A DNA stretch of 64,000 bases. It comes from Escherichia phage tuntematon. A model generated the notes under the pieces. It did not search any database, was not told where the DNA came from, and saw nothing but the letters and a program-made list of their open reading frames with translations. Positions within the stretch are counted from its first letter, which is position 1. Each line of letters starts with the position of its first letter. This document shows, piece by piece, positions 1 to 64,000 of the stretch. The stretch is taken from sequence record NC_052660.1. One strand, written 5' to 3'. The translations under genes were made by a program, and so were the position numbers.

Positions 1-7
1 AGATATT

Positions 8-475
8 TTGGCATTCACACTGCCACCTGGCAAAGAAGATGCTCCTTTGGGGCATCCTAATGGGAAGTTTTATGTTGCCAGTGCCGAGCAATCATTCTTG
101 CAAATGGAAAAGGATGGCTACGAGTTTATCGCTGGTCATCCCTACATGGCCCTGACACCATGTTACCGCACAGAGGAAGTGTTGGATGATTCTCACTTCA
201 ACATCTTCTTGAAGCTGGAGTTGATTGAGTTCTATCCCAGCTTTGGTGAAGTGAAAGAGTATGCCGAAGAAATGCGATACTTCTTCTGGACCTACTACAA
301 AGTCCAAACAAGAATTGTAGAAACAGAAATAGGGCTTGACGTGGAAGACATGAATGGTTTAGAATTAGGGTCATTCGGAACAAGATTGTCCCCACAAGGT
401 CATCCATATATTTATGCAACAGCCATAGCCGAACCTCGTGCATCTATGGCAATTAACAGGAGGAATCATGATTAA
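8..475 (+). CDS. hypothetical protein, probably 5'-partial
   Basis: Reading frame is open from position 2 to the window edge, so the true start is likely upstream; stop at 473-475. No motif recognised. Confidence 0.4.
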   Translation: MAFTLPPGKEDAPLGHPNGKFYVASAEQSFLQMEKDGYEFIAGHPYMALTPCYRTEEVLDDSHFNIFLKLELIEFYPSFGEVKEYAEEMRYFFWTYYKVQTRIVETEIGLDVEDMNGLELGSFGTRLSPQGHPYIYATAIAEPRASMAINRRNHD

Positions 476-1856
476 TAAATTTGCCCGTAAACAGGAAGTT
501 GCTGAAGCAGCACGTCGCGCTGGTGTGTATGACAAATTGTGTGAAGGTATTGTGAAGGTGTATGGCTGGGAGGGAGAAGATGATCCAACCTGTTCAGGTG
601 ATTTTGCAATGAACGATATGACCTTCCCATATATTTCCTACAATGCCTCCACTGGTGAAATAAACGGTGTAACCAGCACCAGTGTTGATCGTTATCCAGA
701 CGCAGAACAAACCACAGGAGGTTACATGTTAGATCTGATTCTTAAGAAATCAGGGTTATTGGGAATCGAAGACGTTTTCGTAGATGCAGATAGTTTATCA
801 TTAGGAGATGTTGTTAAACTACTGGTAGACTTTAGATTTGCAACAGGTAAAAGCTTCTGGAAGCCAGAAGATGCTGAACGTTTGAAGACAATCGACCCAA
901 GTATGTATGAACTGCCACAATATAAAGATAAACAATTCCGCAAGGTTATCTTCTTTGATCGTCAAGCAGGTTTAGATGCAATGCATATTGAAGTTGGGGA
1001 TTTACCACGCCCACACTCTGCTGCTACTGGTGATCGCAGCCTTGTAGAAGTCACGGCCCAAGAATTTAAAAATATGTTTGCTGCGAAATACGATGAAGCT
1101 GCGCCTGTGCCAAGTATTGAGGAGCAAGAGGAAGAACAGTTTGTAGCGGAAGATACTGCATTTGAATATCTGCCGAACACAGGTGTTATGCCTTCAGAAG
1201 ATTTCGTGCAGGTTCGCTTCAACAATGGTCAAACAGATGTTGCTAAGGGAACAGTATTCACTTGGAATATCGACAATCTGGAAGAGTGGGCGATTAAAGA
1301 ATACTTCATTCTCCCGCGCACGGCAAAATACAACTATAATAATGGTGGACACCGCCCTTGTGGTGGTCACGTAGAAGTTCTCTTTCGTGACGGAACTACG
1401 GATAGTGGATCGGCTACGCATTTCACTTGGGGTCATGTTGGATATGATCGGGATATTGTTGGTTGGCTTCCAACTAACAACCCTAAACCACGTTACCGTA
1501 AGCCTCGTAAGAAGCCGCCAGTAGGTAAGAAGAGTGTTGTTCGTGTCCTTTACACTACACAGCAGACATACACATTTAAAAATGTGGTAGACGTGCAAGT
1601 GACCGAGGAGCGAGTTTATATCCAATATGATCGTGAAGTTACAGAGGGTATTAAAGAATCGGTTACTACCGAAATTGAAAATAAGCTTGTTATGGCAATC
1701 ATTGTTGAAGAAAGTAAAGTAGAGAACGGTAAAGCCTACACTGTTCGTGATAGCTTCTTGCGTAACATTGATGGAACTTGGGATTATAATGGACACGATG
1801 GGACCGCTGTAAAGAACGGTAAGATCATGGGAAGACAATTCCTCTCCAAACGATAA
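468..1856 (+). CDS. hypothetical protein (~462 aa)
   Basis: ATG at 468 preceded by AGGAGG (458-463); long ORF ending just before a strong intrinsic terminator. No motif recognised. Confidence 0.55.
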   Translation: MINKFARKQEVAEAARRAGVYDKLCEGIVKVYGWEGEDDPTCSGDFAMNDMTFPYISYNASTGEINGVTSTSVDRYPDAEQTTGGYMLDLILKKSGLLGIEDVFVDADSLSLGDVVKLLVDFRFATGKSFWKPEDAERLKTIDPSMYELPQYKDKQFRKVIFFDRQAGLDAMHIEVGDLPRPHSAATGDRSLVEVTAQEFKNMFAAKYDEAAPVPSIEEQEEEQFVAEDTAFEYLPNTGVMPSEDFVQVRFNNGQTDVAKGTVFTWNIDNLEEWAIKEYFILPRTAKYNYNNGGHRPCGGHVEVLFRDGTTDSGSATHFTWGHVGYDRDIVGWLPTNNPKPRYRKPRKKPPVGKKSVVRVLYTTQQTYTFKNVVDVQVTEERVYIQYDREVTEGIKESVTTEIENKLVMAIIVEESKVENGKAYTVRDSFLRNIDGTWDYNGHDGTAVKNGKIMGRQFLSKR

Positions 1857-1862
1857 AACTTA

Positions 1863-1886
1863 AAGGCGCACTTTGCGCCTTTTTTG
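1863..1886 (+). terminator. rho-independent terminator
   Basis: GC-rich hairpin AAGGCGCA-ctt-TGCGCCTT followed by TTTTTT, directly after the stop of the 468-1856 ORF. Confidence 0.65.
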
Positions 1887-1956
1887 ATTTTCCTCAAAGC
1901 TTTTTTCGGTTAGAAGAGGTAGAATAATAGTTCTACTCACAAAATAAGGATTAATA

Positions 1957-3771
1957 ATGAAAGATTTGTACCAAGATGTTTTTTCTTTTTTAGATCGCAC
2001 TTCAGAAACATACACTAGAGAGAATGCAAACAAACCTTCCCACCTCGTTAACACGCATAGGGATCTCTTGGCGGGGATTTTAAGCAAACATATGGCAATG
2101 ATACAGATACTGCCAAAAAACTTGTCAGAATGGCATACAGAAGGTTTTGGACATATTCACGACTTGGATTATCTGCTCTCTCCTCTTACAAACTGTTGTC
2201 TTGTTAATTATCAAGATATGTTAGAAAATGGTTTTAAGATCGGTGCTGCACAGATAGAAAAACCAAAATCTATTGGAGTAGCTACCACAGTGCTAACTCA
2301 AATCATCCAAGCTGTTGCCTCCAGTCAGTATGGAGGTCAAACGTGTGCACACATTGATAAAGGGCTTAGTCCTTATGTTGAAGCTAGTTTCCTTAAAAAC
2401 ATGGAGATAACCAAACGTCGCTACGGTTGTTATGCAAGGAAAGAAGCCCTAGAAATGACAGAACAAGATGTATATGATGCTATGCAAACTCTCTTGTATC
2501 AGGTTAATACTTTAATGAGTGTTAATGGACAATCTCCTTTTATTACAATCAGTATGGGTCTGGATACCTCTGTTTTTGGCAGAATGATCACAGCCAACTA
2601 TCTTAAAGTGCATAGTAACGGTCTAGGCAAAGATCATGTAACGCCTGTATTCCCTAAAGTTATTTTCTTTTTACAAGAAGGTGTTAACATGAAACCTAGT
2701 GATCCTAACTATGACCTTAAGCAACAAGCTTTGGCATGTTGTGCTGATCGTATTTATCCAGATTTTATTTCTGTTCCTTTGAACAAAGAAGTTACGGGAT
2801 CAGCAGATGGTACTGTTACGAGTATGGGTTGTCGTTCCTTTTTGTCGTACTATGCCACCGAACAAGGAGAAAAATATGATGGACGATTCAACCTTGGAGT
2901 AGTTTCTATCAACTTGCCTCTGATTGCTGCGGAAGCGAGAAGTAAAGGAGAATCTTTCACCTACCTCCTTAATAAACATATGGAGATAGCCTACGATGCT
3001 CACATGCTACGTGTAAACCGTATTAGACATACCAAAGCATCTGAAAACCCTATTCTTTTCATGGAAGGGGCTTTAGCGCGTTTAAATGCCAATGATGAAA
3101 TTGGTGTTTTGTTTGAAGATGGTTATGCTTCTATTAGTATTGGTTATGTAGGTCTTGCCGAAGCTTTGGAAATCCTTTATCCAGAAGAAAAAGATAAAAA
3201 GGAACTTGGTAAAAGCATTCTGCAACATATGAAAGATGTGTGTGCTGTGTTTAAAGAACGATCTAAGCTGGCGTTTAGTCTCTATGGAACTCCAGCAGAA
3301 TCCTTGTGCTATAAGTTTGCAACAGCTTTAAATAAAAAATACCCAGGTTTGGTAGAAAGAGACTATCTTACTAACTCTTTTCATCAACCTGTATGGTTGG
3401 TAACAAATCCTTTTGAAAAATGGGATTATGAAGCAGGTTTTGCACAGATTAGTAATGGTGGTAACATAAGTTATGTCGAAACACCAAACTTAAAGAATAA
3501 CTTAGAAGCTTTGGAGACTTTAGTAGACTACGCTTATGAACATATTCACTATTTTGGTATTAATCAGCCCGTGGATCAATGCTTTAAGTGTGGTTTTCAT
3601 GGAGAATTTAAGGCAACGGCTAAAGGGTTTGAGTGTCCTGATTGTGGCAACCATGAAGAAGAAACTATTTCTGTAGTTAGACGTGTATCAGGGTATCTTT
3701 CTGCCCCTAATTCACGGCCTTACAACAAAGGTAAAATGCAGGAAGTTTTGCAAAGGGAGAAACATCTTTGA
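1957..3771 (+). CDS. nrdD: anaerobic ribonucleoside-triphosphate reductase (class III RNR)
   Basis: 604 aa; C-terminal Cys4 zinc ribbon (CFKCGF...CPDCGN) followed by a glycyl-radical motif (RRVSGYLS), both typical of NrdD. Confidence 0.9.
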   Translation: MKDLYQDVFSFLDRTSETYTRENANKPSHLVNTHRDLLAGILSKHMAMIQILPKNLSEWHTEGFGHIHDLDYLLSPLTNCCLVNYQDMLENGFKIGAAQIEKPKSIGVATTVLTQIIQAVASSQYGGQTCAHIDKGLSPYVEASFLKNMEITKRRYGCYARKEALEMTEQDVYDAMQTLLYQVNTLMSVNGQSPFITISMGLDTSVFGRMITANYLKVHSNGLGKDHVTPVFPKVIFFLQEGVNMKPSDPNYDLKQQALACCADRIYPDFISVPLNKEVTGSADGTVTSMGCRSFLSYYATEQGEKYDGRFNLGVVSINLPLIAAEARSKGESFTYLLNKHMEIAYDAHMLRVNRIRHTKASENPILFMEGALARLNANDEIGVLFEDGYASISIGYVGLAEALEILYPEEKDKKELGKSILQHMKDVCAVFKERSKLAFSLYGTPAESLCYKFATALNKKYPGLVERDYLTNSFHQPVWLVTNPFEKWDYEAGFAQISNGGNISYVETPNLKNNLEALETLVDYAYEHIHYFGINQPVDQCFKCGFHGEFKATAKGFECPDCGNHEEETISVVRRVSGYLSAPNSRPYNKGKMQEVLQREKHL

Positions 3772-4238
3772 ATTTTGCAGGATATGAACCTGTAGATCTT
3801 ATTAATGGTGAGGGAGTTAGGTGCTCCCTCTGGGTTAGTGGTTGTAGCCACGGTTGTCGTGGCTGTTTTAACCAAAAAGCCTGGTCTTATTCTTATGGGA
3901 AACCGTTCACTCACGAAAATGTAGAGCAAGTTTTAAAAGATTTGTCAAGACCGTTTGTAAAAGGTTTAACAATTTTAGGAGGAGAGCCATTAGATCCACA
4001 GAATATTTACAATGTTAAAAACCTTATAGAAAAGGTTAGAGACGTTTATGGGTCAAGCAAAGATATAATGGTGTATACAGGGTATACTTTTGAGGAAGTG
4101 CCTTTGTATATTAAAAATCTTGTTGACATTATTGTAGACGGAAAGTATGAAATAAACAATCCAACTACAAAACCTTTCAGAGGGTCAGATAATCAAAGAT
4201 TATGGACCAAAACGGCAAGTGGTTGGCAATCAGATTAA
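3768..4238 (+). CDS. nrdG: anaerobic RNR activating protein (radical SAM)
   Basis: 156 aa; N-terminal RCSLWVSGCSHGCRGCFNQKAW closely matches the NrdG CxxxCxxC cluster; TTG start overlaps the nrdD stop (TTGA). Confidence 0.9.
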   Translation: MNFAGYEPVDLINGEGVRCSLWVSGCSHGCRGCFNQKAWSYSYGKPFTHENVEQVLKDLSRPFVKGLTILGGEPLDPQNIYNVKNLIEKVRDVYGSSKDIMVYTGYTFEEVPLYIKNLVDIIVDGKYEINNPTTKPFRGSDNQRLWTKTASGWQSD

Positions 4239-4251
4239 CTTAGGAGGTTTC

Positions 4252-4443
4252 ATGGTTACATATTTTGCTGTAGGAGATAGAGTAGGGACGGCAGGAGAAC
4301 TTTTGAAGAACAGTGATCGGGACGTTAAGGACATTCTTGCAACCCTTGTGGATATTTTACAAAGAAAAGAGTTGCTTTCTGATCGAGATGTTGCTAAATT
4401 ACTTGATATCGGAGGAGATGAACTTCAAAGACTTCCATTTTAA
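4252..4443 (+). CDS. hypothetical small protein
   Basis: ATG at 4252 after TAGGAGG; same frame as track ORF 4219-4443. Confidence 0.35.
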   Translation: MVTYFAVGDRVGTAGELLKNSDRDVKDILATLVDILQRKELLSDRDVAKLLDIGGDELQRLPF

Positions 4444-4458
4444 GTGAGGAGATAAGTA

Positions 4459-5064
4459 ATGCAACATAGTGTAGTAGTCAACATGCCGAATAGTGGGGAT
4501 AAATCTTTTGGTGTTCCTGCTAAAAAAGTGTGGAAAGCCCATTTTCATCTTACTTTATCTAACGTTAGTTCTGAAGAGTTGATGAAAGCAGCTAAGATTA
4601 TTGGTGCCAAATGCACAACAATTGATTTACATCGGGATACAAAGTCTCAACGTGATCGTATGTTAACAAAGTATCAAAGCGATCTCGACACTACTTTAAT
4701 GTTGCAGTGTGTAGAAAAACTTGAGAATGCAGGTTTCAATGTTGTTCGTTACAAACTGGAACGAATGTTTAAACATGTTGCCTGTGTTCTTTTCATGGAT
4801 CTAAGTAAAGAAAATTACGGAGAAGTTCACATTAAGACTTCAGCAAGTGATCCCGAAGTAGAAACAAACTTCTTCCGTATTTCTTCTAATGCTGAAGAAA
4901 TTGATTACCGATTTTATAATGCTCGCTTATATTCCGCAGAAGATAAGTTGCGTTTCAATGAAGCGTATGATATGCTCTTGAACAGTGGGATACAGATAAA
5001 AGGCTACCACATAGAACAAGTGGTAGTGGACAGTAATCTTAACTTAGACGCATGGTGGGCTTAA
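4459..5064 (+). CDS. hypothetical protein (single HxTx motif; weak 2H-phosphoesterase resemblance)
   Basis: 201 aa; AHFHLTL contains one H-x-T-x motif; no convincing second motif. Confidence 0.45.
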   Translation: MQHSVVVNMPNSGDKSFGVPAKKVWKAHFHLTLSNVSSEELMKAAKIIGAKCTTIDLHRDTKSQRDRMLTKYQSDLDTTLMLQCVEKLENAGFNVVRYKLERMFKHVACVLFMDLSKENYGEVHIKTSASDPEVETNFFRISSNAEEIDYRFYNARLYSAEDKLRFNEAYDMLLNSGIQIKGYHIEQVVVDSNLNLDAWWA

Positions 5065-5065
5065 T

Positions 5066-5722
5066 ATGACTATTAAACATATCTCTTTTGATGTATGGAA
5101 CACACTGATCACAGCAAACTCCAATTACGCAGACATGCGAGCCTGGACTATCGCAAAATATGGAGATATTACGGAAGTTGAAGCAAGAGCAGCTTATAAA
5201 AAAATCAAAAAGGAACTGGATAATGCAGCACTTCAAGGCAAAGCCGAGTGTGCAGCATACGCCTGGGAAAGACTCGGTTCTGAACTTGGGATAACGCCTT
5301 GGAAGTCTGCAAAGCTTCGTTTCGAGTGTGAACAGTGGTTCCTTAAGTTTCCACCACACGTAGCCGTAGATCTGCCGATGTACTTGCTGTATCTTTCTGG
5401 GCGTTATGATTTGAGTATTAAGAGCAATACCAACTTCATATCAGGGGATATTCTGCGTCGTGCTTGTAAGTTTGATAGTTGGAATTGTTTTGAGTTCACC
5501 CATTTCTCGGATGAAGCTTTACTTTGTAAACCAGATCCGCGATTCTTTGCTCGCACGCTCACGTATTCTCCGATCCCTCTGTTAGGGCACGAAGTATTGC
5601 ACGTAGGCGATAGTGAAGAATATGATGGAAAATGTGTTGACTTAGGATTTAACTTCTGTCATATTAAGAACCCTAACGACTTACTAGAGAAACTTAAAAG
5701 AGGAGAAATTGTAAATGCGTAA
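5066..5722 (+). CDS. HAD-superfamily hydrolase/phosphatase
   Basis: N-terminal ISFDVWNTLI (HAD motif I, haloacid-dehalogenase-like DxxxTL variant), KPDPRFF (motif III lysine) and HVGDSEEYDG (motif IV). Confidence 0.65.
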   Translation: MTIKHISFDVWNTLITANSNYADMRAWTIAKYGDITEVEARAAYKKIKKELDNAALQGKAECAAYAWERLGSELGITPWKSAKLRFECEQWFLKFPPHVAVDLPMYLLYLSGRYDLSIKSNTNFISGDILRRACKFDSWNCFEFTHFSDEALLCKPDPRFFARTLTYSPIPLLGHEVLHVGDSEEYDGKCVDLGFNFCHIKNPNDLLEKLKRGEIVNA

Positions 5723-6542
5723 TCAAACTCAAATTTTTGCAAATAAATTTGATGACCTGGAAACTGCTACTTTTGATATCCAAGATTATTCAAAATTGAA
5801 ATTTGGTAGTAACCAAGCCGCGCGTCGTATGGGTAAAGAATTGGCACTTCAGTTTTTTGCTCAAGTGGCAATGAAACATATTGGGGAACAATTTGTTATC
5901 ATTCCTTCTCCTTACAACCATGTGCATAATGCTGCAACAATGATGACAGATCATTTTATTAATTACTTTAATATGTTGCAAGCACAATATGATCAAGGTC
6001 GTTCAGCAGAACTGGACATTATTCATCGTAAAGTTAGCTATATCAACGATTATGGTTTCTTGGATAAAGCTAGTCGTAAGAAACTTATTGATGGGGATAC
6101 ATTCTACTGTAACAAAGAATTCTGGGGGGATAAGAAGCTTGTATTCATTGATGATGTAAATATCACTGGAACGCATGAAGACAAACTGATTGAGATCCTT
6201 AATGAAAATCAAGTTAAAAATGATGTTTACTTCCTGTATTTTGCAAAATATGAAGGTAATCAAGCAGATACCGAAGCTAAACTGAATTTTAACTACATTA
6301 ATACACCGGAAGCGTTTGTTAAAATGATTAATGAAGAACGTGATGCACAGTGTCTTGTTCGTCCTATTAAGTATCTTATGGGCCAAAATCATGAAGACTT
6401 CAAAATCATTCTTAGCCAATTGCCACATTACTATGTAGAGCAACTTTTCTTTGGATGCTTGGGAGAAGGTTACAACCGAATTTCAAAGTATGCTGAAAAC
6501 TTTGAATTCTTGGATCGTTACACAAAACAACACATTCTGTAA
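5715..6542 (+). CDS. type I phosphoribosyltransferase (PRPP-binding) family protein
   Basis: KLVFIDDVNITGTHE fits the classical PRPP-binding signature (hydrophobic run, DD, then TG-T); start overlaps the upstream stop. Confidence 0.65.
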   Translation: MRNQTQIFANKFDDLETATFDIQDYSKLKFGSNQAARRMGKELALQFFAQVAMKHIGEQFVIIPSPYNHVHNAATMMTDHFINYFNMLQAQYDQGRSAELDIIHRKVSYINDYGFLDKASRKKLIDGDTFYCNKEFWGDKKLVFIDDVNITGTHEDKLIEILNENQVKNDVYFLYFAKYEGNQADTEAKLNFNYINTPEAFVKMINEERDAQCLVRPIKYLMGQNHEDFKIILSQLPHYYVEQLFFGCLGEGYNRISKYAENFEFLDRYTKQHIL

Positions 6543-6555
6543 TAAGGAGCTAAAA

Positions 6556-7029
6556 ATGCTTAAAATGAAAACAGGTAATCTTATTGATGCCGCTAAAGCA
6601 GGTGAAGTAACTGTTATTGCTCATTGTTGCAACTGTATGTGTAATATGGGGGCAGGTATTGCCCCACAAATCAAACGAGCATTTCCTTACGCATATGCAG
6701 CAGACTTAGACACAATGGCTGGTGATCAAAGTAAACTAGGTTGTTTTAGTTTAGGGGTGCCAGACGAACAATCAGACCCTTTGGTATATAATCTATACGG
6801 GCAATACCGTTACGGATACAATGCTAAAGGTCGTCAGTTGGACTATGATGCACTTTACGATGCACTAATAGCTATGGCTAACGATTTGCTTCTCCGTGAC
6901 CAAAAATGTAAGATCGGCTTACCTATGATTGGCGCTGGACATGCTGGAGGTAATTGGGCTATCATCCAAGTGATGATTGAAGAAACTTTAGTAAAAACAG
7001 GTCACGATGTGACTATTTATAAACTTTAA
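6556..7029 (+). CDS. macro domain (ADP-ribose-binding/processing) protein
   Basis: VIAHCCNCMCNMGAGIAPQIKRAFP resembles the macro-domain N-x6-GGGV-x2-AI motif; C-terminal IGLPMIGAGHAGGNW resembles the second glycine-rich phosphate-binding loop; AAGGAG RBS before the ATG at 6556. Confidence 0.6.
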   Translation: MLKMKTGNLIDAAKAGEVTVIAHCCNCMCNMGAGIAPQIKRAFPYAYAADLDTMAGDQSKLGCFSLGVPDEQSDPLVYNLYGQYRYGYNAKGRQLDYDALYDALIAMANDLLLRDQKCKIGLPMIGAGHAGGNWAIIQVMIEETLVKTGHDVTIYKL

Positions 7030-7041
7030 GAGGAGATTAGT

Positions 7042-7263
7042 ATGGGTGTTTTTGCAGGTATTGTTGCAGTGGTAAGCTTTTTTGTTATTGCTTTTATGCT
7101 TAGTTTGATTCCAGCTTGGTTACTGTTGCTGGCTTACAACTATGTTGCTGAAGTTATGGGTCATGCAGATATCACTGTCCCAGTAACCTTCTGGACCGTG
7201 GTTTGTGTTTCGTTTATTCTGGCTGTATTACGAGGAATCTTTTCCTCTCATTCAACAAAATAA
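7042..7263 (+). CDS. small membrane protein (two predicted TM helices)
   Basis: 73 aa, strongly hydrophobic; GAGGAG RBS. Confidence 0.5.
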   Translation: MGVFAGIVAVVSFFVIAFMLSLIPAWLLLLAYNYVAEVMGHADITVPVTFWTVVCVSFILAVLRGIFSSHSTK

Positions 7264-7265
7264 GT

Positions 7266-7293
7266 GTTGACATAGTTCTTAAAAAGAGTAAGA
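7266..7293 (+). promoter_or_regulatory. sigma70-like promoter upstream of the TerC-like gene
   Basis: TTGACA (7266-7271), 16-nt spacer, TAAGAT. Confidence 0.4.
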
Positions 7294-7306
7294 TATATCA
7301 CATGAA

Positions 7307-7325
7307 GCGGGGAATAGTTCCCCGC
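7307..7325 (+). promoter_or_regulatory. 5'-UTR stem-loop upstream of the TerC-like gene
   Basis: GCGGGGA-atagt-TCCCCGC hairpin between the promoter and the RBS; no downstream U-tract. Confidence 0.4.
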
Positions 7326-7342
7326 AAAGAGAGGAGAAAAGA

Positions 7343-8317
7343 ATGCAACTTGGTTTCCCAATTATTGATGTAGTTGTTTTAGTTGGTATTTTAGCATTGT
7401 CTATTGGTATTGATTTCTTTGGTCACAAAGAAAATAAAGAAATTTCATTCAAATCCGCAGTTGGTTGGTCGATCTTTTGGATTGGTGTATCATTAGCTTA
7501 TTATGGTTTTGTATACTTCCAACATGGTGCCGATTTTGCTAACTTGTTTTTAAGTGGATATGTGTTGGAAAAATCTTTGTCGGTAGATAACTTGGTAGTA
7601 TTTGTAGCAGTATTCGCAAGTTTTGGTATTAAAAGCACACACTTGCAGCACAAGATTCTACTTTGGGGTATTGCAGGTGCGATTGTCTTCCGAGGTGTGT
7701 TTGTAGCAGTAGGCACTTACTTGTTAAGTTTGGGCTGGTATGTTAATATCTTCTTCGGTGCGGTCATCCTTTTCTGTGCAGCTAAAATGGTATTTGCTGG
7801 AGATAATGACGCAGAAGTTGATTACTCTAAACACTGGGCTACCCGTATTGTTCGTAAACTGTTCCCTGTATCTAATAAAATGGATGGGGAGAAGTTCTTC
7901 ACAATCGAAAATGGTGTTCGTGTAGCAACTCCAGCTTTGGTTTGCGTATTCGTGATGGAAATGGTGGATGTAATCTTTGCAGTAGATTCGGTTCCAGCGG
8001 TGATCGCAGTGACACAAGAACCCCTGCTTGTATTCTCTTCGATGTTATGTGCAATCTTAGGTCTACGTGCTCTGTTCTTTGTTCTTAGTGTCGCACTGAA
8101 GTATCTGGTTCACTTGGAGAAAGCAGTTATTGTGGTTCTGGTGTTTGTAGGCGTTAAACTGATGTATCACCCGTTTGCAGAAACATTGCATGAGAAAATC
8201 AGTTTCCTGCCAGCACATATTGATCCAACTGTTAGTATGTATATCGTGCTTGGTACTTTGGCCCTTGGTGTTATTGCAAGCTTTATCTTCCCTGAAAAAG
8301 AAGAAGCTACTGTTTAA
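7343..8317 (+). CDS. terC: TerC-family integral membrane protein
   Basis: 324 aa polytopic membrane protein carrying both TerC hallmark motifs: EKSLSVDN and FAVDSVPAVIAVTQEP...AILGLRALFF. Confidence 0.88.
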   Translation: MQLGFPIIDVVVLVGILALSIGIDFFGHKENKEISFKSAVGWSIFWIGVSLAYYGFVYFQHGADFANLFLSGYVLEKSLSVDNLVVFVAVFASFGIKSTHLQHKILLWGIAGAIVFRGVFVAVGTYLLSLGWYVNIFFGAVILFCAAKMVFAGDNDAEVDYSKHWATRIVRKLFPVSNKMDGEKFFTIENGVRVATPALVCVFVMEMVDVIFAVDSVPAVIAVTQEPLLVFSSMLCAILGLRALFFVLSVALKYLVHLEKAVIVVLVFVGVKLMYHPFAETLHEKISFLPAHIDPTVSMYIVLGTLALGVIASFIFPEKEEATV

Positions 8318-8323
8318 TAAATG

Positions 8324-8348
8324 AGCCTCCTTCGGGAGGCTATTTTAT
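8324..8348 (+). terminator. rho-independent terminator after the TerC-like gene
   Basis: AGCCTCC-ttcg-GGAGGCT hairpin followed by ATTTTAT. Confidence 0.6.
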
Positions 8349-8359
8349 AGGAGAGACTT

Positions 8360-8710
8360 ATGAGTAATTTTGATGAAATTCAAGAACTTGTTTGGGATTT
8401 ATCTGGTGATGTGGATTACATTTCAGATTATCTTTCAAAAGTTTACCCTGGGGTAAGCGTTATGATTGTGACCAAAGATCCAATTAATTTGCCTCCTAAT
8501 GTTGTAGCTTGTTGTGGAAGTGGTTCAGGAGAAGTAGAGCCTGTATCTCGTTGGGAATTAACTAAAGCTGTTTCAAAACGAAACGGTGAAGTTTTGAATA
8601 TTGATATTGAGCAAATATGGACTTCTCCAGCAGCCAAATGGAATGATCCAAATGGTTGGGATTTGTTCTTCTGGGATAATGAGACTGATGATGAGGTGTT
8701 TTTAAAATGA
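8360..8710 (+). CDS. hypothetical protein
   Basis: 116 aa ORF after the terminator; no motif recognised. Confidence 0.45.
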   Translation: MSNFDEIQELVWDLSGDVDYISDYLSKVYPGVSVMIVTKDPINLPPNVVACCGSGSGEVEPVSRWELTKAVSKRNGEVLNIDIEQIWTSPAAKWNDPNGWDLFFWDNETDDEVFLK

Positions 8711-8775
8711 AATACTTGTTGGTTGTGTTTGAAAATATCTGTTTTGCAATAGGGTTGTTTGTTGTAATTTTTGTA

Positions 8776-8804
8776 TTGACAAGCGTAATCAACGGCAGTA
8801 AAGT
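8776..8804 (+). promoter_or_regulatory. sigma70-like promoter
   Basis: TTGACA, 17-nt spacer, TAAAGT, about 90 nt upstream of the lipoprotein ORF. Confidence 0.4.
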
Positions 8805-8893
8805 GAGTTTATACCGAGATGGAGAGCAACTTTATTGCTTCTCTGGAGATTTCAAACACAGATGTATTAATAGCCAAAACGAGGAAAGCAAAT

Positions 8894-9331
8894 ATGAAAA
8901 AACTAGCCCTGATTTTAATTGGTTGTATCTTTTTAACAGCTTGCGAGGATGAAACAAATCCTGCACAATACCAACAACCTCCTCAACAATACGCTCAACA
9001 AGGATCTGACGGAGATACAACTATTATCAACAATGGTGGCGGTTCTAGTAGTAGCGGTGTTGGTGAGTTTGCTACAGGTATGTTGTTAGGGCATATGATG
9101 AGTGGCGGTAGTAATCGTAACAGTGGGGATTATAACGATAACAGAACGATTATTAATAAGCATTATAATACACCTAAACCGAAAACTAATTTTTATGGTA
9201 AGCCTAAACAAGAGATAAAAACTTATGAAAAGCCGAGACAAACTTTTAAAACAAATAGTAGCTATACAACTCGTAAATCTTACAATAGCCCTTTAAGTAA
9301 AAAGAGTTCATCTCGTAGCAAGCGACGTTAA
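8894..9331 (+). CDS. putative lipoprotein
   Basis: MKKLALILIGCIFLTAC has a signal peptide with lipobox (LTAC); Gly/Ser-rich and basic KPK repeats follow; GAGGA RBS. Confidence 0.55.
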   Translation: MKKLALILIGCIFLTACEDETNPAQYQQPPQQYAQQGSDGDTTIINNGGGSSSSGVGEFATGMLLGHMMSGGSNRNSGDYNDNRTIINKHYNTPKPKTNFYGKPKQEIKTYEKPRQTFKTNSSYTTRKSYNSPLSKKSSSRSKRR

Positions 9332-9345
9332 TAAGGAGAAAAACA

Positions 9346-9939
9346 ATGACAATTTCTATTCGTACTTCCATCGTAGGTGTTAAAAGGTTGCCTAATGCTT
9401 TGCAAATCACACGCGCTTTGAGGGATACATTCTCTGCTGTGGACGAGCATAAGATGCTTGATAATCTTTCAAATTGGCCCTATTTCCATTATTTTAAAAA
9501 TGAAGATGACGAGTTTATAGACGCTGTTTCTTATGGTTATGATTTCGGTAAGGAGGTTTCTGCTGAAGAATTTGTAGCTATGGTGTTCCCAAACGGTTTG
9601 CCTACTCGCAGTAAACGTAAAAAAGGACCAAAAAACAAGAAACGTGCTACTAATAAAGCTACCATTTTCTTTACTGATGGCACACAATATACGATTAAAG
9701 ATTTTGAAGAGGTATCTTATACAGCAGGTGGGAATCTTTCTTTCTACACCATCAAAAAACAAAACTCTACGTTCAGCCATGTTTCTAACATGATTGAAAT
9801 GTTAGTAGAAGATATTGAAAGCGTAGCTGTGTTAGGTATGCATAAAAGCTTTTTAATTACAAATATTTCAGATTTCAGTGCAAGTTTATCTGGCCCTGAT
9901 TTTGAAGCCACGACCACACATTTCGCTTTTAAGGTGTAA
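9346..9939 (+). CDS. hypothetical protein
   Basis: 197 aa ORF with AGGAG RBS; no motif recognised. Confidence 0.45.
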   Translation: MTISIRTSIVGVKRLPNALQITRALRDTFSAVDEHKMLDNLSNWPYFHYFKNEDDEFIDAVSYGYDFGKEVSAEEFVAMVFPNGLPTRSKRKKGPKNKKRATNKATIFFTDGTQYTIKDFEEVSYTAGGNLSFYTIKKQNSTFSHVSNMIEMLVEDIESVAVLGMHKSFLITNISDFSASLSGPDFEATTTHFAFKV

Positions 9940-9942
9940 GTT

Positions 9943-10533
9943 ATGCATACCGAGAGAGACTTGCAACTCTTGTGGTGGGAAGTGATGCAGGAAATAAAAG
10001 AAGATTTTCCTGTTTACTACAACATGTTACGTGAAGCAGGATATAAAGCTTGTGTTAGAAACAAAGTGAATAACTCTTTCGGTTGGTGCAACTACCGAGA
10101 TAAAATTGTTGTTGTAAATTGGCACTTGCATAAGAACTCCACAAGAGATATGATCGTGGATACAATGAAGCACGAAATTGCTCATGCTATTGATGGTTGT
10201 ATGGGTAAGTTTAGTAGGCACGGTGCTCATTGGCAAAAACTGGCAGCAGAATTAGGGGCTAATCCTAAAGCCACTTCCAAAGAGCCGTTGAACCACGAAT
10301 ATAAATATGTTCTTGTTCTGGTAGATAGGTTTGCGACAAGATGTGTTAGAGGTTATAATCGTAAACCTAATCGCATGTACCCAGGTAAGCAACCTAATAT
10401 GTGGTTGAAATCAGATAAAGAAGGGACCGAAGGAAAATTATGGTTGTATAAATGGGACGATTGGGTTAAAGTAGCTAAAGAGTACGGTGTTTCACCATAT
10501 ATAAGAGATGCAGAAGAGGAGAATGAAGAATGA
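9943..10533 (+). CDS. SprT-like zinc metallopeptidase-domain protein
   Basis: HEIAHAIDG...HGAHWQKLAAELG matches the SprT-like HExxH...HG..W pattern. Confidence 0.6.
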   Translation: MHTERDLQLLWWEVMQEIKEDFPVYYNMLREAGYKACVRNKVNNSFGWCNYRDKIVVVNWHLHKNSTRDMIVDTMKHEIAHAIDGCMGKFSRHGAHWQKLAAELGANPKATSKEPLNHEYKYVLVLVDRFATRCVRGYNRKPNRMYPGKQPNMWLKSDKEGTEGKLWLYKWDDWVKVAKEYGVSPYIRDAEEENEE

Positions 10534-11642
10534 CAAGTCCATTTTTAAAAGCAGCTACTGGTGGTCAGAAGAAGCCTGAAATGAGCGTATTTGCTGCAAC
10601 AACAGATGCAAGTAAATCTGTATTCGCTCCAAGCGTGTTAGATGCCAGTCCTGTTTATGCACCAGCGGCACCGCAAGAAGTTCCAGTTTTGCCTTCTATG
10701 ACCCGACAAGAGATCGAAGAGATTGGGGCAGAGGCAGGAACAACCTTGCGTTCCTTGAATGCCGAGGTATTAAAACATCAACGTAGTAATCAAGGCGATC
10801 AGATGAGTGAACGACTCACAGCTTTGATTAAACAGGCAAAACAACTTGATCCAAACTCTATTAAACAAAGCAAGGGTATTACTAAACTCATTAAAAAAGT
10901 TATGGGTATGAAAGAAGACCTGTTTGGGGAGTTTGATAATGTTAATAACCGTATTGAAGAGTTGGTAAAGAACCTTCAAATGGATATTCGCAAAGAAGAA
11001 GATTCCTTGGTATATCTTGAAAAGCTACATCAAGCTATTGGACAGTATGCTGCAAGTTTGAACCGAGATATGCAGCTTCTAACAGCAACCTATGAAAAAG
11101 AAGAACAAGCTTTGGCTGCTCTTCCAGAAGATGCAGTAGAACAGCGACAAGTGATCCGAGATACTTTGGATCTTCTGGAGATTCGTATTGCAGATTTAAA
11201 AGCATTGCGCCTACTGTGTGTCCAAATGGGACCGCGTGTACAAGGTATGCAAAAAGTTTCTGCAAGCTTAATGCGATCTGCGCGTAACATAGTAAATAAT
11301 GTTATTCCTGCTTACTCTGCTAACTTCTCAATGTATATCGAGAGCTTACGTCAAATGAAAGCAGCAGAGACGCAGAATAACGTTCTTGATGAATTTAACC
11401 TGGCAATTAAACTGGGTAGCGATCTTGCCACACAGAATCAGATCGAAGCAGCAGCACTGGCTAACCGTCAAGTGTTGGATATTGAAACTCTGCGTCACGA
11501 TCAGGAAAACTTGGTTAAGATGTTGGAAGAAACTAACCGCATCAATACGGAAGCCCGTGCTGCTCGTGTTGATTATATTAATGAAGTTCAATCTCTGGAA
11601 GACGGGATGGTAGCTGCTGTGAAACGAGGGCTTGGTAAATGA
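10530..11642 (+). CDS. coiled-coil protein, possible TelA-like (toxic anion resistance) protein
   Basis: 370 aa, largely helical with a low-complexity N-terminus; size and position between TerC and TerD genes fit TelA, but no diagnostic motif could be confirmed by eye. Confidence 0.3.
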   Translation: MTSPFLKAATGGQKKPEMSVFAATTDASKSVFAPSVLDASPVYAPAAPQEVPVLPSMTRQEIEEIGAEAGTTLRSLNAEVLKHQRSNQGDQMSERLTALIKQAKQLDPNSIKQSKGITKLIKKVMGMKEDLFGEFDNVNNRIEELVKNLQMDIRKEEDSLVYLEKLHQAIGQYAASLNRDMQLLTATYEKEEQALAALPEDAVEQRQVIRDTLDLLEIRIADLKALRLLCVQMGPRVQGMQKVSASLMRSARNIVNNVIPAYSANFSMYIESLRQMKAAETQNNVLDEFNLAIKLGSDLATQNQIEAAALANRQVLDIETLRHDQENLVKMLEETNRINTEARAARVDYINEVQSLEDGMVAAVKRGLGK

Positions 11643-11833
11643 GAATCCGTATCTATATAATTGATGAAGACATTGGTGTCCGTTATGATGACGAAAAACG
11701 ATTCGCACCGATGGGAGGTATATATCCCCCAAGTGTTCTAGCAGTTTGTCGTGATTGTTATATTTATGAAGGTTGTCGTAACTTCCGTAAATTCGAACTC
11801 CTTGCAGATATTGACTTCAATGAGGAGGAGTAA
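11639..11833 (+). CDS. hypothetical small Cys-containing protein
   Basis: 64 aa; start overlaps the upstream stop. Confidence 0.35.
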   Translation: MRIRIYIIDEDIGVRYDDEKRFAPMGGIYPPSVLAVCRDCYIYEGCRNFRKFELLADIDFNEEE

Positions 11834-12006
11834 TGAAAATATTACGAGTGAATATTGAAACTGCTTGGTGTGGATGCAATGAGGTTGTGGATATCGAAAT
11901 TGAAGATGATATGTCTCAAGAGGATATAGAAGATCTTGCACACGAAACCTTTCAGGATTATTGTAATTACGGGTTCCATATTTTAGAGGAGGAAGAAGAT
12001 GTATAA
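11833..12006 (+). CDS. hypothetical small acidic protein (57 aa, absent from ORF track)
   Basis: ATG at 11833 after GGAGGAG; fills an otherwise empty gap; its stop overlaps the start of the next ORF. Confidence 0.3.
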   Translation: MKILRVNIETAWCGCNEVVDIEIEDDMSQEDIEDLAHETFQDYCNYGFHILEEEEDV

Positions 12007-12397
12007 TCCAACAGGTATTCTTTTAAAACTTACAGTAACAGACCCTACTCTTTTCACCAAGTTAGCAAGTGGTGAAGTTTATGAAGTAATGAAAGATGAT
12101 GACGGTTGGTGTTATCTTTGTGGCTACTTCCTCTGTGATGCAGAAGAGTTAGAATCCATTGTAACTAAAGGTTTTTATGAAGAACCAGGGTTCCGTGTGG
12201 AAACTACGCAGAAACCTGATACCATTACGTTGACTCGACAGGAACTGATCACAATCATTGAAGATGCTTTTATTGATGGCTGGAATACACAAGATAATGA
12301 CTGGGGTGGACCCGAAGCTTTTCTGGAACATCATAAAGCTTATGGAGAATTTTGTGAAACCACTGTAGCTCTTGATAATCTGAAGGAGGGTTTGTAA
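11999..12397 (+). CDS. hypothetical protein
   Basis: 132 aa ORF with GGAGGAAG RBS. Confidence 0.45.
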   Translation: MYNPTGILLKLTVTDPTLFTKLASGEVYEVMKDDDGWCYLCGYFLCDAEELESIVTKGFYEEPGFRVETTQKPDTITLTRQELITIIEDAFIDGWNTQDNDWGGPEAFLEHHKAYGEFCETTVALDNLKEGL

Positions 12398-12960
12398 TGG
12401 GTTGTTTTAGTTTTTTGTGCAAAGAATCGGGCAAAGCTGCCCTTTCTACTTCTTTCGACGGATCGCCTTGCTACCTCTTTCTTTTGAAGGACGGTGTTGT
12501 TATTGAAGAGATGTATGGCAACTATGATAGTTATGGTTGTGTTTTCTCTGGAAAGGAGGATGAAAATGGTGTTCGTGAACGATTTGAATGGGCTATGGAT
12601 TGGAGTAAGGTTTGTGATTTGATGCATTCCTCAAATCCAAGGGACGGTATCGCTATGGTGCTGGAAGAGTACTTTACAGGTGAAATCCCTACAGAACAAT
12701 CTGACGGAGATCCTAACCAAGGTTGGGGTGATGGTGAAGAAGATCCAGATTGTTTTTTCAGCACAGAAAAGAATAAGTTTAAACGTGTTGACAACCCTTA
12801 TCACAAAGTGCATAATACTCTCATTGAAACAGAAGATGACAAGATGGAAATTGAAGAAGATGATCCTCTTGTAACACTTCCTATAAGTGAGTTACAAAAG
12901 ATCACTAAGGAAGCTTACGATTTGGGCTTCAAAATTGGTAGAGGAGGTATGCGTGTTTAG
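12397..12960 (+). CDS. hypothetical protein
   Basis: 187 aa ORF; acidic C-terminal half. Confidence 0.45.
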   Translation: MGCFSFLCKESGKAALSTSFDGSPCYLFLLKDGVVIEEMYGNYDSYGCVFSGKEDENGVRERFEWAMDWSKVCDLMHSSNPRDGIAMVLEEYFTGEIPTEQSDGDPNQGWGDGEEDPDCFFSTEKNKFKRVDNPYHKVHNTLIETEDDKMEIEEDDPLVTLPISELQKITKEAYDLGFKIGRGGMRV

Positions 12961-13231
12961 ATTCAATATTCAAGAAGAAAAAAGTCAGGATTTACCTATT
13001 GCTTTCGAAGATCTTGACGTAGGGGCCACATTCATGTATTATGATGCCTATGAAGACGCAGGGTTGGATACCTACCGTAACTTGGTGTTCATTAAAAATT
13101 CCACAAACAGTGCGATCTGTATTAATGGATCACTAGCACAACGAGGCTATACTCATTGCATCCCACCAGATACAAATATGGTGGAAGTAGATTTAGAAGT
13201 TACCAATATTACACTTAAGAAGGAGAAATAA
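12953..13231 (+). CDS. small protein, paralog of 14253-14522
   Basis: GTG at 12953 after GGAGG; shares DLDVGxTF...GLD and a C-terminal LEVTxITLKK with the ORF at 14253. Confidence 0.45.
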   Translation: MFRFNIQEEKSQDLPIAFEDLDVGATFMYYDAYEDAGLDTYRNLVFIKNSTNSAICINGSLAQRGYTHCIPPDTNMVEVDLEVTNITLKKEK

Positions 13232-13232
13232 T

Positions 13233-14027
13233 ATGTCCGAGAAAATCAGCCTGAAAAAACGTCAAGAAAACCTTGCTTTCTCTCTGAAAAAGAATAAGAA
13301 CCTGAATGAAGGTAAGATTGTTCTTCGTGTAGCATGTGCTCTAGATATTTCTGGTAGTATGCATGGTCTATATTCTAGTGGGGTAGTGAGTGATTTTGTA
13401 GGTAAACTGCTTCCTTTTGGTATGCTGTTCGACGATAATCAACAAATTGATATGTGGGCCTTCAATACGAGTTCCCAAGAGCTTACTCCAGCAACAGCAG
13501 ATGTTTACGATGACTATGTTGGTAAATGTATGCGTAATGTTCGTATCGGAGGTGGAACAAATTACGCCCCTGTAATGGCAGATATCTACGATGAGTATTT
13601 TGGCACTGTTACCAAATATATTACCACTAAACAAGTGGTACAAGAGGAGGCTCCAAAGAAAGGCTTCTTTAATCGTCTGCTTGGTAAAACTGAAACAGTA
13701 TCTGTAGAGCGTGAAAAGGTTGTAGCTGTATCTGAACCAGGTGCTGACGTTACCCCTGGTGTTGTATTCTTCCAGACAGACGGTGAGAATGGTGATCCTA
13801 GTGCTGTTCGTCGTCTTATTGAAGAGAATAAGAATAAACCTATTTATTGGTTCATGGTTGGCGTTGGTAATGAGAAGTTTGGCTTCCTGAAAGAACTGGC
13901 AAATGCTTATGATAATGTTGGTTTTATTGGCATTAAAGATTTAGACTTGACAGATTCAGAGCTTTATGACAAACTCTTATCTGAAGAGTTCGGAGAGTGG
14001 GTTGTTAAAGTAGGTGCTAAAAAATGA
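13233..14027 (+). CDS. von Willebrand factor A domain protein (TerF/TerY-like)
   Basis: MIDAS motif VACALDISGSM and FFQTDGENGD; N-terminus MSEKISLKK...FSLKK resembles TerD-family N-termini. Confidence 0.75.
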   Translation: MSEKISLKKRQENLAFSLKKNKNLNEGKIVLRVACALDISGSMHGLYSSGVVSDFVGKLLPFGMLFDDNQQIDMWAFNTSSQELTPATADVYDDYVGKCMRNVRIGGGTNYAPVMADIYDEYFGTVTKYITTKQVVQEEAPKKGFFNRLLGKTETVSVEREKVVAVSEPGADVTPGVVFFQTDGENGDPSAVRRLIEENKNKPIYWFMVGVGNEKFGFLKELANAYDNVGFIGIKDLDLTDSELYDKLLSEEFGEWVVKVGAKK

Positions 14028-14272
14028 TCGACGAGCTTGCCTCTCAAGTCATAGAAAATTATTGGCGCGAGAGAGAAGCTTTCATTATGCGCAGTCTCAA
14101 AGAGTATTTCATTGGGACTGTGCGAATGGAAGATATTGTAAGTAGAGTAGAGATTCATGTATGGCCCGATTATGAAGAATGGGTTGACAAAGAAAATGAA
14201 AATGCTATAATTCTTCGTATATACAAACCGGAGATAACATTAGGAGGAAGAAGTGTTAAACTTCGAAATTGA
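14024..14272 (+). CDS. hypothetical small protein
   Basis: 82 aa ORF; start overlaps the upstream stop. Confidence 0.4.
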   Translation: MIDELASQVIENYWREREAFIMRSLKEYFIGTVRMEDIVSRVEIHVWPDYEEWVDKENENAIILRIYKPEITLGGRSVKLRN

Positions 14273-14522
14273 TGAGCAAAAAGTAAATAAACGATGCCTT
14301 ACCATTAAAGATTTGGATGTAGGAGATACTTTCGTCTATGAAAATGCATTTGACGAAAATGGTTTAGACCTTAGTGAAATCATTGTTTATTTAAAAGTAG
14401 ATGATGGGGAAAATGATTATTCTGCTGTAGAACTAAACCATCATGCACAATTAGTATCAATCCAAAACACATCTAAGCTTTTGGAAGTAGAATTGACTGT
14501 AACTGGTATTACACTTAAATAA
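14253..14522 (+). CDS. small protein, paralog of 12953-13231
   Basis: GTG at 14253 after AGGAGG; same conserved blocks as the ORF at 12953. Confidence 0.45.
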   Translation: MLNFEIDEQKVNKRCLTIKDLDVGDTFVYENAFDENGLDLSEIIVYLKVDDGENDYSAVELNHHAQLVSIQNTSKLLEVELTVTGITLK

Positions 14523-14537
14523 TAGAGGAGACAAAAG

Positions 14538-15140
14538 ATGACTGATAAAATTTCCCTGAAAAAAGGCTCTAGCGAAAAAATTTCCCTGAAGAAGGTTGCT
14601 CCGGCTCTGAAAGAACTGCGCCTGGAATTCTCTTGGAAGTCTGATTCTAAACTGGATCTGGATGTAAGTGCACTGGTTTGTCGTCACAATGCCGCTGGCA
14701 ATCCTGAAATGCTGTCTGCACGTCATCTTGTTTGCTATGCTAACAAGTTTGATCCTGAACGTTCTACCTTCGCTGGTGACGATGTTCGTGATGGCACTGG
14801 CAGCATGGAGCAGATTGATATTACTCTGGCTAAAATCTCTCCTGATGCACAAGAGATTGCCTTTGTTCTGACCATTGATGATGATACAGGTCTGAAACGT
14901 TTTGGTCATGCTTCTGAAGGTATGCTTAAAATCTTCGACTCCGAGCGCAATGTGGAAATTCTGGATTTTGACTTCCTGGCTCCTGAAGTAGCTGGTAACA
15001 CAATCTGCCACGTGGCTTCCTTGGTTCGTGAAGATGGAGAATGGAAGCTGAAAGCATATGGTGTAGGTAAAGCTGGTCTGGATATTTGTGATGTGGTGAT
15101 GGCCTTCGGTGGTAAAAAAGAATGGTATGAATGTCCGTAA
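14538..15140 (+). CDS. terD: TerD-family stress protein
   Basis: 200 aa; N-terminal duplicated KISLKKG..KISLKK and acidic GDDVRDGTGSMEQIDITLAKISPDAQEIAFVLTI segment match the TerD domain. Confidence 0.85.
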   Translation: MTDKISLKKGSSEKISLKKVAPALKELRLEFSWKSDSKLDLDVSALVCRHNAAGNPEMLSARHLVCYANKFDPERSTFAGDDVRDGTGSMEQIDITLAKISPDAQEIAFVLTIDDDTGLKRFGHASEGMLKIFDSERNVEILDFDFLAPEVAGNTICHVASLVREDGEWKLKAYGVGKAGLDICDVVMAFGGKKEWYECP

Positions 15141-15158
15141 TAATTAACAAATGATTTT

Positions 15159-15178
15159 GAGGGGGAGAAATCCCCCTC
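15159..15178 (+). terminator. stem-loop after the TerD-like gene (terminator-like, weak U-tract)
   Basis: GAGGGGGA-gaaa-TCCCCCTC perfect 8-bp hairpin immediately after the stop. Confidence 0.45.
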
Positions 15179-15207
15179 TTGCAATAAAGCCTCTATCGTG
15201 TTATACT
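15179..15207 (+). promoter_or_regulatory. sigma70-like promoter
   Basis: TTGCAA, 17-nt spacer, TATACT, followed by AGGAGG RBS. Confidence 0.5.
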
Positions 15208-15239
15208 AGAAATTCGTTAACTTAAAAAGGAGGCAAAAT

Positions 15240-15761
15240 TTGCTGATAAAAAACTTTGTAACAGTTGCGTTACTATCCTTAACTGCTTTTACATTTACAC
15301 CTGTTGTGGCGAAAGCCGAAGCTGCAAACGTAAAAACCGCTAAAGTAGTTCACAAATGTACAAAGCAATATAATGATAAAATTCTATTAGCTTGTGCAAT
15401 TTACGCAGAAGGTCGCGGTCTGGGTAAAAAAGGAATGAATGCCGTTGGGAATGTGGTAATCAACAGAAGAAATGATACCTACTTCCCTAACACAGTCAGA
15501 GGAGTCTTGTTCCAGAAAGGGCAATTCTCATATGCGAAAACTTTTAACGTAACAGAGAAAGATAAGTGGCAGGAAGCAAAAGCAATAGCGGAGCGTTTAC
15601 TTTATTTAGAGAAACATTTTCCTGAATTGCGGTCTGTTTTAGATGTTACTAAAGGTGCTCTATACTTCAAGAAACGGAATATAAGAACACACTGGGAACG
15701 TGATATGCGTCTTGTTTATCGAGATAAAGTGCATGGTTTCTATCTACCAAAGGGGAGTTAA
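15240..15761 (+). CDS. secreted cell-wall hydrolase (SleB/CwlJ-like Hydrolase_2 family)
   Basis: TTG start after AGGAGG; N-terminal signal peptide; CAIYAEGRG...NVVINRR...FQKGQFSY resembles the SleB-type domain. Confidence 0.5.
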   Translation: MLIKNFVTVALLSLTAFTFTPVVAKAEAANVKTAKVVHKCTKQYNDKILLACAIYAEGRGLGKKGMNAVGNVVINRRNDTYFPNTVRGVLFQKGQFSYAKTFNVTEKDKWQEAKAIAERLLYLEKHFPELRSVLDVTKGALYFKKRNIRTHWERDMRLVYRDKVHGFYLPKGS

Positions 15762-15762
15762 A

Positions 15763-16047
15763 ATGCAAGAAGATAATACTGTTGTTGTAGCAAGTTACCT
15801 GGTTGTCGGTCTTACTGAAGAGGATGTATACTACACCCGTAAGCATTTAGAAGCATACGCTACTTTGTTTATGGAAGATGAAAAGGATGTAGATAAATAT
15901 AGCATTGACATGATCAACGACAGTATTTATCCTTGTATGGTTCTTAAAGTAGATGCTGTGTTGTGGGAGCGTTTTGCAAGGACTCATGATGCTGTAGAAT
16001 GCTCCGCAGTAATGTCTCAAAACAACATTTTAGGGGAGATTCACTGA
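15763..16047 (+). CDS. hypothetical protein
   Basis: ATG at 15763 after AGGGGAG; same frame as track ORF 15700-16047. Confidence 0.4.
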   Translation: MQEDNTVVVASYLVVGLTEEDVYYTRKHLEAYATLFMEDEKDVDKYSIDMINDSIYPCMVLKVDAVLWERFARTHDAVECSAVMSQNNILGEIH

Positions 16048-16277
16048 TGGGAGAAGTCATTGAAGTCAATTTTCGCACTAAACAGAAAGTGCAAAAATAT
16101 GTCGTTATTAAAAACATTTGCGTTGTCTGCTTCAATACAGTAATATACGACTCACGACGCGGAGAAAACGAAAATGAACCTTACATTGAAATTTCTAAGA
16201 ACAAAGGTCAATGTATTTGTAAGAACTGTGCAGTAGCTATTAAGGAGGTTGTAAATGAAAACGCTTGGGACCAATGA
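16047..16277 (+). CDS. hypothetical small protein with CxxC...CxxC (zinc-ribbon-like)
   Basis: ATG at 16047 overlaps the upstream stop (TGATG); two Cys pairs. Confidence 0.4.
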   Translation: MGEVIEVNFRTKQKVQKYVVIKNICVVCFNTVIYDSRRGENENEPYIEISKNKGQCICKNCAVAIKEVVNENAWDQ

Positions 16278-16446
16278 AACTGGCGAGATCTCTCTTCAAG
16301 AAGTGACAAACGACAAACTGATTAAACTACGGGACGTAGCCCGTGACCATCTCCAAGAATCTTTTAAAGAATATATGGAAGCACGAGATCGTGTGATCCA
16401 AATCCAACAAGAAATGATTAAACGTGGGATTGTAGCCGACAGTTAA
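16255..16446 (+). CDS. hypothetical small protein
   Basis: 63 aa ORF overlapping the upstream 3' end. Confidence 0.35.
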   Translation: MKTLGTNETGEISLQEVTNDKLIKLRDVARDHLQESFKEYMEARDRVIQIQQEMIKRGIVADS

Positions 16447-16462
16447 TATAACGGAGGGGAGA

Positions 16463-17026
16463 ATGATTTATTATATTACTCCCTATCTGACAGGAAATAT
16501 CGGCAAGGCTATCAATGAAGCCATTGCCGTTCTTCCAGATGATAGTTGGGTGTGTTTAAGAGATACCGATACAATGTTCCTCCTACCTGATCAACCATCT
16601 ATGCTTGAAGAGCTTGTTATGTCAAACCCGCCTTTTGATGTAATAGGTGCAACTTGTAACAGGTTAGGCAGTGGTTATCAGCTTTTCTCTAACCAAATTA
16701 ACGATGATCCAGATATTCTAAACCATATAGAATATGCTAAGATTGCAAGAGAATATCATAAAGTAAATGTTGAAGAAGTTCCTTTCGGAACACCTCTGGC
16801 AGGTTTCTTTTTGCTTTTTAGAAAATCATTGTGGAATGAAATTCCTTTTGAAGAAAAATCTATCCAATTCGACTTAATTTTCTCTCGCACTTTACATGAA
16901 AAAGGAAAGAGGTTAGGATTGATGCGGGGAATGTATCTGTTTCACATTTACAGATTAGGTCAAACAAATCCTCAACGGTCTATACATCATTTATTACACT
17001 GTCATGATCACAGTAAAACTATTTAG
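16463..17026 (+). CDS. hypothetical protein, possibly GT-A-like glycosyltransferase
   Basis: 187 aa; CLRDTD could be a DxD-type motif; weak. Confidence 0.3.
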   Translation: MIYYITPYLTGNIGKAINEAIAVLPDDSWVCLRDTDTMFLLPDQPSMLEELVMSNPPFDVIGATCNRLGSGYQLFSNQINDDPDILNHIEYAKIAREYHKVNVEEVPFGTPLAGFFLLFRKSLWNEIPFEEKSIQFDLIFSRTLHEKGKRLGLMRGMYLFHIYRLGQTNPQRSIHHLLHCHDHSKTI

Positions 17027-17034
17027 GAGAGAAA

Positions 17035-17718
17035 ATGGAAAATATTAAAATCGGAGTGGGTGTTATCACTGTAGGTGTCCGTCCACTTAAAGACTACCTT
17101 GTAACAGATCCACGTGCAGATTTTCGAGTATTCAACGATCCAGATCGTAAAGGTGTAGCTTATGCCAGGAATGAACTTATGCACCAGTTTTATGAAGAAG
17201 GTTATGATTATTGGTTTATTTTTGACGACGATTGCTACCCAGTCATGGAGGGATGGGAAACATATTTTGTAGATCAAGCTGTCTCTGGAGGATGGGATTT
17301 CTTTGGTATGCCGGAGTACTTCAAAGATAAAGTTGTTGGAAGCAAAGGAGAAGTTATTCTCTGGGAACTTGCAATGTGTCAATTTGCAATGTATTCTCGT
17401 GCTGTTGTTGAGAAGATGGGTTATTTCCGTCCTTACACTCACGGTTATGGTTTTGAAGATGCTGAATGGGGACACCGTTTGCAAGCTGCTGGTTTGAATC
17501 ATGGTATTCAGGCAACACCTTGTCCACTTCGTATCATGGCTTATATCCACCCAGACGATGTTTTTGGAAACAATCCTATGCCTTTTGCTAACCTGACAAA
17601 AGAAGAGAAAGAGGCTGCTATTGGGATTAACTGGGAAGAATATAAAGCATCTTTAGAGGATATTAAAAATGGGAAAATCCGAATTTCCTATGAGGAGGCA
17701 CTAGCACATGTCAAATAA
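17035..17718 (+). CDS. glycosyltransferase (GT-A fold, DxD type)
   Basis: WFIFDDDCYP and later YGFEDAEWGHRL are typical of family-2-like nucleotide-sugar transferases. Confidence 0.55.
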   Translation: MENIKIGVGVITVGVRPLKDYLVTDPRADFRVFNDPDRKGVAYARNELMHQFYEEGYDYWFIFDDDCYPVMEGWETYFVDQAVSGGWDFFGMPEYFKDKVVGSKGEVILWELAMCQFAMYSRAVVEKMGYFRPYTHGYGFEDAEWGHRLQAAGLNHGIQATPCPLRIMAYIHPDDVFGNNPMPFANLTKEEKEAAIGINWEEYKASLEDIKNGKIRISYEEALAHVK

Positions 17719-18655
17719 AAAATGGTCTAAACTAAAAATTGATGCAAAACCTCACAGCGGTTGTGACTATCATCGTATTGTTATACCATTTAACAACAAT
17801 AATATTCAACCTAAGAAAGATGTTGTTGTGTTTAACCGTATCCACTCTAAAGGTGCAGAATACGTTTTATCTTTGAAACGTCAAGGTGTTAAGGTTGTTG
17901 TAGACTTAGATGATTTTTACCAACTTAATCCAGAACATTATTTAGCAAGCCTATACGAGTCAAACACTCATGCTATTGTAGCTATGGTTAAGCTTGCTGA
18001 TGTGGTTATTGTGACTACGGAATATTTGGCATATAAGATCCGTCACTTAAATAGGAATGTTGTTGTGATCCGAAATGCACTTCCTTTTGATAGCGGACAA
18101 TTCACTTTGTCAAATGATCGTTCATCCGGTACCCCTGTTGTATGGGCTGGCGGTGCTAGTCACGAACCAGACTTACGACTAGTCTCTAATACTTTCGATG
18201 ATGAACTTCTTACTATTGCGGGATATGAAGCATCACAAAGCATCACGGGACAAGAGTGGATTAAGATTCGCAGAAATTTACCAAATGCCAAATATAAAGC
18301 CGCTGTAAAAGATTTAGATAATTACATGAGTGTTTACGAAAGTCATGCTATTGCTATAGCTCCTTTGGTAGATAATGATTTTAATAATTGTAAAAGTAAT
18401 CTCAAAATCCTGGAAGCTGGAGCAAAAGGTATTCCAATTGTTTGTTCTAAGGTATTACCTTATTTTAACCCTGTAGATGCTCGCGCTGTTGCTTACGCAG
18501 AGAATAAAGCAGAATGGCATTACGAAATTGTTAAGCTTCTTCGCAATCCAAACTATCGGGAAGATCGTGGCTTGTTCTTGGCTGAACATGTTCGAACACA
18601 TTATAATCTGGCAGATGCAAACGAGTTGCGACGCCAGGTTATTGAAAGTTTGTAG
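17708..18655 (+). CDS. glycosyltransferase-like protein (GT-B-like), tandem paralog A
   Basis: 315 aa; C-terminal KSNLKILEAGAKGIPIV resembles the GT1 E-x7-E region; clear similarity to the next ORF. Confidence 0.5.
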   Translation: MSNKKWSKLKIDAKPHSGCDYHRIVIPFNNNNIQPKKDVVVFNRIHSKGAEYVLSLKRQGVKVVVDLDDFYQLNPEHYLASLYESNTHAIVAMVKLADVVIVTTEYLAYKIRHLNRNVVVIRNALPFDSGQFTLSNDRSSGTPVVWAGGASHEPDLRLVSNTFDDELLTIAGYEASQSITGQEWIKIRRNLPNAKYKAAVKDLDNYMSVYESHAIAIAPLVDNDFNNCKSNLKILEAGAKGIPIVCSKVLPYFNPVDARAVAYAENKAEWHYEIVKLLRNPNYREDRGLFLAEHVRTHYNLADANELRRQVIESL

Positions 18656-18662
18656 GTGAAGT

Positions 18663-19607
18663 ATGGGACAAATAATTCTTGACAATCGTAACGGAATCAA
18701 TTATAGTGTCTGCGATTTCCATAGGGTAGTGCTGCCTTACTCAAGGCAGTTCTCTTCACAACCTAAACACAACGTTTTCGTTTTTAACGGAGTGCCAACA
18801 AAAGGTAAAGAGGGCTTTTTAGCCCTTAAAAACCTAGGCTTTAAAATGGTTATGGATTTGGATGACTCTTTAGTTATTCCAAAAGGACACATGTTAGAAG
18901 GTATTTTTGAATCAGGTATTCGTGAACATTTAAAATGGTTTTTAGAGCACAGCGATCTTGTTACAACTACGACACCTGCTTTGCAAGTTGAACTTTCACA
19001 ATACAATGATAATGTGCACATAATCCCTAATGGTCTTCCTTACGATGAAGGTCAATTTGTGTTGACCCGTGATCGCTACTCCAAAACTCCATTAGTCTGG
19101 GCTGGAAGTGAAACACATAAACAAGATTTGGCTATCTTGCCCGATTTTGGTAAAAATCTTACAATATGTGGTTTTCGTAGGGATTCTGAAGTTTTAAGTA
19201 GTCGTGAATGGTCTGTGATCAGAGAAAATGTAGCACCAACTTGTGTTTATGAAGGTGTAAGACCATATGCCAACTACATGGAATCTTACGATGGTCATCA
19301 AATCAGTCTTGCGCCATTGCTTGATAACGTGTTTAATAATGCAAAAAGCAATCTTAAAATTCTTGAGGCAGGTGCTAAGGGTTTACCTTTGATCTGTTCT
19401 CCTCGTGAGAATTATCATACACAAGAGTTTAAAGATTTGTTATTCTTTGCTGAAACACCTTCCGAGTGGAAAGATATTACGGAATACTTATTAAGTGCTC
19501 CCGATGTTTGCATGGAGAAAGGATTAGCATTAGCTAAGTATGTCAGGACTCATTATCACATTGATGTGTTGAATGAGCGTCGTAGACTTTTATTTGAGGA
19601 GCTATAA
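18663..19607 (+). CDS. glycosyltransferase-like protein (GT-B-like), tandem paralog B
   Basis: 314 aa; shares CDFHRVVLP, VMDLDD, PLVWAG and NNAKSNLKILEAGAKGLPLICS blocks with the preceding ORF. Confidence 0.5.
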   Translation: MGQIILDNRNGINYSVCDFHRVVLPYSRQFSSQPKHNVFVFNGVPTKGKEGFLALKNLGFKMVMDLDDSLVIPKGHMLEGIFESGIREHLKWFLEHSDLVTTTTPALQVELSQYNDNVHIIPNGLPYDEGQFVLTRDRYSKTPLVWAGSETHKQDLAILPDFGKNLTICGFRRDSEVLSSREWSVIRENVAPTCVYEGVRPYANYMESYDGHQISLAPLLDNVFNNAKSNLKILEAGAKGLPLICSPRENYHTQEFKDLLFFAETPSEWKDITEYLLSAPDVCMEKGLALAKYVRTHYHIDVLNERRRLLFEEL

Positions 19608-19885
19608 TGATTAACACTTTTGATTTTGAATACACCACTCGTAACGGGAAAGCCTTAGTCGTGGAGGTGGATTACTATTATGAAGAGCCTAACCCGCTTT
19701 CTCGTGAAAGTGATTGGGATTACCACGGAGGGCTTTTAATCGACGGTATTCGTTTTTATGAAGGCTCTACAGAAGTTTTTGAAAAAGATTTAAATGTAAC
19801 TGTAGCAGAAATTGCTTTCCAATTTAGAAAGCACATGGAAGAACTAGAAGCAGAATATATGATGGAGACTAACGAACCATTTTAA
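19607..19885 (+). CDS. hypothetical protein
   Basis: 92 aa ORF; start overlaps the upstream stop (TAATG). Confidence 0.4.
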   Translation: MINTFDFEYTTRNGKALVVEVDYYYEEPNPLSRESDWDYHGGLLIDGIRFYEGSTEVFEKDLNVTVAEIAFQFRKHMEELEAEYMMETNEPF

Positions 19886-19897
19886 CAGGAGAACAAA

Positions 19898-21676
19898 GTG
19901 TCGCACATTATAACTAAATATGGATTTGATGTTGATCTTAGCAAGGAAGGGCATACAGGTTGTCCGCGCTGCATGAAAAATGGCAAGGATCGCTCTCGTA
20001 ATAACCTGATGGTTTATGGATTAGATTCTAATGGAGAGCATAAAGGTGCTAAGTGCTTTGCGTGTGAATACACTATTCCTAGCGTAGAATGGTTACGAGA
20101 AAATGGTGAAGTTTTAGAAGAAGAGGAGGAGATTGTGGGTTCGGAATTTAATAAACAGATTCATCGTAAAATTGTTCAAGAAACATCAACCAACCCACGT
20201 GGTTATCGAGGCATTAAAGAAAAAGTTTCATCTTTCTATGGTGTTCGTTATGAATACCGTCAGGAAGGGGATCAGATGGTAGTAGAAAGTTGTTTATATC
20301 CAACTACTATCGGTAAAGAGTTGGTTGGTTTTAAGCGTCGTATTCATCCTAAAGATTTCAGTAAACCTATTGGTCAAGTAGGTAAAGATGTAGATCTTTT
20401 TGGACAAATTCGTTTTGCAGACCGTTCTCATACTGTGGTAATTACAGGTGGTGAACACGATGCTCTGGCAGCTTATCAAATGCTGTCTGAAAACTTGGAC
20501 AACAAATATGAACTTCCAGCAGTAGTTAGTGGCACAACTGGTGAAACCAGTATGTATAAACAAGTTCAGGCACAATATCCTTTCTTTGAAAAATTTAAGA
20601 AGATTATTGTTTGCATGGATAATGACAAAGCTGGTAATGAGGCATTTGAAAATATTGTTAAGGTGCTGCCTCGTAACAAAGTCTACCGTATGCAGATGGA
20701 TCTTAAGGATGCCAATCAGTATCTGGAAGAAGGTCGTGCAAAAGATTTCGTAAAAGCTTTTTGGAGTGCTCGTCTATACACCCCAGCAGGTGTTTATGCT
20801 TCTAATGTCTTGTATGAAGCTGCATTAGAATGCTTGGAATCCAAGATGATTACCTTGCCTCCTTTTATGCGTGTTGCTGCAAATATGCTGGGTGGTGGTT
20901 TAGTAGAGGAAGAGATTACAGTTATCCTGGCAAAGACCAGTATCGGTAAAACTTTGATGGTGAACGAGATCACCAAACATATTATTGTTGCGCACCCAGA
21001 ACATACCCTAGGTATTCTGTCCTTGGAAGCAACTTATAAGAAATATTCTCGTAACCTGTTGTCCTCGTTCCTGCATATTCCTCTACACAGGAAAACACCG
21101 GAAGAGAAATTTCAAATCTTGGAAGAGAATAAAGAAAAAATCCTAGATTTTTACGAAAGAGAAGATGGATCACCACGTTTTTATGTGTGTGATGATCGTG
21201 GAGCAGATGTGGAGTCTATCAAAGAAAAAGTTTTGGAGATGATCATCTATTTTGGAGTAACAATTCTTGTTATCGACCCTTATTCTGATTTGCTTTCTGG
21301 TATGGATGTTCAAGCCCAGGAAGAGTTAGCAACATGGTTGAAGCGCATCATGAAAGAGTATGCTATAACCATTATCGTCATCTCACACGTTAAGAAGTCG
21401 GCTAATGGTGGCAATGAACACTTAACAGAGGACGATGCAATGGGTAGTAGTTTCTTGGCTAAAGGTGCTGGTATTACCTTGGCTTTGGAACGAGATAAAG
21501 CCGCTGAAGACCCTGTAGAACGCAATACGACTCATTGCTTTATCCTAAAAAACCGTGAGTTCTCGGAAACTGGTCCGGCAGGGCAGTTTTACTATGACAT
21601 TAGAACTGCAACTCTGCATGACAAAGAGCAGTATTTCAACAATCCTGCTAATTTGCCTACGGATAGCAACTATTAA
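19898..21676 (+). CDS. bifunctional primase-helicase (T7 gp4-like)
   Basis: GTG start after AGGAG; N-terminal Cys4 zinc ribbon (CPRC...CFAC), central TOPRIM-like region, C-terminal DnaB-like helicase with Walker A (AKTSIGKT) and Walker B (ILVIDPYSD). Confidence 0.85.
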   Translation: MSHIITKYGFDVDLSKEGHTGCPRCMKNGKDRSRNNLMVYGLDSNGEHKGAKCFACEYTIPSVEWLRENGEVLEEEEEIVGSEFNKQIHRKIVQETSTNPRGYRGIKEKVSSFYGVRYEYRQEGDQMVVESCLYPTTIGKELVGFKRRIHPKDFSKPIGQVGKDVDLFGQIRFADRSHTVVITGGEHDALAAYQMLSENLDNKYELPAVVSGTTGETSMYKQVQAQYPFFEKFKKIIVCMDNDKAGNEAFENIVKVLPRNKVYRMQMDLKDANQYLEEGRAKDFVKAFWSARLYTPAGVYASNVLYEAALECLESKMITLPPFMRVAANMLGGGLVEEEITVILAKTSIGKTLMVNEITKHIIVAHPEHTLGILSLEATYKKYSRNLLSSFLHIPLHRKTPEEKFQILEENKEKILDFYEREDGSPRFYVCDDRGADVESIKEKVLEMIIYFGVTILVIDPYSDLLSGMDVQAQEELATWLKRIMKEYAITIIVISHVKKSANGGNEHLTEDDAMGSSFLAKGAGITLALERDKAAEDPVERNTTHCFILKNREFSETGPAGQFYYDIRTATLHDKEQYFNNPANLPTDSNY

Positions 21677-21697
21677 GGGCTTCGGCCCTTTTATTAA
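21675..21697 (+). terminator. rho-independent terminator after the primase-helicase gene
   Basis: GGGCTTCGGCCC hairpin followed by TTTTATT. Confidence 0.6.
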
Positions 21698-21706
21698 AAA
21701 TACCTG

Positions 21707-21735
21707 TTGACAACTTTACGGAAGGGACTTATACT
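21707..21735 (+). promoter_or_regulatory. strong sigma70-like promoter
   Basis: TTGACA (21707-21712), 17-nt spacer, TATACT (21730-21735). Confidence 0.55.
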
Positions 21736-21768
21736 TGTCTCATCAACCAAACAAGAGGAGAAGTAAAA

Positions 21769-22200
21769 ATGCGTATGACAATCGATCTGAATGCAAAAGT
21801 TAAAGCTGCTGGTGCTCTGGGTGCTGGTGTTATTAAACACAAACAAGCGTTGGCATTTGCCATCCCACATATGATTGTTGAGGATCATCCTGAAGAGTTT
21901 GCTGTAAAAGTTGTTGAGAACAATGTCTCTGTTATTGAACATCTTCCAACTGGACGTTCTTACCGTGTTGTTTCTTCTAAAGGTTTCCGTTTCGATGTAA
22001 GCCCTTCTTTCACAAAAGGTGCTGGTCGTAGTAAAGTGGGTATTCTTTCTTACAAATATTATATCGATAAAGTTGCAGATGGTGTCGCATTCTGTCGTGT
22101 AAGTGAAGGTAAAGTAGATATCATCTTTAAAAATACCAAAAACATGGTTATTTCTGACGATGGTAAAGTTGACCTCACTATTGAGTTCGCTAACAACTAA
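21769..22200 (+). CDS. hypothetical protein (own promoter)
   Basis: 143 aa ORF with AGGAGAAG RBS; no motif recognised. Confidence 0.5.
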   Translation: MRMTIDLNAKVKAAGALGAGVIKHKQALAFAIPHMIVEDHPEEFAVKVVENNVSVIEHLPTGRSYRVVSSKGFRFDVSPSFTKGAGRSKVGILSYKYYIDKVADGVAFCRVSEGKVDIIFKNTKNMVISDDGKVDLTIEFANN

Positions 22201-22209
22201 GGAGGACTA

Positions 22210-23004
22210 TTGAGCAAGTTGAATACACTTGATCAATATTACACTAACCCCGCTTATGCGGGGTTCTTATGTGATAAGATCAAAGAAATTTTTGGAGAGG
22301 AAGCTAACTACGTAGAACCATCTGCGGGAGAAGGAGCTTTCTCTTTTTGTTTTAAAAACATAACTTCTTTTGATATTGACCCTAAGTTTGAAGATTGTAT
22401 TGAGGCAGATTTTTTAGCTCAATCTGTTGAGTCTGTTGGCAGTGTAACTGCTTTTGTCGGTAATCCTCCGTTTGGAAAAAATGCCAGTCTTGCCATTAAG
22501 TTCTTTAACCATTGTGCTGAAATGTTGGATAACGAAGGTGGTATTTGTTTTATCTTGCCTCGCACATTTCAAAAAATCTTTTTTGCACACAAACTAAATC
22601 CCCACATGCATCTTCTTTACGAAGAAGAATGTCCAAAAGGATCTTTTATTCTTCATGGAGAACCTTGGGATGTTCCTTGTGTATTCCAGATATGGATTAA
22701 ACGCAACGAGAAGCGTTCTCCCGTTGTTTTAGGAGAGAATCGACTGTTCGTATTAGGTAACAGTAAAGACTACGATATAGCCGTTAGGAGAGCGGGAGCA
22801 AGTGCAGGTAAAGTGTTATCAGAAGAAGATTCTTTATCTGAAGCATCTACCTACTTTTTAAAAGCCTTGACTTCTGATCTTAAAACACGTATCATTGAGG
22901 CTTACCCGTTACTTAAAGCTGAAGCTAGTAAAACTGCGGGAGTAAGAAGTTTAAGTTTAAAAGAACTTCAGTGGGTTCTGGAGAACATTAGAAAGGAGGA
23001 ATAG
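22210..23004 (+). CDS. N6-adenine DNA methyltransferase
   Basis: TTG start after AAGGAGG; motif I (VEPSAGEGAF) followed by catalytic NPPF (VGNPPFG). Confidence 0.8.
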   Translation: MSKLNTLDQYYTNPAYAGFLCDKIKEIFGEEANYVEPSAGEGAFSFCFKNITSFDIDPKFEDCIEADFLAQSVESVGSVTAFVGNPPFGKNASLAIKFFNHCAEMLDNEGGICFILPRTFQKIFFAHKLNPHMHLLYEEECPKGSFILHGEPWDVPCVFQIWIKRNEKRSPVVLGENRLFVLGNSKDYDIAVRRAGASAGKVLSEEDSLSEASTYFLKALTSDLKTRIIEAYPLLKAEASKTAGVRSLSLKELQWVLENIRKEE

Positions 23005-25601
23005 TGAGTAAGTTTACATGGGATATTGAAGCAAACGGATTGTTGAATAATGACACTATTGATTATTTAGCTAGTCCTTATCGTCTCAAAGACACATTTC
23101 AAATGCACTGTATTGTCTTAGAGAACCATGAAACAGGAGAAATAGTAGCTTTCCACGATGGCCCTAAATACATCTTTGATGGGCGTCCTTATGAAGAGTC
23201 AGATGGTAAATACACATATGTTCTTAAAGAGTATGTGGCGCAAGATTACACACATTTTCAACTAAAAGATTTCCCAGATTTTATTAATCATGAAGGTTAT
23301 TTTAAAGACAAGCCTGAATATCTGGTTGAAATGGCTGTGGCTCACAACGGTATCAACTACGACTGGTTGGCTACAAAACTGTTTTATGGATTAGATTACA
23401 GTGTTAAATATAATACGTGGGGCAAAAATAAGGTAAAACTTATTGACTCCTTGATTTTGAGTAAAGTGTTAAACCCAGATCGAAAGATTGAGGGCAAATC
23501 AGGACATAGCTTGGCAGCACTTTCTCGAAAAGCAGGTGGTGATGTAAAAATAGATTTCCGTAAAGAGATTCCAGAAGAAGATCGATTTAAGACTTTTGCT
23601 GCGGATATGCTTTATTACTGTATCTATGACAACAAAGCCAATACGAGCGTATATAATTACCTTATGGAAGAATGGGGTGATTATGATAAATGGGAAGGTC
23701 CATTTGAACTTGAACAACGTGTAGCAGACATTATTACACGTCAGGAACACCGTGGATTTGCTTTTAACATGAAACAAGCAGAAGAGAACCTTGCTTTTTT
23801 GGATGCAGAAATGGAGCGTCTTCGTTTACTCGTTGAGCCTATTTTGCCACCTAAACCAGCAACAAAAGGTTATCTTAAGGCTTTTATTCCACCTAAGTTG
23901 CAAATTAAAAAGAACTTAGAGCCAACTAACCATATGATCAATTTTGCTAAGAAACATGATGGTCATTTGGAAGAGAGGGATGGCGATTGGTGGTTAGTTA
24001 TGTTGGGGAAAGAGTGGAAACTGCCAGTTGCAGCAGATGAACCTCTATGTGATCCTAACATTCCTGCAACATTGAACGATACAACCCATATTAAAAACTG
24101 GCTTGTAGGATTAGGTTGGGTACCATCTGAATATAAAGATAAAGACTTGACTCTTAAATCTGGCACCAAGATTAAAAAGAGCGAGGAAGAACTTCAGAAA
24201 GGTATTCGAGCTTACGTTGAGCAAACTCTATCTTCTAATTTTTGTCAGGATCGTTGTGATCATCTGGAGTGCACACCGGAAACCCTGGAAAGGAAGATTC
24301 AAGAGCGTATAGCAAAAGGTAAAGGTCGCGGTCTTAAAGTATTGACTAACCCATGTTTTACCAAAGGTCAGGAAAAAGAAATTTGTCCTAACCTGCAAGC
24401 TTTGGGTGAGAAGTTTCCTTATGCTACACAGATTGTAGAATACTTAACGTATAAGCATCGTAGGAACTCTATTTTAGGTGGCGGTGCTGATTGGGAAGAA
24501 GATGAAGAAGATCAAGAATACGATAAAGGTTTCTTAGCCGCAGTAAGGGCGGATGGGCGTATTCCTACCCCAGCCGCTACATGTGATGCTGCAACCTCTC
24601 GTATGAAGCATAGATCTGTAGCTAATATTCCTCGTGTCACATCTTTGTTTGGATGGGAGATGCGTAACTTGTTTGGTGTAGAGGTTCCTAAATACTTCCA
24701 GATCGGCTACGATTTCGACTCTTTGGAAGCAAAAATTGAATCACACTACTGTTGGCGGTACGAGCCGGAGCCACACGAATATTGTAACGCTCTGTTGTTA
24801 GAGAAACCTAACGATGTTCACACAATGATGGCAAAACGTATCACTGAAACTATTGGACGTAAATTTGAACGTAGTCCTGCTAAATCTGTTAAGTATGGTA
24901 TTACCTATGGTGCACAAGCCGACAAGGTTGCTAAAACAATTGGTAGCGATAAGTTTACAGGTCAATTGGTGTTTGATGCTTTCTGGGAAGCTGCATTCCC
25001 ATTGGCGCGTCTTAAAGAACGTTTAAACGATTTCTGGGTTAAGACTGGTAAACAATATGTTTTGGGTATTGACGGTCGTAAGGTTCCTACTCGTTCTGCT
25101 CACGCGATTCTTAACTCTCTATTCCAAAGCGGCGGGGTTATCTGTGCTAAACGTGCAATGGTTATTTATGACGACATGATCGAAGAAGAAGGGCTAAGTG
25201 TTGACTTCTTTAAAGATGACTGGAAGAATAAAGACTTCGTGCAACAAATGATCGCATATCACGATGAAGCCCAGCTTGAAGTTTCTCGTAACCTTGTAGA
25301 ATTTAAATGGTTTTCACCTGAATCATTAGGTTGGAAGAAAGTAGACGATCCTGAAGAACAAAAGAAAATTGATAAAGAATGCCTTGCTAAAGTTGAAGAA
25401 TGGAAGCATAATAAGGAAAAAGAGACGGGACAAATTTGGGCTAACATTCATGAATCTCCCAAAGGTGGATGGTTTACAGCCTATAGTCGGGCAGGTGAAC
25501 TTGCTGCTTTAGCTGTTACTAAGGCTGGAGAATTTTACAATCTTAATGTTCAGCTTACTGCCGGATATGATGTGGGTAACTCCTGGGCGTCCTGTCACTA
25601 G
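23004..25601 (+). CDS. DNA polymerase, family A, with 3'-5' exonuclease domain
   Basis: 865 aa; Exo I (FTWDIEANGL); Pol A motif A-like (DFDSLEAKI), motif B (RSPAKSVKYGITYGA) and motif C (AYHDEAQLEV). Confidence 0.88.
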   Translation: MSKFTWDIEANGLLNNDTIDYLASPYRLKDTFQMHCIVLENHETGEIVAFHDGPKYIFDGRPYEESDGKYTYVLKEYVAQDYTHFQLKDFPDFINHEGYFKDKPEYLVEMAVAHNGINYDWLATKLFYGLDYSVKYNTWGKNKVKLIDSLILSKVLNPDRKIEGKSGHSLAALSRKAGGDVKIDFRKEIPEEDRFKTFAADMLYYCIYDNKANTSVYNYLMEEWGDYDKWEGPFELEQRVADIITRQEHRGFAFNMKQAEENLAFLDAEMERLRLLVEPILPPKPATKGYLKAFIPPKLQIKKNLEPTNHMINFAKKHDGHLEERDGDWWLVMLGKEWKLPVAADEPLCDPNIPATLNDTTHIKNWLVGLGWVPSEYKDKDLTLKSGTKIKKSEEELQKGIRAYVEQTLSSNFCQDRCDHLECTPETLERKIQERIAKGKGRGLKVLTNPCFTKGQEKEICPNLQALGEKFPYATQIVEYLTYKHRRNSILGGGADWEEDEEDQEYDKGFLAAVRADGRIPTPAATCDAATSRMKHRSVANIPRVTSLFGWEMRNLFGVEVPKYFQIGYDFDSLEAKIESHYCWRYEPEPHEYCNALLLEKPNDVHTMMAKRITETIGRKFERSPAKSVKYGITYGAQADKVAKTIGSDKFTGQLVFDAFWEAAFPLARLKERLNDFWVKTGKQYVLGIDGRKVPTRSAHAILNSLFQSGGVICAKRAMVIYDDMIEEEGLSVDFFKDDWKNKDFVQQMIAYHDEAQLEVSRNLVEFKWFSPESLGWKKVDDPEEQKKIDKECLAKVEEWKHNKEKETGQIWANIHESPKGGWFTAYSRAGELAALAVTKAGEFYNLNVQLTAGYDVGNSWASCH

Positions 25602-25618
25602 TTAACTCATTGTTTTAT

Positions 25619-25640
25619 AAGGGGCTTCTGCCCCTTTATA
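25619..25640 (+). terminator. terminator-like hairpin after the DNA polymerase gene
   Basis: AAGGGGC-ttct-GCCCCTT followed by TATA; U-tract weak. Confidence 0.45.
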
Positions 25641-25649
25641 GGAGGAGAT

Positions 25650-25841
25650 ATGCATTACGATTTAGATTGTCTTGGTATGCCTTACCTACCAGATGAATTT
25701 GAAGGTGAAGAAGAACGTGAATGGGACGATGGGGATATCCGTTGTTGGTCTTGTGGTAAAGATATGTCTTATGAACAACATATGCACAATGATGGTTTCT
25801 GCATACATTGTTATAATGAAATTGATCTGGAGGAAGATTAA
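25650..25841 (+). CDS. hypothetical small Cys/His-rich protein
   Basis: 63 aa with CWSC...CIHC; AGGAGGAG RBS. Confidence 0.4.
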   Translation: MHYDLDCLGMPYLPDEFEGEEEREWDDGDIRCWSCGKDMSYEQHMHNDGFCIHCYNEIDLEED

Positions 25842-26008
25842 TGGGAAATGGTATCATGATTTGCTATAAAATTGTGCGTATTGTCGGAGACGAAGTTACC
25901 ACTCGGTATTTTATGATAGAGTCTCAAGCCGATGAGGTTTACAATGACTGGCTTGAAAAAGGTGGATACGATTTTGTATCTAAAGAAACTTTCCGTTTAG
26001 AGGTATAA
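25841..26008 (+). CDS. hypothetical small protein (55 aa, absent from ORF track)
   Basis: ATG at 25841 overlaps the upstream stop (TAATG) and follows GGAGGAAG; fills the gap to 26019. Confidence 0.3.
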   Translation: MGNGIMICYKIVRIVGDEVTTRYFMIESQADEVYNDWLEKGGYDFVSKETFRLEV

Positions 26009-26018
26009 GGAGAAAACA

Positions 26019-26237
26019 ATGCGTAAACTAGTGAGCTTTAATGTTTCAATTCTTATTGATGAACAAAATGAAGATGTTATTAAAGGTCTTGCAAATAAGA
26101 TTGCAGGTGGAATGACGGAAGCTGAAGTGTGGGAAGAATGTGCTCGACTTTATGAGGAAGGTGTTATTGAGGTCTTGGGGGATGAGATTAATATGGACGA
26201 TGTTGTAAAAGTAACTGTGGAGCGTATCAATGACTAA
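26019..26237 (+). CDS. hypothetical small acidic protein
   Basis: 72 aa ORF with AAGGAG RBS. Confidence 0.4.
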   Translation: MRKLVSFNVSILIDEQNEDVIKGLANKIAGGMTEAEVWEECARLYEEGVIEVLGDEINMDDVVKVTVERIND

Positions 26238-26823
26238 ATCAAAACAAATCAATATTGCCAAAGAAATTCTTACCGTATTAAAGATCGCTGATCCTAATTC
26301 TGTCTTGGCTGGCGGTGCTGTTCGTGATTGGCGTATTCTTGATATTGCTGGACGTGATCTGGATTTCTATACATCCCTTCCTGCACATCGGACTGAAGAA
26401 CAAATACAAGGATTAATTGCATCTGCTTTAATGGGAACCAATATTCGTAAACTAGGAAACAAAGAGGCTTCTGACAATTATGAAGGTGTTACTGGTCTTA
26501 AACACGTTTTTGAGTTTGAACGTGATGGTCAGCTTTGCAACCTTATGATTATGGAACCAAGCGTAATGACAACCTTTCTAAATGAGTTCGATCTGTCCAT
26601 CTGCCAGGCTGCATTTGATGGGAAGGACTGTTATTATTCTAAAGATTTTGAAACAACCTTGGAAACAGGGATCTGCTTCTTGCACAAAGATGTTAGAGAA
26701 GATGCCAAACACGTTATTAAAATTGCTACACGTTTCCCATATCTTCGTTTTGTGAAAGAGGTTAAGGTTCCACGTCCACCTCAAGTAGATACCAGATTGG
26801 AAGAAGATGATATTCCTTGGTAA
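26230..26823 (+). CDS. pol-beta superfamily nucleotidyltransferase (tRNA CCA-adding / poly(A) polymerase head-domain-like)
   Basis: LAGGAVRDWRILDIAGRDLDFY matches the GGAVRD...DxD signature of tRNA nucleotidyltransferase head domains; only 197 aa (no HD domain); C-terminus EEDDIPW. Confidence 0.55.
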   Translation: MTKSKQINIAKEILTVLKIADPNSVLAGGAVRDWRILDIAGRDLDFYTSLPAHRTEEQIQGLIASALMGTNIRKLGNKEASDNYEGVTGLKHVFEFERDGQLCNLMIMEPSVMTTFLNEFDLSICQAAFDGKDCYYSKDFETTLETGICFLHKDVREDAKHVIKIATRFPYLRFVKEVKVPRPPQVDTRLEEDDIPW

Positions 26824-26868
26824 TTAAAGCTTGACAATATTAAACATTTTATGATAGGATAGCATTCA

Positions 26869-27261
26869 ATGACTGAACGTTCTAAGATAGCTGTTGAAAC
26901 TGTTTATGGAAACTATACCAGTTTGACACTAGTTGAGAAAAATGTTGTAGGTCTTGACAACTCTTTTTATTTTCAAATTTTGGTTATTCAAGGTGGAAAC
27001 AAGAAGCTAACTGCTCGTGTTGAAACATCTGAAATAATTGAAACCACTGTTACAAACAAAGAATTCATTTCACTGCAAGATACAATCCGAAACGTTATAG
27101 ACGAAGAAGGCAAAGCTGCCACAATTAAACTCGGAGGTTTCCCAGTGCAAATAGTTCATTTTCCTAATGGTGAAATTGGAGTTGGAATAGGTAAAGGTAA
27201 ATACCTGTTAGAGCAAGATGATATGGAAAGACTCCGCTCTTTCTGTGCAAAATTAATGTAA
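26869..27261 (+). CDS. hypothetical protein
   Basis: 130 aa ORF after a TTGACA-containing promoter-like stretch (26831-26860). Confidence 0.45.
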   Translation: MTERSKIAVETVYGNYTSLTLVEKNVVGLDNSFYFQILVIQGGNKKLTARVETSEIIETTVTNKEFISLQDTIRNVIDEEGKAATIKLGGFPVQIVHFPNGEIGVGIGKGKYLLEQDDMERLRSFCAKLM

Positions 27262-27277
27262 TGTAGAGGAGATAATA

Positions 27278-28165
27278 ATGTCCGTAATTAATACTGAAAC
27301 TGATCGTAAAGGCAAAACTGTAACTTATGCAACTGGTATCGTAGACTACGTTAAACTGGATAAATTCGCTGAACCTAAAACTTTTCATTGGGAAGGAAAA
27401 ACGATTGTTTCAACTCACCGAGCTTCTCTTGTTCTGAAAGAGAAAGGTGCTAAACCAGATGAGAAAGGTGTTTGGATTTCTCTTGGTGACATTGAACTGA
27501 AAGAAGGTTATGAAAACCTACAAGTCAAAGAAGGTGATAACTGGATCACTATTGAAAAAGGTGTAGAAGTAAGTATTGATATTGATCGCGTTGATAATAA
27601 AGGCGGTAAAACTTACTACAATACTAAAAAATCTCGTATTACAGTATTGTCTACCGATGGTGTTCAGAAGTCTAACAAATCTTCTGGCAATAAGGGGTCC
27701 AACGATGCGGCTCCTAAACAATCCTATAAAAAACGTGATACTGTAGGTCTGGAAACTGGTCACGCAGTAAATGGTGCACTGGAACTGATTCGTAATGGTG
27801 TTAAAGGTGATGCTTTCGATATCGCTGGGGTTGTTCAATCTGCAACTGTCACACTGAAATCGGAAATTGCTGAATCTCGTGGCGTTGATATTAATGATTA
27901 TGATCTTGGGGCATCTGTTGGTCACGCTATCCTCAATGCTTGTAAAGACCATACCATTAAGACTGTATCTGTAGAAGATCTGATTGATTCTGCTCGTAAA
28001 GTTCTGGCTCTGTCTGATAAAGTTGCTGCTGCCATTCGTGGTTCCGCAGAACAACCTAAGAAAGAAGAGAAGAAAGAAGTTAAGAAACCTGAACCACAAC
28101 CAGAACCAACTCCAAGTAATCAAGAAGAACCTCCAATGGACTTCGACGATGATATTCCATTCTGA
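27278..28165 (+). CDS. single-stranded DNA-binding protein-like, with SSB-type acidic C-terminal tip
   Basis: Last residues EEPPMDFDDDIPF reproduce the canonical bacterial SSB tip (PPMDFDDDIPF); Pro/Glu/Lys-rich linker precedes it; N-terminal domain not recognisable by eye. Confidence 0.6.
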   Translation: MSVINTETDRKGKTVTYATGIVDYVKLDKFAEPKTFHWEGKTIVSTHRASLVLKEKGAKPDEKGVWISLGDIELKEGYENLQVKEGDNWITIEKGVEVSIDIDRVDNKGGKTYYNTKKSRITVLSTDGVQKSNKSSGNKGSNDAAPKQSYKKRDTVGLETGHAVNGALELIRNGVKGDAFDIAGVVQSATVTLKSEIAESRGVDINDYDLGASVGHAILNACKDHTIKTVSVEDLIDSARKVLALSDKVAAAIRGSAEQPKKEEKKEVKKPEPQPEPTPSNQEEPPMDFDDDIPF

Positions 28166-28189
28166 TCTTATTGATTTATAAAGAGTTTT

Positions 28190-28228
28190 TATAAAAGAAA
28201 GGAGCCATTTGGCTCCTTTTCTTATTTA
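28190..28228. terminator. bidirectional rho-independent terminator at the convergence of the two arms
   Basis: AAAGGAGCC-attt-GGCTCCTTT hairpin flanked by T-runs on both strands, between the + strand SSB-like gene and the - strand fibre gene. Confidence 0.7.
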
Positions 28229-30894
28229 TAATTGGAAGGAATGTTGTTATAATCTGAAAGTTTTGTGCAATACCTGAATAGGTAACTATTAGCTACTCCG
28301 CCTAATGTATTTGTTAATGTTGTTCCTGTTCCTGTAAGATTTGTGCATCCACTAAAGAAAGAAGATAATGCTCCACGTTTACCACAAACAGTTAACCCTG
28401 GGTTGTCATTAAAGATTTTATTAAAATCTGTAAGTGCTAAACAACCTTGGAATGTAGCTGTTAAAGAGGTCACTTTCGTTGGAATATTATCAAACATTCC
28501 TGCTGGAACTTCTGCAAGAGAGGTGCAATCTTTAAAGGTGTAAGAATATCTTGTAACTTTTGATAGATTCTTAAATAAATCTGAAGGAATAGATGTTAAA
28601 GATGTACAACCTTCAAACGTGCTTGACATTGTTGTCAGCGAAGGAAATAAAGCATCACTGAATAATCCTTCAGGGATAGCTGTCAAACTTGTACAGCCAG
28701 AGAAGATACCACTTATAGATGTTCCGGTGTAAGATGTGTTACTAAAACAATCAGAAGTTATTCGTCTTAAGTTAGCACAACCTTTTAAGAATTGTGAGGC
28801 TGGGCTTGTAGAATAACCAATTCTGTTGCCGCCCCATAATTCTAAAAGATTTGGATTTGCTTCCATAGACACATCAACACTATTCACTACTGAAGCACTT
28901 GCAAATTCAATAGCCAGTCTATATTCTCCTGTTGGATAACTATCCACTGTAGAGAAAGCTTTATTTCTAAATATTACTTTATTTGAAGGTATTACAACGT
29001 CATCCACCTTAACTACAAAGTTAGCTGGTGTGACAGTACCCGATAAAATTGGGAACGTAATTGCCCCATCTGCCGAGTGGTTGAAATATCCGTTTAGAAC
29101 CGTTAAGCTACTACTAGGAGATGGAGCTAACTCCTTTCCCGCAACAGCATTCACCGTTAAATAAGAACTATCAGAAGCGGTAACAACACCTTGATACGTA
29201 GCTGTGCAACCAATCCTACAACCACCATCACCAACACCAGTTATTACACCAGTTGTAGGATCTACTGTAGCAACATTAGGATCTGTAGTTGTATACTCAA
29301 CAACCATACCAGGTAAGCTTGCTGCCCCTGTTGGCGTTATTTCTGCTACCATTGTTTGTGTTGTTCCTACATCCATTGCAGATAAGCTAGGGGTGTAAAC
29401 GCTCAATGTTGAAGCATATCCTCCAGAGGTATCTGATAAAGTTGTTCCTTCAGCGTTTAAGGCTGTCATACCTGCATCAAAACCACCTTCTGCATGGAAA
29501 GTCATTAAACCAGTAGATGATATTGTCATGTTTGCAGGGGCAGAAGAAGTGTATTTAATATCGAAAAGTTTACCTCCTTCTGGGCTAACAGAATGTGTCA
29601 ACTGTTTAGTTCCACCTACAATACAAATTCCTAAAGAATCTGTAGTTAAGCCAGTTGCCAGAATATCACCCGTAATCACGGAGCTTGCTATTGGTGTGAA
29701 TTTATTATAGTTTAGACCACTATTGAACAGATACGAGGCTTTCCCATCTTTCCAAATACCGGAATAATACATATCTCCATTATAAACGAAAAAGGTTCCT
29801 TGATAACCTAATTGGTTAGTAACATCCATATTCAGCGTATGAACGCTTGTGAGCTTGTTTATATCCCAAGAACCCACTCCTTCAGGTTTAACTGGTTTCC
29901 CCACTTGGAGTGGATCTCCGCTCGCAGAATCATACCCCAAACCTAAGTTTGCAGTGTAGTTCTTACCAATAGCCCACAAGGAATTATTGATCCCAACGAA
30001 AAAAGAGTGGCGGCTTGGTGGAAACTTCCATGTTGAGAAACCTGCTGCAAAGGTATCCAGTTTAGTGTAGGTTGTTTCTGTATTAGATCTAACATATAAG
30101 TAGTTTACTGTACCCGTGCCACCGGAGGTATCTCCTACAACTATTGTCTGGGAAACTGTATTGATGTAATCTTTGACATACACTGTTTCAGTAGCGGATA
30201 TCTTGGCATTGACAAAAGCTGTTGTTGTGTTATTATTACCTGCTAAACCTTTACTAGCTCCACAAACACGCAAGGTTCCCACATTGTTGACATAAGAGCA
30301 TTGGTTGTAACCTGCATCAAAAGCAACTGCTGCACTTGTTATCTGACGAGGAGTAGAAACTTCGTTAGTAGTACTTGCACCTAAACTACCTACTGTGTTT
30401 TGACCTGATCCATAAAGAACACCACTATTCATTAACCAGAGAGTGTTATTATATCCTCCCTTAACCTCTTTAAGATTAGCTAAAGAGATAGTCCCTGTTA
30501 TTACAGATGGAAAGCTGGTCCAAGTAGTTACACATGCGTCCGTACCACCTGCTGCTATAGATCCTACCAATCCTGCTGTCAATCCTGAATATTGCCATCC
30601 ACCACTGTTAGTTTTAATAACAAAACAACGATCTGCGGTAAACACATCCGCTACTACAGTAGAAGCTAAGTGGAAATTATTGAATCGTGCACTACGAGTT
30701 CCATCTGCAATCTCACCAAAGAGGTTTGCGCCTTGAGTAAACAATCTACCATCATTAAGCAAAATTGCTAAACTGCTGTTAGAATTACCAGCATTATCTG
30801 GGTAATCTAAAGCGATTACTTTTTTAACAATACCTGCTGGCAGAGGAACGACACCAGTGCTGGTCATAATAGTAAATATTGGAATTGGAAACAT
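28222..30894 (-). CDS. tail fibre/spike protein with C-terminal BspA-type leucine-rich repeats
   Basis: 890 aa; C-terminal repeats FSGCTSLTAIPEGLF / FEGCTSLTSIPSDLF / FKDCTSLAEVPAGMF / FQGCLALTDF / FSGCTNLTG; Gly/Thr/Ser-rich N-terminal part. Confidence 0.55.
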   Translation of the reverse strand: MFPIPIFTIMTSTGVVPLPAGIVKKVIALDYPDNAGNSNSSLAILLNDGRLFTQGANLFGEIADGTRSARFNNFHLASTVVADVFTADRCFVIKTNSGGWQYSGLTAGLVGSIAAGGTDACVTTWTSFPSVITGTISLANLKEVKGGYNNTLWLMNSGVLYGSGQNTVGSLGASTTNEVSTPRQITSAAVAFDAGYNQCSYVNNVGTLRVCGASKGLAGNNNTTTAFVNAKISATETVYVKDYINTVSQTIVVGDTSGGTGTVNYLYVRSNTETTYTKLDTFAAGFSTWKFPPSRHSFFVGINNSLWAIGKNYTANLGLGYDSASGDPLQVGKPVKPEGVGSWDINKLTSVHTLNMDVTNQLGYQGTFFVYNGDMYYSGIWKDGKASYLFNSGLNYNKFTPIASSVITGDILATGLTTDSLGICIVGGTKQLTHSVSPEGGKLFDIKYTSSAPANMTISSTGLMTFHAEGGFDAGMTALNAEGTTLSDTSGGYASTLSVYTPSLSAMDVGTTQTMVAEITPTGAASLPGMVVEYTTTDPNVATVDPTTGVITGVGDGGCRIGCTATYQGVVTASDSSYLTVNAVAGKELAPSPSSSLTVLNGYFNHSADGAITFPILSGTVTPANFVVKVDDVVIPSNKVIFRNKAFSTVDSYPTGEYRLAIEFASASVVNSVDVSMEANPNLLELWGGNRIGYSTSPASQFLKGCANLRRITSDCFSNTSYTGTSISGIFSGCTSLTAIPEGLFSDALFPSLTTMSSTFEGCTSLTSIPSDLFKNLSKVTRYSYTFKDCTSLAEVPAGMFDNIPTKVTSLTATFQGCLALTDFNKIFNDNPGLTVCGKRGALSSFFSGCTNLTGTGTTLTNTLGGVANSYLFRYCTKLSDYNNIPSNYK

Positions 30895-30904
30895 TTAAAC
30901 CCTC

Positions 30905-30932
30905 CATAAAAAGAAAGCCCCTTTCGGGGCTT
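30905..30932 (-). terminator. rho-independent terminator (- strand)
   Basis: On the - strand, GAAGCCCCGAAAGGGGCTTTC hairpin followed by TTTCTTTTTAT. Confidence 0.6.
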
Positions 30933-30935
30933 CTG

Positions 30936-32960
30936 TTATCGTGTTACAACAACCATGTCCACGATATCACCCACACCAGGATACGTTAATTGCAAAATTG
31001 TTACTGCGTTAGCAGTAGTTGCTATTTCTGTATCATTTAGTGCTCCATAAGACGCATCTAGTGTAACCGTGTGTCCCGTTGTATCTTGAATCAAATAAAT
31101 CATTGCTGAAAACGCTTTAGGTTTTGTAGAGCCAGTGACACCAGGCCATGCTCCAACTGTCAGAGCGTCAGTTACTGTAACAACATACATATTGGAAGTT
31201 CCAGAAGGAGTCCAAGATGCTCCAGAGTTGGCAGTAGTTGTTTCAAGTTCCATGAAACCTGCTGTAACTTTAGTTGGTGTTATAGCTTCCGTAGGATCTG
31301 ATCCTGATATTTCGATCCAGTTTCCATCAGAACGACCATACGTCAAGCCGTCTTGAGGGGCTTCTGGTATACTAGGAAGAGTTCCTATAAGTGTCCACGT
31401 AGAAGAATCTGTTTTCTTAAACACTGCTCCAGTGGTAGTATTGAAGGCGTAATCATTGATAACACCGTCTCCTGCGACTGGATTAGTTGTTGCTACAAAC
31501 CATTGTGCGCCGTCCTTACCGTTGGTCCCATTAGTACCATTGGTTCCGTTTGCTCCTGGATCACCTTTCTCACCTTTATCTCCCTTCTCGCCTTTGTCAC
31601 CTTTAATACTCCCCATGTCAACAAAAGATGCGGAATTGGTGTCTTGATCATAAGTATAGATGTAAAGATTACTGGTGTCTTCAGTTAAATAAGCATCGCC
31701 ATAGTTATTATAAACGGGGAGAGCTTCTCCATTTGCAACATGACCTTTAGCTGTAATAGATCTACCACCCAAACTACCCACATTGAGCCACGTTTGATTG
31801 TCGTCGATCCACACGTAAAGGTCATTTTTTACAATGTAGGCATCACCAACCTCCGCTACAGACGGTAGTTCTGAAACATCTGACAATTCGCCATTTACAG
31901 AAAGACCTGCACCAACCGGACCTTGGATACCTTGAACACCCTGTTCACCTTGTGGACCAGGATCTCCCTTATCTCCTTTGTCCCCCTTCTCTCCTTTTAA
32001 GGAAGCAACAAAATCTACTTCTGTCCCTTCATTACCAGCATCCAGCCAACTTTGATATGCAGATTTCCCTTCGTCTCCATCTGTTCCATCTAGACCGTCT
32101 TTACCTGCCTCACCTTGTGGACCTTGAGGACCAACAATATTACCCATGTTGACCCAAGCTGTCCCATTAGAGACATAAAGATTGCCATTGATAGAATAAG
32201 CTTGGCTTACGTTTTCAGAGTTAGGTTGTGGTAAGTTACTTGTAGAAGGCAAATCCCCACGATAATCAAAACCGTTGGCGTTAACACCAGGTGCTCCCTG
32301 TGGCCCTGTAGGACCAACATCGCCTTTATCGCCTTTTATAGAGGTAAGAAAATCATAAACAGACCCTGTATTACCATCTGCCAACCATACCTCGTAAGCT
32401 GATTTACCTTCTGGCCCAAGAGAAGAAATAAGTTTCCAAACAGAACCATCCCAAGCGTAAATCACATCACCTACAATATAACCATCCCCTGCAACGTTAC
32501 CTGTAGATGGTAGTTCACTAGTGCTTGCTAATGATCCTTTAATATTAAGTTGAGCACCAGTATCCCCTTTCAAAGAGGCAAGCCATTGTGCTTCTGTTCC
32601 AACAAAACCATTATCAAGTGCGATCTGATAAGCCGATTTACCAGCTTCAGGTATTGTTTCCGACAGATCATCAATCTGTTGCTGCACTGCCGTAAACTTG
32701 GCATTGATAATTGCTATATCATCAGCGGTCCCAACACTTTGCCATGCAAGGGAAGAAATACCACCTGTGGTGGCTGGCGTAGAGTTTGCTGGAACTACTT
32801 TAGGAAAAGTTCCTTTCCATTGGTAATAATTCCCTTCTGCTGCTAACAGCAAAACTTCACGGGAATTACGTAATGTAAAACCTGCCTCAAAGCTGCGACG
32901 TTTTCGATAAGTAGCTTCTACCAGATCGGCTATCGCACTATTAGGTCTTGTTAAATTCAT
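30936..32960 (-). CDS. tail fibre protein with collagen-like G-X-Y blocks and phage tail-fibre repeats
   Basis: 674 aa; several G-X-Y runs (e.g. GEKGDKGDKGDPGPQGEQGVQGIQGPVG) interleaved with three copies of a KSAY[QE]xWL..GN.G....F..S.KG module typical of phage tail-fibre repeats. Confidence 0.7.
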   Translation of the reverse strand: MNLTRPNSAIADLVEATYRKRRSFEAGFTLRNSREVLLLAAEGNYYQWKGTFPKVVPANSTPATTGGISSLAWQSVGTADDIAIINAKFTAVQQQIDDLSETIPEAGKSAYQIALDNGFVGTEAQWLASLKGDTGAQLNIKGSLASTSELPSTGNVAGDGYIVGDVIYAWDGSVWKLISSLGPEGKSAYEVWLADGNTGSVYDFLTSIKGDKGDVGPTGPQGAPGVNANGFDYRGDLPSTSNLPQPNSENVSQAYSINGNLYVSNGTAWVNMGNIVGPQGPQGEAGKDGLDGTDGDEGKSAYQSWLDAGNEGTEVDFVASLKGEKGDKGDKGDPGPQGEQGVQGIQGPVGAGLSVNGELSDVSELPSVAEVGDAYIVKNDLYVWIDDNQTWLNVGSLGGRSITAKGHVANGEALPVYNNYGDAYLTEDTSNLYIYTYDQDTNSASFVDMGSIKGDKGEKGDKGEKGDPGANGTNGTNGTNGKDGAQWFVATTNPVAGDGVINDYAFNTTTGAVFKKTDSSTWTLIGTLPSIPEAPQDGLTYGRSDGNWIEISGSDPTEAITPTKVTAGFMELETTTANSGASWTPSGTSNMYVVTVTDALTVGAWPGVTGSTKPKAFSAMIYLIQDTTGHTVTLDASYGALNDTEIATTANAVTILQLTYPGVGDIVDMVVVTR
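31510..32350 (-). repeat. collagen-like triplet-repeat coding blocks (four G-X-Y runs)
   Basis: Nucleotide-level 9-bp periodic repeats encoding G-X-Y triplets at roughly 31510-31610, 31915-32000, 32070-32150 and 32285-32350. Confidence 0.6.
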
Positions 32961-32996
32961 TTATCTCTCCTATCATTAGACCATTCTATTGGAAGA

Positions 32997-33016
32997 AGAG
33001 GGGGGAATCCCCCTCT
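32997..33016 (-). terminator. GC-rich stem-loop (terminator-like, weak U-tract)
   Basis: AGAGGGGG-gaat-CCCCCTCT perfect hairpin between the two fibre genes. Confidence 0.35.
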
Positions 33017-33022
33017 ATTCCA

Positions 33023-36000
33023 TTAGGTTGTTGGCACATCTACTACTGGCGTTGGGCGAATAACCGCAGTATTACCTACAGAAACATTACTGGAATCATT
33101 AGGTATGGTTTTAATTCTAACTCCAGCACTTGTAGGCGTTACAATTGGATCTGCAATGTCTATTTTAACTGGGTTAGTCCACGTATCATTATCTTGATAA
33201 GGTGCACGAGTAATAACTGTGTCCAAATCTGCTCCACCTACGCCAGCACCAGGAATACGGATACGTGTCCCTGCTGATAGAGGGTAATGATACAACCAAG
33301 AAGCATTTGTTGCTGTCCCGTTAGGAGTCAAGTTCTGTGTCAGGAAGGTATCTCCTGCCTGTGTAGCTCGAATACCGAAAGCTGGGATATCTGGAATATA
33401 TGCCCCACTTGTTGTTACAAGGAAGAACGTATTATCCGCCTTGACTATCATATCACCTTTGTCAAACTCTTTCCCTGTTGGGAAATGCATTCCATCAATG
33501 TTTCGACTAGGATTAGGCTCTAAGTAATAAACTTTGCCCGTTGTCCCTACAATAGCTCCAATACCACCTGCGATATTGGTATACATATTAGCTTCAACAT
33601 TACAGTTGACACGATGAATATCCGAGTAACGGCAACGGCTCCACTGTGGACGACCAGTAACCATCGTCTTGCCATCTGGGTAACAGTTTACGTTAACCAT
33701 TTCAAGAACAGATTTTTCTCTACGGAAGAATCCATCATAAAATGTCCCTGGACCAGATTCAGGTTGACCAACACAATCGAAGATATTACAGGTGATGTTA
33801 GACATTGAAAGCCAAGAAGCTATACCGAACAACTGCAATGCAGCGCAACGAATATTTTCAAAGCTAACTCTGTTTTCATAACCTGGCCCAGCGGAAACTC
33901 CTGCAAAAACACGCCCAGTTTTGGTGTGAATGTTACGAACAGAATAGTTAAAGCATGGGTTTGAAGGTCTACCCTGTGCCGGAACTACCGGATTACCCTC
34001 TTCGTCCAGAACTGCGTTAGTTCCCCACTCCAAATAAATCATACGGATATTACTTGCAAGTGTGCTACCGTCTGTTTTAGGTTCTCCATAAACACCGTCA
34101 ATCGTAAAATCTTTACTTCCATACATTACAACTGCGCCAGTTGCCAAACCTGTTCCAACAGATACGGTTTGATCTGGATCGCCATGAATGTTTTCGATAG
34201 AAATATTACGACCAACTTCTACGTGGACAATCTGACGGCAACGTTTTGCAAAAACGTTACGAATTGTAATATTCTTGCAATATTGATCATCAGAGATTCC
34301 GTAACCATATGGTCCTTTACCAGCTACACCGATACCGATACCCCAGTTGGACAGAGGAATAGGAGCGTTAGTCCCATCGATATTAGACAGGTAAATATTC
34401 TCAATCACACAACCATCGTCATAATGTTTATTGATGACGTTCAGTTCTATTGCATCACCTTGCATGTCCATGAAGGTAAGGTTACGGAAGACACCGCGTG
34501 TTACTGGCTCCCCTGTCCCTTGTTGAAGGATGCCATATAACCCGTTTTTAAAAGTACAATTATCAATTTCAAAAGTACCTGATATTGGGTTGCCTTGGAA
34601 TACCAAGCTACCAACTTGACCTGCGCGAGGAGCACCGTCCCACAAACAATCGAACATGCGCACAGCACCACCCCAATACATAACACGAGAGTTACGGAAA
34701 GTTGTGCCTTCTACTGTAGCATTCTGCACACGATAGTCGCGTTGACCACGGAACACACCCCCACGCAAAGTGATACCTTGAATATCAAAAGAGCTTGTCG
34801 TGAAAGTCATATCGCAACCGTAAGCATCGAGAATCTTACTTTTCGAAGCTTTTGCTGCTAACAGTGCCGCCTGGAAAGCTGCTTCTGGTGTGGTATAGGT
34901 GGTTGTATTGTTAGCAAATTCTGACAAGTAGACAACATCGAATAAATCATTGTATGTTCCACCGCGAGGGGTTAACAGTCCTTCTGTATTAGTTAGAACC
35001 CATGCGTTTGGACCTAATCCACCGCTTGTCTCCAATGTGTCAGAGGCCAAAATACTTTTTGGTAAACTCCCCGCCCAACGATAACGACCAGCACCACGTC
35101 CAATCGTCTGATTTTTAGCTGTCAGAGTTACATTATTACCAAAGCTTGTAGGCAAATGAACAAACTGTCCACGTTCAACAGCCAGTGCAGAAAGATCTAC
35201 AGATCCCCCAGAGTAAGTCATTACTCCAGAAACAGACAGGGATGTTAAAGTTCCTGTAATGTTAGGAGGTAGTGTGTAGGAAGACTGTGCTACCGGATCA
35301 TATAGGGCTTTAATACCTGTTAAAGACTGTCCTGCTGTAGCATAAGCTACCTCATCATCTAACAAACCATACTTACGAGCAATGGTTTGCAGCGGAACTT
35401 TATCCATGCTTTCTGTCAGTTCTTCAGTTTTTGTTTCTAAACTGACAAGACGGTTCTCTAAGTTAGGATCTGTATCTGCGGAAGCTACAATTTTACCAAT
35501 GTAAGCAAAAAGCTTGTTTGGTAATCCTGTTGCAGGATCATGCCCCAAAGGTTCAGATAAAATGATTTTACTATCTTCTATGCGGAAAGCTTCTCCCAAA
35601 ACCTGAATAACACCATTGATCGTAACAATAGCACTATCAAAGATGTAGGGTGGACTGATTACTGTTTCATAACCAGTTGCACCAGAATATACCCAAGGGG
35701 TGACTTCTGTTGCCAATTGTTCTGTCTTCAGTCCCCACAATACCCAGTTGTTATCTCCTACTGGAGTCCCTTGCATAGGGATTGGGTTAACCAATGTAGC
35801 GTTAGGAGCATAGTAATAACCGCTCAATACCCCATTCTGGAAATAACGAAGTTGGTTAAAAACTGTTTCGTTTGTGCCTTGCGCCCAATCTAATGGGCTT
35901 TTAAAGAAAAAGTTGTCAACAAGGGCTTTTCTCAGGGTTGGTATCAACCCTGATTCTGTTTCAATACTCTCTGTAGCACTTCCATTAATAACATCATGGA

Positions 36001-36076
36001 GTTGGTTAGATGAGAAAATAACCAGGTCTACGCCCTGTTCGAGAGACGTTGCTGGATATGTTGGGAATGTTGCCAT
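33023..36076 (-). CDS. tailspike/tail-fibre protein, possible beta-helix depolymerase domain
   Basis: 1017 aa; central region has recurring short N/G/I/V-rich strand-like segments (e.g. NITIRNVFAKRCRQIVHVEVGRNISIENIHG) suggestive of a parallel beta-helix. Confidence 0.4.
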   Translation of the reverse strand: MATFPTYPATSLEQGVDLVIFSSNQLHDVINGSATESIETESGLIPTLRKALVDNFFFKSPLDWAQGTNETVFNQLRYFQNGVLSGYYYAPNATLVNPIPMQGTPVGDNNWVLWGLKTEQLATEVTPWVYSGATGYETVISPPYIFDSAIVTINGVIQVLGEAFRIEDSKIILSEPLGHDPATGLPNKLFAYIGKIVASADTDPNLENRLVSLETKTEELTESMDKVPLQTIARKYGLLDDEVAYATAGQSLTGIKALYDPVAQSSYTLPPNITGTLTSLSVSGVMTYSGGSVDLSALAVERGQFVHLPTSFGNNVTLTAKNQTIGRGAGRYRWAGSLPKSILASDTLETSGGLGPNAWVLTNTEGLLTPRGGTYNDLFDVVYLSEFANNTTTYTTPEAAFQAALLAAKASKSKILDAYGCDMTFTTSSFDIQGITLRGGVFRGQRDYRVQNATVEGTTFRNSRVMYWGGAVRMFDCLWDGAPRAGQVGSLVFQGNPISGTFEIDNCTFKNGLYGILQQGTGEPVTRGVFRNLTFMDMQGDAIELNVINKHYDDGCVIENIYLSNIDGTNAPIPLSNWGIGIGVAGKGPYGYGISDDQYCKNITIRNVFAKRCRQIVHVEVGRNISIENIHGDPDQTVSVGTGLATGAVVMYGSKDFTIDGVYGEPKTDGSTLASNIRMIYLEWGTNAVLDEEGNPVVPAQGRPSNPCFNYSVRNIHTKTGRVFAGVSAGPGYENRVSFENIRCAALQLFGIASWLSMSNITCNIFDCVGQPESGPGTFYDGFFRREKSVLEMVNVNCYPDGKTMVTGRPQWSRCRYSDIHRVNCNVEANMYTNIAGGIGAIVGTTGKVYYLEPNPSRNIDGMHFPTGKEFDKGDMIVKADNTFFLVTTSGAYIPDIPAFGIRATQAGDTFLTQNLTPNGTATNASWLYHYPLSAGTRIRIPGAGVGGADLDTVITRAPYQDNDTWTNPVKIDIADPIVTPTSAGVRIKTIPNDSSNVSVGNTAVIRPTPVVDVPTT

Positions 36077-36079
36077 TAA

Positions 36080-36415
36080 TTACCCCTTATTCTGTGTACG
36101 TTTAACTATGTCATCTAGCATCATTTGGATAGTCGCATTCTTGAGATCCATAATCTTTTCAATTTTTTGCTCAAGGGTGTTGTTATTTGCCATTAATGTA
36201 GAGTTAATTTGATTTAGCATCTGGGTAAGTTCGGCTTTAGTTGCGTAAGTTGATTCAACAAAGACCAACTTCTTCTCTAGCTCTCGACTTTTCTCCTCCA
36301 TTTCCTCAAGATCAGAGCCGAATTTATCCATTTTTTGTTTGAAAAAGAACCAGATGACTCCGATTAAAGGGATAATTGCATCCTTGGCAAGTCCCCATGC
36401 TTCTTGAAATTCCAT
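36080..36415 (-). CDS. hypothetical protein with N-terminal TM segment and coiled coil
   Basis: 111 aa; hydrophobic IIPLIGVIWFFF followed by a charged helical region. Confidence 0.35.
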   Translation of the reverse strand: MEFQEAWGLAKDAIIPLIGVIWFFFKQKMDKFGSDLEEMEEKSRELEKKLVFVESTYATKAELTQMLNQINSTLMANNNTLEQKIEKIMDLKNATIQMMLDDIVKRTQNKG

Positions 36416-36425
36416 ACTGTATCCC

Positions 36426-36965
36426 TTACTGAGTAGGTCTATCAGGCCACTGAATGTTGTTCAAGTCTTTCAGATCTAATAGAACTAAAGATGCTCGGTA
36501 TAACTTAACAGCTTTTAACCATTTTTCTTGTTCCTCTGACAAACCTTGCAACTCCTGCAAATCTGTCAAAGCACCTATTTGGTTTCCAGCCCACGTCAAT
36601 TCTGTCTCTAGTGTAGTATCCACGTCTTCTTGTGTCCAAGTATTGTGTTTTTCAAAAGTTGTTCCGTTATATCTCCATTGTCTTGGATATTCGGTCATAC
36701 CTTTTGGAACACTATCTGTAACAACAACACGCATATTGTGGGGGAATAATCCTACCGCATCTTCCCCTACACCTAAAACTAAATTATCAGTATTCAAACT
36801 AACAAAATATGCATCAGGATACTTAGCATCCAACTCTTTCGACAAATCGTACCAATCCCTGCCAGACGAATCTCTTAAAAATCCTACCCCTAAACCAATT
36901 AAAAAGAGCGTATCTTCATTAGGTTCTGGAGTATATAGTTCAAAACCATCGTAAACAATGTTCAT
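36426..36965 (-). CDS. hypothetical protein (tail-fibre region)
   Basis: 179 aa ORF between fibre-like genes. Confidence 0.35.
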   Translation of the reverse strand: MNIVYDGFELYTPEPNEDTLFLIGLGVGFLRDSSGRDWYDLSKELDAKYPDAYFVSLNTDNLVLGVGEDAVGLFPHNMRVVVTDSVPKGMTEYPRQWRYNGTTFEKHNTWTQEDVDTTLETELTWAGNQIGALTDLQELQGLSEEQEKWLKAVKLYRASLVLLDLKDLNNIQWPDRPTQ

Positions 36966-36980
36966 TATTTATTCTCCTAC

Positions 36981-38012
36981 TTAGTAGCTTACTGTTACCC
37001 ATCCACCATTTACATAGTACTGCAATGGCCCAGACCAATAAGAAGCACCACGAAGTTCTTTCTTATTACCGAAAGCCCAACCAGTCATAACGTGACCAGC
37101 ATAGTAAGGGGATTCTGATACACCTAACTGAATACGTCCATTAATACGAACTGCCGTTACACGTGCATTCACTTGACTTTGAAGGGAGTTTATTTGATTT
37201 TGTAAGCTGTTTTGCAAATTATCAATACGAGAATTTAAATTGCTATTAACATTATTCAAATTGTTTTGAACACTGTTAATGTTTGTTTGTAATGTATTTT
37301 GAAGAGAGCTTAAACGAGAGTTCAAATAATCTAAGCGGACCAAAGCATTTCCATTTGAAGTGTCTTGTCCATTGTTTGATCTTGGATTATCGATTAGAAC
37401 ATAACCCGCATCATATAAACGAACGCCAGCAGCTACACTACCTGTGCTAGGATTTCTACGATAAATGTAAAGCTGACCACCGCTTTGATACTCAGCAGAA
37501 ATCTCACCATTTGTTTGTCCTGCAAAGTTTTTGAAGAATAGAGTTGCAGGATCTGTTGTGGAAGTGCCATTAACATAGATATCTCCGCCGTAAATAGCAC
37601 CACCTGCGTCACGTTTTACCAATACATTTGGTGTTACTATGGAACTAGTAGCATCTGTAATATTTGCCGACAAGTGATTATGACTGTTATCTAGAACTTG
37701 AATAGATAAAGTAACTTCTTTATCACCATTCCAAGTAGCCTCACCAGTAGCATCACCTGCCATTGTAATCTTAGTTCCAACTAAAGGTAAGTAAGTATTA
37801 GGTAAAGTTGGAAGAAAGTCATCTACCAAATAGCGAATCCATAAACCGATATTATTAAGAATCCAGTTCATTTCTTCGCAAGTCATGATTTGACCATAAT
37901 CCATACCAACTGTGCGGATGGTTTCTTTAGGTCTAATTTTGTTTGTGTTTAAAGTTCCTGGGAGCGTTACAGTTTGTGTAGCCCAGTCAGGATAATATAT
38001 TGGCTTCGCCAT
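36981..38012 (-). CDS. tail fibre-like protein with Asn/Gln-rich heptad repeats
   Basis: 343 aa; LSSLQNTLQTNINSVQNNLNNVNSNLNSRIDNLQNSLQNQINSLQSQVN repeat block. Confidence 0.4.
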   Translation of the reverse strand: MAKPIYYPDWATQTVTLPGTLNTNKIRPKETIRTVGMDYGQIMTCEEMNWILNNIGLWIRYLVDDFLPTLPNTYLPLVGTKITMAGDATGEATWNGDKEVTLSIQVLDNSHNHLSANITDATSSIVTPNVLVKRDAGGAIYGGDIYVNGTSTTDPATLFFKNFAGQTNGEISAEYQSGGQLYIYRRNPSTGSVAAGVRLYDAGYVLIDNPRSNNGQDTSNGNALVRLDYLNSRLSSLQNTLQTNINSVQNNLNNVNSNLNSRIDNLQNSLQNQINSLQSQVNARVTAVRINGRIQLGVSESPYYAGHVMTGWAFGNKKELRGASYWSGPLQYYVNGGWVTVSY

Positions 38013-38021
38013 TTAAACTCC

Positions 38022-38651
38022 TTAATCTATTTGCTTGAGAAGCGTACACATGCGTCCTGTTTCATCCCCAGTAGATTCCATATACAGGGAACCTAAACCA
38101 CCAATACCATGAGGCGGTTTGGTAGCATAATAAGAACTAAAACCAAAAGCTGATCCTGCTTTTGCTCCAAGACGGTAGCTACTAATGATAGGGAAAACAC
38201 TTAGCAACTGTTCTAAAGCTTGATCAGATTGAAGACACAGGTTGTAGAAAAACACATCAAAGGTTTTATTCAAACCTACGTAAGTATTAAGCGTTTCACG
38301 CTCTGTTCCTGTGAAACGGGCGAAGATATCAATTATGTCACCACGAGTCCCCGATGAGGCTACGCGGTAAGCCCTGATTTTTAATATTGTTCTATACTCT
38401 TCATCATCAGAGCCATTACGTTCGATCCCCATTTCTTCTCCTAAGATATCTAGGTATTTGCCTGTGGCTGTGGAGATCAAGCGGTGTTTAGCAAGATAGA
38501 TCATTGCCTGATCTATCTTTTGCTTTTCACTGGATACGATGTAGAGGAGCTTGACAATGTTAGGAGAAGATTTAAAATCTTCAATCAGAAGGTTTTTAAC
38601 GTCTTCATTGATACTGGCCCAAGTTGTTACATGGTCAACACTCACTGCCAT
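38022..38651 (-). CDS. hypothetical structural protein
   Basis: 209 aa ORF in the late operon. Confidence 0.3.
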   Translation of the reverse strand: MAVSVDHVTTWASINEDVKNLLIEDFKSSPNIVKLLYIVSSEKQKIDQAMIYLAKHRLISTATGKYLDILGEEMGIERNGSDDEEYRTILKIRAYRVASSGTRGDIIDIFARFTGTERETLNTYVGLNKTFDVFFYNLCLQSDQALEQLLSVFPIISSYRLGAKAGSAFGFSSYYATKPPHGIGGLGSLYMESTGDETGRMCTLLKQID

Positions 38652-38653
38652 TT

Positions 38654-40141
38654 TTACACTCCATACTCGTAAGAAATGTTATCAAGGTCAAAAGAAGGGA
38701 CAACATTATAAGCAGGAACTATATTATTCTCTGTATATTTACTGTCATCCTCAGTATTAAGTTTAACATAAACACGAAGAGAAGTCAAGCGTCCAAAAGC
38801 AAGTGCTGCATAAATAACACCTTTGATTTGATCGTTCGTTACTGAAGAACCTAATTCAAAGTAAGCTTGCAGGTTTTGTAAAGCTTCTACGATGTTTTGT
38901 TTTTCTGTTCCACTTAAAGTTGTTCCGTTGACAGTTTGATAAACAAGTTTTACAGAATACATAGCAGAAGCACCAGGGGAGAAGCGAATAATTTCTTGTC
39001 CTCCATCTTCTGTTGTAACTGTTATGTTAGTTGTTCCGTGTGTCAAAGTGTTGATTGGTTTGGTTTTATAGATAACATTTGCAATTTCTTCAGCACTCCC
39101 TCCATAAACTATAGTCTGGAAAGTCATAGCTGGAGCATGTTCTTGATCATGTAACGTAGGGTTATCATAAATCTTCACCTTAGTAACACCATCTGTAAGT
39201 AACAGAGCTTTCACAATAGCTGCTCGTGTCCCTGCGTTAGCTTCGTCAACGTTGTCATTGAAACGAGAGCGGAATTCTGCGTCTGTCTCAACATCTCGAC
39301 CAGGGGAAAATGAATAGAAGTTACCACTATCAAGATAACCTGTAAAGGTAGAAGATATCCCTGTAATAGACTCCACACCAACAGGATTGTATCCTTTCTC
39401 TGCTGCAACTACCGGAATCTCACTCCACTTGGTTCCAACCGGAACACTAGCATAAAATTTAATAGGAGTTACCAGCCCCACTGGAGTATCACTGGTTAAA
39501 GAAGTAAAACCAATTGATAAGTTACCTGAATCAGAAAATACAAGACTACGATCAGCTTCTGTTAAATTCGCCTTGATAAAAGTTTCAAGATCGGTTATAA
39601 ATGTAGAAGAACCAGGTGCAAGTGTTTTACTGTTTAGTCCTCCATCCACCGCACTTTGTGCATAAAAAGTAATATTTGGAACACCTGTAGCAGTTGCATT
39701 AGCACGAGAGATTTGATAAGCTGCAATCTTAGCATTCAACATAGTTGGTGTGCTAACATAGTAGTTCATATCACTATCAGAGTTGAAGTAAATATCCGTG
39801 CCTAACTCATAAGTCCAAGCTGCTTTGTTATTACTCTTAACATAGGCATAACCTGTACTTGCTGCTGCCCCTGCTCGATAGAAACCGCGTTTAGAAAAGA
39901 TTTCGTCAAGATAAATACCTTCTGCACCATCCAGTGTTTGAGTATTATAAACACCTTGCATACCTTCCCACAATGTGTAATCTGTGTACGCAATTATTCT
40001 AAACAGTTGTCCGATCACAGTATCTTCCGAAGTGGCTGCATCTGCACCAAATGTGTTTTTTACTGCTGTCATATAATTGTTTAGAACATCGTCAAAAGTC
40101 GGGATTACAAATCCCGCATCTGTCAAACCATATTCGTCCAT
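38654..40141 (-). CDS. hypothetical structural protein (baseplate/tail region)
   Basis: 495 aa ORF in the late operon. Confidence 0.35.
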   Translation of the reverse strand: MDEYGLTDAGFVIPTFDDVLNNYMTAVKNTFGADAATSEDTVIGQLFRIIAYTDYTLWEGMQGVYNTQTLDGAEGIYLDEIFSKRGFYRAGAAASTGYAYVKSNNKAAWTYELGTDIYFNSDSDMNYYVSTPTMLNAKIAAYQISRANATATGVPNITFYAQSAVDGGLNSKTLAPGSSTFITDLETFIKANLTEADRSLVFSDSGNLSIGFTSLTSDTPVGLVTPIKFYASVPVGTKWSEIPVVAAEKGYNPVGVESITGISSTFTGYLDSGNFYSFSPGRDVETDAEFRSRFNDNVDEANAGTRAAIVKALLLTDGVTKVKIYDNPTLHDQEHAPAMTFQTIVYGGSAEEIANVIYKTKPINTLTHGTTNITVTTEDGGQEIIRFSPGASAMYSVKLVYQTVNGTTLSGTEKQNIVEALQNLQAYFELGSSVTNDQIKGVIYAALAFGRLTSLRVYVKLNTEDDSKYTENNIVPAYNVVPSFDLDNISYEYGV

Positions 40142-40383
40142 TAGTCATCCTCTTTGGTAGATTGTGATCTGCCCCAACGTAAATCAATAAGATTTTTCAT
40201 GAGGCGAGAAGGGGTTATCATGAAAACAAAAGCCCAACCCATCCATTCAGGAATTTCTTTTTCTATTCCTAAAAAGATAAACATGCCTGTCATAACCGAC
40301 ATGCCTACAGCGTTCCAGACTTTAGTAGAACTGACTTTATTATCAGGATATGTACAGAACATACCTATTAAAAATTTTCTCAT
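40141..40383 (-). CDS. small membrane protein (holin-like topology)
   Basis: 80 aa with two hydrophobic segments and a charged C-terminus. Confidence 0.3.
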   Translation of the reverse strand: MRKFLIGMFCTYPDNKVSSTKVWNAVGMSVMTGMFIFLGIEKEIPEWMGWAFVFMITPSRLMKNLIDLRWGRSQSTKEDD

Positions 40384-40688
40384 AGTGCGTTCTCATTACT
40401 TTTTAAATCACGAGATACAACTAATTCCCCAAGGTCTACAGAACCCGCTGAATGCACAAATACAGCAGCACTAAGACTAATGGCAGTAGTACCTGGGGCA
40501 ATATCAGCAGGTAGGGAATACGCCCTTTGCGTCTCCTTATCATAGATAACCTTATACCCACCCAAATCCACACCAACTGAGAAGTAAACAACCTCAGATT
40601 GTTTAACTCCAAAGTGACGGGCTACTGCTTGTTTATTGGTTAAGATTCCGGTTGAACCTTTACCACCTTGTGAGAACATTTCGTTCAT
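40380..40688 (-). CDS. hypothetical protein
   Basis: 102 aa ORF; start overlaps the next gene's stop. Confidence 0.35.
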   Translation of the reverse strand: MNEMFSQGGKGSTGILTNKQAVARHFGVKQSEVVYFSVGVDLGGYKVIYDKETQRAYSLPADIAPGTTAISLSAAVFVHSAGSVDLGELVVSRDLKSNENAL

Positions 40689-40700
40689 AACGACCTCTTT

Positions 40701-40731
40701 GTTTTTCTAAAAAACCCCTCCGAAGAGGGGT
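40701..40731 (-). terminator. rho-independent terminator (- strand)
   Basis: On the - strand, CCCCTCTTCGGAGGGG hairpin followed by TTTTTTAGAAAAAC. Confidence 0.65.
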
Positions 40732-40761
40732 GCTTATTAATACTAACAATAGTCGATGTTT

Positions 40762-41043
40762 TCAACAGTCAATACTAGTTGCTGCGTAAGGAGGCGCTAA
40801 TTTTGTGGGAACGTGACGCTGTTCGAAAGCAACGCACGCAGCGGCATACAGTGCATCTATTGCAGGCAACGGAAACATCGACAGTGCACAGGCGTCACGA
40901 AACTCGTTCAGATCAGGCTTATTCCCATAGACTTTAACGGCAATATTTGGTTTAAGGTAAAAACCAGCACTCCACCCATCACCCCGTACTTCAAGAATGG
41001 CAACGCCAACCGCTGTAAATTTTTCAAATTTCATCTTAAACAT
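40762..41043 (-). CDS. hypothetical protein
   Basis: 93 aa ORF. Confidence 0.35.
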   Translation of the reverse strand: MFKMKFEKFTAVGVAILEVRGDGWSAGFYLKPNIAVKVYGNKPDLNEFRDACALSMFPLPAIDALYAAACVAFEQRHVPTKLAPPYAATSIDC

Positions 41044-41194
41044 TCTCCATAGATTCGTTGTTATGAGCAGAATTTTCTCGGTCTAACTCTGTCTGTAATG
41101 CATTCATCGCTACAGTAAAGGCAGGAACTTCCTGCCCAGTTAAATTAACTCTCAGCATAAACTGCATGATATTTTGAATAGTTTGCTTATCCAT
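41036..41194 (-). CDS. hypothetical small protein (52 aa, absent from ORF track)
   Basis: ATG at 41194 (- strand); its stop overlaps the ATG of the downstream gene in an ATGxxTAA arrangement; fills the 41043-41235 gap. Confidence 0.25.
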   Translation of the reverse strand: MDKQTIQNIMQFMLRVNLTGQEVPAFTVAMNALQTELDRENSAHNNESMENV

Positions 41195-41234
41195 GATTAT
41201 TCCTATTAAGTTGGGCCAATAAGACCGTGTGTGA

Positions 41235-42593
41235 TTAGAGCATCAGATAATTTTTTACATATCTGGCCAATTCTACCAGCGTCATTGTTTCGGTATTTTT
41301 GACCGTGCCATCCGCTGTTCCACCTAGCTGGAAAATTCCAGTTTGTCTGACTGAAAGAACTTTAGTGCTGTTTATAGATATGTTCATATTTCTGAAGTTA
41401 AATGCACCTGTCGCATCTTCGTAACCAATCCACTTCGTTACTCCGGCGACCGGACCCCAGTAAATCCTATGGTCTATATCTAAGTTTATTGCATTACTTT
41501 CTTGAAATCTCGCACCAAGAGTGTTCAGACCATATGTGAAGTTGATTCCAGTTCCGTCAGCCCGTGGACCAAGTTTTATTCCTCCATAACGATGAAGGTT
41601 AGACACTGACCCTTCGATTTTCAGCTGTTGAGTATCTTCCAAATAAGCATTTTTCCAATCTCCGGAAGGGAGCACACCACCCCTTCTAAGCCTCATGCCT
41701 ATCCACCAGCCAGACTCTCCTACTGGACGGTTTGAGCCATCTCCAACGTCAATTCCAATACCACAAGCTGAACCACCGTCCGCAGTAGTAACGATAAGAC
41801 CTCGATAAGGCCCCTCCCCTGTGGGAAGGTTTTCCGGATGAGGCTGAGATGAGAATGAATTCACCAGATTTAATTCACATCCGACTAACTGAGAAGAGCG
41901 CACTCCAGAGCCATCATTACCATTCCCTGCCTGACCCCAAAGACCCCAAACCCTCCCGTTTCGTCCTATAGCTTTACCAGAACCATGTACGCCTATAGCG
42001 TCAACTGATTTTCCAGAGGTTAATACATCACCAGCCGAAGATCTTACATAGCCCGAGACACCAATCCCAAAGGCTGACGCCTCCGGTTCAAGGGTTATCG
42101 TTCCCTGCATAGCAACATCAAACCATTTTGTGCCCCCCTCTTCCCTTTTCATCTTGGAGGTTTTTTCTGCCCAGATTAATGGGTAAGGGTTTTCGGCTCC
42201 GGCTCCGGGTAAACCGCGCTTTAATTTGAACCCACCAGAATAGTTCCTAAACGAAGGATATATATTAAACGTTGCATCAACAGTATTGGGCCAATACCCT
42301 TCTGGGACAAGGTAGGTAAGGCCCGTGTTGTTCGCGGCAGTAATAGCTACCGTATTGGATTCGGAATCCCCTTTGGCTCCGCCAGCGAACCCACCCCACG
42401 TAATTGGTTTTGGAATATCACCAATAAGACCAGCCCCACCTGAATCTTTCAACTGGGTGGCTAAAACCACCCCAGTGTCAGTAAGAAAGTTGGAAACTGT
42501 GCTTTTAACAGTCTTATCAGGTTGATCTAAAACCAGGTAATCTGAACCATTAACTTTTGATGTTTCGGGTAAATTAGTAATTGTAGTTGACAT
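41235..42593 (-). CDS. hypothetical structural protein (Gly-rich, fibre/baseplate region)
   Basis: 452 aa ORF in the late operon. Confidence 0.4.
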   Translation of the reverse strand: MSTTITNLPETSKVNGSDYLVLDQPDKTVKSTVSNFLTDTGVVLATQLKDSGGAGLIGDIPKPITWGGFAGGAKGDSESNTVAITAANNTGLTYLVPEGYWPNTVDATFNIYPSFRNYSGGFKLKRGLPGAGAENPYPLIWAEKTSKMKREEGGTKWFDVAMQGTITLEPEASAFGIGVSGYVRSSAGDVLTSGKSVDAIGVHGSGKAIGRNGRVWGLWGQAGNGNDGSGVRSSQLVGCELNLVNSFSSQPHPENLPTGEGPYRGLIVTTADGGSACGIGIDVGDGSNRPVGESGWWIGMRLRRGGVLPSGDWKNAYLEDTQQLKIEGSVSNLHRYGGIKLGPRADGTGINFTYGLNTLGARFQESNAINLDIDHRIYWGPVAGVTKWIGYEDATGAFNFRNMNISINSTKVLSVRQTGIFQLGGTADGTVKNTETMTLVELARYVKNYLML

Positions 42594-42601
42594 TTTTACT
42601 C

Positions 42602-44755
42602 CTATATATAAAATTTTTGTGTTGTTACTAAATCTTCTCCAGATTTAGTGGCTAATGTAATTCCACTTATGGTGGCAATCTCAACATTTACCTGTTTAAG
42701 AGTGATATCCTGTAAATAAACGTTCAAAGGCACGTTACCCATATAGAAAACTTGGGATTGAGAATTAACTACTGTGATAGAATCATGCATTATTTGAGGA
42801 TAGGCCCATATATATTGTGTAAGTCCGTCAAACTTATTGGCGTTCAACACTATGTTACCTATAATCATCTTCCAAAGATATGTGCGGTAGTTTGATTTAG
42901 GATCAAAGCCATACAAAGGTGCAAGAGTAGCATCTGGAACAAAACCTGAAAGGTAGTGAATATCAGAATATTCAAAACCTAATTTTTCATGTGGTATAGT
43001 AATTGCATCAAATGCTTTCATCATCTTACCTTCCAGAAGCCAGTCATAACACTCTGAACAGTAAAAATCAAAAGCTTCAGGAATGTAGTAATCAGACGGG
43101 AAGTTAACTTTCTCCATCAAACCGTTGCCGATAATTGATGGCAAGAACGGAAGCAATGTTACCTTGGCTCCTGGGTAAGTTGCTCTAGTATCTGTTGCAA
43201 ACTTTGTAACTCTTAATCCTAGTTTACGAGACAAAAATGCATAGTATTCGTCAAACGGCGTTCCTGTTTTATAATTATCTATTGTTCCTGCATCTTGTGC
43301 AAATAAACCTGTTTCTGTGTTGAATGCCAGTTTGGTAGTGTAATCATATATGCAAGGCATTTTACTTGCTGTATTATACCACCACCAAGGCTCACCAATT
43401 TGAATGACAACTGGAATATTATTAGCTTGCGAAATAGATGCTATTTTATTAATAACATTTTGCAAATATTCCATACCTTCGTCAATAGTTGGAGACAACA
43501 CATAACTAGGAGGTTTATACCCTGTTGCTGCAAGAGCATCGTTCCAATCATGCTGAACCCATTCTACAGGACAAACTGTGCTCATCAATTCAAAACTTAA
43601 AGAGTTCATTATTGTGTAGCCCTTCTCGTTTGCTATAGAATGGAAGCTGTTAAGCCAAGCTTCTGTAGCCGGATTCAGGAAAACAGATTTATTTAAAGCC
43701 CAAGATGTTCCATTCCATGAGAACTCATAATAGTGAGACATTCCGTTATAATGGTTAATCATCCCACGATAACCTAGTGCATATGTATTATAAATAACTC
43801 TCTCTGGAGTCAGGTTATACATATCATCATAAGATGTGCACATGCGAATATCATGTTCAGGCTGGACAAGGTTGCTGACTTTCATCATACTGTAACCAGA
43901 GGTAGGTTCAAGAAGAGTGAAAGTAAACCAAGCCTCTTGACTGTCAATAGGTACAACCTCTTCTATTTCTTCGTACCTTGCTGTAATCAAAGAGAAGAAA
44001 ATATTATCTACAGCACTCATATCCAAAGGAATATCATTATTAGGGCCAGAAAAGATATTACCAAAATCTAACTTGATTGTAGCTGTTTTACCATCTTCTG
44101 AAATATCTAAAGCGTAGAATCCTAAACTGACATAATGAACACTTTTATCCAGGAGAGTTACAGTCAAAGTCGGCACCAAAGGTTCTTCTTTAAAACCTGG
44201 CATGTTTTGACTAATTTCCATTTTAAACCAAAGTTTCTCTGAACTTAAATCTGTGTGGGGTAAATACCCAACACCTTTATGGTCATATTTGTCAACTGTG
44301 CTCCAGATAACCCCTGCCAAACCTGCTGTTGTTCTGTTTACAAATCTTGCAGTAAAAGAGTCTCCATGAGATACAATAGAACAACTTTCCGTTGCTTGAG
44401 AATCTATTGTCCAATACATAGGAGAGAACATTTTAACGTCTTTTGTAGTCCAAGTTATTGGAGTAGTATTTTCTTGGATAGTAGTTATAATACAATTGAT
44501 GGTTGTTTCAACCATCATATTATTTTGACTAATCCCTGAAACTTGGAGGGAGAAGTTAAGATCTATTGAGTTCTTTGGTCGTTCAAATACTTCAACCACA
44601 ATAGTAGCAGAATCAGCATCATCAGGGAACACAAGTGTTCCCGATTTTGCAATATAATCTCTACCAGCGACTGCTGTTCCGTCAACAGTCGTGTAGTTAA
44701 ATGAACTCGCATTTACTCTCTTGTCTCGCGTGACAGTAAATATAGCTTGTTTCAT
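42602..44755 (-). CDS. hypothetical large structural protein
   Basis: 717 aa ORF. Confidence 0.4.
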   Translation of the reverse strand: MKQAIFTVTRDKRVNASSFNYTTVDGTAVAGRDYIAKSGTLVFPDDADSATIVVEVFERPKNSIDLNFSLQVSGISQNNMMVETTINCIITTIQENTTPITWTTKDVKMFSPMYWTIDSQATESCSIVSHGDSFTARFVNRTTAGLAGVIWSTVDKYDHKGVGYLPHTDLSSEKLWFKMEISQNMPGFKEEPLVPTLTVTLLDKSVHYVSLGFYALDISEDGKTATIKLDFGNIFSGPNNDIPLDMSAVDNIFFSLITARYEEIEEVVPIDSQEAWFTFTLLEPTSGYSMMKVSNLVQPEHDIRMCTSYDDMYNLTPERVIYNTYALGYRGMINHYNGMSHYYEFSWNGTSWALNKSVFLNPATEAWLNSFHSIANEKGYTIMNSLSFELMSTVCPVEWVQHDWNDALAATGYKPPSYVLSPTIDEGMEYLQNVINKIASISQANNIPVVIQIGEPWWWYNTASKMPCIYDYTTKLAFNTETGLFAQDAGTIDNYKTGTPFDEYYAFLSRKLGLRVTKFATDTRATYPGAKVTLLPFLPSIIGNGLMEKVNFPSDYYIPEAFDFYCSECYDWLLEGKMMKAFDAITIPHEKLGFEYSDIHYLSGFVPDATLAPLYGFDPKSNYRTYLWKMIIGNIVLNANKFDGLTQYIWAYPQIMHDSITVVNSQSQVFYMGNVPLNVYLQDITLKQVNVEIATISGITLATKSGEDLVTTQKFYI

Positions 44756-44763
44756 TTTACCCC

Positions 44764-47640
44764 TTACTCGGTAACGTCCACACTAATGTTTGCCATTGTC
44801 AAAACAGTAAGTGCAGGAATATTGCTCGAATCCAAAACAGGTAATGCATTTTGGGGATTAAGTTTTTTGTATAAAGCATACAACCCAAAACCACGTAACA
44901 ACTCTCCAGCGTGGAAGCCAAAGAAGACTCCGTTATCACTGTCTGGTCTAGGAGCAGCACTCCAACAACCATTCATAACGTGATTAGGACCAAGAACAAT
45001 ATAGTTTTCCTGAATAAGTTCAAAACAGCGGTCTGCTACTATTTTAATGTTAGGAATTTCTGAATCATATCCAGCCATCCCCATTATAGCACATCCCGCC
45101 ATAAAGAGCGCAGACATGTGACTTGTAAAGTCATCTACAGGCGCAGCCACTTCTCCGTTGGGATAAAATATTGTTGGTGTTCTTCCTTCGTTGTTATCTT
45201 GGAACCACTTCAGGTAGTTGATCCAGTTTTTACAAACTGTTAAAAGTTTTTCAGGAACTTCGGCTCCTCGTCGCTTTAGTTCGTATACCGTATGACACGC
45301 ACAGAAGAATGCTCGTGCTTCATAACCATCCCAAGCTTTATCGTTCCAATGATACATTGTGAACTCATTTTTGTTTCCATATTTATGAGCATCCCAACGA
45401 TCCCAAACATAAGCTTGTGCCATTGGCCCAGGCATTACAGGGGCAAACTTATTATAAAACCACATTTGTGAATCATATAAAAAGTCTATACTGTTGTTCA
45501 TACGAACCCAGTCAATATCTCTCCCTTTAAAACAATATAAGGATGGGTATTGATAACCTGGGTAAGGAATACCACGCCAACCGTCATATAATGCTGTGTT
45601 AGGATCACTAATATTGGAAAATGGAATGATTCCTGGAGTATAATTCAAACTGTCAAGTTTGTAGTCCAGTATTGTACAATCTCCAAGTTTTGCTGTATAA
45701 GGATTTTCAGATGAAACTGTAACCCTGAAATACATTGTGTAATCATCGCCAGCGGCTGAAGAATACAAAGATGGGATATCGTTAACGCAATAAAAGTCGA
45801 TTGCCCCTGTCAAGCCATTTGCAGGTTCAGAATCCAATGCAATATTGATCTGATCAACAGCAGTCAGGTTTATTGACGAAGGTTTTGCCTCTGTGTCTTC
45901 GTGATTAGGTTGCCAAGTACTTAATTTGAAATCGGCAGGACTTAAAGCTTTAGTAACCCATGCAGAATTTGTTTTTTCTAACATGGCCCACCATCTCCAA
46001 CCTGCGGAATCCGTAATAGTGATGTTAAAATCATCTGCGTATGAACGATACGTAATAGATTTTAAATTGGCTGTTTTAGTTGGTGTTAACCAAAACCCAA
46101 CAGTAAAACCACCATCTGAATCCATATTAGCAGAAACTATCTGATCACTATTTGTCCCAGCAATACCAGTTGCATATTTATATTGTATCACAGTATTGCT
46201 TCCCCAGTCAACAATAATTCTGGGTTCAGCAATAATATATACACCACCTCCAGGAGGTTCGGTGCGCATAAAACTAGATAAAGGTATATCCATCTTAGTC
46301 ATATTAGCTGCACCAAGAGGTAAGCCACAACGATATGTCACTGTGTCTGTTTCACTCTTAGTCTTGCTTAATTCTAACTCTGGACGGAAAAGAACACCTT
46401 CCCCTGCATCATCTACACCTTGAAACTCAATACGCAGTTTTGAATTCTGATCCACTCTGAACCAAACTGCCTGTTGTTCTAGAGTTGTTTGTGCTGAAAC
46501 ATCTTGGCGAATTACTGTGTATCCTAATTCGTCACGAGAATATTTAGGTATTGCTGTAGATGGGTATGAGTAATCATACGAGATACCATCTGTAAAAGGA
46601 ATTATTGCTGTCGTAGATCTACGGAAGAATTTATCAAACATATCGATGTTTGAGTAGTCTTGACACAACAATAAAGAAGATTGCCAGCAAAGCCAGTATT
46701 TTCTCTCTCCTGTGATCTGATACATCAAGTAGTTTGCATCACACCACCACGTTTCAGCATCGGAAGCATTATCTTGATAGCCTAACTCTACCGGAACGTT
46801 CACAGGACGGTTATGCCACATCTCATTACGCTTAAGCAGATATCCACCGTGTTCTACAGGATTGCATGTAGCGTAGTTGAATTTATAGTCCCCGTTCACA
46901 GAAGCATTTTTAAGTTGCACTGTTCCATATTCTGCGAAGCTGTGACCTGTAGATAAAATGTTACCATCCCAATCAACTTTACGTCCTAGACGATCTATAA
47001 TCCATTCAACGTCCCACTGATCTCCATATTCTTTCCAGTTGGTTGAACCATCTGGGTTAGTTGCATACACTGTTGCGTTAACAGAGTTCCAACCAAGATT
47101 ACCATTGAAAGCAAACCAAGCTTTATCTAAGTATTCTCCCCAGTGTGGCGCACCTTTAGGAATAATAGTCCTTCCGTTAATCCAAGTCATCATGCTACCT
47201 TTGAACCCACCGTGCGTAGGATACCCATCATCTGTGAGAGGGTAATGTGCTAAACGTGGTTCTTTACCATTGATGATCCAGTTGGGACGATATTTAGCCG
47301 GAGGATCAGGAATAGGTTGGCCCCCGAAGAAGTGATCTATATAGGCTTGCCAATACTTCTCGGCAGATTCAAGATATTTTTTATCCCCTGTAGCCAAATA
47401 TGCATAAGCAAAACCAGTGATAAGCACAGATTGACCTTCGGTAGTAGCGTCACCGTTTGGTTGCCCTTCCTGCGCTGTCCAGTTAATAAAGTGTCTGTTG
47501 TTCGCCAATACGTTTTGTGGGTTGATAATGTAATGCTGAACCGTAGGATCTATGGTAAGCCCAGTATTTCTTTCCAAAAACTGAACCAACCCTTCAATCA
47601 ACTGAAACGTGTTGTCAATATTGTGCTTAACTCTTGACAT
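44764..47640 (-). CDS. large structural protein, possible polysaccharide-degrading (alpha/alpha toroid-like) domain
   Basis: 958 aa; Trp/Tyr-rich segments (e.g. ITGFAYAYLATGDKKYLESAEKYWQAY) reminiscent of alpha/alpha-toroid glycoside hydrolases/lyases; tentative. Confidence 0.35.
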   Translation of the reverse strand: MSRVKHNIDNTFQLIEGLVQFLERNTGLTIDPTVQHYIINPQNVLANNRHFINWTAQEGQPNGDATTEGQSVLITGFAYAYLATGDKKYLESAEKYWQAYIDHFFGGQPIPDPPAKYRPNWIINGKEPRLAHYPLTDDGYPTHGGFKGSMMTWINGRTIIPKGAPHWGEYLDKAWFAFNGNLGWNSVNATVYATNPDGSTNWKEYGDQWDVEWIIDRLGRKVDWDGNILSTGHSFAEYGTVQLKNASVNGDYKFNYATCNPVEHGGYLLKRNEMWHNRPVNVPVELGYQDNASDAETWWCDANYLMYQITGERKYWLCWQSSLLLCQDYSNIDMFDKFFRRSTTAIIPFTDGISYDYSYPSTAIPKYSRDELGYTVIRQDVSAQTTLEQQAVWFRVDQNSKLRIEFQGVDDAGEGVLFRPELELSKTKSETDTVTYRCGLPLGAANMTKMDIPLSSFMRTEPPGGGVYIIAEPRIIVDWGSNTVIQYKYATGIAGTNSDQIVSANMDSDGGFTVGFWLTPTKTANLKSITYRSYADDFNITITDSAGWRWWAMLEKTNSAWVTKALSPADFKLSTWQPNHEDTEAKPSSINLTAVDQINIALDSEPANGLTGAIDFYCVNDIPSLYSSAAGDDYTMYFRVTVSSENPYTAKLGDCTILDYKLDSLNYTPGIIPFSNISDPNTALYDGWRGIPYPGYQYPSLYCFKGRDIDWVRMNNSIDFLYDSQMWFYNKFAPVMPGPMAQAYVWDRWDAHKYGNKNEFTMYHWNDKAWDGYEARAFFCACHTVYELKRRGAEVPEKLLTVCKNWINYLKWFQDNNEGRTPTIFYPNGEVAAPVDDFTSHMSALFMAGCAIMGMAGYDSEIPNIKIVADRCFELIQENYIVLGPNHVMNGCWSAAPRPDSDNGVFFGFHAGELLRGFGLYALYKKLNPQNALPVLDSSNIPALTVLTMANISVDVTE

Positions 47641-48113
47641 TAAATAACTCCTGCTAAAACTAAGCTACCTGTCCAAGTTGCACCATTATCATAACTGATA
47701 AACTCAAAAGTGTCTGTTGCACCTTGACGATAACTCAAAACTGGGGGACGACCAAAACTCCATTTTACAGAAGAAGGCCATACGACTTTATTTGCACCAC
47801 TTCCTTGACGCAAAGCTAAAGTAAAGTTTAAAACTGCATTTGTTGCTACTGGAATATTAGTAAAACTAATTGTGCACGTTGCAGAAGATAAAGTTGCAGA
47901 AAAATATTCTGCTGAACTAATATCTAATGCCAAGGTGCTGGTTACTGTTCCCCGTGCATTCAGACGGTTTCTAGTTACCCCTGCACCACTCAACAGCACT
48001 TTCAAAGAAGTTTTCTTTGTTATTCCAGCCTGATCTGTTACAAAGAAATCTGTATCAGACACAGAGGTTGTTTGTGTAAGATCAGAAATTTTGATCGTAG
48101 TTAAATCTGCCAT
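47640..48113 (-). CDS. hypothetical structural protein
   Basis: 157 aa ORF; start overlaps the next gene's stop. Confidence 0.35.
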   Translation of the reverse strand: MADLTTIKISDLTQTTSVSDTDFFVTDQAGITKKTSLKVLLSGAGVTRNRLNARGTVTSTLALDISSAEYFSATLSSATCTISFTNIPVATNAVLNFTLALRQGSGANKVVWPSSVKWSFGRPPVLSYRQGATDTFEFISYDNGATWTGSLVLAGVI

Positions 48114-48739
48114 TACTCTTCTACTCCTGTCATAGCTGTTATACCGAAATTATTGTTTGTAGTTAATGCATCACCTTTTTCGTTAACCATGATTCTTTCC
48201 ACTGCTGACTCTGTAGACCATTCATTCCACCAAGTAGAGTAGGTATCACGTGGCAAACCAACAAAGTTGATAAAGCGATAAAGTCTATTCGAATTCTCAA
48301 CAATACTGTAAGCTTCACAAATGATCGCTGCATTGTCTTCACCAGCTTCAGGGTAAATAAACTCTTCAGAAGGTTGAGTATTGAATATAGATGTTACTGT
48401 ATCTGCTCCTACTGTGACCATAACTGTCATTGAGTAATAACGTTGATCCATGTCATAAGCAGATTTATAACTGTTTATTGTATCTATGTAAACGTTTTTG
48501 GCAATCTCTGCTAAAAATATTCTGTCTACAATATCTTTCTTTCTAGCAACACCAATAATCTCTTGTAAGTAAGGAACACCGAAGTTAGTATTTAAAAACC
48601 ACTCCCCACGATACGTGTTCAGAGTTATCCCAAGAGTTTGTGCTGCAATTTCTGTTCTGGTTGTAGTGAGGACCAAATCCCCATCATCCATGATGAGGTC
48701 GTTGTTTGGTCCAAGTTTTAAGTCAAAAGGGATTCCCAT
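48113..48739 (-). CDS. hypothetical baseplate-region protein
   Basis: 208 aa ORF. Confidence 0.35.
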   Translation of the reverse strand: MGIPFDLKLGPNNDLIMDDGDLVLTTTRTEIAAQTLGITLNTYRGEWFLNTNFGVPYLQEIIGVARKKDIVDRIFLAEIAKNVYIDTINSYKSAYDMDQRYYSMTVMVTVGADTVTSIFNTQPSEEFIYPEAGEDNAAIICEAYSIVENSNRLYRFINFVGLPRDTYSTWWNEWSTESAVERIMVNEKGDALTTNNNFGITAMTGVEE

Positions 48740-48740
48740 G

Positions 48741-49475
48741 TTAGGCTCCTGTTGGTTTTAAGGACTCGGCACTTGAGCTACCGCTCTGAATGTTACGAAC
48801 CGTGTGCGTGTGAGTATGGAATCCGATGCCATTACCATCTGTCATCAAACCGTTCTGATCTATTTTAAGACCATTGATATCTGCCACGCCGCCTTTGAAA
48901 GTTAAATTACCACCTTTTAGATCCAAAGTCCCTGTGCCATCTGTAATAGTAATACCGGAGGTAGTAATATCTATTTTCATCCCTTGACTATTCCATATTG
49001 AAATATTACCTGTAGGGTCGAAAGAAGCGTACGTGTTTTTGTTATTAGAAATAACTACCTTTTCAGAATCTACAGCTTCTGTTGAATCTGTTCCTGTAGC
49101 TATTTTGGGAATAAAACAAATAGGGTATAATCCACAAGGCTGCATAAAAGTGGATGATGAAGAGGTTTCTCCACTAGTTTGCAGTGCATTAGAAGGATCT
49201 CTTTCAGAAAATATAACAGTTCCTAAATCGCCAGCTTTAATAGGGAATGAGATTCTTCCTGTCCCACCCCCATTAACCATAAAAGGAACATCTTCAAAAG
49301 TAGGGTAATCTATTTCATCTTCACTAGATCGTGTGTTTTTAACAATAGATTCTAAAGTGACAGTTTTAGCACCATAATTAACGCCAGTCACACGGACTGG
49401 CAGGGCTGTATGGACTTCTGCTAATTGTTCTGTCATTAAGCCACGCATTGCTGTGACAAAATTTAATGCATCCAT
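48741..49475 (-). CDS. hypothetical baseplate-region protein
   Basis: 244 aa ORF. Confidence 0.35.
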   Translation of the reverse strand: MDALNFVTAMRGLMTEQLAEVHTALPVRVTGVNYGAKTVTLESIVKNTRSSEDEIDYPTFEDVPFMVNGGGTGRISFPIKAGDLGTVIFSERDPSNALQTSGETSSSSTFMQPCGLYPICFIPKIATGTDSTEAVDSEKVVISNNKNTYASFDPTGNISIWNSQGMKIDITTSGITITDGTGTLDLKGGNLTFKGGVADINGLKIDQNGLMTDGNGIGFHTHTHTVRNIQSGSSSAESLKPTGA

Positions 49476-50485
49476 TATTTCTCCTTAGTCATTATTTCAG
49501 ACACGGATACACACTCCACTTCAGTAACCCACTCTTTACCCTCTTTATCACCATTGTGAGAAACAGAAACAACTTTAAATGGACCATCATAATCTCGGCT
49601 TTTTAACCAGATTGTTTTTTCTGGTAATATTGCACCATTCATTTGGCATTTGAATTTAACACCATCTGTAGGTTTCTTTGCCTTCTTAGATGACTTGGTA
49701 ACTTTTTTAGTAGGTTTTATATCGTTGTGGAATGGTTCTGGACTTCCTATCAGACCAGTTTCAGGGCTAATGTAGGCGCTACGTGCACTAGACATTTGTG
49801 AACGAGGAGTGACATAAACAGATCCATCTTGTATTGACACATTGTGATCAATACTTTTACAAATATGTTCTAGGTAATGTGAAGTGTTTCCACACATAGC
49901 TGTTGCTGAGGATAAGGTTTGATCATTATCTACGTGTATATTACCTTCTGTAGTTCCTAAATCCTTTACCAAATCTGTCACAACACGTTTGATTTTAGTT
50001 CCTTTTGGATAACTGCGGCTTGTTCTTGCTTCTGCAATGTTAATACCGCCATCCAAACAGTGTAAAGTGGTTTTCCTGTCTACCGAGTCAAAAGTATCAC
50101 TAACCCACTGGATAGTTCCTTTGAAGACCATAACCAACTCTTCACCTTCGTATCCTACCGCTAAAGCAACAGCCAAGTTATTTCGGATACCACGGTTTAT
50201 ATAGTTAACAGTATCATCCGAAAGGTTATAAACTACAATCTCTGCTTGGTTAGGATCTTTGTTATTATCTTTCTTAATACTGAAGGTTATTTGATGGTCT
50301 TGCAACAAATACAAATTAGAAGAGGATTTTTCTGTTGTTCCTAACTTGGTATCCAAATCTACTGTAGATTTAAATGCCGAGTTCTTAGTTCTCTTCTGTA
50401 TTGTGTTTGTGGCAGAACCAATTAATAGTTTGTATGCCCTGTTTAAATTAGGGGCAGGAGCTTTTGTATACTCTCTTTCTGCCAT
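49475..50485 (-). CDS. hypothetical baseplate-region protein
   Basis: 336 aa ORF. Confidence 0.35.
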   Translation of the reverse strand: MAEREYTKAPAPNLNRAYKLLIGSATNTIQKRTKNSAFKSTVDLDTKLGTTEKSSSNLYLLQDHQITFSIKKDNNKDPNQAEIVVYNLSDDTVNYINRGIRNNLAVALAVGYEGEELVMVFKGTIQWVSDTFDSVDRKTTLHCLDGGINIAEARTSRSYPKGTKIKRVVTDLVKDLGTTEGNIHVDNDQTLSSATAMCGNTSHYLEHICKSIDHNVSIQDGSVYVTPRSQMSSARSAYISPETGLIGSPEPFHNDIKPTKKVTKSSKKAKKPTDGVKFKCQMNGAILPEKTIWLKSRDYDGPFKVVSVSHNGDKEGKEWVTEVECVSVSEIMTKEK

Positions 50486-50494
50486 ATTATCTCC

Positions 50495-50908
50495 TTACGC
50501 CTGATTAGGTTTGTTATCAATATAAACCAATACAAAACGTTTATCTCGACCTGTAGTTGTATACCCAGGACGACCATTAATCTTAACTGTATCTACTATA
50601 TACAATTGACCATCTGGCACACTTTCAAGATATTTATAAGGTTTAAGAAGATCTAAACCATTTGTAACTTTGAAACTTATACTTGGATCATCTCCAGATA
50701 ATCCAATCTGACATTGCCAAGACTCGTCCCTAGTGTTCCACCTTAAACGAATGTCATAATCAACCCCATCCAATGTAACTGTATATGTTTGATCAGGATA
50801 CTCTTCAGTTTTCAGATACCATGCAAAATAAGTAGAATGGTCCTCTAGATAAACTGCACTGTAGCCTGTATTACTTGTAGACCTTGTTGTTTTAGAATAA
50901 GTTGTCAC
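50495..50908 (-). CDS. hypothetical tail protein
   Basis: 137 aa ORF. Confidence 0.35.
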   Translation of the reverse strand: MTTYSKTTRSTSNTGYSAVYLEDHSTYFAWYLKTEEYPDQTYTVTLDGVDYDIRLRWNTRDESWQCQIGLSGDDPSISFKVTNGLDLLKPYKYLESVPDGQLYIVDTVKINGRPGYTTTGRDKRFVLVYIDNKPNQA

Positions 50909-50910
50909 TA

Positions 50911-51612
50911 TTAACCTCCGTTGTTTGTTGGGGTATTAGTAGCTTCAGCAGTTCTTACTGTAATATCTGACTTAGGACCATTCGAAGCAACTTGACCTTT
51001 CACATCACCACCAGTCGATTTATTTGGTGCTGTTTTTACAGCAATAGCATTAGTAGTGGCCTTAGAAACGAGACGGATTTGTTCAAACTCTAAATCAAAT
51101 TGCATAGCAAATTCAGATTTATAATCATAAGAGTAGCCTTTGAGAATAACATTTTCAAAAGTCCTATGTTCTGTCAAAAGAACTATTGGTTGTCTTGACT
51201 CAAATATTTGATCTAAATATTCTATTGCTTGAGAAATCCTTGCCCCATTTACACCTGCACTGTATAATTGATCTCGCATAAGCCGAATTGGTGTTTCGGT
51301 AATTATACCTGAAAGTTTAAATCTGTTGTTTTTTATTTGAACGTGGTCACTTACATCCGATCCTGATTCTACTGGAAAACTTGTAACATCTGCCTCACGA
51401 GTTACACCTACTTCAGGGACCGAATCGAAAGTAATTGCTTTAAAGTTTTGAATGTATTGATCACTTGAACTATTATAAACACTTGCTAAAATGCAGAAAC
51501 CATTATCACCCTTTACAGTAGATGCCGAGGTATTTTTATTCTCGGTAGAGTTGATTTCCTGTTCTGCCTTATAGACGGCTCTCACCGACTGTTGTGGAGT
51601 CATTGCTGCCAT
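50911..51612 (-). CDS. hypothetical tail protein
   Basis: 233 aa ORF with its own upstream promoter-like element. Confidence 0.35.
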   Translation of the reverse strand: MAAMTPQQSVRAVYKAEQEINSTENKNTSASTVKGDNGFCILASVYNSSSDQYIQNFKAITFDSVPEVGVTREADVTSFPVESGSDVSDHVQIKNNRFKLSGIITETPIRLMRDQLYSAGVNGARISQAIEYLDQIFESRQPIVLLTEHRTFENVILKGYSYDYKSEFAMQFDLEFEQIRLVSKATTNAIAVKTAPNKSTGGDVKGQVASNGPKSDITVRTAEATNTPTNNGG

Positions 51613-51671
51613 GATAACCTCGTAGTAATGATAATGCCAAAAGGAAGATGCAAGATCTTCCCATATTGATT

Positions 51672-51701
51672 ATTGTAACACATATAGAAACTTCGTGTCA
51701 A
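51672..51701 (-). promoter_or_regulatory. sigma70-like promoter (- strand)
   Basis: On the - strand, TTGACA (51701-51696), 18-nt spacer, TACAAT. Confidence 0.45.
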
Positions 51702-51702
51702 G

Positions 51703-51731
51703 GGAAACGAAAAAACCCCGCCGAAGCGAGG
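51703..51731 (-). terminator. terminator-like hairpin after the tape-measure gene (- strand)
   Basis: Imperfect CCTCGC/GCGGGG stem with CGAA/UUCG-type loop, followed on the - strand by TTTTTTCGTTT. Confidence 0.45.
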
Positions 51732-51738
51732 TATTTTA

Positions 51739-53727
51739 TTAACCACCAGTGTTAGATTGTCCACTTAGAGTTGAAAGAGACAAACGTTGGAAAATGCTAT
51801 TTCCGCTATTTTGAATTCTTGCATCAAGAATATTTCCAAACTCTGAAGAAGGGCTGATCGTAACTTTGATAAGATCACTTGGTATTGCTACCGTATTCTC
51901 AACAACAGGTTGATTACGAGCCAAACTTACGTTAGGTGTATAAGCTGATTCACGTAAATCTTCAAGAGGATTACCAAATCCAAAAGCACGTGTCCTTGTT
52001 TGTTCTCCTCTCCACATACGACCAATATCTTGTGTATCAATACCTGTTAAATTGTACAACCAATCTGCTACAGGATTGCTGTCTCCACTTTGCGTTGCCT
52101 CGTATGCTTTTTGTGCTATAGATTTATTAGGATCTGTGTTGTCTCCGAATGTATCTGGGAATGTTTCTTTAAGCCAATTGGTAAAAGATCCGAAACCATC
52201 TCCCAATTCTTTAGCAAAACCTCCTAATTGAACTGTTGTCTTACCGAGTTCTTCACCTAAATCTTTGGCAAACTGGTCTAGCACTTTAACGTTATCCAAC
52301 CAAGAATCATCTTTAGGTAAGGCTTTCACAAAACCCTCTAAGAAGTGGTTCTGCATACCTTGACCTACAAGCTGAACTGTTGCAGCAAAACGAGTAAACT
52401 CTTTAGAAGCATCTATTTGTTCTTGAGTTAATGTTGCACCTGTTCTTTGAAGCATTTTCAATACTTCATTATACCCTTCGCCGTTTTTACTAAACATACG
52501 TTGGTAGTGCATAAGGTCATCACCAAGGTTTTCAAGAAGTCGCCCGATTTGAGCAGAGTTCATACCTCGACGCTCACCTTCATTAACAGTAGCCTGAATA
52601 AAAGCTAAAGGATCGTTCTGTAAAGGTTTAAGCTGTTCTGGATTCCATCCAAACAAGTTCATAATGTCATTTATGCCATTATCACCGCCTTTCCACTTCC
52701 CTTCTTTCTCATTCCATTTTGAGGCTAAAACTGTATTACCAAGACGTTCACGAACGTCTTTAATATTATCTATTGACTTAATAATATTTGCAGAGTCTAC
52801 ACCGTTCTGTTCACCCCAAGCTGTCATTGCCAAAATAGCGTTGGCGTTTGTCTGAACGTTTTCAGCACCACGACTTACAAGTTTAATTCTTTCGTTAGTA
52901 TTCATCAACGTGTTACCAACTACAGAACCACCTGCAAACAGCCCAGCACCTATTAAAGAGGATGCAATCATGCGTGGATTAAGACCTGCTGCACCTTCTT
53001 TTAATTGTCCATATCGACGATCACGATCACGTTTTTGTTGAGCTAATTCACGCTTACGGTTGCGTTCTATATCTCTAAGTTCACGATTTCGCATACGTAT
53101 ACGCATTTTAGCTTCTGCTTCTAGCTCTCTACGAATACGGCGACGACCGCGAACCTCGTCTTCTATTTCGGCATTCTTTTCACGATGAGATCTGCGTAAG
53201 GCATCTAACTGGTGAGCAAGAGCTTGGTTCATACGTTGAAGAGTTATTTCACCCTTTTTGTATTGCTCTACAGCTTTACCCATAACGTCCCTAGCTTCTT
53301 GCATAGCACCAGGACTGGCTTTACTAAATGCTCTTGCTCTGTAGTTAAAGTTCTGCAAACGAAGATTACCTAAATCTTCCCTACGTGCTGCTGCTTTAGC
53401 TTCGCGTTCAGCAGCTTTACGAGCTTTTTCTTCTTCTCTTCCTTGCGGGGTTTTAGGAGTTCTAGGTCTACCAGATCCTCCTACAGGAGCACCCGCTCCA
53501 GCGTGAGTAGGTGCTCGCATAGGTTTTTGACTTTGAGTTTGAGCTTTCTTAAGTTCACGCTCAATCTCTTTCATTTGTTGTCTAAACTTGGTCATGTTCA
53601 TAGTGGGTTGCATTTTATTTGCAAACTTCTGAACACTCAACACGGCATCTTTTGCTTCCTTGAGACTGTTCTTGTCCACCTTAAACGTAACCACGTTACT
53701 AATTTTGGAGGCGTTAATTTCTAACAA
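51739..53727 (-). CDS. tail tape measure protein (putative)
   Basis: 662 aa; highly charged Arg/Glu-rich helical block, Gly-rich hydrophobic segment (LIGAGLFAGG); sits directly downstream of the chaperone pair. Confidence 0.5.
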   Translation of the reverse strand: MLEINASKISNVVTFKVDKNSLKEAKDAVLSVQKFANKMQPTMNMTKFRQQMKEIERELKKAQTQSQKPMRAPTHAGAGAPVGGSGRPRTPKTPQGREEEKARKAAEREAKAAARREDLGNLRLQNFNYRARAFSKASPGAMQEARDVMGKAVEQYKKGEITLQRMNQALAHQLDALRRSHREKNAEIEDEVRGRRRIRRELEAEAKMRIRMRNRELRDIERNRKRELAQQKRDRDRRYGQLKEGAAGLNPRMIASSLIGAGLFAGGSVVGNTLMNTNERIKLVSRGAENVQTNANAILAMTAWGEQNGVDSANIIKSIDNIKDVRERLGNTVLASKWNEKEGKWKGGDNGINDIMNLFGWNPEQLKPLQNDPLAFIQATVNEGERRGMNSAQIGRLLENLGDDLMHYQRMFSKNGEGYNEVLKMLQRTGATLTQEQIDASKEFTRFAATVQLVGQGMQNHFLEGFVKALPKDDSWLDNVKVLDQFAKDLGEELGKTTVQLGGFAKELGDGFGSFTNWLKETFPDTFGDNTDPNKSIAQKAYEATQSGDSNPVADWLYNLTGIDTQDIGRMWRGEQTRTRAFGFGNPLEDLRESAYTPNVSLARNQPVVENTVAIPSDLIKVTISPSSEFGNILDARIQNSGNSIFQRLSLSTLSGQSNTGG

Positions 53728-53747
53728 AGTATGTTCCTCGTGTTGGA

Positions 53748-53966
53748 TTAAACAAGTTTCTTAAACAAATCTGACATTTTATTTGTCTGGTTTTGATGTT
53801 TTCTCTTTATTGAAGTGTCTTTAACATACATGGCTTCAACATACTCTTCGTATGTTAAATACTCATATAGTTTTAAAAGATAATCTACACCGTAGTTATC
53901 CAATGTTTTCAGTGTTTCCGAGGTATCTTTAACGACTTTGCAAAGAATAACCTCATACCACTTCAA
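53748..53966 (-). CDS. tail assembly chaperone, frameshift extension (GT-like distal ORF)
   Basis: 72 aa ORF whose frame is open upstream and is the -1 frame relative to the 3' end of the 54014-54496 ORF. Confidence 0.4.
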   Translation of the reverse strand: MKWYEVILCKVVKDTSETLKTLDNYGVDYLLKLYEYLTYEEYVEAMYVKDTSIKRKHQNQTNKMSDLFKKLV

Positions 53967-54013
53967 AGTAAGGGTTTTCGTTGCTGTGTCGATAGCATGT
54001 TCAATCGCAGGTG

Positions 54014-54496
54014 TTAATTTGCTGCTAAACTCGTCATCGCCTGAAGCTGTGTGAACAGTTTTCCGAAACCTCGTTTGAAAAAAGGGCCGTAGTTTACCTC
54101 CAGAACTTTAGCAGTAAGATCTAACACTAGTTCTGGGTGAGCCATAAATAATTCATCAAAATTTTCTGCAACGTTATAACCGTCTTGAGTATAAACCTCA
54201 TCTAAAATTTTACGCAAAAAGACCGTTAAATTCTTTTCTTCCAAACCTGCAAAAAGTTGGATCAGTGCCATAGCAATACGTGACTCAAGGTCTTCGTCTG
54301 CGGACATTGTTGCTGTGCTATACATAGTCATAGGAACAACCAGAACACTACCCAATTCTGGAATCCTGTCAAACACTTTAGATGGACTCCACTTCATAAT
54401 ACGGAAAGTAACAGATCTGTTTCCATCTAACGGAATCTCAACTACTTCTTCTGGTCGAGCATATTTTTGAATTGTGTTATCTTGTTCTTGTGACAT
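54014..54496 (-). CDS. tail assembly chaperone (G-like)
   Basis: 160 aa ORF between tube and tape measure; slippery heptamer near its 3' end. Confidence 0.5.
   Translation of the reverse strand: MSQEQDNTIQKYARPEEVVEIPLDGNRSVTFRIMKWSPSKVFDRIPELGSVLVVPMTMYSTATMSADEDLESRIAMALIQLFAGLEEKNLTVFLRKILDEVYTQDGYNVAENFDELFMAHPELVLDLTAKVLEVNYGPFFKRGFGKLFTQLQAMTSLAAN
54077..54083 (-). other. candidate -1 programmed ribosomal frameshift slippery site
   Basis: On the - strand the zero-frame reads CC[T TTT TTC] (heptamer T_TTT_TTC); the -1 frame from here runs without stops into the 53748-53966 ORF. Confidence 0.45.
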
Positions 54497-54507
54497 ATTT
54501 TCCTCTC

Positions 54508-54536
54508 TAATGATAAAAAGGGCATTTCTGCCCTTT
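54508..54536 (-). terminator. rho-independent terminator after the putative tube gene
   Basis: AAGGGCA-gaaa-TGCCCTT hairpin followed on the - strand by TTTTTATCATT. Confidence 0.6.
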
Positions 54537-54541
54537 ATTTA

Positions 54542-55021
54542 TTATTGAATTGTCAGAGCAGAGATTGAGTTAAGGGTGCTCAAACCTACACCAACTTCAT
54601 TACGCAGAAGACTTGCATCTTTAAGACCAATAACCCATTGGTTCTCTGTAATCATTTCGCCAATAGTATCTTCAGGCTGACTTTGAATCCATCCAATCGT
54701 GCTAATGTAATAGCCACGTGGGTCTTCCAAGTAAACACTGAACGCTACTTGACGAGTAGAATACATTGTTTGTGCATATGTTGCAAGCACTTCGTTAGCT
54801 GGAGATGTGCGTTGCAAAGACATTGTGAGTGTTCCCAAACGGTTACGACTCAAAGCTAGTGAAACGTCGCCATCAGTCCCTGAATAAGGGTTGATAATAT
54901 CGTTAGATTTAGCAATAACGATTTTAGTATCAGCCGCAAAACCCCACGGTTCCCAACCACCTAATGAAAGGATAACTTGAGATGGGTCGTAGGCCATTAC
55001 GCCAGTAAGCATTTTATCCAT
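54542..55021 (-). CDS. tail tube protein (putative)
   Basis: 159 aa ORF immediately downstream of the putative sheath gene and upstream of the chaperone/tape-measure genes; assignment by gene order. Confidence 0.45.
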   Translation of the reverse strand: MDKMLTGVMAYDPSQVILSLGGWEPWGFAADTKIVIAKSNDIINPYSGTDGDVSLALSRNRLGTLTMSLQRTSPANEVLATYAQTMYSTRQVAFSVYLEDPRGYYISTIGWIQSQPEDTIGEMITENQWVIGLKDASLLRNEVGVGLSTLNSISALTIQ

Positions 55022-55067
55022 TATAGATCCTCTTTATTTTGATAACGGGGGCTTAACCCCCGCCATA

Positions 55068-56441
55068 TTAGTTTGCAGTACGGTTAGTCAGGACGTTGAC
55101 CTGAACTTTAACGTAATGGAAGAAGCCAGCGTAAACATATTCAATCTTCATCCCATCGACCAGACGAGCATTGATTTGCGCATCAGTCATATCGGCACGA
55201 GAAGGAATATAAACAATAGGTTTCAGATCGACACGCAAACCAGTCTCTTCAGAAGTAACAACTTCATTAGCGATGGAACCGTTGAGGATACCTACTTGGA
55301 TCGGGTTAGCCAGAACAGCTTGTCGAATCAAAGCCAGACCGTTTGAAGTAGCACGAACACCACCACCCAGCATAGACTGTTGTTTAAACAGTGTAAACAG
55401 TGATTCTTCTGTGCGAGCTTTAAACCACAAAGCATGAACAACATAGTCAACAAAGAAACCGCTAACCATCAATCCATCACGATAGAACAGAGTTCCATGC
55501 TCTTTACGATAGATGTTACCGTTCTGTTGAACAATATTGTTTTCCGAAGTCTGATCCAGTTTCTCGATCTCTACACCTACCAGTGTTTTACCGTGAAGAG
55601 TAGTTAAACCAGGTTGACGAGAACAGATTGCACCAACAACTGCTGCTTCTGGGAATACAGAATCTGCATCGGTCATCCACAAAGCAAAGCAAGTGTTATT
55701 ATAACCGAGGTCATTCAGTCGTTCCAGAACGTTATCTTCTGCTTTCGTTTTAATTCCAGGTTCAGAGCTAGAGAAGAAGTAAACTTTATCATTCTCTTCT
55801 ACCCATGCAGCCAAAGCTAGAACATCTTCTGTTTCATGGGAATCTGAAAGGGTCCAGAACCAGCTACTATCAATATCATGCAGAGCAGCGATATCTTCCG
55901 TAATAGCATTAGCATAGACAGTTTCTTGAGTGAAACCTGTGCTGTCAATAGAACCAAACTTACCTTCTACTGGAGTGAAAGTCATTGCAGCGCCGTTGTT
56001 AGCTACTGTAAACAGTGGGCCATAAACAAGATCTGCATTGATCATTTCAGTCAGACCAACTACAATCTCTTGTGCAGTTGCAGTGTCATCAGCAATGAAT
56101 TTAAATTCTTTTTTCTTGGTACCATTTTTGATGGTAATTGTGTAAGTTGCACTATCTTCTACGATTGGAGTTAGAGTAAAGTTTGTAACTTCACGCTTAC
56201 CAACCATGACTTGATCTGGTGGGAACAAACCGTTAAACAGTTTGACTGCCATAATATACGCTGGATCATTTAATCCATAACCTGCTTCCAAAAGTGCATC
56301 GGAAGAAGAGTAATATTGAATCGCTTCGCCAGTTACGTTCTGACCTGTAAGGATCAGGGGAATATCGAACTGGGTTTCACGAATTGATGTAGCACCATAC
56401 AGTAAAGTTACGGTTGCTACCTTTTCACGAAAAGTTGCCAT
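55068..56441 (-). CDS. tail sheath protein (putative)
   Basis: 457 aa ORF preceding the tube gene; size and position typical of contractile-tail sheath; no motif verified. Confidence 0.45.
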   Translation of the reverse strand: MATFREKVATVTLLYGATSIRETQFDIPLILTGQNVTGEAIQYYSSSDALLEAGYGLNDPAYIMAVKLFNGLFPPDQVMVGKREVTNFTLTPIVEDSATYTITIKNGTKKKEFKFIADDTATAQEIVVGLTEMINADLVYGPLFTVANNGAAMTFTPVEGKFGSIDSTGFTQETVYANAITEDIAALHDIDSSWFWTLSDSHETEDVLALAAWVEENDKVYFFSSSEPGIKTKAEDNVLERLNDLGYNNTCFALWMTDADSVFPEAAVVGAICSRQPGLTTLHGKTLVGVEIEKLDQTSENNIVQQNGNIYRKEHGTLFYRDGLMVSGFFVDYVVHALWFKARTEESLFTLFKQQSMLGGGVRATSNGLALIRQAVLANPIQVGILNGSIANEVVTSEETGLRVDLKPIVYIPSRADMTDAQINARLVDGMKIEYVYAGFFHYVKVQVNVLTNRTAN

Positions 56442-56475
56442 TTATGCTCCTGTTAGAAACTTAATTCCAATGAGT

Positions 56476-57135
56476 TTATTCGGTAGGGTTGTTAAATAAT
56501 GATCCATTTTGATTGACTGACGAGTATTCGCCTGGAACCAAAGTAATTGCATAAACCCTGTTTAGAATTAAATCTAAAGGGATAGGATCATTGTAACTAT
56601 CTCTGAATGAACGGATGTGCATGTTGATTGCTTCTATTGGTGTAGTAGCAATATCTTCAATACTCATACGAGTGTTGAACGTCATAACCATACGCGCTCT
56701 TAATTCAGTCTTATCTCCGTCTACAATTGTATTGGCTTGAGCTATATTGGAGGCTCCTAAAAAACCAAGACCTTTAGAATAGAGATGTTTGTATTTTAAT
56801 TCCTCTGCACCACGGAGAGCAGCCAGAACATAGCTCATCAAAGTGGTAGGTCTTCCACGATAGGCTACAAGTTCAATCTCGTAGGTATTATCCATCTCGT
56901 AGGAATACATATCATTTTGAATAGAGCTTCGGTAAGACCAACCTCCAGAATCGCTGGAAGTGATAATATGTAGTGCTAGGTAAGGAGTATCCGGTTTAAT
57001 GAATGGCTTATCCATAACATAGACTGGCAACCCCACTAATTCTTGAAGGAAGCCACCTATATTTAAGTAGATGGCATTTTCGTATGCTTCTATTTGTTGG
57101 TAAATATTAGCCAAAGTTTCCTCCTTCTGTTCCAT
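56476..57135 (-). CDS. hypothetical head-tail joining region protein
   Basis: 219 aa ORF. Confidence 0.35.
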   Translation of the reverse strand: MEQKEETLANIYQQIEAYENAIYLNIGGFLQELVGLPVYVMDKPFIKPDTPYLALHIITSSDSGGWSYRSSIQNDMYSYEMDNTYEIELVAYRGRPTTLMSYVLAALRGAEELKYKHLYSKGLGFLGASNIAQANTIVDGDKTELRARMVMTFNTRMSIEDIATTPIEAINMHIRSFRDSYNDPIPLDLILNRVYAITLVPGEYSSVNQNGSLFNNPTE

Positions 57136-57556
57136 AAGACCAGGAGTTGTTTTGATCGTCTAATATTGCAACACAGTGATGATGGACTAAGAAAGATGTT
57201 CTGGTCCAATCTTTAAGGGAATAAACAGAATACCATTTACCATCTATCAGTATTTGATCTGATAACTGTTCTGTTCCTTGTTGTAACCCCTTCATTTCTG
57301 TTTTAGTCCAGAAACTATATTGAGCCTTAGATCTGTAACCTTCAGGTAGTGCATTCAGTGTTTTACCAGATATCGGTTGTAAGCTTGCCGCTTCAATGGT
57401 AAATGGTTCATATTCTACACTACTTTCTAAGTTAGCAATAACTGAACCAACTGCCTCTTTGTAGACTCGTCTACGACCTTGGTATTCAGTTAGATCAAGG
57501 AGAGTAAATTGATCTAGTAACACTTGTATCTCCTTTTTAGTATACATCAAAAACAA
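57107..57556 (-). CDS. hypothetical head-tail joining region protein
   Basis: 149 aa ORF; 3' end overlaps the next gene. Confidence 0.35.
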   Translation of the reverse strand: MFLMYTKKEIQVLLDQFTLLDLTEYQGRRRVYKEAVGSVIANLESSVEYEPFTIEAASLQPISGKTLNALPEGYRSKAQYSFWTKTEMKGLQQGTEQLSDQILIDGKWYSVYSLKDWTRTSFLVHHHCVAILDDQNNSWSYGTEGGNFG

Positions 57557-57568
57557 AGTTTATGCAAG

Positions 57569-58057
57569 TTATTTTTTAGACTTGCTTTTTGTGATTTTTG
57601 TTTCGATTGCATTTATCATGTGTGCCGTATCTATTAAGATATGATTAGAATAGTTGCCTTTATCTTGTCGTATCTTAATTGTCACAGGAGATAAAGGACG
57701 ATAACGTTGCATTGCAATCGCTTGAGCTATTCCTTCTCTAGAGGCTCTCGCTATAGGCTCAAAAACAGCTAACCCGACATTATTCAGTAAGTAATTTGCA
57801 AACACCTGCTTCATCTTTTTAGCGATATTGTTCTGTGAGATAACAGCACCATCTGTTATAAAAGGGCGAGCAGGTATGTTATTTGTTTCATTACCATATT
57901 GTTGAATAGCTGCTATTGCAGGAATAGTGAGATCTGATTCAGGATGCCTTTTGTTTGTTAAAAAACCAGCCTCGATTTGAACTTGTTCAAGGTCCATCAT
58001 CTTTTTGATAATGGTTTCCCAATCTGTATCGTCACCTGGTAAGATCTCACTTTCCAT
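57569..58057 (-). CDS. hypothetical head-tail joining region protein
   Basis: 162 aa ORF. Confidence 0.35.
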   Translation of the reverse strand: MESEILPGDDTDWETIIKKMMDLEQVQIEAGFLTNKRHPESDLTIPAIAAIQQYGNETNNIPARPFITDGAVISQNNIAKKMKQVFANYLLNNVGLAVFEPIARASREGIAQAIAMQRYRPLSPVTIKIRQDKGNYSNHILIDTAHMINAIETKITKSKSKK

Positions 58058-58605
58058 TATTTGTCCCTACGATAAAAAGAAACAGGTCCGTAATTTCGCA
58101 AATAATTAACGTTGCGTGTATTACGATCAACACTTGCAACATTACCAAGACCATTCACAGAGTTAGGATCGCTGTTTACTCGATCAATCTCACGAGCATC
58201 CACACCACCAATAAGAACTTTACTGGTTGCTCCTCGTCCTGCCGTGCACCCAGGAATGACCATAAGACCATTTAAATAGTTATGATAAATATCTTCCCAC
58301 GGAGATTTATAAGTGACTTGACCGTTGTTAAATTTAACTTCAACTTCGACTTCACCCATCTTTTCTCTGCGGGACATAGCTCCTCCTGTTTGAGTATTGT
58401 TGTTAAGAACATCGTTGTTCCATAAATACTCTAAAACAGAAATCAAGCTGTTCCACAATACTGCACACTTATCCTTATCTTCATTCCCTATAATATCAAT
58501 CCAAGTTTGGATGATCTGAATCAGCATTGCGTCTGGCAATACTTCTTGAGAAGGGTTATAAACAAGGATTCGGATCAGTGGTGCCAACTCTACCGCATTC
58601 AGCAT
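58057..58605 (-). CDS. hypothetical head-tail joining region protein
   Basis: 182 aa ORF. Confidence 0.35.
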   Translation of the reverse strand: MLNAVELAPLIRILVYNPSQEVLPDAMLIQIIQTWIDIIGNEDKDKCAVLWNSLISVLEYLWNNDVLNNNTQTGGAMSRREKMGEVEVEVKFNNGQVTYKSPWEDIYHNYLNGLMVIPGCTAGRGATSKVLIGGVDAREIDRVNSDPNSVNGLGNVASVDRNTRNVNYLRNYGPVSFYRRDK

Positions 58606-58614
58606 AAGCCCACC

Positions 58615-59013
58615 TTATTTTTTACGAAGGGAACGTTTTTTAGCTGGAGTGTCTACCGCTTCTACTTTTAAAACTTCTTCTTTGATTTTTACAGGCGAAT
58701 AGTCTTCATAACTTACAAGATAGTAACCCATGTGTTCTTCACTTGCAAAAGGATGCACAAGAATACCTGTTTCTTCTCTCAAACGCGTGAGGAAGTGAAT
58801 GAAGTTTCCACCTAATGCAATACGACCATCTTTCAGATAGAAAGACATTGGTGGCGCAGATACTAATGTTTTATCAGCATCAATCAGTGGTGAAAGCGAT
58901 TCGAAATCACGAATCATTTCGTGATAACTAAAGTAACGTTTCAATTCTGGGTTTGACATATCAATCTCCTCATTGTAAACTCTTATTGTAAACAGAAAAG
59001 GCTCGCCCATCAC
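58615..59013 (-). CDS. hypothetical head completion-region protein
   Basis: 132 aa ORF. Confidence 0.35.
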   Translation of the reverse strand: MMGEPFLFTIRVYNEEIDMSNPELKRYFSYHEMIRDFESLSPLIDADKTLVSAPPMSFYLKDGRIALGGNFIHFLTRLREETGILVHPFASEEHMGYYLVSYEDYSPVKIKEEVLKVEAVDTPAKKRSLRKK

Positions 59014-59023
59014 GGACGAGCCT
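58986..59023 (-). terminator. rho-independent terminator after the major capsid gene
   Basis: On the - strand, AGGCTCGTCC...GGCGAGCCT hairpin followed by TTTTCTGTTT. Confidence 0.55.
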
Positions 59024-59043
59024 CTAATATTAACAGAGTTCTA

Positions 59044-60045
59044 TTAAGCCGTAGTCAGTTTAACTACCAGTTCTGGACGGGTGTTAACTGCGAGCAGCGA
59101 GAATTCAGACTGAAGCTGAATAGTGCGGTGCTGGCTGATCATGAAGGTATACAGTTCACGAGCCTGGGTGTTAGCCAGTTCTGGAGTATCCGCAGGAGCG
59201 TAGTGTGCCTGGAACATACCTTCGATACCCATAGGCAGAACATATGCTTCACCAGCAGGGATGTTACCGTGGATATCTTCAATGTAAGTTACACCGTTCC
59301 ATTCGAACACCTGAACATCCATGTTACCGCTAAGGCGGTCACGCAGAAGGTTAGGAGTTCCCTGGAAATACTGATATGCCTGGCGAACAAATGGAGAGTT
59401 AACCAGAGATGCGAAAAACTCACGAGAACACAGAGCTACGATACGGGTAGCGGTAGAGCCATCTTGTTTAGTATCGATGATGTAAGCACGAGCTTCTTGT
59501 TCGATAGTGGCTGCTGGAGAAACAGTGGTAGAAGCAAAGTCTACAGCAACAGATTTCTGGGTAGCACCCCATTCGGTATACCAGTTGTATGCAGAGTTAG
59601 CTGCACCACCTACGCCGTTATAGGCACGACCCATAACTGCTTCTGCAAAGATTTTCTCTTTGGTTTTTGCTACGTCACGCAGAATCTGGGACATATAGCG
59701 GTTAACAACTTCAGCGTCTGTGCGCAGAGAGTCATTGATTCCTGCCATTGCAAAGCTACGGAAAGATTGAATATCTTGAGCTTTGATGTTTTTATCCAGA
59801 GGGAAGAACGGAATGCGGAACGCTTTCAGTTCTGGATTTTTCATGGTCAGGAAGTTACGCTCACCACCACGCTCACGAGCGGAGATCAGAGCATCTTCAG
59901 CTTTTTCTTTACCGATTTCAATAGCGGTAGTTGAATGATAGTCAACACTGAACAGATTCAGGCTGGCAATCAGTGTATCAGGGGAATCCTGAAGTTCGAT
60001 CATAGGGCTGAAATCTACAACCTGATCTAAAATTACTGCTGGCAT
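59044..60045 (-). CDS. major capsid protein (lambda gpE-like family)
   Basis: 333 aa; C-terminal VLPMG...NTQARELYTF resembles the lambda gpE region around NTQARGLRTY; follows scaffold and decoration-like genes; strong AGGAG RBS. Confidence 0.65.
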   Translation of the reverse strand: MPAVILDQVVDFSPMIELQDSPDTLIASLNLFSVDYHSTTAIEIGKEKAEDALISARERGGERNFLTMKNPELKAFRIPFFPLDKNIKAQDIQSFRSFAMAGINDSLRTDAEVVNRYMSQILRDVAKTKEKIFAEAVMGRAYNGVGGAANSAYNWYTEWGATQKSVAVDFASTTVSPAATIEQEARAYIIDTKQDGSTATRIVALCSREFFASLVNSPFVRQAYQYFQGTPNLLRDRLSGNMDVQVFEWNGVTYIEDIHGNIPAGEAYVLPMGIEGMFQAHYAPADTPELANTQARELYTFMISQHRTIQLQSEFSLLAVNTRPELVVKLTTA

Positions 60046-60066
60046 TATATTAATCTCCTATTAAAA

Positions 60067-60465
60067 TTAAGAAGTGAAAACGACTTTTTCGGTCAGTTTC
60101 AGATCATGTGTTTCCAGTGCTGCTACGCCAGCGTCATCTACCAGGGAGCCATCTTTGTAGTATACTGCAAAGCGGTTCAGAGTAAGATCACGTACGCCAA
60201 CAACTGCGGTGAAAGTGTCACCTACTGCTACATCGTCAATACCGAACAGAGCATCAGTCCAAAGCAGAACTTTAGCAGCATCGGCAGCTTCAGCTTTAGC
60301 AGCTTCAGTGTTGTCAGCTTTCAGGATAGAACCAATTTTCATGGTTGCTGTTTTAACCAGGTTAACTTCACGTACACAGTGTCCAAGGTCAGAGCTAAAC
60401 ACTCCACCCAGAACCAGGTGTCCGAATTCCTGGCGAGAGTTAGATAAAGTAATTCCTTTAGCCAT
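60067..60465 (-). CDS. head decoration protein (lambda gpD-like, putative)
   Basis: 132 aa ORF immediately upstream of the major capsid gene; assignment mainly by position and size. Confidence 0.45.
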   Translation of the reverse strand: MAKGITLSNSRQEFGHLVLGGVFSSDLGHCVREVNLVKTATMKIGSILKADNTEAAKAEAADAAKVLLWTDALFGIDDVAVGDTFTAVVGVRDLTLNRFAVYYKDGSLVDDAGVAALETHDLKLTEKVVFTS

Positions 60466-60484
60466 TTAATTTAATCTCCTAAGA

Positions 60485-61600
60485 TTATTGTTTCTGGGCT
60501 TTTTTAAGTTCAGCAGCTTTCTGACTAATCAGTTCAGAAGAAGATTTAGCTACAGGTTGAGTATTGATCACATCAACACCACGTTCTGTTCCAAATTCTT
60601 TCTTAACTGCGTCCACTTCTGCACGTGCTTTTTCGAATGCTTTGACGATAGTTTCAGCGATATCTTTATTGTCTACCAGATATTTAACGAGAGCTTCAAC
60701 TTTGTCTTCTTCTACGAAAGAATAGGATTTAACAACAGTTGTATATTCTTCTTCGATACGAGCTTGTTCAGCTTTACGAAGTTCTTCTGCTTCCTGTTCT
60801 GCCTTAGCGATTTTTTCCTGTGCTTCAAGTTCTGCGGCTGCACGTGCATCTGCTGCTGCTTTTTCTACAGCTTCAGCGATCTGTGCTTTCATCAGTTCTT
60901 GGAATTCAGCAGATTTCAGGAATTCTTCTTTGTTGATATTTTCCAAAGGGGTTTCTCCTTTATTGATTCCAGTTGTGTTTGCAGATTTATCACCTGCGGG
61001 GTTAGCCTCTGCATCCACAGAGTTTGTATTAGCTTTAGCGTGAGCTTTCACTAAATAATCTTTAACTTGACTTTGTTTCAAGGAACTCTTAACGAGATTA
61101 CTCAAAGCATCGTCTAAAACGTCCTCAAAGAAATCAATGGAGATCATTACATCACCATCAACAACTTGATAATCAGTAACACGAACAACAGGTTTAGCAA
61201 CCTCTTCAACTTCAACATTCAGTCCGTCAACTTTAAAGCCAACAGAGAACATACCGTTATCTGAACAGAAAATTGCAACGTTCGCATCGAAGTCAGCATC
61301 AATAACGTAAACCCAATCCCAACCAGCTTCAAATTTTTCACGCACTTTTTCAGAAATGCGATCCATCACTTGTTGAATATAGCTTTTACGTAACTCTGTA
61401 ACATCTTCTCCCATTTTAGTGAGAGCTTCTAACTTTTCAAAAGTTATGTCTGGAGATCCGTCTGACTTAAATAAAAGGGGGGTATTATAACCAGATGCCG
61501 CTCCACCTTGAAAATCAAAAGTGTAAGCAATATGAGCACCTAGTGACTCTTCCGTAGCTTTTCCAGAAAAGTCTACGTTAGTTAAATATGTATTTGCCAC
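60485..61600 (-). CDS. scaffolding protein (putative)
   Basis: 371 aa; strongly helical, charged C-terminal half (AEAVEKAAADARAAAELEAQEKIAKAEQEAEELRKAEQARIEEE); located between portal and capsid genes. Confidence 0.5.
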   Translation of the reverse strand: MANTYLTNVDFSGKATEESLGAHIAYTFDFQGGAASGYNTPLLFKSDGSPDITFEKLEALTKMGEDVTELRKSYIQQVMDRISEKVREKFEAGWDWVYVIDADFDANVAIFCSDNGMFSVGFKVDGLNVEVEEVAKPVVRVTDYQVVDGDVMISIDFFEDVLDDALSNLVKSSLKQSQVKDYLVKAHAKANTNSVDAEANPAGDKSANTTGINKGETPLENINKEEFLKSAEFQELMKAQIAEAVEKAAADARAAAELEAQEKIAKAEQEAEELRKAEQARIEEEYTTVVKSYSFVEEDKVEALVKYLVDNKDIAETIVKAFEKARAEVDAVKKEFGTERGVDVINTQPVAKSSSELISQKAAELKKAQKQ

Positions 61601-61602
61601 GA

Positions 61603-62082
61603 TTAGTCCTTCTTGACTTTAACGCCCATTGCGCCTATACTCAAACCTTTAAGAACGCCGTCTTTACGAGCTTGATATAATTCAGGGTCGTTGAATTGGA
61701 TTTTAACGAGGGGAGTTCCTTCCACAACGAGTTCGTCACCAATGTAACAATCGACTTCATTTACCCAAGCTTTAATTGGAGAAAACTTATCGGTGTTCTT
61801 CATGTGACCAAGATTACCACTAATGTTGGTAATATTCTCATTGAAGTTGTCAACCATCTTCCTGATTTCCAAATCAGACATGCGCTCTCCGTGGAGATCG
61901 TCTTCTTCAGGTGGACAATACAAGACCTCAATAACCTGCATCTTTTCTTCATCAAATTTATTTTGTTTGACTAGAGTTTCAGGTTTTTGAGATGGTATAG
62001 AATCTTGTTGGGATTCAGAATTCTCTTTAAAACCAGCGAAGGTTTTGAAGAGTTCCCACAGTGTATCTTTATTGAGTTCCAT
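61603..62082 (-). CDS. hypothetical head morphogenesis protein
   Basis: 159 aa ORF between portal and scaffold genes. Confidence 0.35.
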   Translation of the reverse strand: MELNKDTLWELFKTFAGFKENSESQQDSIPSQKPETLVKQNKFDEEKMQVIEVLYCPPEEDDLHGERMSDLEIRKMVDNFNENITNISGNLGHMKNTDKFSPIKAWVNEVDCYIGDELVVEGTPLVKIQFNDPELYQARKDGVLKGLSIGAMGVKVKKD

Positions 62083-62118
62083 TTGAAACCTCTTAAAAAC
62101 AGATATCCCATAAATCTT

Positions 62119-62147
62119 AGTCTACAGGATATTTGTTGTTTTGTCAA
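62119..62147 (-). promoter_or_regulatory. sigma70-like promoter (- strand)
   Basis: On the - strand, TTGACA (62147-62142), 17-nt spacer, TAGACT. Confidence 0.4.
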
Positions 62148-62175
62148 TAGAAAAATTAAAAAATATTAAATATTT

Positions 62176-63741
62176 TTAATTCGACAGGTTTTGTGCTGAA
62201 GGATCTAAAGCAGAAACAGTATCAGATGTTCCAGTTCCCGCTGTAGCTAAACCGTCTCCTGATCGTGAAGTTTTGTCAGGCATATAGTTATCCATGAATT
62301 CAAAGAATTTCTCTTTATTGGCAACAATATCGTCAGGGATGCGATATTCAAAACCAATTTTTTCAAGGAACTCGTTAATAACTTCTGGGGTTAAAGGTAT
62401 TGCACCAGAGGCTACCAACTGCTGAATAGCTTTAGCATTTACTTCAATATCAGGATCACCCATTTCACCACTGACAAACTTAGGCATATCTTCATCAGAA
62501 AGGAAGATATTGTTTAGTCGTAGTGTTTGAGGGATCAGTTGAGAGTTTATAGCTTCTACAACAATATCTACATCTCGCTCAATAAAATGAGACAATAGTG
62601 TTTGTTTGTTGTCAGAAAGCGCAAAACTTCCTGCATCACCATCACCCATAATCAACACACCCGCACCAAAGCGGTTATAAATATCTAGCTTGCGTTGTTT
62701 GATTAGTGCTTGAGTGTCAAACTGTTTACCCGTGCCATCAACACCTTGGAATACAAGATCGTATTGACGCATCACTGTGCCTTCATAAACGTCTGAAGGC
62801 AATACCATGTAGGCTTGCTCACCAGAGTGCAGGTTAGCGATGTTGGCTTGGAGAACTCGAAGAGATTGTGCTTCATCCCCAGCAGGATCTAAAGATGCCC
62901 TGTTTAGAATGTCACTTGGAACCTTAAGAACTGGCATACCACCTAAATCTTTAGATACCCCAATAACCTCAAATTCCTGAATAAGAGATTTTTCACGCCA
63001 GCTACGATATACAGCTAAAAGCGGACTAACTCCTAGTGGGTTATTCTCTGTAATGTTGCTACCAACAAATAGAACTTTACTGAAAGGAATTTCTTTAATA
63101 CCAGTTTCTAAAGTTGTATTACCTGGAGCTAACATCGTATTGGTGATATTCTGGTTAACAGATAGAATAGAACGTCCGTCTGCCGAATATGTAAAAGGTT
63201 GAGCCATGTGAAGAGTGTCTTGTGGTCTAAAAGCCAGTTTGGTTAATCGCCAATACCCAAAGTAAGGACTTTTAGGATCTTCATCCAACTCATAAACTTT
63301 CTCTGCGAATGCAAAACCATATTGCTTATATGTCAAAAGTGATCTAACATATTGACGTAGAGGGGCTTGCATATTGCGCAACATGTAATCAATAAACTTA
63401 GCAGCTTTTCTTGACTTTGCCGAGTTTACATTGTATTTTATCTTGAAATCAAAGAATGCTCTATCTACAAAGATATATGTAGCGTCAAGAGCAGTAGCTA
63501 CATCAGGGTCTTCACCCATCTCTTTAAAAGTGCGAATACATTCTGGGAAACGAGTCTCATAAGGTTGCATGAAATTCGTAAATGCTTTGATTGAGTTTAA
63601 TCCGATCGTTCCTATTTCAGGTGACAGGAGTAACGTTTTCTCTTTCTCTGCCTCTTTTGTTGGAGAGAGAGCAGCTTTATTTGCAGCACCTTTGTCCCAG
63701 TATTCTGACTTTTTAGTGTACGTTCTTTTTCCTGTTGACAC
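62176..63741 (-). CDS. portal protein (putative)
   Basis: 521 aa; GTG start preceded by GGAGG; first gene downstream of a strong promoter and followed by scaffold/capsid genes; size typical of portals; no motif verified. Confidence 0.55.
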   Translation of the reverse strand: MSTGKRTYTKKSEYWDKGAANKAALSPTKEAEKEKTLLLSPEIGTIGLNSIKAFTNFMQPYETRFPECIRTFKEMGEDPDVATALDATYIFVDRAFFDFKIKYNVNSAKSRKAAKFIDYMLRNMQAPLRQYVRSLLTYKQYGFAFAEKVYELDEDPKSPYFGYWRLTKLAFRPQDTLHMAQPFTYSADGRSILSVNQNITNTMLAPGNTTLETGIKEIPFSKVLFVGSNITENNPLGVSPLLAVYRSWREKSLIQEFEVIGVSKDLGGMPVLKVPSDILNRASLDPAGDEAQSLRVLQANIANLHSGEQAYMVLPSDVYEGTVMRQYDLVFQGVDGTGKQFDTQALIKQRKLDIYNRFGAGVLIMGDGDAGSFALSDNKQTLLSHFIERDVDIVVEAINSQLIPQTLRLNNIFLSDEDMPKFVSGEMGDPDIEVNAKAIQQLVASGAIPLTPEVINEFLEKIGFEYRIPDDIVANKEKFFEFMDNYMPDKTSRSGDGLATAGTGTSDTVSALDPSAQNLSN

Positions 63742-63810
63742 TTGTTCCTCCAGTCAGGTATAAAATCGTTAAGGCAAGGCTGTATTATATACAACCTCAC
63801 CTATCTAGTT

Positions 63811-63839
63811 ATAATACACTTTAAAGTGACTTTTGTCAA
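63811..63839 (-). promoter_or_regulatory. strong sigma70-like promoter driving the late operon (- strand)
   Basis: On the - strand, TTGACA (63839-63834), 17-nt spacer, TATTAT (63816-63811); a second TATAAT-like box lies at 63789-63784. Confidence 0.55.
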
Positions 63840-63842
63840 CAA

Positions 63843-64000
63843 TTATCTTTTACGGACACTATACGGTTGGTGAAATCCGCTGTTCATTCTACTGTATCCT
63901 GTAGGAGCATTTGTTGTTGTAGGGATAGCTACTGCTTTGAAAGTATTCTCTTTTGACAGAGTATTAAAACAAGAGGCAGCAGCATCGGGAATGTCATCTT
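63843..64000 (-). CDS. 3' end of an upstream - strand gene (5'-partial; terminase large subunit only by position)
   Basis: The - strand frame is open from the window edge to a TAA at 63845-63843; location upstream of the portal gene is the only basis for a terminase guess. Confidence 0.3.
   Translation of the reverse strand, partial: DDIPDAAASCFNTLSKENTFKAVAIPTTTNAPTGYSRMNSGFHQPYSVRKR

Follow-up and report, generated by a model that had tools for sequence, protein, structure and literature searches.

Does a run of small enzyme genes beside the Ter genes of an Escherichia phage encode a single metabolic pathway, or do modules of separate purpose lie side by side in one gene block? The question arises at positions 4459-7029 of the window, by which we mean the whole 64,000-nucleotide stretch of phage tuntematon DNA (NC_052660.1) analysed here, where a 201-residue protein (p201), a HAD hydrolase, a type I phosphoribosyltransferase (PRTase) and a macro domain protein are encoded in succession. 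A sequence-only reading had treated the last three as a trio that may make or process a ribosylated, nucleotide-like molecule coupled to the Ter complex, or alternatively reverse ADP-ribosylation or salvage NAD breakdown products. With little more than even confidence, we lean towards a different answer, in which the 2.6 kb form a mosaic whose three modules are each centred on nucleotides and independent of one another. A Ter-associated enzyme pair sits between two unrelated genes that resemble bacterial antitoxins, an arrangement that makes three separate modules likelier than a single pathway, and two of the three modules have previously been described in phages.

The window belongs to the genus Phapecoctavirus. 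Compared with phAPEC8 the segment shows 99.4% identity, and 69 phage records each span 80% or more of its length. All four open reading frames lie where the sequence-only reading had drawn them, on the plus strand and each behind a Shine-Dalgarno sequence (AAGGAG upstream of the macro ATG at 6556). The p201 frame stops at 5064 and the HAD frame starts at 5066, while the HAD and PRTase genes overlap by 8 nt (5715-5722, ATGCGTAA). NrdD, NrdG, p74, p201, HAD, PRTase, macro, tm73 and TerC probably constitute one co-transcribed block (Table 1), and no strong terminator-like hairpin was found between 1882 and 8324. Near its distal end, tm73 is kept between macro and TerC in the phage's own subfamily only, and the promoter ahead of TerC occupies the same place as the annotated 'host-dependent promoter' of phAPEC8. 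No riboswitch was detected ahead of TerC, as Rfam gave no match at the gathering score across the whole window.

Table 1. Genes and regulatory elements discussed in the text, in window coordinates.
Feature	Coordinates	Strand	Remarks
Terminator-like hairpin	1862..1882	+	9 bp stem, T-run; proposed upstream limit of the NrdD-to-TerC block
p201, 201-aa protein (phAPEC8 gp047)	4459..5064	+	enzyme-like family, PADLOC label AbiEi; orphan
HAD-superfamily hydrolase, first cassette gene	5066..5722	+	atypical motif I FDVWNT, no Asp at +2
Type I phosphoribosyltransferase, PRTase_3 (ComF-like)	5715..6542	+	second cassette gene; C-terminal helical extension
Stand-alone macro domain, phage Tk.4/Poa1p-like family (AdfM/Adpp relatives)	6556..7029	+	N26 conserved
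73-aa predicted membrane protein (tm73)	7042..7263	+	hydrophobic sequence, analyst's reading
Sigma-70-like promoter, TTGACA-16-TAAGAT	7267..7294	+	ahead of TerC
TerC-family integral membrane protein	7343..8317	+	Pfam TerC 9.9e-39
Terminator-like hairpin	8324..8341	+	directly 3' of TerC; proposed downstream limit of the NrdD-to-TerC block
TelA-like protein, dispersed phage Ter module	10530..11642	+	Pfam TelA 3.2e-33
vWA-TerF-like protein, Ter module	13233..14027	+	Pfam vWA-TerF-like 1.6e-37
TerD-family protein, Ter module	14538..15140	+	TerD annotation in phage SKA64

Profile, PDB and motif evidence uphold the folds assigned to the HAD, PRTase and macro proteins. The PRTase matches PF15610 at E 4.5e-42 (144.7 bits, cutoff 28.7) and carries the PRPP-binding loop LVFIDDVNITGTHE, a hydrophobic run followed by DD and then TG-T, in which D146, D147, T151, G152, T153, H154 and E155 are invariant across 25 homologs; the product of 5715-6542 has the PRTase fold. 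We found no biochemically characterised member of the PRTase_3 family. Compared with the PRTase domain of ComF/ComFC (PDB 7p0h), the phage protein has about 9% sequence identity, lacks the zinc finger, adds a C-terminal helical extension of about 90 residues and lies in another genomic context. The HAD protein scores 21.2 bits in Pfam, under the 26.4-bit cutoff, and is supported by TIGR DREG-2 (2.4e-8) and PDB 2om6 (7.6e-5). Its motifs I-IV are kept in 17 cassette HADs (FD8VWNT, SNTNF, KPD and HVGDS..D), supplying the nucleophilic Asp of motif I, the Ser/Thr of motif II, the Lys of motif III and the acidic pair of motif IV. The earlier identification of motifs I, III and IV stands, except that motif I reads DxWxT: the second Asp (Asp+2, the general acid/base) is gone, and its position is Trp or Tyr in every phage and bacterial cassette HAD compared. 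Motif I of the form DxYxT is found in dehalogenases, which the cassette HADs resemble in this respect, and the Trp/Tyr at +2 also recalls 2om6. The missing Asp+2 counsels caution in plainly naming this protein a phosphatase.

HAD and PRTase_3 (5066-6542) form a translationally coupled, fixed two-gene cassette. HAD lies directly upstream of PRTase_3 at every locus compared, whether from the subfamily (8/8), from other viruses (15/15) or from bacteria or plasmids (4/4); the two genes either overlap or stand about 25-170 nt apart, the gap reaching some 480 nt in L020. A scan of viral contigs with a single sequence recovered one close relative only, and an alignment-based scan was needed. Scoring co-occurrence in flanks of 8-10 kb, we find at least one Ter gene near the cassette at 8 of these 15 viral loci from outside the subfamily; five of the 15, and three of the four bacterial or plasmid loci, have none nearby. 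Within the window, TerC, TelA, vWA-TerF and TerD all lie within 9 kb of the cassette, and the TerD-family protein also matches PF02342-bearing ORFs of loci L003 and L004. Genes of these families recur beside the cassette in large phages unrelated to this one, and also in the bacterial Ter locus of a Haliea MAG, where TerC/DUF475, TerD and three vWA genes (one with TerY_C) are followed by PP2C, a second TerD, HAD and PRTase_3. The proposed link of the PRTase and HAD genes with Ter genes is thus borne out by its recurrence.

Anantharaman, Iyer and Aravind reportedly predicted in 2012 that a Ter biosynthetic module makes a nucleoside-like metabolite. The phage cassette is like that module in placing PRTase_3 and HAD beside TerC, TerD, TelA and vWA-TerF, and the same pair occurs in the bacterial TerD/TerY/PP2C locus. 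Unlike the 2012 module, it has no ATP-grasp or HpcH/TIM-barrel lyase partner in the window or at any phage locus examined, its HAD carries DxWxT rather than DxDxT, and it also occurs where no Ter genes are nearby. Searches for ATP-grasp or HpcH-like TIM-barrel partners gave no Pfam match in the window ORFs tested, 8-475 and 468-1856 among them, and none appears in the Pfam lists of loci L003-L005 and L032-L034. The two upstream ORFs had been suggested as the missing ATP-grasp or lyase partners, a suggestion we reject on sequence searches and gene context. ORF 8-475 holds the 3' part of a 185-aa gene that the window edge truncates, and it matches phrog_4806 (2.3e-59), a phage family carrying a histidyl-tRNA synthetase annotation; the class II aaRS motifs are our own reading. 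For ORF 468-1856, Pfam, NCBIfam and the PDB gave no match, and sequence searches showed no sign of an ATP-grasp or TIM-barrel domain. The hairpin at 1862-1882 parts both from the NrdD-TerC block, and beyond the subfamily neither ORF stays with the cassette. A host origin of the cassette is likewise rejected: enterobacterial Ter plasmids carry no homolog of PRTase_3 or of the cassette-type HAD, so the pair does not derive from the host's Ter island, and the only plasmids with such homologs are from Rhizobium, Sinorhizobium and Hymenobacter.

The Ter link is real but previously published: phage Ter systems with PRTase and HAD genes were described by Iyer et al. 2021 (PMC7824862), who noted the phage setting for Acinetobacter phage ME3 and 'smaller tailed phages'. 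Chemically, PRTase_3 would join PRPP to a base-like nucleophile to give a 5'-phosphoribosyl compound, and the coupled HAD would act through Asp8 on the phosphate of that compound to yield a nucleoside-like small molecule. We propose that this molecule acts together with the Ter complex at the membrane while the phage infects its host; superinfection exclusion, put forward by Iyer et al. 2021, is one possible role.

Downstream of the cassette, the macro protein scores 22.9 bits against Pfam Macro PF01661 (cutoff 22) and matches SCO6735 (5e3b, 1.9e-12), DarG (5m31, 1.2e-6) and TARG1 (4j5r, 4.9e-6) in the PDB. Its genetically characterised relative is T4 Tk.4, also called AdfM, with 36% identity (BLASTP E 1e-20; by tblastn, 36% over 124 aligned residues, E 1e-12). 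Both are stand-alone proteins of about 155 residues with glycine-rich loops, a conserved Asn (N26 of macro, aligned with N22 of TaqDarG) and a match to the PADLOC DarG model (2.7e-10 for macro and 1.3e-9 for Tk.4). The catalytic Lys of DarG (K80) and TARG1 (K84) is Gln83 in macro, a Gln common to T4 Tk.4, SCO6735 and BT1257, whereas PhiKZ AdfM has Lys (K78, PMC13309987). Knockout of tk.4 makes T4 sensitive to DarTG2 (preprint 10.1101/2025.11.20.689424), and in a chimallivirus a macro protein that likewise bears the name AdfM clears DNA of DarT2 ADP-ribose (PMC13309987); PhiKZ gp104 shares the name with no kinship to the macro family implied. Within the T4 Tk.4 family, macro would accordingly be a stand-alone ADP-ribose hydrolase, and because of its homology to genetically characterised relatives it most likely strips DarT2-type ADP-ribose from phage DNA as an AdfM-like counter-defence. 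Unlike AdfM, the window protein, whose role is predicted, sits within a Ter/RNR gene block.

It is possible, though unlikely, that macro is instead a phosphatase of ADPR-1''-phosphate with an anti-aRES or small-molecule role, like Adpp of the NARP1-AP operon type, which converts ADPR-1''P to ADPR so that NAD can be reconstituted (preprint 10.64898/2026.01.28.702374). Adpp and macro belong to one family, and macro is closer to the protein of Vibrio phage Thalassa, which is encoded between Adps and Namat, than to T4 Tk.4 (40% identity, E 2e-28; 102 vs 70 bits); a weak match to yeast Poa1p (6lfu, E 0.0036) and the missing DarG/TARG1 Lys point the same way. However, no Adps or Namat homolog was found in the window or the rest of the phAPEC8 genome (tblastn E > 0.1), nor NARP1 or NARP2 in phAPEC8. 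There is thus no NARP1 pathway for macro to feed, and ADPR so made would have no way back to NAD; moreover, T4 Tk.4 guards against DarTG2 with the same Gln. Macro domains are often promiscuous, so that DNA de-ADP-ribosylase and ADPR-1''P phosphatase activities may coexist in one protein.

The third module, p201, matches the PADLOC 'AbiEi' models PDLC02277 and PDLC02279 over residues 29-200 (4.7e-13 and 4.4e-12), as do 31/31 diverse members of its family, from which PADLOC built these models. Two homologs, P0288 on a bacterial contig beside tex and WP_003983302 on a Streptomyces rimosus plasmid, lie directly upstream of AbiEii (PF08843) with a 4-nt overlap, so that in two independent bacterial lineages the family stands where an AbiEii operon has its antitoxin; an hhalign probability of 96.2% is a further point for this reading. 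The phage gene adjoins no AbiEii gene and is followed by HAD, which makes this copy an orphan. The protein is not a canonical winged-helix AbiEi (COG5340), with no Pfam match (E <= 0.1) and no PDB match by family profile. Nor is it a 2H phosphoesterase, a class defined by two H-x-T/S-x motifs in a LigT-like fold. The single HxTx motif noted earlier is present in the letters, but it is part of an invariant HxHxT accompanied by a second invariant motif, ExHxK.

We propose that p201 is probably an orphan, antitoxin-like counter-defence enzyme, homologous to enzyme-like antitoxins paired in bacteria with AbiEii nucleotidyltransferase toxins. From homology and the genomic context of its homologs, it most likely neutralises or reverses AbiE-type abortive infection. 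Its family occupies the antitoxin position of the AbiE type IV toxin-antitoxin system, and p201 would share with AdfN (PMC11825919) and AdfM the logic of an orphan antitoxin copy in a phage; its neutralising role is predicted. The invariant His, Lys, Arg and Glu of the family, on predicted beta-strands, suggest catalytic reversal over transcriptional or steric antagonism. The same residues would also suit a hydrolase or sponge of nucleotide signals or alarmones (for example of CBASS, Thoeris or (p)ppGpp type), with the AbiEii link unrelated. Other family members are fused to NUDIX or to the RelA/SpoT-type HD_4, and the gene of one phage homolog overlaps that of Acb1 and itself lies 4 kb from a NADAR gene, observations that fit either reading. 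We consider a nucleotide-signal role unlikely, given the antitoxin position in two bacterial lineages and the family's place as the source of the AbiEi models.

These distributions also bear on whether the genes act in sequence. Phage records number 2,978 for the macro family and 155 for PRTase_3, a difference of about 20-fold. The macro gene adjoins the cassette only in Stephanstirmvirinae-type loci and comes within 8-10 kb of it at one of 15 loci outside the subfamily. Likewise, p201 is missing at all 15 of these loci and in phi92-type relatives, which retain HAD, PRTase and macro, and it is found in Rheinheimera phages, a genus missing among the PRTase_3 matches listed. Together with characterised macro relatives that are stand-alone or NARP1-linked counter-defence proteins, the macro distribution speaks against the trio as a unit; reversal of ADP-ribosylation fits macro alone.

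A single Ter-coupled pathway, in which p201, HAD, PRTase_3 and macro successively make or trim a ribosylated nucleotide-like molecule, is accordingly improbable. In such a scheme the TerC/TerD complex would sense or export the molecule. It would account for the HAD/PRTase overlap, for hairpins that bound the block with none strong inside it, for fusion of the p201 family to NUDIX or HD nucleotide hydrolases, and for removal of a ribose 1''-phosphate, which is possible for macro domains. Against it, the macro and p201 families are widespread without PRTase_3 and have bacterial antitoxin counterparts, DarG and an AbiEii partner. The four genes do keep their order within the subfamily, and this order, with no strong hairpin between 1882 and 8324, leaves room for co-expression and functional coupling. 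Each of the four proteins could plausibly act on nucleotides or ribose phosphates, and the 40%-identical relative of macro is an integral step beside a PRTase-fold enzyme in the Adps-macro-Namat pathway. A more far-reaching scheme, and a long shot, is that p201 founds a new class of phage counter-defence enzyme, an orphan catalytic antitoxin reversing the nucleotidylation by AbiEii/MenT-type toxins, and that it brackets the cassette with the DarG-like macro as all three answer a single host stress pathway, the PRTase_3/HAD product serving as a signal or decoy nucleoside that coordinates both with the Ter membrane complex. Weakest is salvage of NAD by the trio, in which macro would convert ADPR-1''-phosphate-like products and PRTase_3/HAD rebuild NAD precursors: the Thalassa arrangement and its ADPR-forming operon type recommend it, yet with no Adps or Namat in phAPEC8, a PRTase_3/HAD pair that is Ter-linked and mostly without a macro gene, known nicotinamide PRTases that are type II rather than type I, and a phosphatase that on NMN would oppose NAD synthesis, we hold it to be very improbable.

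The role of the Ter system and its predicted nucleoside-like metabolite is a question dating from 2012. For this question, the coliphage family carries a stripped-down Ter set of TerC, TerD, TelA, vWA, HAD and PRTase_3 that lacks both ATP-grasp and lyase, and since these phages grow on E. coli K-12 the set offers a convenient system for metabolomics and genetics. With the Ter association already published, the new lead is the AbiEi-like p201. Phage antitoxin-like genes already meet DarTG1 through AdfN (PMC11825919) and DarTG2 through AdfM (10.1101/2025.11.20.689424); if confirmed, p201 would extend this list of toxin-antitoxin defences to AbiE.

Positions 4459-7029, from the gene for the 201-residue protein (p201) to the macro gene, are 99.4% identical to Escherichia phage phAPEC8, and 69 phage records, nearly all from the Stephanstirmvirinae, contain at least 80% of this segment. 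The four ORFs proposed here from sequence alone all exist. On the plus strand, genes for a mini class II aminoacyl-tRNA synthetase (aaRS)-like protein, a 462-residue protein, NrdD, NrdG and a 63-74-residue protein are followed by p201, HAD, PRTase and macro; beyond these lie a 73-residue protein, predicted from its hydrophobic sequence to be a membrane protein, and TerC, and farther on SprT-like, TelA, vWA-TerF-like and TerD genes. The 8-nt overlap of the HAD and PRTase genes and the separate Shine-Dalgarno sequence before each other gene indicate that the genes are tightly coupled. Of the terminator-like hairpins in the first 16 kb, the strongest two lie on either side of the NrdD-to-TerC block, making its co-transcription plausible, which is no proof of shared function; TTGACA-16-TAAGAT occupies the same place as the annotated phAPEC8 promoter upstream of TerC. 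Between this promoter and the TerC Shine-Dalgarno sequence is a perfect 8-bp hairpin (GCGGGGAA-TAG-TTCCCCGC), with no T-run behind it and no match in Rfam; it may stabilise the 5' UTR or act in regulation. The SprT-like ORF (annotated in SKA64, with a HEIAH motif read in its sequence) overlaps the TelA gene start by 4 nt; the pair is retained in several subfamily loci, and SprT is absent from three (L008, L009 and L011). In L008, from a phi92-type relative, the NrdD frame is interrupted, with about 250 nt between its two ORFs, and in L011 it is unbroken; an assembly error, an intron or a frameshift could explain the split. The sign of the GC skew reverses near 28 kb of the window, which we take as the switch from plus- to minus-strand genes.

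Loci with PRTase_3 were drawn from protein, viral-contig and genome collections, and their ORFs were scored with profiles made from the window proteins. In all of these loci PRTase_3 is immediately preceded by a HAD gene of the same HAD subfamily: 8 Stephanstirmvirinae loci, 15 other viral loci (mostly phage contigs of 50-500 kb) and 4 loci from bacteria or plasmids. The two genes usually overlap or lie less than about 170 nt apart, with a spacing of up to about 480 nt in one locus (L020). Eight of the 15 other viral loci have one or more of TerC, TerD, TelA and vWA-TerF no farther than 8-10 kb away, and in a Haliea MAG the pair ends a classical bacterial Ter locus comprising TerC/DUF475, TerD, three vWA genes including TerY_C, PP2C and a second TerD; these neighbourhoods bear out the proposed link of the HAD and PRTase genes to Ter. 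The pair stands without Ter genes on an Akkermansiaceae chromosome, on Rhizobium plasmid pRL10 and in five viral loci. Since it is constant in all loci and found both with and without Ter genes, HAD-PRTase_3 is a self-contained cassette, often but not always associated with Ter.

The HAD protein falls below the Pfam cutoff; its assignment is sustained by matches to TIGR DREG-2 (2.4e-8) and PDB 2om6 (7.6e-5) and by the presence of motifs I-IV. Motif I reads D-x-[W/Y]-x-T in all cassette HADs, phage and bacterial, with Asp+2 missing. This residue is the general acid/base in HAD phosphatases and is missing in dehalogenases. Because the cassette HAD lacks it, "phosphatase" is an assumption, and the chemistry of the cassette is something we infer. 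The Ter link of the cassette is already in the literature: Anantharaman, Iyer and Aravind are said to have predicted in 2012 a module making a nucleoside-like metabolite, and HAD-PRTase_3 is that module; phage-borne Ter systems with a PRTase and a HAD were described by Iyer et al. in 2021 (PMC7824862). In another 2021 study, the bacterial Ter biosynthetic cluster was still a prediction only (PMC8115787). No ATP-grasp or HpcH-type partner stands beside the cassette in the phage loci examined. Neither PRTase_3 nor a matching HAD is present in the Enterobacterial Ter plasmids searched, which rules out a host Ter island as the source of the phage module. The absent partner, the non-host origin and the D-x-[W/Y]-x-T motif are details beyond the accessible parts of the published descriptions.

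In two large phage contigs with T4-family genes (L032 and L033), the neighbours of the cassette are RNA ligase genes and the gene for a DUF2828/DUF7788 protein rather than Ter genes; DUF2828 proteins are presumably vWA-related, and this one could fill the role of the Ter vWA protein. In another phage locus (L003), a YqeY-like gene comes directly after PRTase_3, and 2-3 kb farther on are genes for an NMN transporter of the PnuC type and for an AAA_28 protein whose sequence reads as NadR-like. YqeY is found again in L032, about 6.7 kb downstream. These neighbours may give the cassette an NAD-related setting in other phages.

The macro gene product passes the Pfam cutoff narrowly (22.9 bits against 22), and its kinship with TARG1/DarG/SCO6735-type macro domains of known structure is clear (1.9e-12 to 4.9e-6), in agreement with the proposed fold. 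The sequence-only reading had placed this gene with HAD and PRTase in a single trio, possibly serving a Ter-coupled metabolite pathway or NAD/ADP-ribose counter-defence. The Ter link of HAD and PRTase stood, whereas the trio found no support: the macro gene lies within the flanks of only 1 of the 15 other cassette loci. It is downstream of PRTase_3 only in Stephanstirmvirinae-type loci, sometimes with a gene inserted between, and 2,978 phage records out of 50,697 contain its family, whereas PRTase_3 is found in 155. Coupling of the macro protein to PRTase/HAD is unlikely.

T4 Tk.4 belongs to the macro family (36% identity to the window protein, BLASTP E 1e-20), and the PADLOC DarG model matches both. 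The tk.4 gene, named adfM, is the single T4 gene needed on DarTG2 hosts (2025 preprint 10.1101/2025.11.20.689424). Another macro protein given the name AdfM, from a chimallivirus, strips DarT2 ADP-ribose off DNA (2026 paper, PMC13309987). The window protein keeps the equivalent of DarG Asn N22 and has Gln83 where DarG and TARG1 have a catalytic Lys; T4 Tk.4, SCO6735 and BT1257 share this Gln. A Vibrio phage Thalassa homolog is closer to the window protein than Tk.4 is (40% identity, E 2e-28), but it lies between Adps and Namat, in the NARP1-AP operon type, which has a different role: there, the macro protein Adpp is an ADPR-1''-phosphate phosphatase directed against aRES defence (preprint 10.64898/2026.01.28.702374). 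In phAPEC8, whose whole genome was covered by the window and three further segments, no homolog of Adps or Namat was found. For the window macro protein we favour an AdfM-like role, with an Adpp-like activity as a live alternative. Elsewhere, the phAPEC8 genome encodes a Sir2-family protein.

A profile search for p201 among 1.84 billion cluster representatives yielded 256 members. Invariant in 31 diverse members are H30, T32, T70, R97, K99, E101, E122, H124, K126, S142, N144, E186, D191, D197 and W200, a pattern suggestive of an enzyme; some members carry an N-terminal NUDIX or RelA/SpoT-type HD_4 domain as a fusion. Two PADLOC models named AbiEi are matched over their full length by p201 and by all 31 members tested. 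The member that matches best, P0288, aligns to the phage p201 family with an hhalign probability of 96.2%; it is encoded directly upstream of an AbiEii gene, with a 4-nt overlap, beside bacterial tex. On a Streptomyces rimosus plasmid, a homolog is placed likewise relative to an annotated AbiEii/AbiGii toxin gene. The p201 gene is absent from phi92-type relatives that retain the cassette and macro gene, and present in Rheinheimera phages, a genus absent among the PRTase_3 matches listed. We conclude that p201 is a non-canonical type of partner for AbiEii toxins, which are nucleotidyltransferases, and is present here as an orphan; partners of this type are probably catalytic, and p201 itself most likely serves in counter-defence. 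In L036, a phage contig of 110 kb, a p201 homolog overlaps an Acb1 (anti-CBASS) gene, with a NADAR gene 4 kb downstream, and the region looks like an anti-defence gene cluster; in another phage contig (L037), a SIR2 gene lies 5 kb from a p201 homolog.

The two most upstream ORFs, offered earlier as possible ATP-grasp or lyase partners, yielded no sequence evidence for an ATP-grasp or TIM-barrel protein, and neither accompanies the cassette outside the subfamily. The first comprises the final 155 codons of its gene, cut by the window start, and matches phrog_4806 ("histidyl tRNA synthetase", 2.3e-59). The protein is annotated as histidyl- or seryl-tRNA synthetase, as is a second phAPEC8 gene (gp181), and is far too short for a real synthetase. 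The second ORF has no informative match; two similar segments in it follow the pattern V.V.F.dG.tD.g.a..FtW. Several records label it "ribonucleotide reductase", which nothing in Pfam, NCBIfam or PDB supports; the label probably spread from its position beside NrdD.

Locations of the features discussed, in the window unless another locus or genome is named
Feature	Location	Strand	Remarks
Mini class II aaRS-like protein	8-475; L001:7460-8017; phAPEC8 31932-32504	+ in window	185 aa; motifs YVASAEQSF, LTPCYRTE, GLELGSFG.R, read in sequence
462-aa ORF	468-1856	+	
Terminator-like hairpins	1862-1882; 8324-8341		
p201	4459-5064	+	
HAD	5066-5722	+	
PRTase_3	5715-6542	+	
Macro	6556-7029	+	
TerC promoter	7267-7294		
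8-bp hairpin	7307-7325		
SprT-like/TelA pair	9943-11642	+	
Split NrdD	L008:5177-7296		
HAD-PRTase_3 with DUF2828/DUF7788	L032:8967-10562; L033:5152-6555		
YqeY-like to AAA_28 region	L003:10810-14612		
YqeY	L032:15473-15907		
p201 homolog/Acb1	L036:6001-7021		
NADAR	L036:10545-10976		
SIR2	L037:11286-12035		
Sir2-family protein	phAPEC8 24129-24929		

While the Ter link of the cassette is thus known, our literature search found no published description of a p201-type AbiEii partner in phage. The activities of p201 and the macro protein are ones that we infer. This stretch is better read as a mosaic of an orphan AbiEi-like gene, a Ter-type HAD-PRTase_3 cassette and an orphan DarG-like macro gene.

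Follow-up and report, generated by a model that had tools for sequence, protein, structure and literature searches.

Two short genes in the Ter region of Escherichia phage tuntematon, small1 and small2, encode phage-restricted paralogs and are a real but optional, phage-only addition to the known Ter system. Their placement is a genuine conserved gene-neighbourhood signal, and the family is dispensable for the Ter module. Our tentative reading is that these proteins are old accessories of the module, likely acting as a sub-stoichiometric adaptor, assembly factor or regulator.

Ter systems (TerC, TerD, TelA and TerF-type vWA) occur widely among bacteria, on plasmids and in large phages; links to stress tolerance and to resistance against phages and colicins have been drawn. 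The window, that is, the whole 64-kb stretch of DNA analysed, belongs to a Phapecoctavirus (phAPEC8-type coliphage) with a near-complete Ter system. The features used below are the following.

5066-5722, + strand: HAD-like, Ter system member
5715-6542, + strand: PRTase_3, Ter system member
6451-7029, + strand: Macro-like, Ter system member
7343-8317, + strand: TerC/Alx, Ter system member
9943-10533, + strand: SprT-like, Ter system member
10530-11642, + strand: TelA, Ter system member
5066-11642, + strand: whole span of these remaining Ter system genes (HAD-like to TelA)
12788-12816, + strand: sigma-70-like promoter site TTGACA-17-CATAAT (11/12), 137 nt 5' of small1, within a 187-aa ORF
12953-13231, + strand: small1, 92 aa, GTG start, phrog_11278 (profile match, alignment)
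13233-14027, + strand: vWA-TerF-like protein, 264 aa (PF10138, E=1.6e-37)
14024-14272, + strand: 82-aa ORF, phrog_22387, function unknown, 20-nt overlap with small2
14184-14211, + strand: perfect sigma-70 consensus with extended -10, TTGACA-16-TG-TATAAT, 42 nt 5' of small2
14253-14522, + strand: small2, 89 aa, GTG start, phrog_11278 (profile match, alignment)
14538-15140, + strand: TerD-domain protein, 200 aa (PF02342, E=3.2e-28)
14544-14593, + strand: 20-nt repeat in two copies (14544-14563 and 14574-14593), coding for (D/E)KISLK(K)
15159-15178, + strand: G+C-rich stem-loop GAGGGGGA-GAAA-TCCCCCTC, directly 3' of the TerD stop, read from the sequence

Many further small, lineage-specific ORFs were seen in the Ter region.

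The original prediction took the two small ORFs for clear paralogs, and this was borne out: BLASTP aligned them over their full length with 34% identity (E=2e-14), and both matched one uncharacterised PHROG, phrog_11278, end to end (E=4.2e-51 for small1 and 7e-45 for small2). The same two CDS are annotated in GenBank records of near-identical phages. The GTG starts after AGGAGG were likewise found in both genes (AGGAGG at 12942-12947 and 14242-14247, spacer of 5 nt). The idea that GTG is conserved here to keep expression low was rejected, since most small-gene orthologs start with ATG. The C-terminus LEVT[NG]ITLKK, predicted for both paralogs, did not hold for small2, which ends in LTVTGITLK.

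Each paralog lies before a Ter gene, as expected for the predicted duplicated two-gene unit; the two units are, however, not adjacent copies, because the 82-aa ORF separates vWA from small2. This ORF was seen in the interval between vWA and small2 in Phapecoctavirus only and showed no similarity to neighbouring ORFs. An origin as the leftover of a duplicated upstream gene was ruled out, as it resembled neither the 187-aa nor the 132-aa ORF. DNA-level likeness of the two units was confined to their junctions (13182-13259 versus 14482-14564, about 76-77%) and is explained by conserved residues and the Shine-Dalgarno sequence. Read by eye, the junction segments used the same codon at only 5 of the 9 shared residues, which ruled out that the junction DNA was recently duplicated or underwent gene conversion. 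Judged by these comparisons, the duplication of small1 and small2 is old rather than recent.

The family profile was searched exhaustively against 1.84 billion representatives, which yielded only ~15 genuine homologs of ~90 aa, and no fusion of the small-protein domain to a Ter protein. Each homolog whose gene context could be read lay beside or between vWA-TerF-like and TerD. Profile matches to repetitive proteins of 2-5 kb were rejected: their domains were heterogeneous (He_PIG, DUF11, ankyrin), and they were treated as summed short-motif matches and not as homology. Searches of Pfam, NCBIfam, PADLOC and PDB sequences found nothing for the small proteins. The dN/dS of phrog_11278 genes was about 0.17-0.45, i.e. 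below 1, with dS saturated.

Both downstream genes were assigned to Ter families. The vWA-TerF-like ORF scored 130.1 bits against PF10138 (cut-off 29.4). Its MIDAS motif DISGS occupies residues 38-42, with D38, S40 and S42 invariant among the aligned phage homologs. The TerD ORF scored 98.9 bits against PF02342 (cut-off 25.3, residues 5-179) and matched the solved structures 2KXT (E=1.5e-15) and 3IBZ (E=2.9e-14). As predicted, each small ORF is followed within 20 nt by a Ter gene with an ISLKK start: the vWA ATG at 13233 comes after a 1-nt gap from the small1 stop (N-terminus MSEKISLKK), and the TerD ATG at 14538 after a 15-nt gap from the small2 stop (N-terminus MTDKISLKK). The vWA gene has its Shine-Dalgarno sequence in the final codons of small1, AAG GAG AAA TAA.

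The tandem KISLKK duplication in TerD was also recovered at the DNA level, its copies being 90% identical with a period of 30. The TerD N-terminus ISLKKGSSEKISLKK aligned with VSLSKGG--NVSLSK and VSLSKGG--NVSLTK in these solved structures, and the vWA protein carries a comparable double motif, KISLKK...FSLKK. The TerD HMM matched the first 30 residues of the vWA protein of locus L005 (E=0.006). A double x[IL]xLxK motif also opens standalone bacterial vWA-TerF-like proteins, with starts such as ITLEKR..V.I.LEKR and KLSLEKR...KLSLEK in Burkholderia, Caballeronia, Klebsiella-associated and metagenomic proteins. These alignments identify M-x-x-K-ISLKK, together with its tandem repeat, as the canonical hairpin at the N-terminus of the TerD and vWA-TerF-like families. 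The shared ISLKK start had been read as a sign of pairing, but bacterial vWA proteins without a small gene have the same double motif; being the standard hairpin of both Ter families, it gives no indication of pairing by itself.

Gene order was compared across phages and bacteria. In every locus examined, the small family was found in the phage vWA-TerF-like/TerD module only, directly upstream of vWA or TerD at a distance of -1 to 34 nt. Its position shifts by lineage. The order in this phage is small-vWA-x-small-TerD; a single copy precedes vWA in Justusliebigvirus and Klebsiella phage 05F01, a single copy precedes TerD in an uncultured lineage, and three related phage lineages (L013-L015) have vWA-TerD without the small gene. 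The gene is present in L004 and missing in L015, both of which carry the same homologous upstream gene of 228/239 aa. ORFs of 87, 110, 129 and 228 aa beside vWA in phages lacking the family showed no relation to the family HMM, also when filters were switched off. A single tblastn query (E<=0.01) detected the family in 125 phage records, versus 208 with a vWA-TerF-like gene. The bacterial TelA-vWA-TerC-TerD operons examined (L017, L018) contained neither a phrog_11278-like gene nor any small ORF between their genes. Every carrier comes from a single broad group of syntenic ~150-kb myophages with the common order TelA ... vWA ... TerD ... Hydrolase_2; common descent alone could account for much of the adjacency. 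One dedicated partner per Ter protein, as originally proposed, applies to Phapecoctavirus only, other lineages having one copy or none. Of the partner reading itself, the conserved paralogs confined to the vWA/TerD module stood, whereas strict one-to-one co-occurrence across lineages did not.

Promoter-like sites precede both small genes and recur in divergent phages. The site upstream of small1 was found, equally spaced, in L010 and L002. L003 has no 187-aa ORF; there an 11/12 site sits between the genes, 32 nt before small1. The site upstream of small2 is the sole perfect sigma-70 match in the 64-kb window (1 found, 0.07 expected) and is kept at 12/12 in L003 and L010. Codon use was uneven, with CTG accounting for 16 of the 19 Leu codons of TerD and occurring 0-1 times in the small genes. 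The stem-loop behind TerD may mark the end of the transcription unit, though it has a weak T tract and was no hit in the terminator scan.

AlphaFold2 (AF2) modelling of small2 gave a predicted beta-barrel with a short helix (pLDDT 85.8); an earlier run with a 7-sequence alignment reached pLDDT 47 and was set aside. On this prediction the small protein forms a small beta-barrel that is loosely SH3-like. Searches gave no significant relative in structure or sequence, and scores against SH3-like barrels (L2 SH3-like, FeoA/DtxR-C, Tudor, KOW) were at the noise level for small barrels. Residues 1-14 and 80-89 of small2 lie outside every DSSP strand of the model. The termini of the family are nevertheless conserved in the alignment (N-terminal M-[FL]-x-F, with M1 and F4; C-terminal V-x-L-x-V-[TS]-x-I-x-[LV]-K), though unpaired in the monomer model. 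The Asp of the GLD motif is replaced by N, S or A in three family members and was rejected as an obligatory MIDAS ligand. No conserved metal-ligand residues were evident in the alignment.

In the arrangement we propose, each small gene would head a two-gene unit under a sigma-70-type promoter: P-small1-vWA, in which the vWA ribosome-binding site would lie within the end of small1, and P-small2-TerD. The phage probably makes less of the small proteins than of the Ter proteins, and the small proteins would most likely contact vWA and TerD as sub-stoichiometric adaptors, assembly factors or regulators; their conserved, unpaired termini may serve this contact.

The small genes could instead be ordinary fast-evolving early phage ORFs, e.g. 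for host takeover, kept beside vWA and TerD by common descent without any partnership. We regard this as unlikely, though with a real chance of being correct. The relatedness and shared gene order of the ~150-kb carriers speak for it, as do the loss of the gene in some close relatives (L015 without, L004 with), its absence from every other Ter locus examined, phage or bacterial, and a region crowded with other small lineage-specific ORFs. Those other ORFs turn over, however, whereas the small family persists at identities as low as 21-28%, stays directly 5' of vWA or TerD even after changing place, has been met in no other context, and was duplicated with both copies kept in Phapecoctavirus. 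A regulator binding RNA or DNA through an SH3/Tudor/KOW-like barrel, which would tune the downstream Ter gene, perhaps by autoregulating the bicistronic mRNA or the strong promoter, seems quite improbable.

Two known arrangements offer further readings. FeoA is an SH3-like barrel of ~75-90 aa, encoded directly upstream of feoB and co-expressed with it; the small genes likewise place a predicted small barrel directly 5' of a larger putative partner in a metal-related system. A small barrel that acts as cofactor in metal handling by the Ter system (Ca2+-binding TerD, MIDAS vWA, TerC/Alx transporter) is nevertheless very improbable. FeoA was among the weak fold matches, but at noise level; none of 17 family members matched the FeoA Pfam model at E<=1, there is no sequence relation, the partner proteins are unrelated, and the alignment lacks evident metal ligands. 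TerF carries a TerD domain followed by a C-terminal vWA domain in one chain, i.e. a TerD-type element joined to the same vWA family, and the phage vWA protein keeps a TerD-like hairpin. The small protein could then be a TerD-derived fragment that together with vWA makes up a bacterial TerF. It lies 5' of vWA, as does the TerD domain in TerF, and bears a superficial likeness to TerD (DLDVG versus DLDVSA, C-terminal ITLKK versus ISLKK). Profile-profile comparison by hhalign, however, gave a probability of 0.3% with TerD, which effectively refutes a TerD origin, and of 0.2% with vWA; the model predicts a small barrel plus a helix rather than half a TerD sandwich. The phage vWA protein differs from TerF in having no TerD domain, with an unrelated small protein upstream, and a split TerF is extremely improbable.

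The bacterial Ter "hub" operon reportedly described by Anantharaman, Iyer and Aravind in 2012 has the order TelA - vWA (TerF-C type) - TerC - TerD. That description is cited here by way of PMC7824862 and PMC8386662. The phage cluster unites the same four protein families, its vWA N-terminal double motif is identical in kind, and the window also holds PRTase and HAD genes associated with the hub; the phage version differs in its interspersed small phage-specific ORFs. Passages of these two papers report Ter clusters in jumbo phages and "related smaller tailed phages" (PMC7824862) and in Klebsiella phage phiKp34 (PMC8386662), and propose superinfection exclusion or stress tolerance as roles of phage TerC, TerF-type vWA, TerD and TelA (both); the passages on phage Ter clusters make no mention of a small accessory family. 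A Klebsiella-phage-type locus (L014) has the same vWA-TerD-TerD-TelA layout, without the small gene. If the small gene is merely syntenic, the present locus is an ordinary case of the phage Ter cluster already reported. If the small protein specifically touches TerD and vWA, as in our preferred reading, it would give an experimental handle on complex formation and on the reason for Ter genes in virulent phages.

A narrower version of this contact, which we consider improbable, would have the small barrels as dedicated adaptors that bind the [IV]SLKK hairpin of TerD and TerF-type vWA by terminal beta-strand addition, controlling whether phage Ter proteins assemble with the host Ter machinery or stay separate from it. 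Such binding would give the Ter system its first defined protein-protein recognition element. As a separate observation, the C-terminal ...I-[TS]-L-K of the small proteins resembles one strand of the TerD/vWA hairpin.

Many phAPEC8-like coliphages (Phapecoctavirus, Stephanstirmvirinae) share 99% identity with the window at 12397-15300, a region whose neighbourhood is a phage-borne Ter system. Phage Ter clusters of like composition are already on record (PMC7824862; PMC8386662). Records named Campylobacter phage B15/A150/A110a, Acinetobacter phage vB_AbaM_ABPW7, Klebsiella phage ZCKP1 and others showed ~99% identity to E. coli phapecoctaviruses across the same region, and their host labels look doubtful.

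Ter system of the window, with the two small genes and a neighbouring hydrolase
5066-5722, HAD-like hydrolase
5715-6542, Ter-type PRTase (PF15610)
6451-7029, Macro-like protein
7343-8317, TerC/Alx
9943-10533, SprT-like protein
10530-11642, TelA
12953-13231, small1, 92 aa, phrog_11278 match end to end
13233-14027, vWA-TerF-like protein (vWA)
14253-14522, small2, 89 aa, phrog_11278 match end to end
14538-15140, TerD
15240-15761, SleB-type hydrolase, in the neighbourhood of the Ter genes

Because the first three genes (5066-7029) lie just upstream of TerC, the phage encodes, beyond the TerC/TelA/vWA/TerD hub, some of the 'nucleoside-like metabolite' branch of Ter as well. A perfect 7-bp GC-rich hairpin (AGCCTCC-TTCG-GGAGGCT, 8324-8341), flagged as terminator-like on both strands, directly followed the TerC stop.

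The proteins small1 and small2 are real, conserved paralogs. They aligned over their whole length (34% identity, E=2e-14), the family that both match, phrog_11278, is uncharacterised, and public records annotate the same two CDS. The original prediction was confirmed in its observations. Both genes start with GTG after AGGAGG, with a 5 nt spacer in each, and a Ter gene follows within 20 nt (vWA 1 nt and TerD 15 nt downstream), starting MSEKISLKK in vWA and MTDKISLKK in TerD. The shared C-terminus LEVT[NG]ITLKK was right apart from a minor inaccuracy, as small2 ends LTVTGITLK. The GTG start was not conserved across the orthologs compared. Between vWA and small2 lies an 82-aa ORF (orf82, phrog_22387). 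The duplication is old: DNA-level likeness of the two units was found at the gene junctions only (about 76%), where it is explained by conserved residues and the Shine-Dalgarno sequence, with the same codon at 5 of 9 shared residues as read from the sequence. Upstream of small1 lies a 187-aa ORF (12397-12960, phrog_14928) with a Cys-rich MGCFSFLC start, whose C-terminal half is very acidic. Justusliebigvirus keeps this ORF (Phi92_gp175), but phiWec181 lacks it and has an intergenic promoter-like site instead.

The ISLKK start, previously read as a sign of pairing with the small proteins, turned out to be a family trait. The tandem DNA repeat proposed in TerD is real (20 nt, 14544-14563 and 14574-14593, 90% identity). 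In alignment with the solved TerD structures 2KXT and 3IBZ, the TerD N-terminus ISLKKGSSEKISLKK lines up column for column with their VSLSKGG--NVSLSK, so the tandem is the ancestral N-terminal hairpin of the TerD domain. Among phage homologs of vWA, K4, S6, L7, K9, R10, S17, L18 and K20 were invariant, and one phage vWA protein matched a TerD HMM over its first 30 residues. Standalone vWA-TerF-like proteins from Burkholderia, Caballeronia, Klebsiella-associated sequences and metagenomes begin alike (ITLEKR..V.I.LEKR, KLSLEKR...KLSLEK). No small gene was found in the two bacterial loci examined, both TelA-vWA-TerC-TerD operons.

The small proteins had no sequence match in Pfam, NCBIfam, PADLOC or PDB. 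A k-mer-based search returned close relatives only, and a profile search run exhaustively over 1.84 billion representatives yielded about 15 genuine homologs of ~87-93 aa. Long repetitive proteins among its matches were regarded as spurious, their domains being heterogeneous (He_PIG, DUF11, ankyrin). When HMMs of the small family, vWA and TerD were run over 16 related loci, four arrangements emerged.

Arrangements of the module, by HMM scan
Phapecoctavirus: small-vWA-orf80/82-small-TerD
Justusliebigvirus, Klebsiella phage 05F01: small-vWA-TerD
Uncultured lineage (six loci, L005-L009 and L016): vWA-small-TerD
Three lineages (L013-L015): vWA-TerD, no small-family member found, HMMER filters off included

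Among GenBank phage records, 208 had a vWA-TerF-like gene and 125 the small family. Together with the four arrangements, this indicates that the family is optional and that its carriers all belong to a single broad group of ~150-kb myophages. It was found only within the vWA/TerD module, each time directly upstream of vWA or TerD (gaps of -1 to 34 nt), and is a phage-specific family tied to this module. A neighbour-joining tree had three groups: copies upstream of vWA, Phapecoctavirus copies upstream of TerD, and uncultured-lineage copies. The small genes evolved faster than vWA and TerD (dN/dS about 0.17-0.45, with dS saturated). In Klebsiella phage 05F01 (L004) and an uncultured relative (L015), homologous genes of 228/239 aa (L004 4226-4945; L015 3257-3943) lie upstream of vWA; a small gene stands between this gene and vWA in 05F01 only, which makes the two phages a natural presence/absence pair for the small family. 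The uncultured lineage with the vWA-small-TerD order has a Band_7/SPFH-domain gene after TerD (L005, 2095-2574; L016, 5712-6632), a further membrane-scaffold component attached to the phage Ter module there and absent from the window.

Judged from the sequence, the small genes are co-transcribed with the downstream Ter genes, and probably translationally linked to them. In all 64 kb of the window just one site matches the sigma-70 consensus perfectly (TTGACA-16-TATAAT with upstream TG; 0.07 matches expected); it lies at 14184-14211 (+), ahead of small2 by 42 nt. It is 12/12 in two divergent phapecoctaviruses (L003, L010) despite its position inside orf82, whose product in the window shares just 60% identity with its phiWec181 counterpart. 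This site would give small2-TerD very strong transcription as an early unit. An 11/12 promoter-like site 137 nt upstream of small1 is kept in two loci (L010, L002), and L003, without the 187-aa ORF, has an 11/12 site 32 nt upstream instead. In the vWA-small-TerD lineage, a 10/12 site is conserved some 58 nt ahead of the small gene. Small copies upstream of vWA end ...GGAGAAATAA-T-ATG, placing the vWA Shine-Dalgarno sequence within their last codons, which accounts for their conserved C-terminal (K/E/G)EK.

TerD strongly favours the codons that E. coli prefers, as it does in most related phages; the small genes do not. Of the 19 leucines in the window's TerD, 16 are encoded by CTG; the CTG count is 6-18 in TerD of other lineages and 0-1 in the small genes, which suggests that far more TerD is made than small protein. 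Codon bias and GC content (0.45 vs 0.31-0.40 in neighbours) suggest that TerD is one of this phage's highly expressed proteins.

The proposed role of the small proteins as dedicated partners of the Ter proteins was partly supported. A one-to-one pairing fits Phapecoctavirus only; elsewhere a single copy, or none, suffices. A target, should there be one, is more likely to be the whole module or something that the two Ter proteins share. The main rival is inherited synteny within a single phage lineage, with which the confinement to one myophage group is compatible; the position directly upstream of vWA or TerD recurs across three arrangements. On the favoured reading, the small proteins would work with the Ter proteins as low-abundance adaptors, assembly factors or regulators. 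The AlphaFold2 model of small2, built from 17 sequences, was confident (pLDDT 85.8, pTM 0.74), with strands at 15-16, 26-29, 46-49, 57-60, 67-69 and 76-79 and a helix at 30-36. Residues 1-14 and 80-89 lie outside the strands. Yet M1 and F4 do not vary in the family alignment, and the pattern V-x-L-x-V-[TS]-x-I-x-[LV]-K at the C-terminus is conserved; these conserved termini, unpaired in the model, may mediate beta-strand contacts. What is new is a lineage-restricted accessory family in an already known kind of system, the phage Ter cluster.

Elsewhere, the window encodes an anaerobic ribonucleotide reductase NrdD (604 aa) and its radical-SAM activase (156 aa) at 1957-4238. Two adjacent ~315-aa paralogs (17708-18655 and 18663-19607), annotated as glycosyltransferases in related records, share motifs such as NN[CA]KSNLKILEAGAKG. 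They follow two more glycosyltransferase-annotated genes (16463-17718), and the pair is a tandem duplication within a glycosylation cassette.

Follow-up and report, generated by a model that had tools for sequence, protein, structure and literature searches.

The 173-aa ORF at positions 15240-15761 (+) of the 64,000-nt stretch of Escherichia phage tuntematon DNA analysed here (the window) encodes a protein that, judged from its sequence, is a SleB-type catalytic domain placed behind a predicted export signal. The protein is most probably exported by the Sec pathway to the periplasm, processed there by signal peptidase and independent of a holin, and we lean towards the view that it acts as a holin-independent periplasmic lytic transglycosylase, a second, accessory lysin. 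The gene is ordinary: it is already annotated in phAPEC8-like E. coli phages, has been so since phAPEC8 in 2012, and as a gene it is nothing new. These phages, like T4, have their lysis genes dispersed over the genome, and two of the genes, the SleB-like one among them, encode murein hydrolases.

The gene and its genomic context

The window is Phapecoctavirus DNA, ~99% identical to several phages in GenBank. The 5-kb stretch around the gene is 98.7-99.4% identical to more than 60 Phapecoctavirus (Stephanstirmvirinae) phages, including ASO2A, SKA64, EF1-1 and phAPEC8. A plus-strand arm (1-28165) carries replication, nucleotide-metabolism, Ter-like and glycosyltransferase genes, and a minus-strand arm (28222-64000) carries tail, baseplate and head genes. 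The ORF was found exactly where the original prediction had put it, with a 173-aa product and a TTG start, and the placing of the gene right after the Ter genes also held: a TerD gene precedes it and a vWA-TerF-like gene (13233-14027, PF10138) lies further upstream.

14538..15140 (+), TerD-domain protein, upstream neighbour and last gene of the Ter-like cluster (PF02342, E=3.2e-28; context only)
15240..15761 (+), CDS of the SleB-family (Hydrolase_2) murein hydrolase, export predicted; orthologue of phAPEC8 gp067, ASO2A_201 and EF1-1 gp196

The orthologues, phAPEC8 gp067 (YP_007348567), ASO2A_201, EF1-1 gp196 and SKA64 ORF224, are labelled 'putative cell wall hydrolase SleB', 'cell wall hydrolase' or 'endolysin' in their records. 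On the 3' side the gene is followed by three ORFs that have neither a transmembrane segment nor a known function, and then by glycosyltransferases; four glycosyltransferase genes were counted near it. The GC content of the gene (~0.38) is like that of its neighbours, and its base composition bears no sign of recent acquisition. Rfam gave no match in 14400-16600, and PADLOC gave none either.

Transcription and translation signals

The gap of 99 nt between the TerD stop codon and the ORF holds three elements, the first of which begins directly past the stop codon.

15159..15178 (+), GC-rich hairpin GAGGGGGA-GAAA-TCCCCCTC, 8-bp stem with no T run after it, probable terminator of the Ter unit
15179..15207 (+), predicted sigma-70-type promoter: TTGCAA (15179-15184), N17, TATACT (15202-15207), with TG at 15199-15200 (extended -10, TGn)
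15229..15233 (+), Shine-Dalgarno sequence GGAGG, 6 nt before the TTG; AGGAGGC is unchanged in 4 genomes

The sequence 15141-15200 folds with a minimum free energy of -17.5 kcal/mol (z -3.2). A rho-independent terminator is annotated at the equivalent position in the ASO2A record; our own terminator scan did not call the hairpin, because the T run is missing. The hairpin is a probable terminator of the upstream Ter transcription unit, possibly a leaky one.

The promoter abuts the hairpin. The TTGCAA-N17-TATACT promoter of the original prediction is thus present, with a TG extension in addition. A match of this quality (9/12 with TG) is common by chance, 31 such matches being found in 7 kb against 18.6+/-4.9 expected, so the credibility of the promoter rests on its location in the 99-nt gap and on its conservation. 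Both hexamers and their spacing are kept in PHB05 (Justusliebigvirus; protein ~75% identical) and PsgM04F (~68%), along with the hairpin, the Shine-Dalgarno sequence and the TTG start, while the surrounding sequence drifts; the -10 hexamer reads TACAAT in PHB05, and the hairpin has a conserved stem and a variable loop in both phages. With hairpin, promoter, Shine-Dalgarno sequence and start codon conserved together, the gene very probably stands at the head of a separate transcription unit, which the host RNA polymerase would read.

The start codon is TTG in six lineages, GTG in rV5 and ATG only in the T5-like phages, so that TTG or GTG is used in 7/8 lineages; among the neighbouring genes of phAPEC8, 26/33 start with ATG. 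Maintenance of a weak start across proteins with 33-37% identity suggests selection for a low dose of the enzyme.

A SleB-type catalytic domain

The protein matches Pfam Hydrolase_2 (PF07486) with 64.1 bits (cut-off 27; E=1.9e-17), its residues 62-168 covering model positions 3-100 of 100, and PHROG 938 'endolysin' with E=1e-18. Sequence relatives in the PDB (E about 1e-7 to 1e-6) were confined to 4f55 and 4fet, both of them catalytic domains of SleB.

15408..15410 (+), codon GAA of Glu57, predicted catalytic acid, motif Y-A-E-G-R-G; kept in 120/120 homologues
15423..15743 (+), Pfam Hydrolase_2 domain, aa 62-168; the structural domain begins earlier, at about aa 38

A single-sequence homologue search returned 18 matches, all from the subfamily, and a profile built from diverse sequences was needed to reach the wider set. 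An earlier structural model, made from 19 close homologues, had a pLDDT of 59.8 and was discarded. The AlphaFold2 model from an alignment of 120 sequences reached a mean pLDDT of 86.4, with values below 50 only at residues 1-14. A fold search with this model gave 4f55 and 4fet as the sole PDB matches at E<=0.001 (prob 1.00, TM 0.70-0.77, target-normalised). The counterpart of Glu57 in the alignment with these two structures is the Glu of their Y-G-E-S-R-G motif, a residue that we take, from the structure papers on SleB, to be the catalytic one. Within the Y-x-E-x-R-G motif, Y55 is kept in 115 and R59 in 118 of the 120 homologues; N75, R76, Q95 and F96 are invariant among them as well.

The protein was rejected as an equivalog of SleB proper. 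The spore cortex-lytic enzyme model TIGR02869 scored 51.7 bits against a cut-off of 236.5 (only aa 37-117 matching, on model positions 79-159), and Pfam found no PG_binding domain in the 173 residues. From homology to Bacillus SleB, the enzyme is most probably a lytic transglycosylase. Bacillus SleB requires muramic-delta-lactam in its substrate, which E. coli peptidoglycan does not contain, and activity of the phage protein on ordinary peptidoglycan is therefore an assumption. Phage SleB-like proteins are named amidases in several papers.

Signal peptide and disulfide

15240..15317 (+), signal-peptide codons, aa 1-24 or 1-26: n-region MLIK, h-region NFVTVALLSLTAFTF, c-region TPVVA(KA); by inspection
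15357..15395 (+), Cys40 (15357-15359) and Cys52 (15393-15395), predicted disulfide just before the catalytic Glu; invariant in close homologues

The N-terminus, which continues from the c-region into Glu-Ala, has the layout of a Sec signal peptide cleaved by signal peptidase I, as judged by inspection and with a crude heuristic: a basic n-region (K4), an h-region of 15 residues (N5-F19), and then P21. Candidate sites for signal peptidase I follow A24 and A26 (-3/-1 residues V22-V23-A24 and A24-K25-A26), with small residues at -3/-1 and the proline at -4/-6. In 19 close homologues the c-region varies (VVA-KA, VYA-G, VIG-IA, GVA-QA, VMA-KG and others), and a permissible site is always kept. The signal region is unstructured and of low confidence in the AlphaFold2 model. 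Both the SleB/CwlJ-like domain and the cleavable-looking signal peptide of the original prediction were thus borne out, the former by the Pfam, PHROG and PDB matches and the latter by a standard n/h/c layout whose pattern is kept in the close homologues. A lipoprotein signal was rejected, the first Cys being residue 40, as was a Tat signal, a twin-arginine motif being absent.

Signal-peptide-like N-termini were also seen in the rV5, Seunavirus, Henunavirus and T5-like orthologues, for example ...LSLPVVA/AP in rV5, ...TTTPVLA/KE in Seunavirus and MKAALLLVAALTFSFSSQA/SH ('SQA/S') in the T5-like phages (the slash marks the candidate cleavage site). The heuristic (a hydrophobic 10-mer, no acidic residue ahead of it, and a -3/-1 site) passes 106/120 of the profile matches and 111/150 of the family representatives (~75-90%) compared with 5/77 of the ORFs in the window. 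Since the SAR domains of P1 Lyz and R21 satisfy it too, it indicates export signals and not their cleavage.

The CB7 paper predicted a signal peptide on the orthologue CB7_83 and stated, as 'data not shown', that expression of this protein was toxic to E. coli (PMC7344957). To the contrary, a paper on near-identical phages stated that signal peptides had not been found in the phage proteins; the same paper gives the 173-aa protein as >=99% identical to the T4 endolysin structure (PMC10698182), which is contradicted by the Pfam, PDB sequence and fold matches. Because its lysin analysis is otherwise unreliable, we give it little weight on signal peptides. A literature search combining SleB, signal peptide, endolysin and periplasm yielded nothing relevant.

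The cysteines offer independent support for a periplasmic location. Cys40 and Cys52 are jointly present in 84/120 homologues and jointly absent in the other 36, of which 35 have another pair instead, at positions 49 and 87. The two pairs are mutually exclusive and co-vary perfectly; cysteines kept or replaced pairwise behave as disulfide partners would, which suggests that both pairs form disulfides in the periplasm.

Other lysis genes

A T4-type lysozyme of 166 aa is encoded by the close relatives (EF1-1 gp90 and ASO2A_096). It matches Pfam Phage_lysozyme (PF00959), aligns with residues 3-161 of T4 lysozyme (E about 1e-48), retains the motif D-E-G...Y-Q-D...T-V-G-I-G-H and has no signal peptide, so that it would need a holin. 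In tblastn searches, the lysozyme was found in 63 phage records at >=95% identity and in 68 at 60-90%, and the SleB-like protein in 63 and 67, respectively; the matching counts indicate that both are universal in the subfamily. With a T4-type lysozyme in all relatives, the SleB-like protein is not their sole muralytic enzyme. The lysozyme gene lies between the PhoH and glutaredoxin genes, outside a classical cassette. A spanin pair of the Rz/Rz1 type (an i-spanin, and an o-spanin with the lipobox ...MMTGC) was found in the relatives immediately upstream of the large terminase gene, a position just beyond the right end of the window. The finding of spanins beside TerL agrees with Kongari et al., who grouped phAPEC8 and phi92 as one two-component spanin family (PMC6139136).

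The window itself contains no other recognisable endolysin and no spanins. In agreement with the original prediction, the SleB-like gene is not part of a lysis cassette: neither a holin nor a spanin gene adjoins it, and its neighbours are TerD upstream and three soluble ORFs, then glycosyltransferases, downstream. The 80-aa ORF at 40141-40383 (-), which matches phrog_1322 'membrane protein', had been proposed as the only holin-like ORF of the window; this was too narrow, as the 73-aa ORF at 7042-7263 (+), with two transmembrane segments, is holin-like too. The prediction had further named a different endolysin in a canonical cassette elsewhere as grounds for refuting it, and the search for holin and spanin genes in full genomes as a check. 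The former holds in part: a T4-type lysozyme and spanins do exist elsewhere in the genomes of the relatives, but the lysozyme is not in a classical cassette. As to the latter, the genomes of relatives gave the spanins beside TerL, but several holin candidates with none singled out. These candidates came from a scan of the whole EF1-1 genome for small membrane proteins; EF1-1 gp91 (49 aa), next to the T4-type lysozyme gene, was rejected as a holin, being hydrophilic.

That Phapecoctavirus has two lytic proteins has been published before: the 2023 announcement of iGC_PHA_EC001 lists proteins with PF00959 and PF07486 (PMC10793346). The SKA64 paper, which calls the Hydrolase_2 protein the only endolysin (PMC10282059), overlooked the lysozyme.

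SleB-like enzymes in other phage groups

The combination of a secreted SleB-like protein with a different endolysin recurs in T5-like phages, PVP-SE1-like phages, Certrevirus and Septuagintavirus. The T5-like phages have a lys/hol cassette and the SleB-like orf081 (= T5.083), all of these genes lying in the early region with T5-type early promoters on either side. PVP-SE1-like phages have a modular lysozyme beside the SleB-like protein; Certrevirus combines the SleB-like CB7_83 with an M15 peptidase or a different lysozyme-like enzyme; and Septuagintavirus has an M15C peptidase and a SleB-like protein. In the Pseudomonas phages Nankokuvirus and Pakpunavirus, the homologues have an anchor-like N-terminus and are encoded among ligase, dCMP deaminase and helicase genes.

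In Vequintavirinae the SleB-like gene lies directly upstream of rIIA/rIIB, and in Seunavirus, Henunavirus and Certrevirus an ORF of 57-76 aa with 2-3 transmembrane segments is found between them. Such an arrangement resembles a cluster for lysis control, and it argues most strongly for a part of the enzyme in lysis proper, at least in those phages.

Proposed mechanism and role

From these features we infer export, signal-peptide cleavage, disulfide formation, the bond attacked, the timing and the accessory role as follows. The gene would be transcribed from its own sigma-70-type promoter, behind the hairpin that closes the Ter-like genes, and translated from the conserved weak TTG codon, giving a low dose of enzyme. 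Signal peptidase I would cut off a signal peptide of 24-26 residues, and the Cys40-Cys52 disulfide would form in the periplasm. With Glu57 as the catalytic acid, the enzyme would cleave MurNAc-GlcNAc bonds of the sacculus. The T4-type lysozyme and the Rz/Rz1-type spanins encoded elsewhere in the genome could supply classical holin-dependent lysis, and the secreted enzyme, as an accessory, may nick or loosen the peptidoglycan ahead of final lysis or in support of it. A complete T4-type lysozyme with spanins, and no holin adjacent to the SleB-like gene, make the accessory role the most likely one. The original prediction had left the choice between a signal-peptide-dependent endolysin and a peptidoglycan-remodelling enzyme of early infection; the option of an accessory peptidoglycan enzyme is the one favoured, and that of the main endolysin is less so, given the T4-type lysozyme and spanins of the relatives.

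We consider it unlikely, but deserving of weight, that the SleB-like protein is the principal endolysin, waiting in the periplasm as a signal-peptide-dependent (Lys44-like) or SAR-like enzyme until depolarisation by a holin or pinholin unleashes it, the T4-type lysozyme then being redundant or a back-up. Its gene is conserved throughout Stephanstirmvirinae and Vequintavirinae, whereas the partner lysin changes from genus to genus (GH24 here, an M15 peptidase in CB7/Septuagintavirus, a modular lysozyme in PVP-SE1-like phages), and the small ORF with 2-3 transmembrane segments followed by rIIA/rIIB in Seunavirus, Henunavirus and Certrevirus suggests an endolysin role in those genera. PHROG 938 and many records use the name endolysin, and the SKA64 authors, like several annotations, recognise no other; also consistent are the toxicity that the CB7 authors describe for their orthologue in E. 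coli (PMC7344957, data not shown) and the holin-like small membrane ORFs of the window. However, none of these ORFs is adjacent to the gene in Phapecoctavirus, a complete and catalytically intact T4-type lysozyme is kept in every member, and the T5-like homologue coexists with a lys/hol cassette. Moreover, a soluble, cleaved periplasmic enzyme made from a sigma-70-type promoter would have no evident mechanism of inactivation. In a variant, the N-terminal segment would stay uncleaved, as a SAR domain or a plain anchor, and tie the enzyme to the inner membrane in an inactive state until depolarisation. Gly, Ala, Ser and Thr do make up 9/19 residues of F6-A24 (~47%), which is within the SAR range; the h-region is unusually conserved, L12, L14, T15, T18, F19 and P21 being invariant in the 19 homologues; the N-termini in Nankokuvirus and Pakpunavirus are anchor-like, with acidic residues and no obvious cleavage site; and our heuristic cannot tell SAR domains from signal peptides. 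Against retention, Pro21 at -4/-6 and small residues at -3/-1 occur in 19/19 close homologues despite the varying c-region, which itself resembles that of E. coli PhoA (FTPVTKA). The h-region ahead of Pro21 is just ~15 residues long, the segment lacks Cys and, in the model, does not pack onto the domain, the T5-like and rV5-like orthologues carry textbook cleavable signals, and no holin adjoins the gene. We judge an uncleaved segment to be improbable.

Least probable of all, in our estimate, is a non-lytic role with little contribution to lysis, such as local remodelling of peptidoglycan that lets the cell enlarge or the spanins thread through, the freeing or recycling of muropeptides, or superinfection exclusion. 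In favour of it, host lytic transglycosylases are tolerated in the periplasm. The genes lie near replication, stress or host-takeover genes in four groups of unrelated phages (here, T5-like, Nankokuvirus and Pakpunavirus), the weak start codon has been kept, and the glycosyltransferase genes alongside would suit the recycling variant. Positive evidence for any specific alternative of this kind is nevertheless lacking, including a PADLOC match, and the toxicity of the CB7 orthologue (PMC7344957) points to real lytic potential.

The gene raises a question that reaches beyond this phage: many virulent phages of Gram-negative hosts keep a predicted Sec-exported SleB-type enzyme beside a classical endolysin. 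The broad question is which enzyme lyses the cell and what the second one is for. Models of lysis timing would be affected, since the latent period would include muralytic activity that needs no holin, and so would the choice of phage lysins as antibacterials, the SleB-type protein being small, basic and predicted to be active from the periplasmic side. A bolder reading, which we put forward tentatively and hold to be doubtful, is that the enzyme is not an endolysin but carries out a distinct holin-independent, dose-limited periplasmic function of murein remodelling or pre-weakening that unrelated phage groups share. If so, this function would be common to the T5-like, rV5/PVP-SE1-like and phAPEC8/phi92-like phages and to Pakpuna-/Nankokuvirus, whose true endolysins are freely swapped, and both the conserved TTG/GTG start and the disulfide pair would have evolved to hold a dangerous periplasmic enzyme to a safe level during the latent period.

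Comparison with known systems

Export of a phage muralytic enzyme that depends on Sec and not on a holin has precedents in Lys44 of the Oenococcus phage fOg44 and in the SAR endolysins P1 Lyz and R of phage 21. All have different catalytic folds; Lys44 acts on a Gram-positive host, and the SAR endolysins keep their anchor and have a pinholin gene adjacent. Unlike in the latter, the signal of the phage tuntematon protein looks cleavable and no holin gene adjoins. The T4 gene e-type lysozyme of the relatives (ASO2A_096/EF1-1 gp90) is likewise a murein glycosidase and is present in every subfamily member, but it has a GH24 fold and is encoded ~80 kb away, outside the window.

Bacillus SleB (4f55, 4fet) and CwlJ have in common with the phage protein the catalytic fold and the Y-x-E-x-R-G motif with its Glu, and Bacillus SleB also bears a signal sequence (the 4fet entry is titled 'prepeptide'). 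In contrast to Bacillus SleB, the phage protein has no N-terminal peptidoglycan-binding domain, and its host does not sporulate and presents a substrate without muramic-delta-lactam.

Closer in design are the phage enzymes rV5 ORF2 'SleB', the PVP-SE1/NINP13076 'cell wall hydrolase', CB7_83 and T5.083/AKFV33 orf081, which consist of a single Hydrolase_2 domain in 150-180 aa, have a signal-like N-terminus, have their genes at a distance from the structural ones and occur beside an endolysin of another kind, although their identity to the phage tuntematon protein is only 32-37%. The T5-like proteins differ in having the other cysteine pair and an ATG start, and the Vequintavirinae gene lies upstream of rIIA/rIIB, often with a small holin-like ORF, whereas the gene described here follows TerD and has no such neighbour. 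Closest of all are the genes of phAPEC8, ASO2A, EF1-1 and SKA64, which show no material difference: the locus is ~99% identical, and the neighbours, the TTG start and the length are alike.

Start codon and cysteine pairs of the SleB-like protein

In seven of the eight phage lineages that we compared, TTG (GTG in rV5) is the start codon of the SleB-like gene, an ATG start being confined to the T5-like gene:

Window 15240-15242: start codon in tuntematon
L004:2495 (rV5), L006:2489 (NINP13076), L007:2501, L008:2501, L009:2498 (pEp_SNUABM_01): start codons in other phages

Since the TTG/GTG start is kept even though protein identity across subfamilies is merely 33-37%, the comparison suggests that selection keeps translation weak for a periplasmic enzyme that could be dangerous. 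Cysteines at positions 40 and 52 were found together in 84 of the 120 homologues in alignment A4, and 35 of the 36 sequences without this pair contained cysteines at positions 49 and 87. The two conserved pairs exclude each other (n=120) and, judged from the alignment, look like alternative disulfides of two subfamilies.

Window 15357-15359, 15393-15395: Cys40 and Cys52 codons

Phage database matches to E. coli phapecoctaviruses or rV5/T5-like phages include Acinetobacter phage ABPW7 (DNA identity 98.8%) and several "Campylobacter phage" records, whose host labels, like that of ABPW7, look doubtful.

Genomic surroundings of the SleB-like gene

In the Vequintavirinae (rV5, NINP13076, pEp_SNUABM_01), rIIA/rIIB lie directly downstream of the SleB-like gene; Seunavirus and Henunavirus carry an intervening ORF of 57 or 76 aa with two to three transmembrane segments:

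L006:3024-3197, L009:3036-3266: small transmembrane ORFs before rIIA/rIIB

Together, these genes may form a lysis-control cluster. No rIIA/rIIB were found among the annotations of EF1-1, a close relative of tuntematon. Upstream of the Ter genes, the window contains a cluster of small exported or membrane proteins (8819-9331 (+) and neighbours), including a likely lipoprotein (MKKLALILIGCIFLTAC..., EF1-1 gp209) and a protein of 81 aa (EF1-1 gp210) that bears a transmembrane segment at its N-terminus. Within ORF 14024-14272, the sequence at 14184-14211 (+) matches the sigma-70 consensus perfectly (TTGACA-16 nt-TATAAT, 12/12) and has a TG extension; ORF 14253-14522, which overlaps ORF 14024-14272, follows closely downstream of it.

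Holin candidates, lysozyme and spanins

The original prediction named a single holin-like candidate in the window, 40141-40383; it remains a candidate, but is not the only one, as 7042-7263 is a second:

7042-7263 (+): 73 aa, phrog_16065 (unknown function), phAPEC8 gp051/EF1-1 gp213
40141-40383 (-): 80 aa, phrog_1322 "membrane protein"

The former encodes two strong transmembrane segments followed by a short polar C-terminus, and a sigma-70-type promoter is annotated just downstream of it in phAPEC8. The latter, a putative holin ORF with a conserved counterpart in EF1-1 gp168, is flanked by a tail protein and a baseplate wedge gene. A lysozyme and a spanin pair were located outside the window:

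L002:34545-35045 (-) (EF1-1 gp90), L013:5860-6360 (-) (ASO2A_096): T4-type lysozyme
L003:13452-14079 (EF1-1 gp141/gp142), just past window position 64000: overlapping i-spanin/o-spanin pair

The best PDB match of the lysozyme is 7rgr, "Artificial protein L056"; because the first ~70 residues are identical, this designed protein was evidently derived from the natural family of the phage enzyme. The spanin pair features an N-terminal transmembrane segment and a lipobox (MMTGC), and the large terminase gene follows immediately downstream, the same place at which spanins were reported in rV5, PVP-SE1 and CB7.
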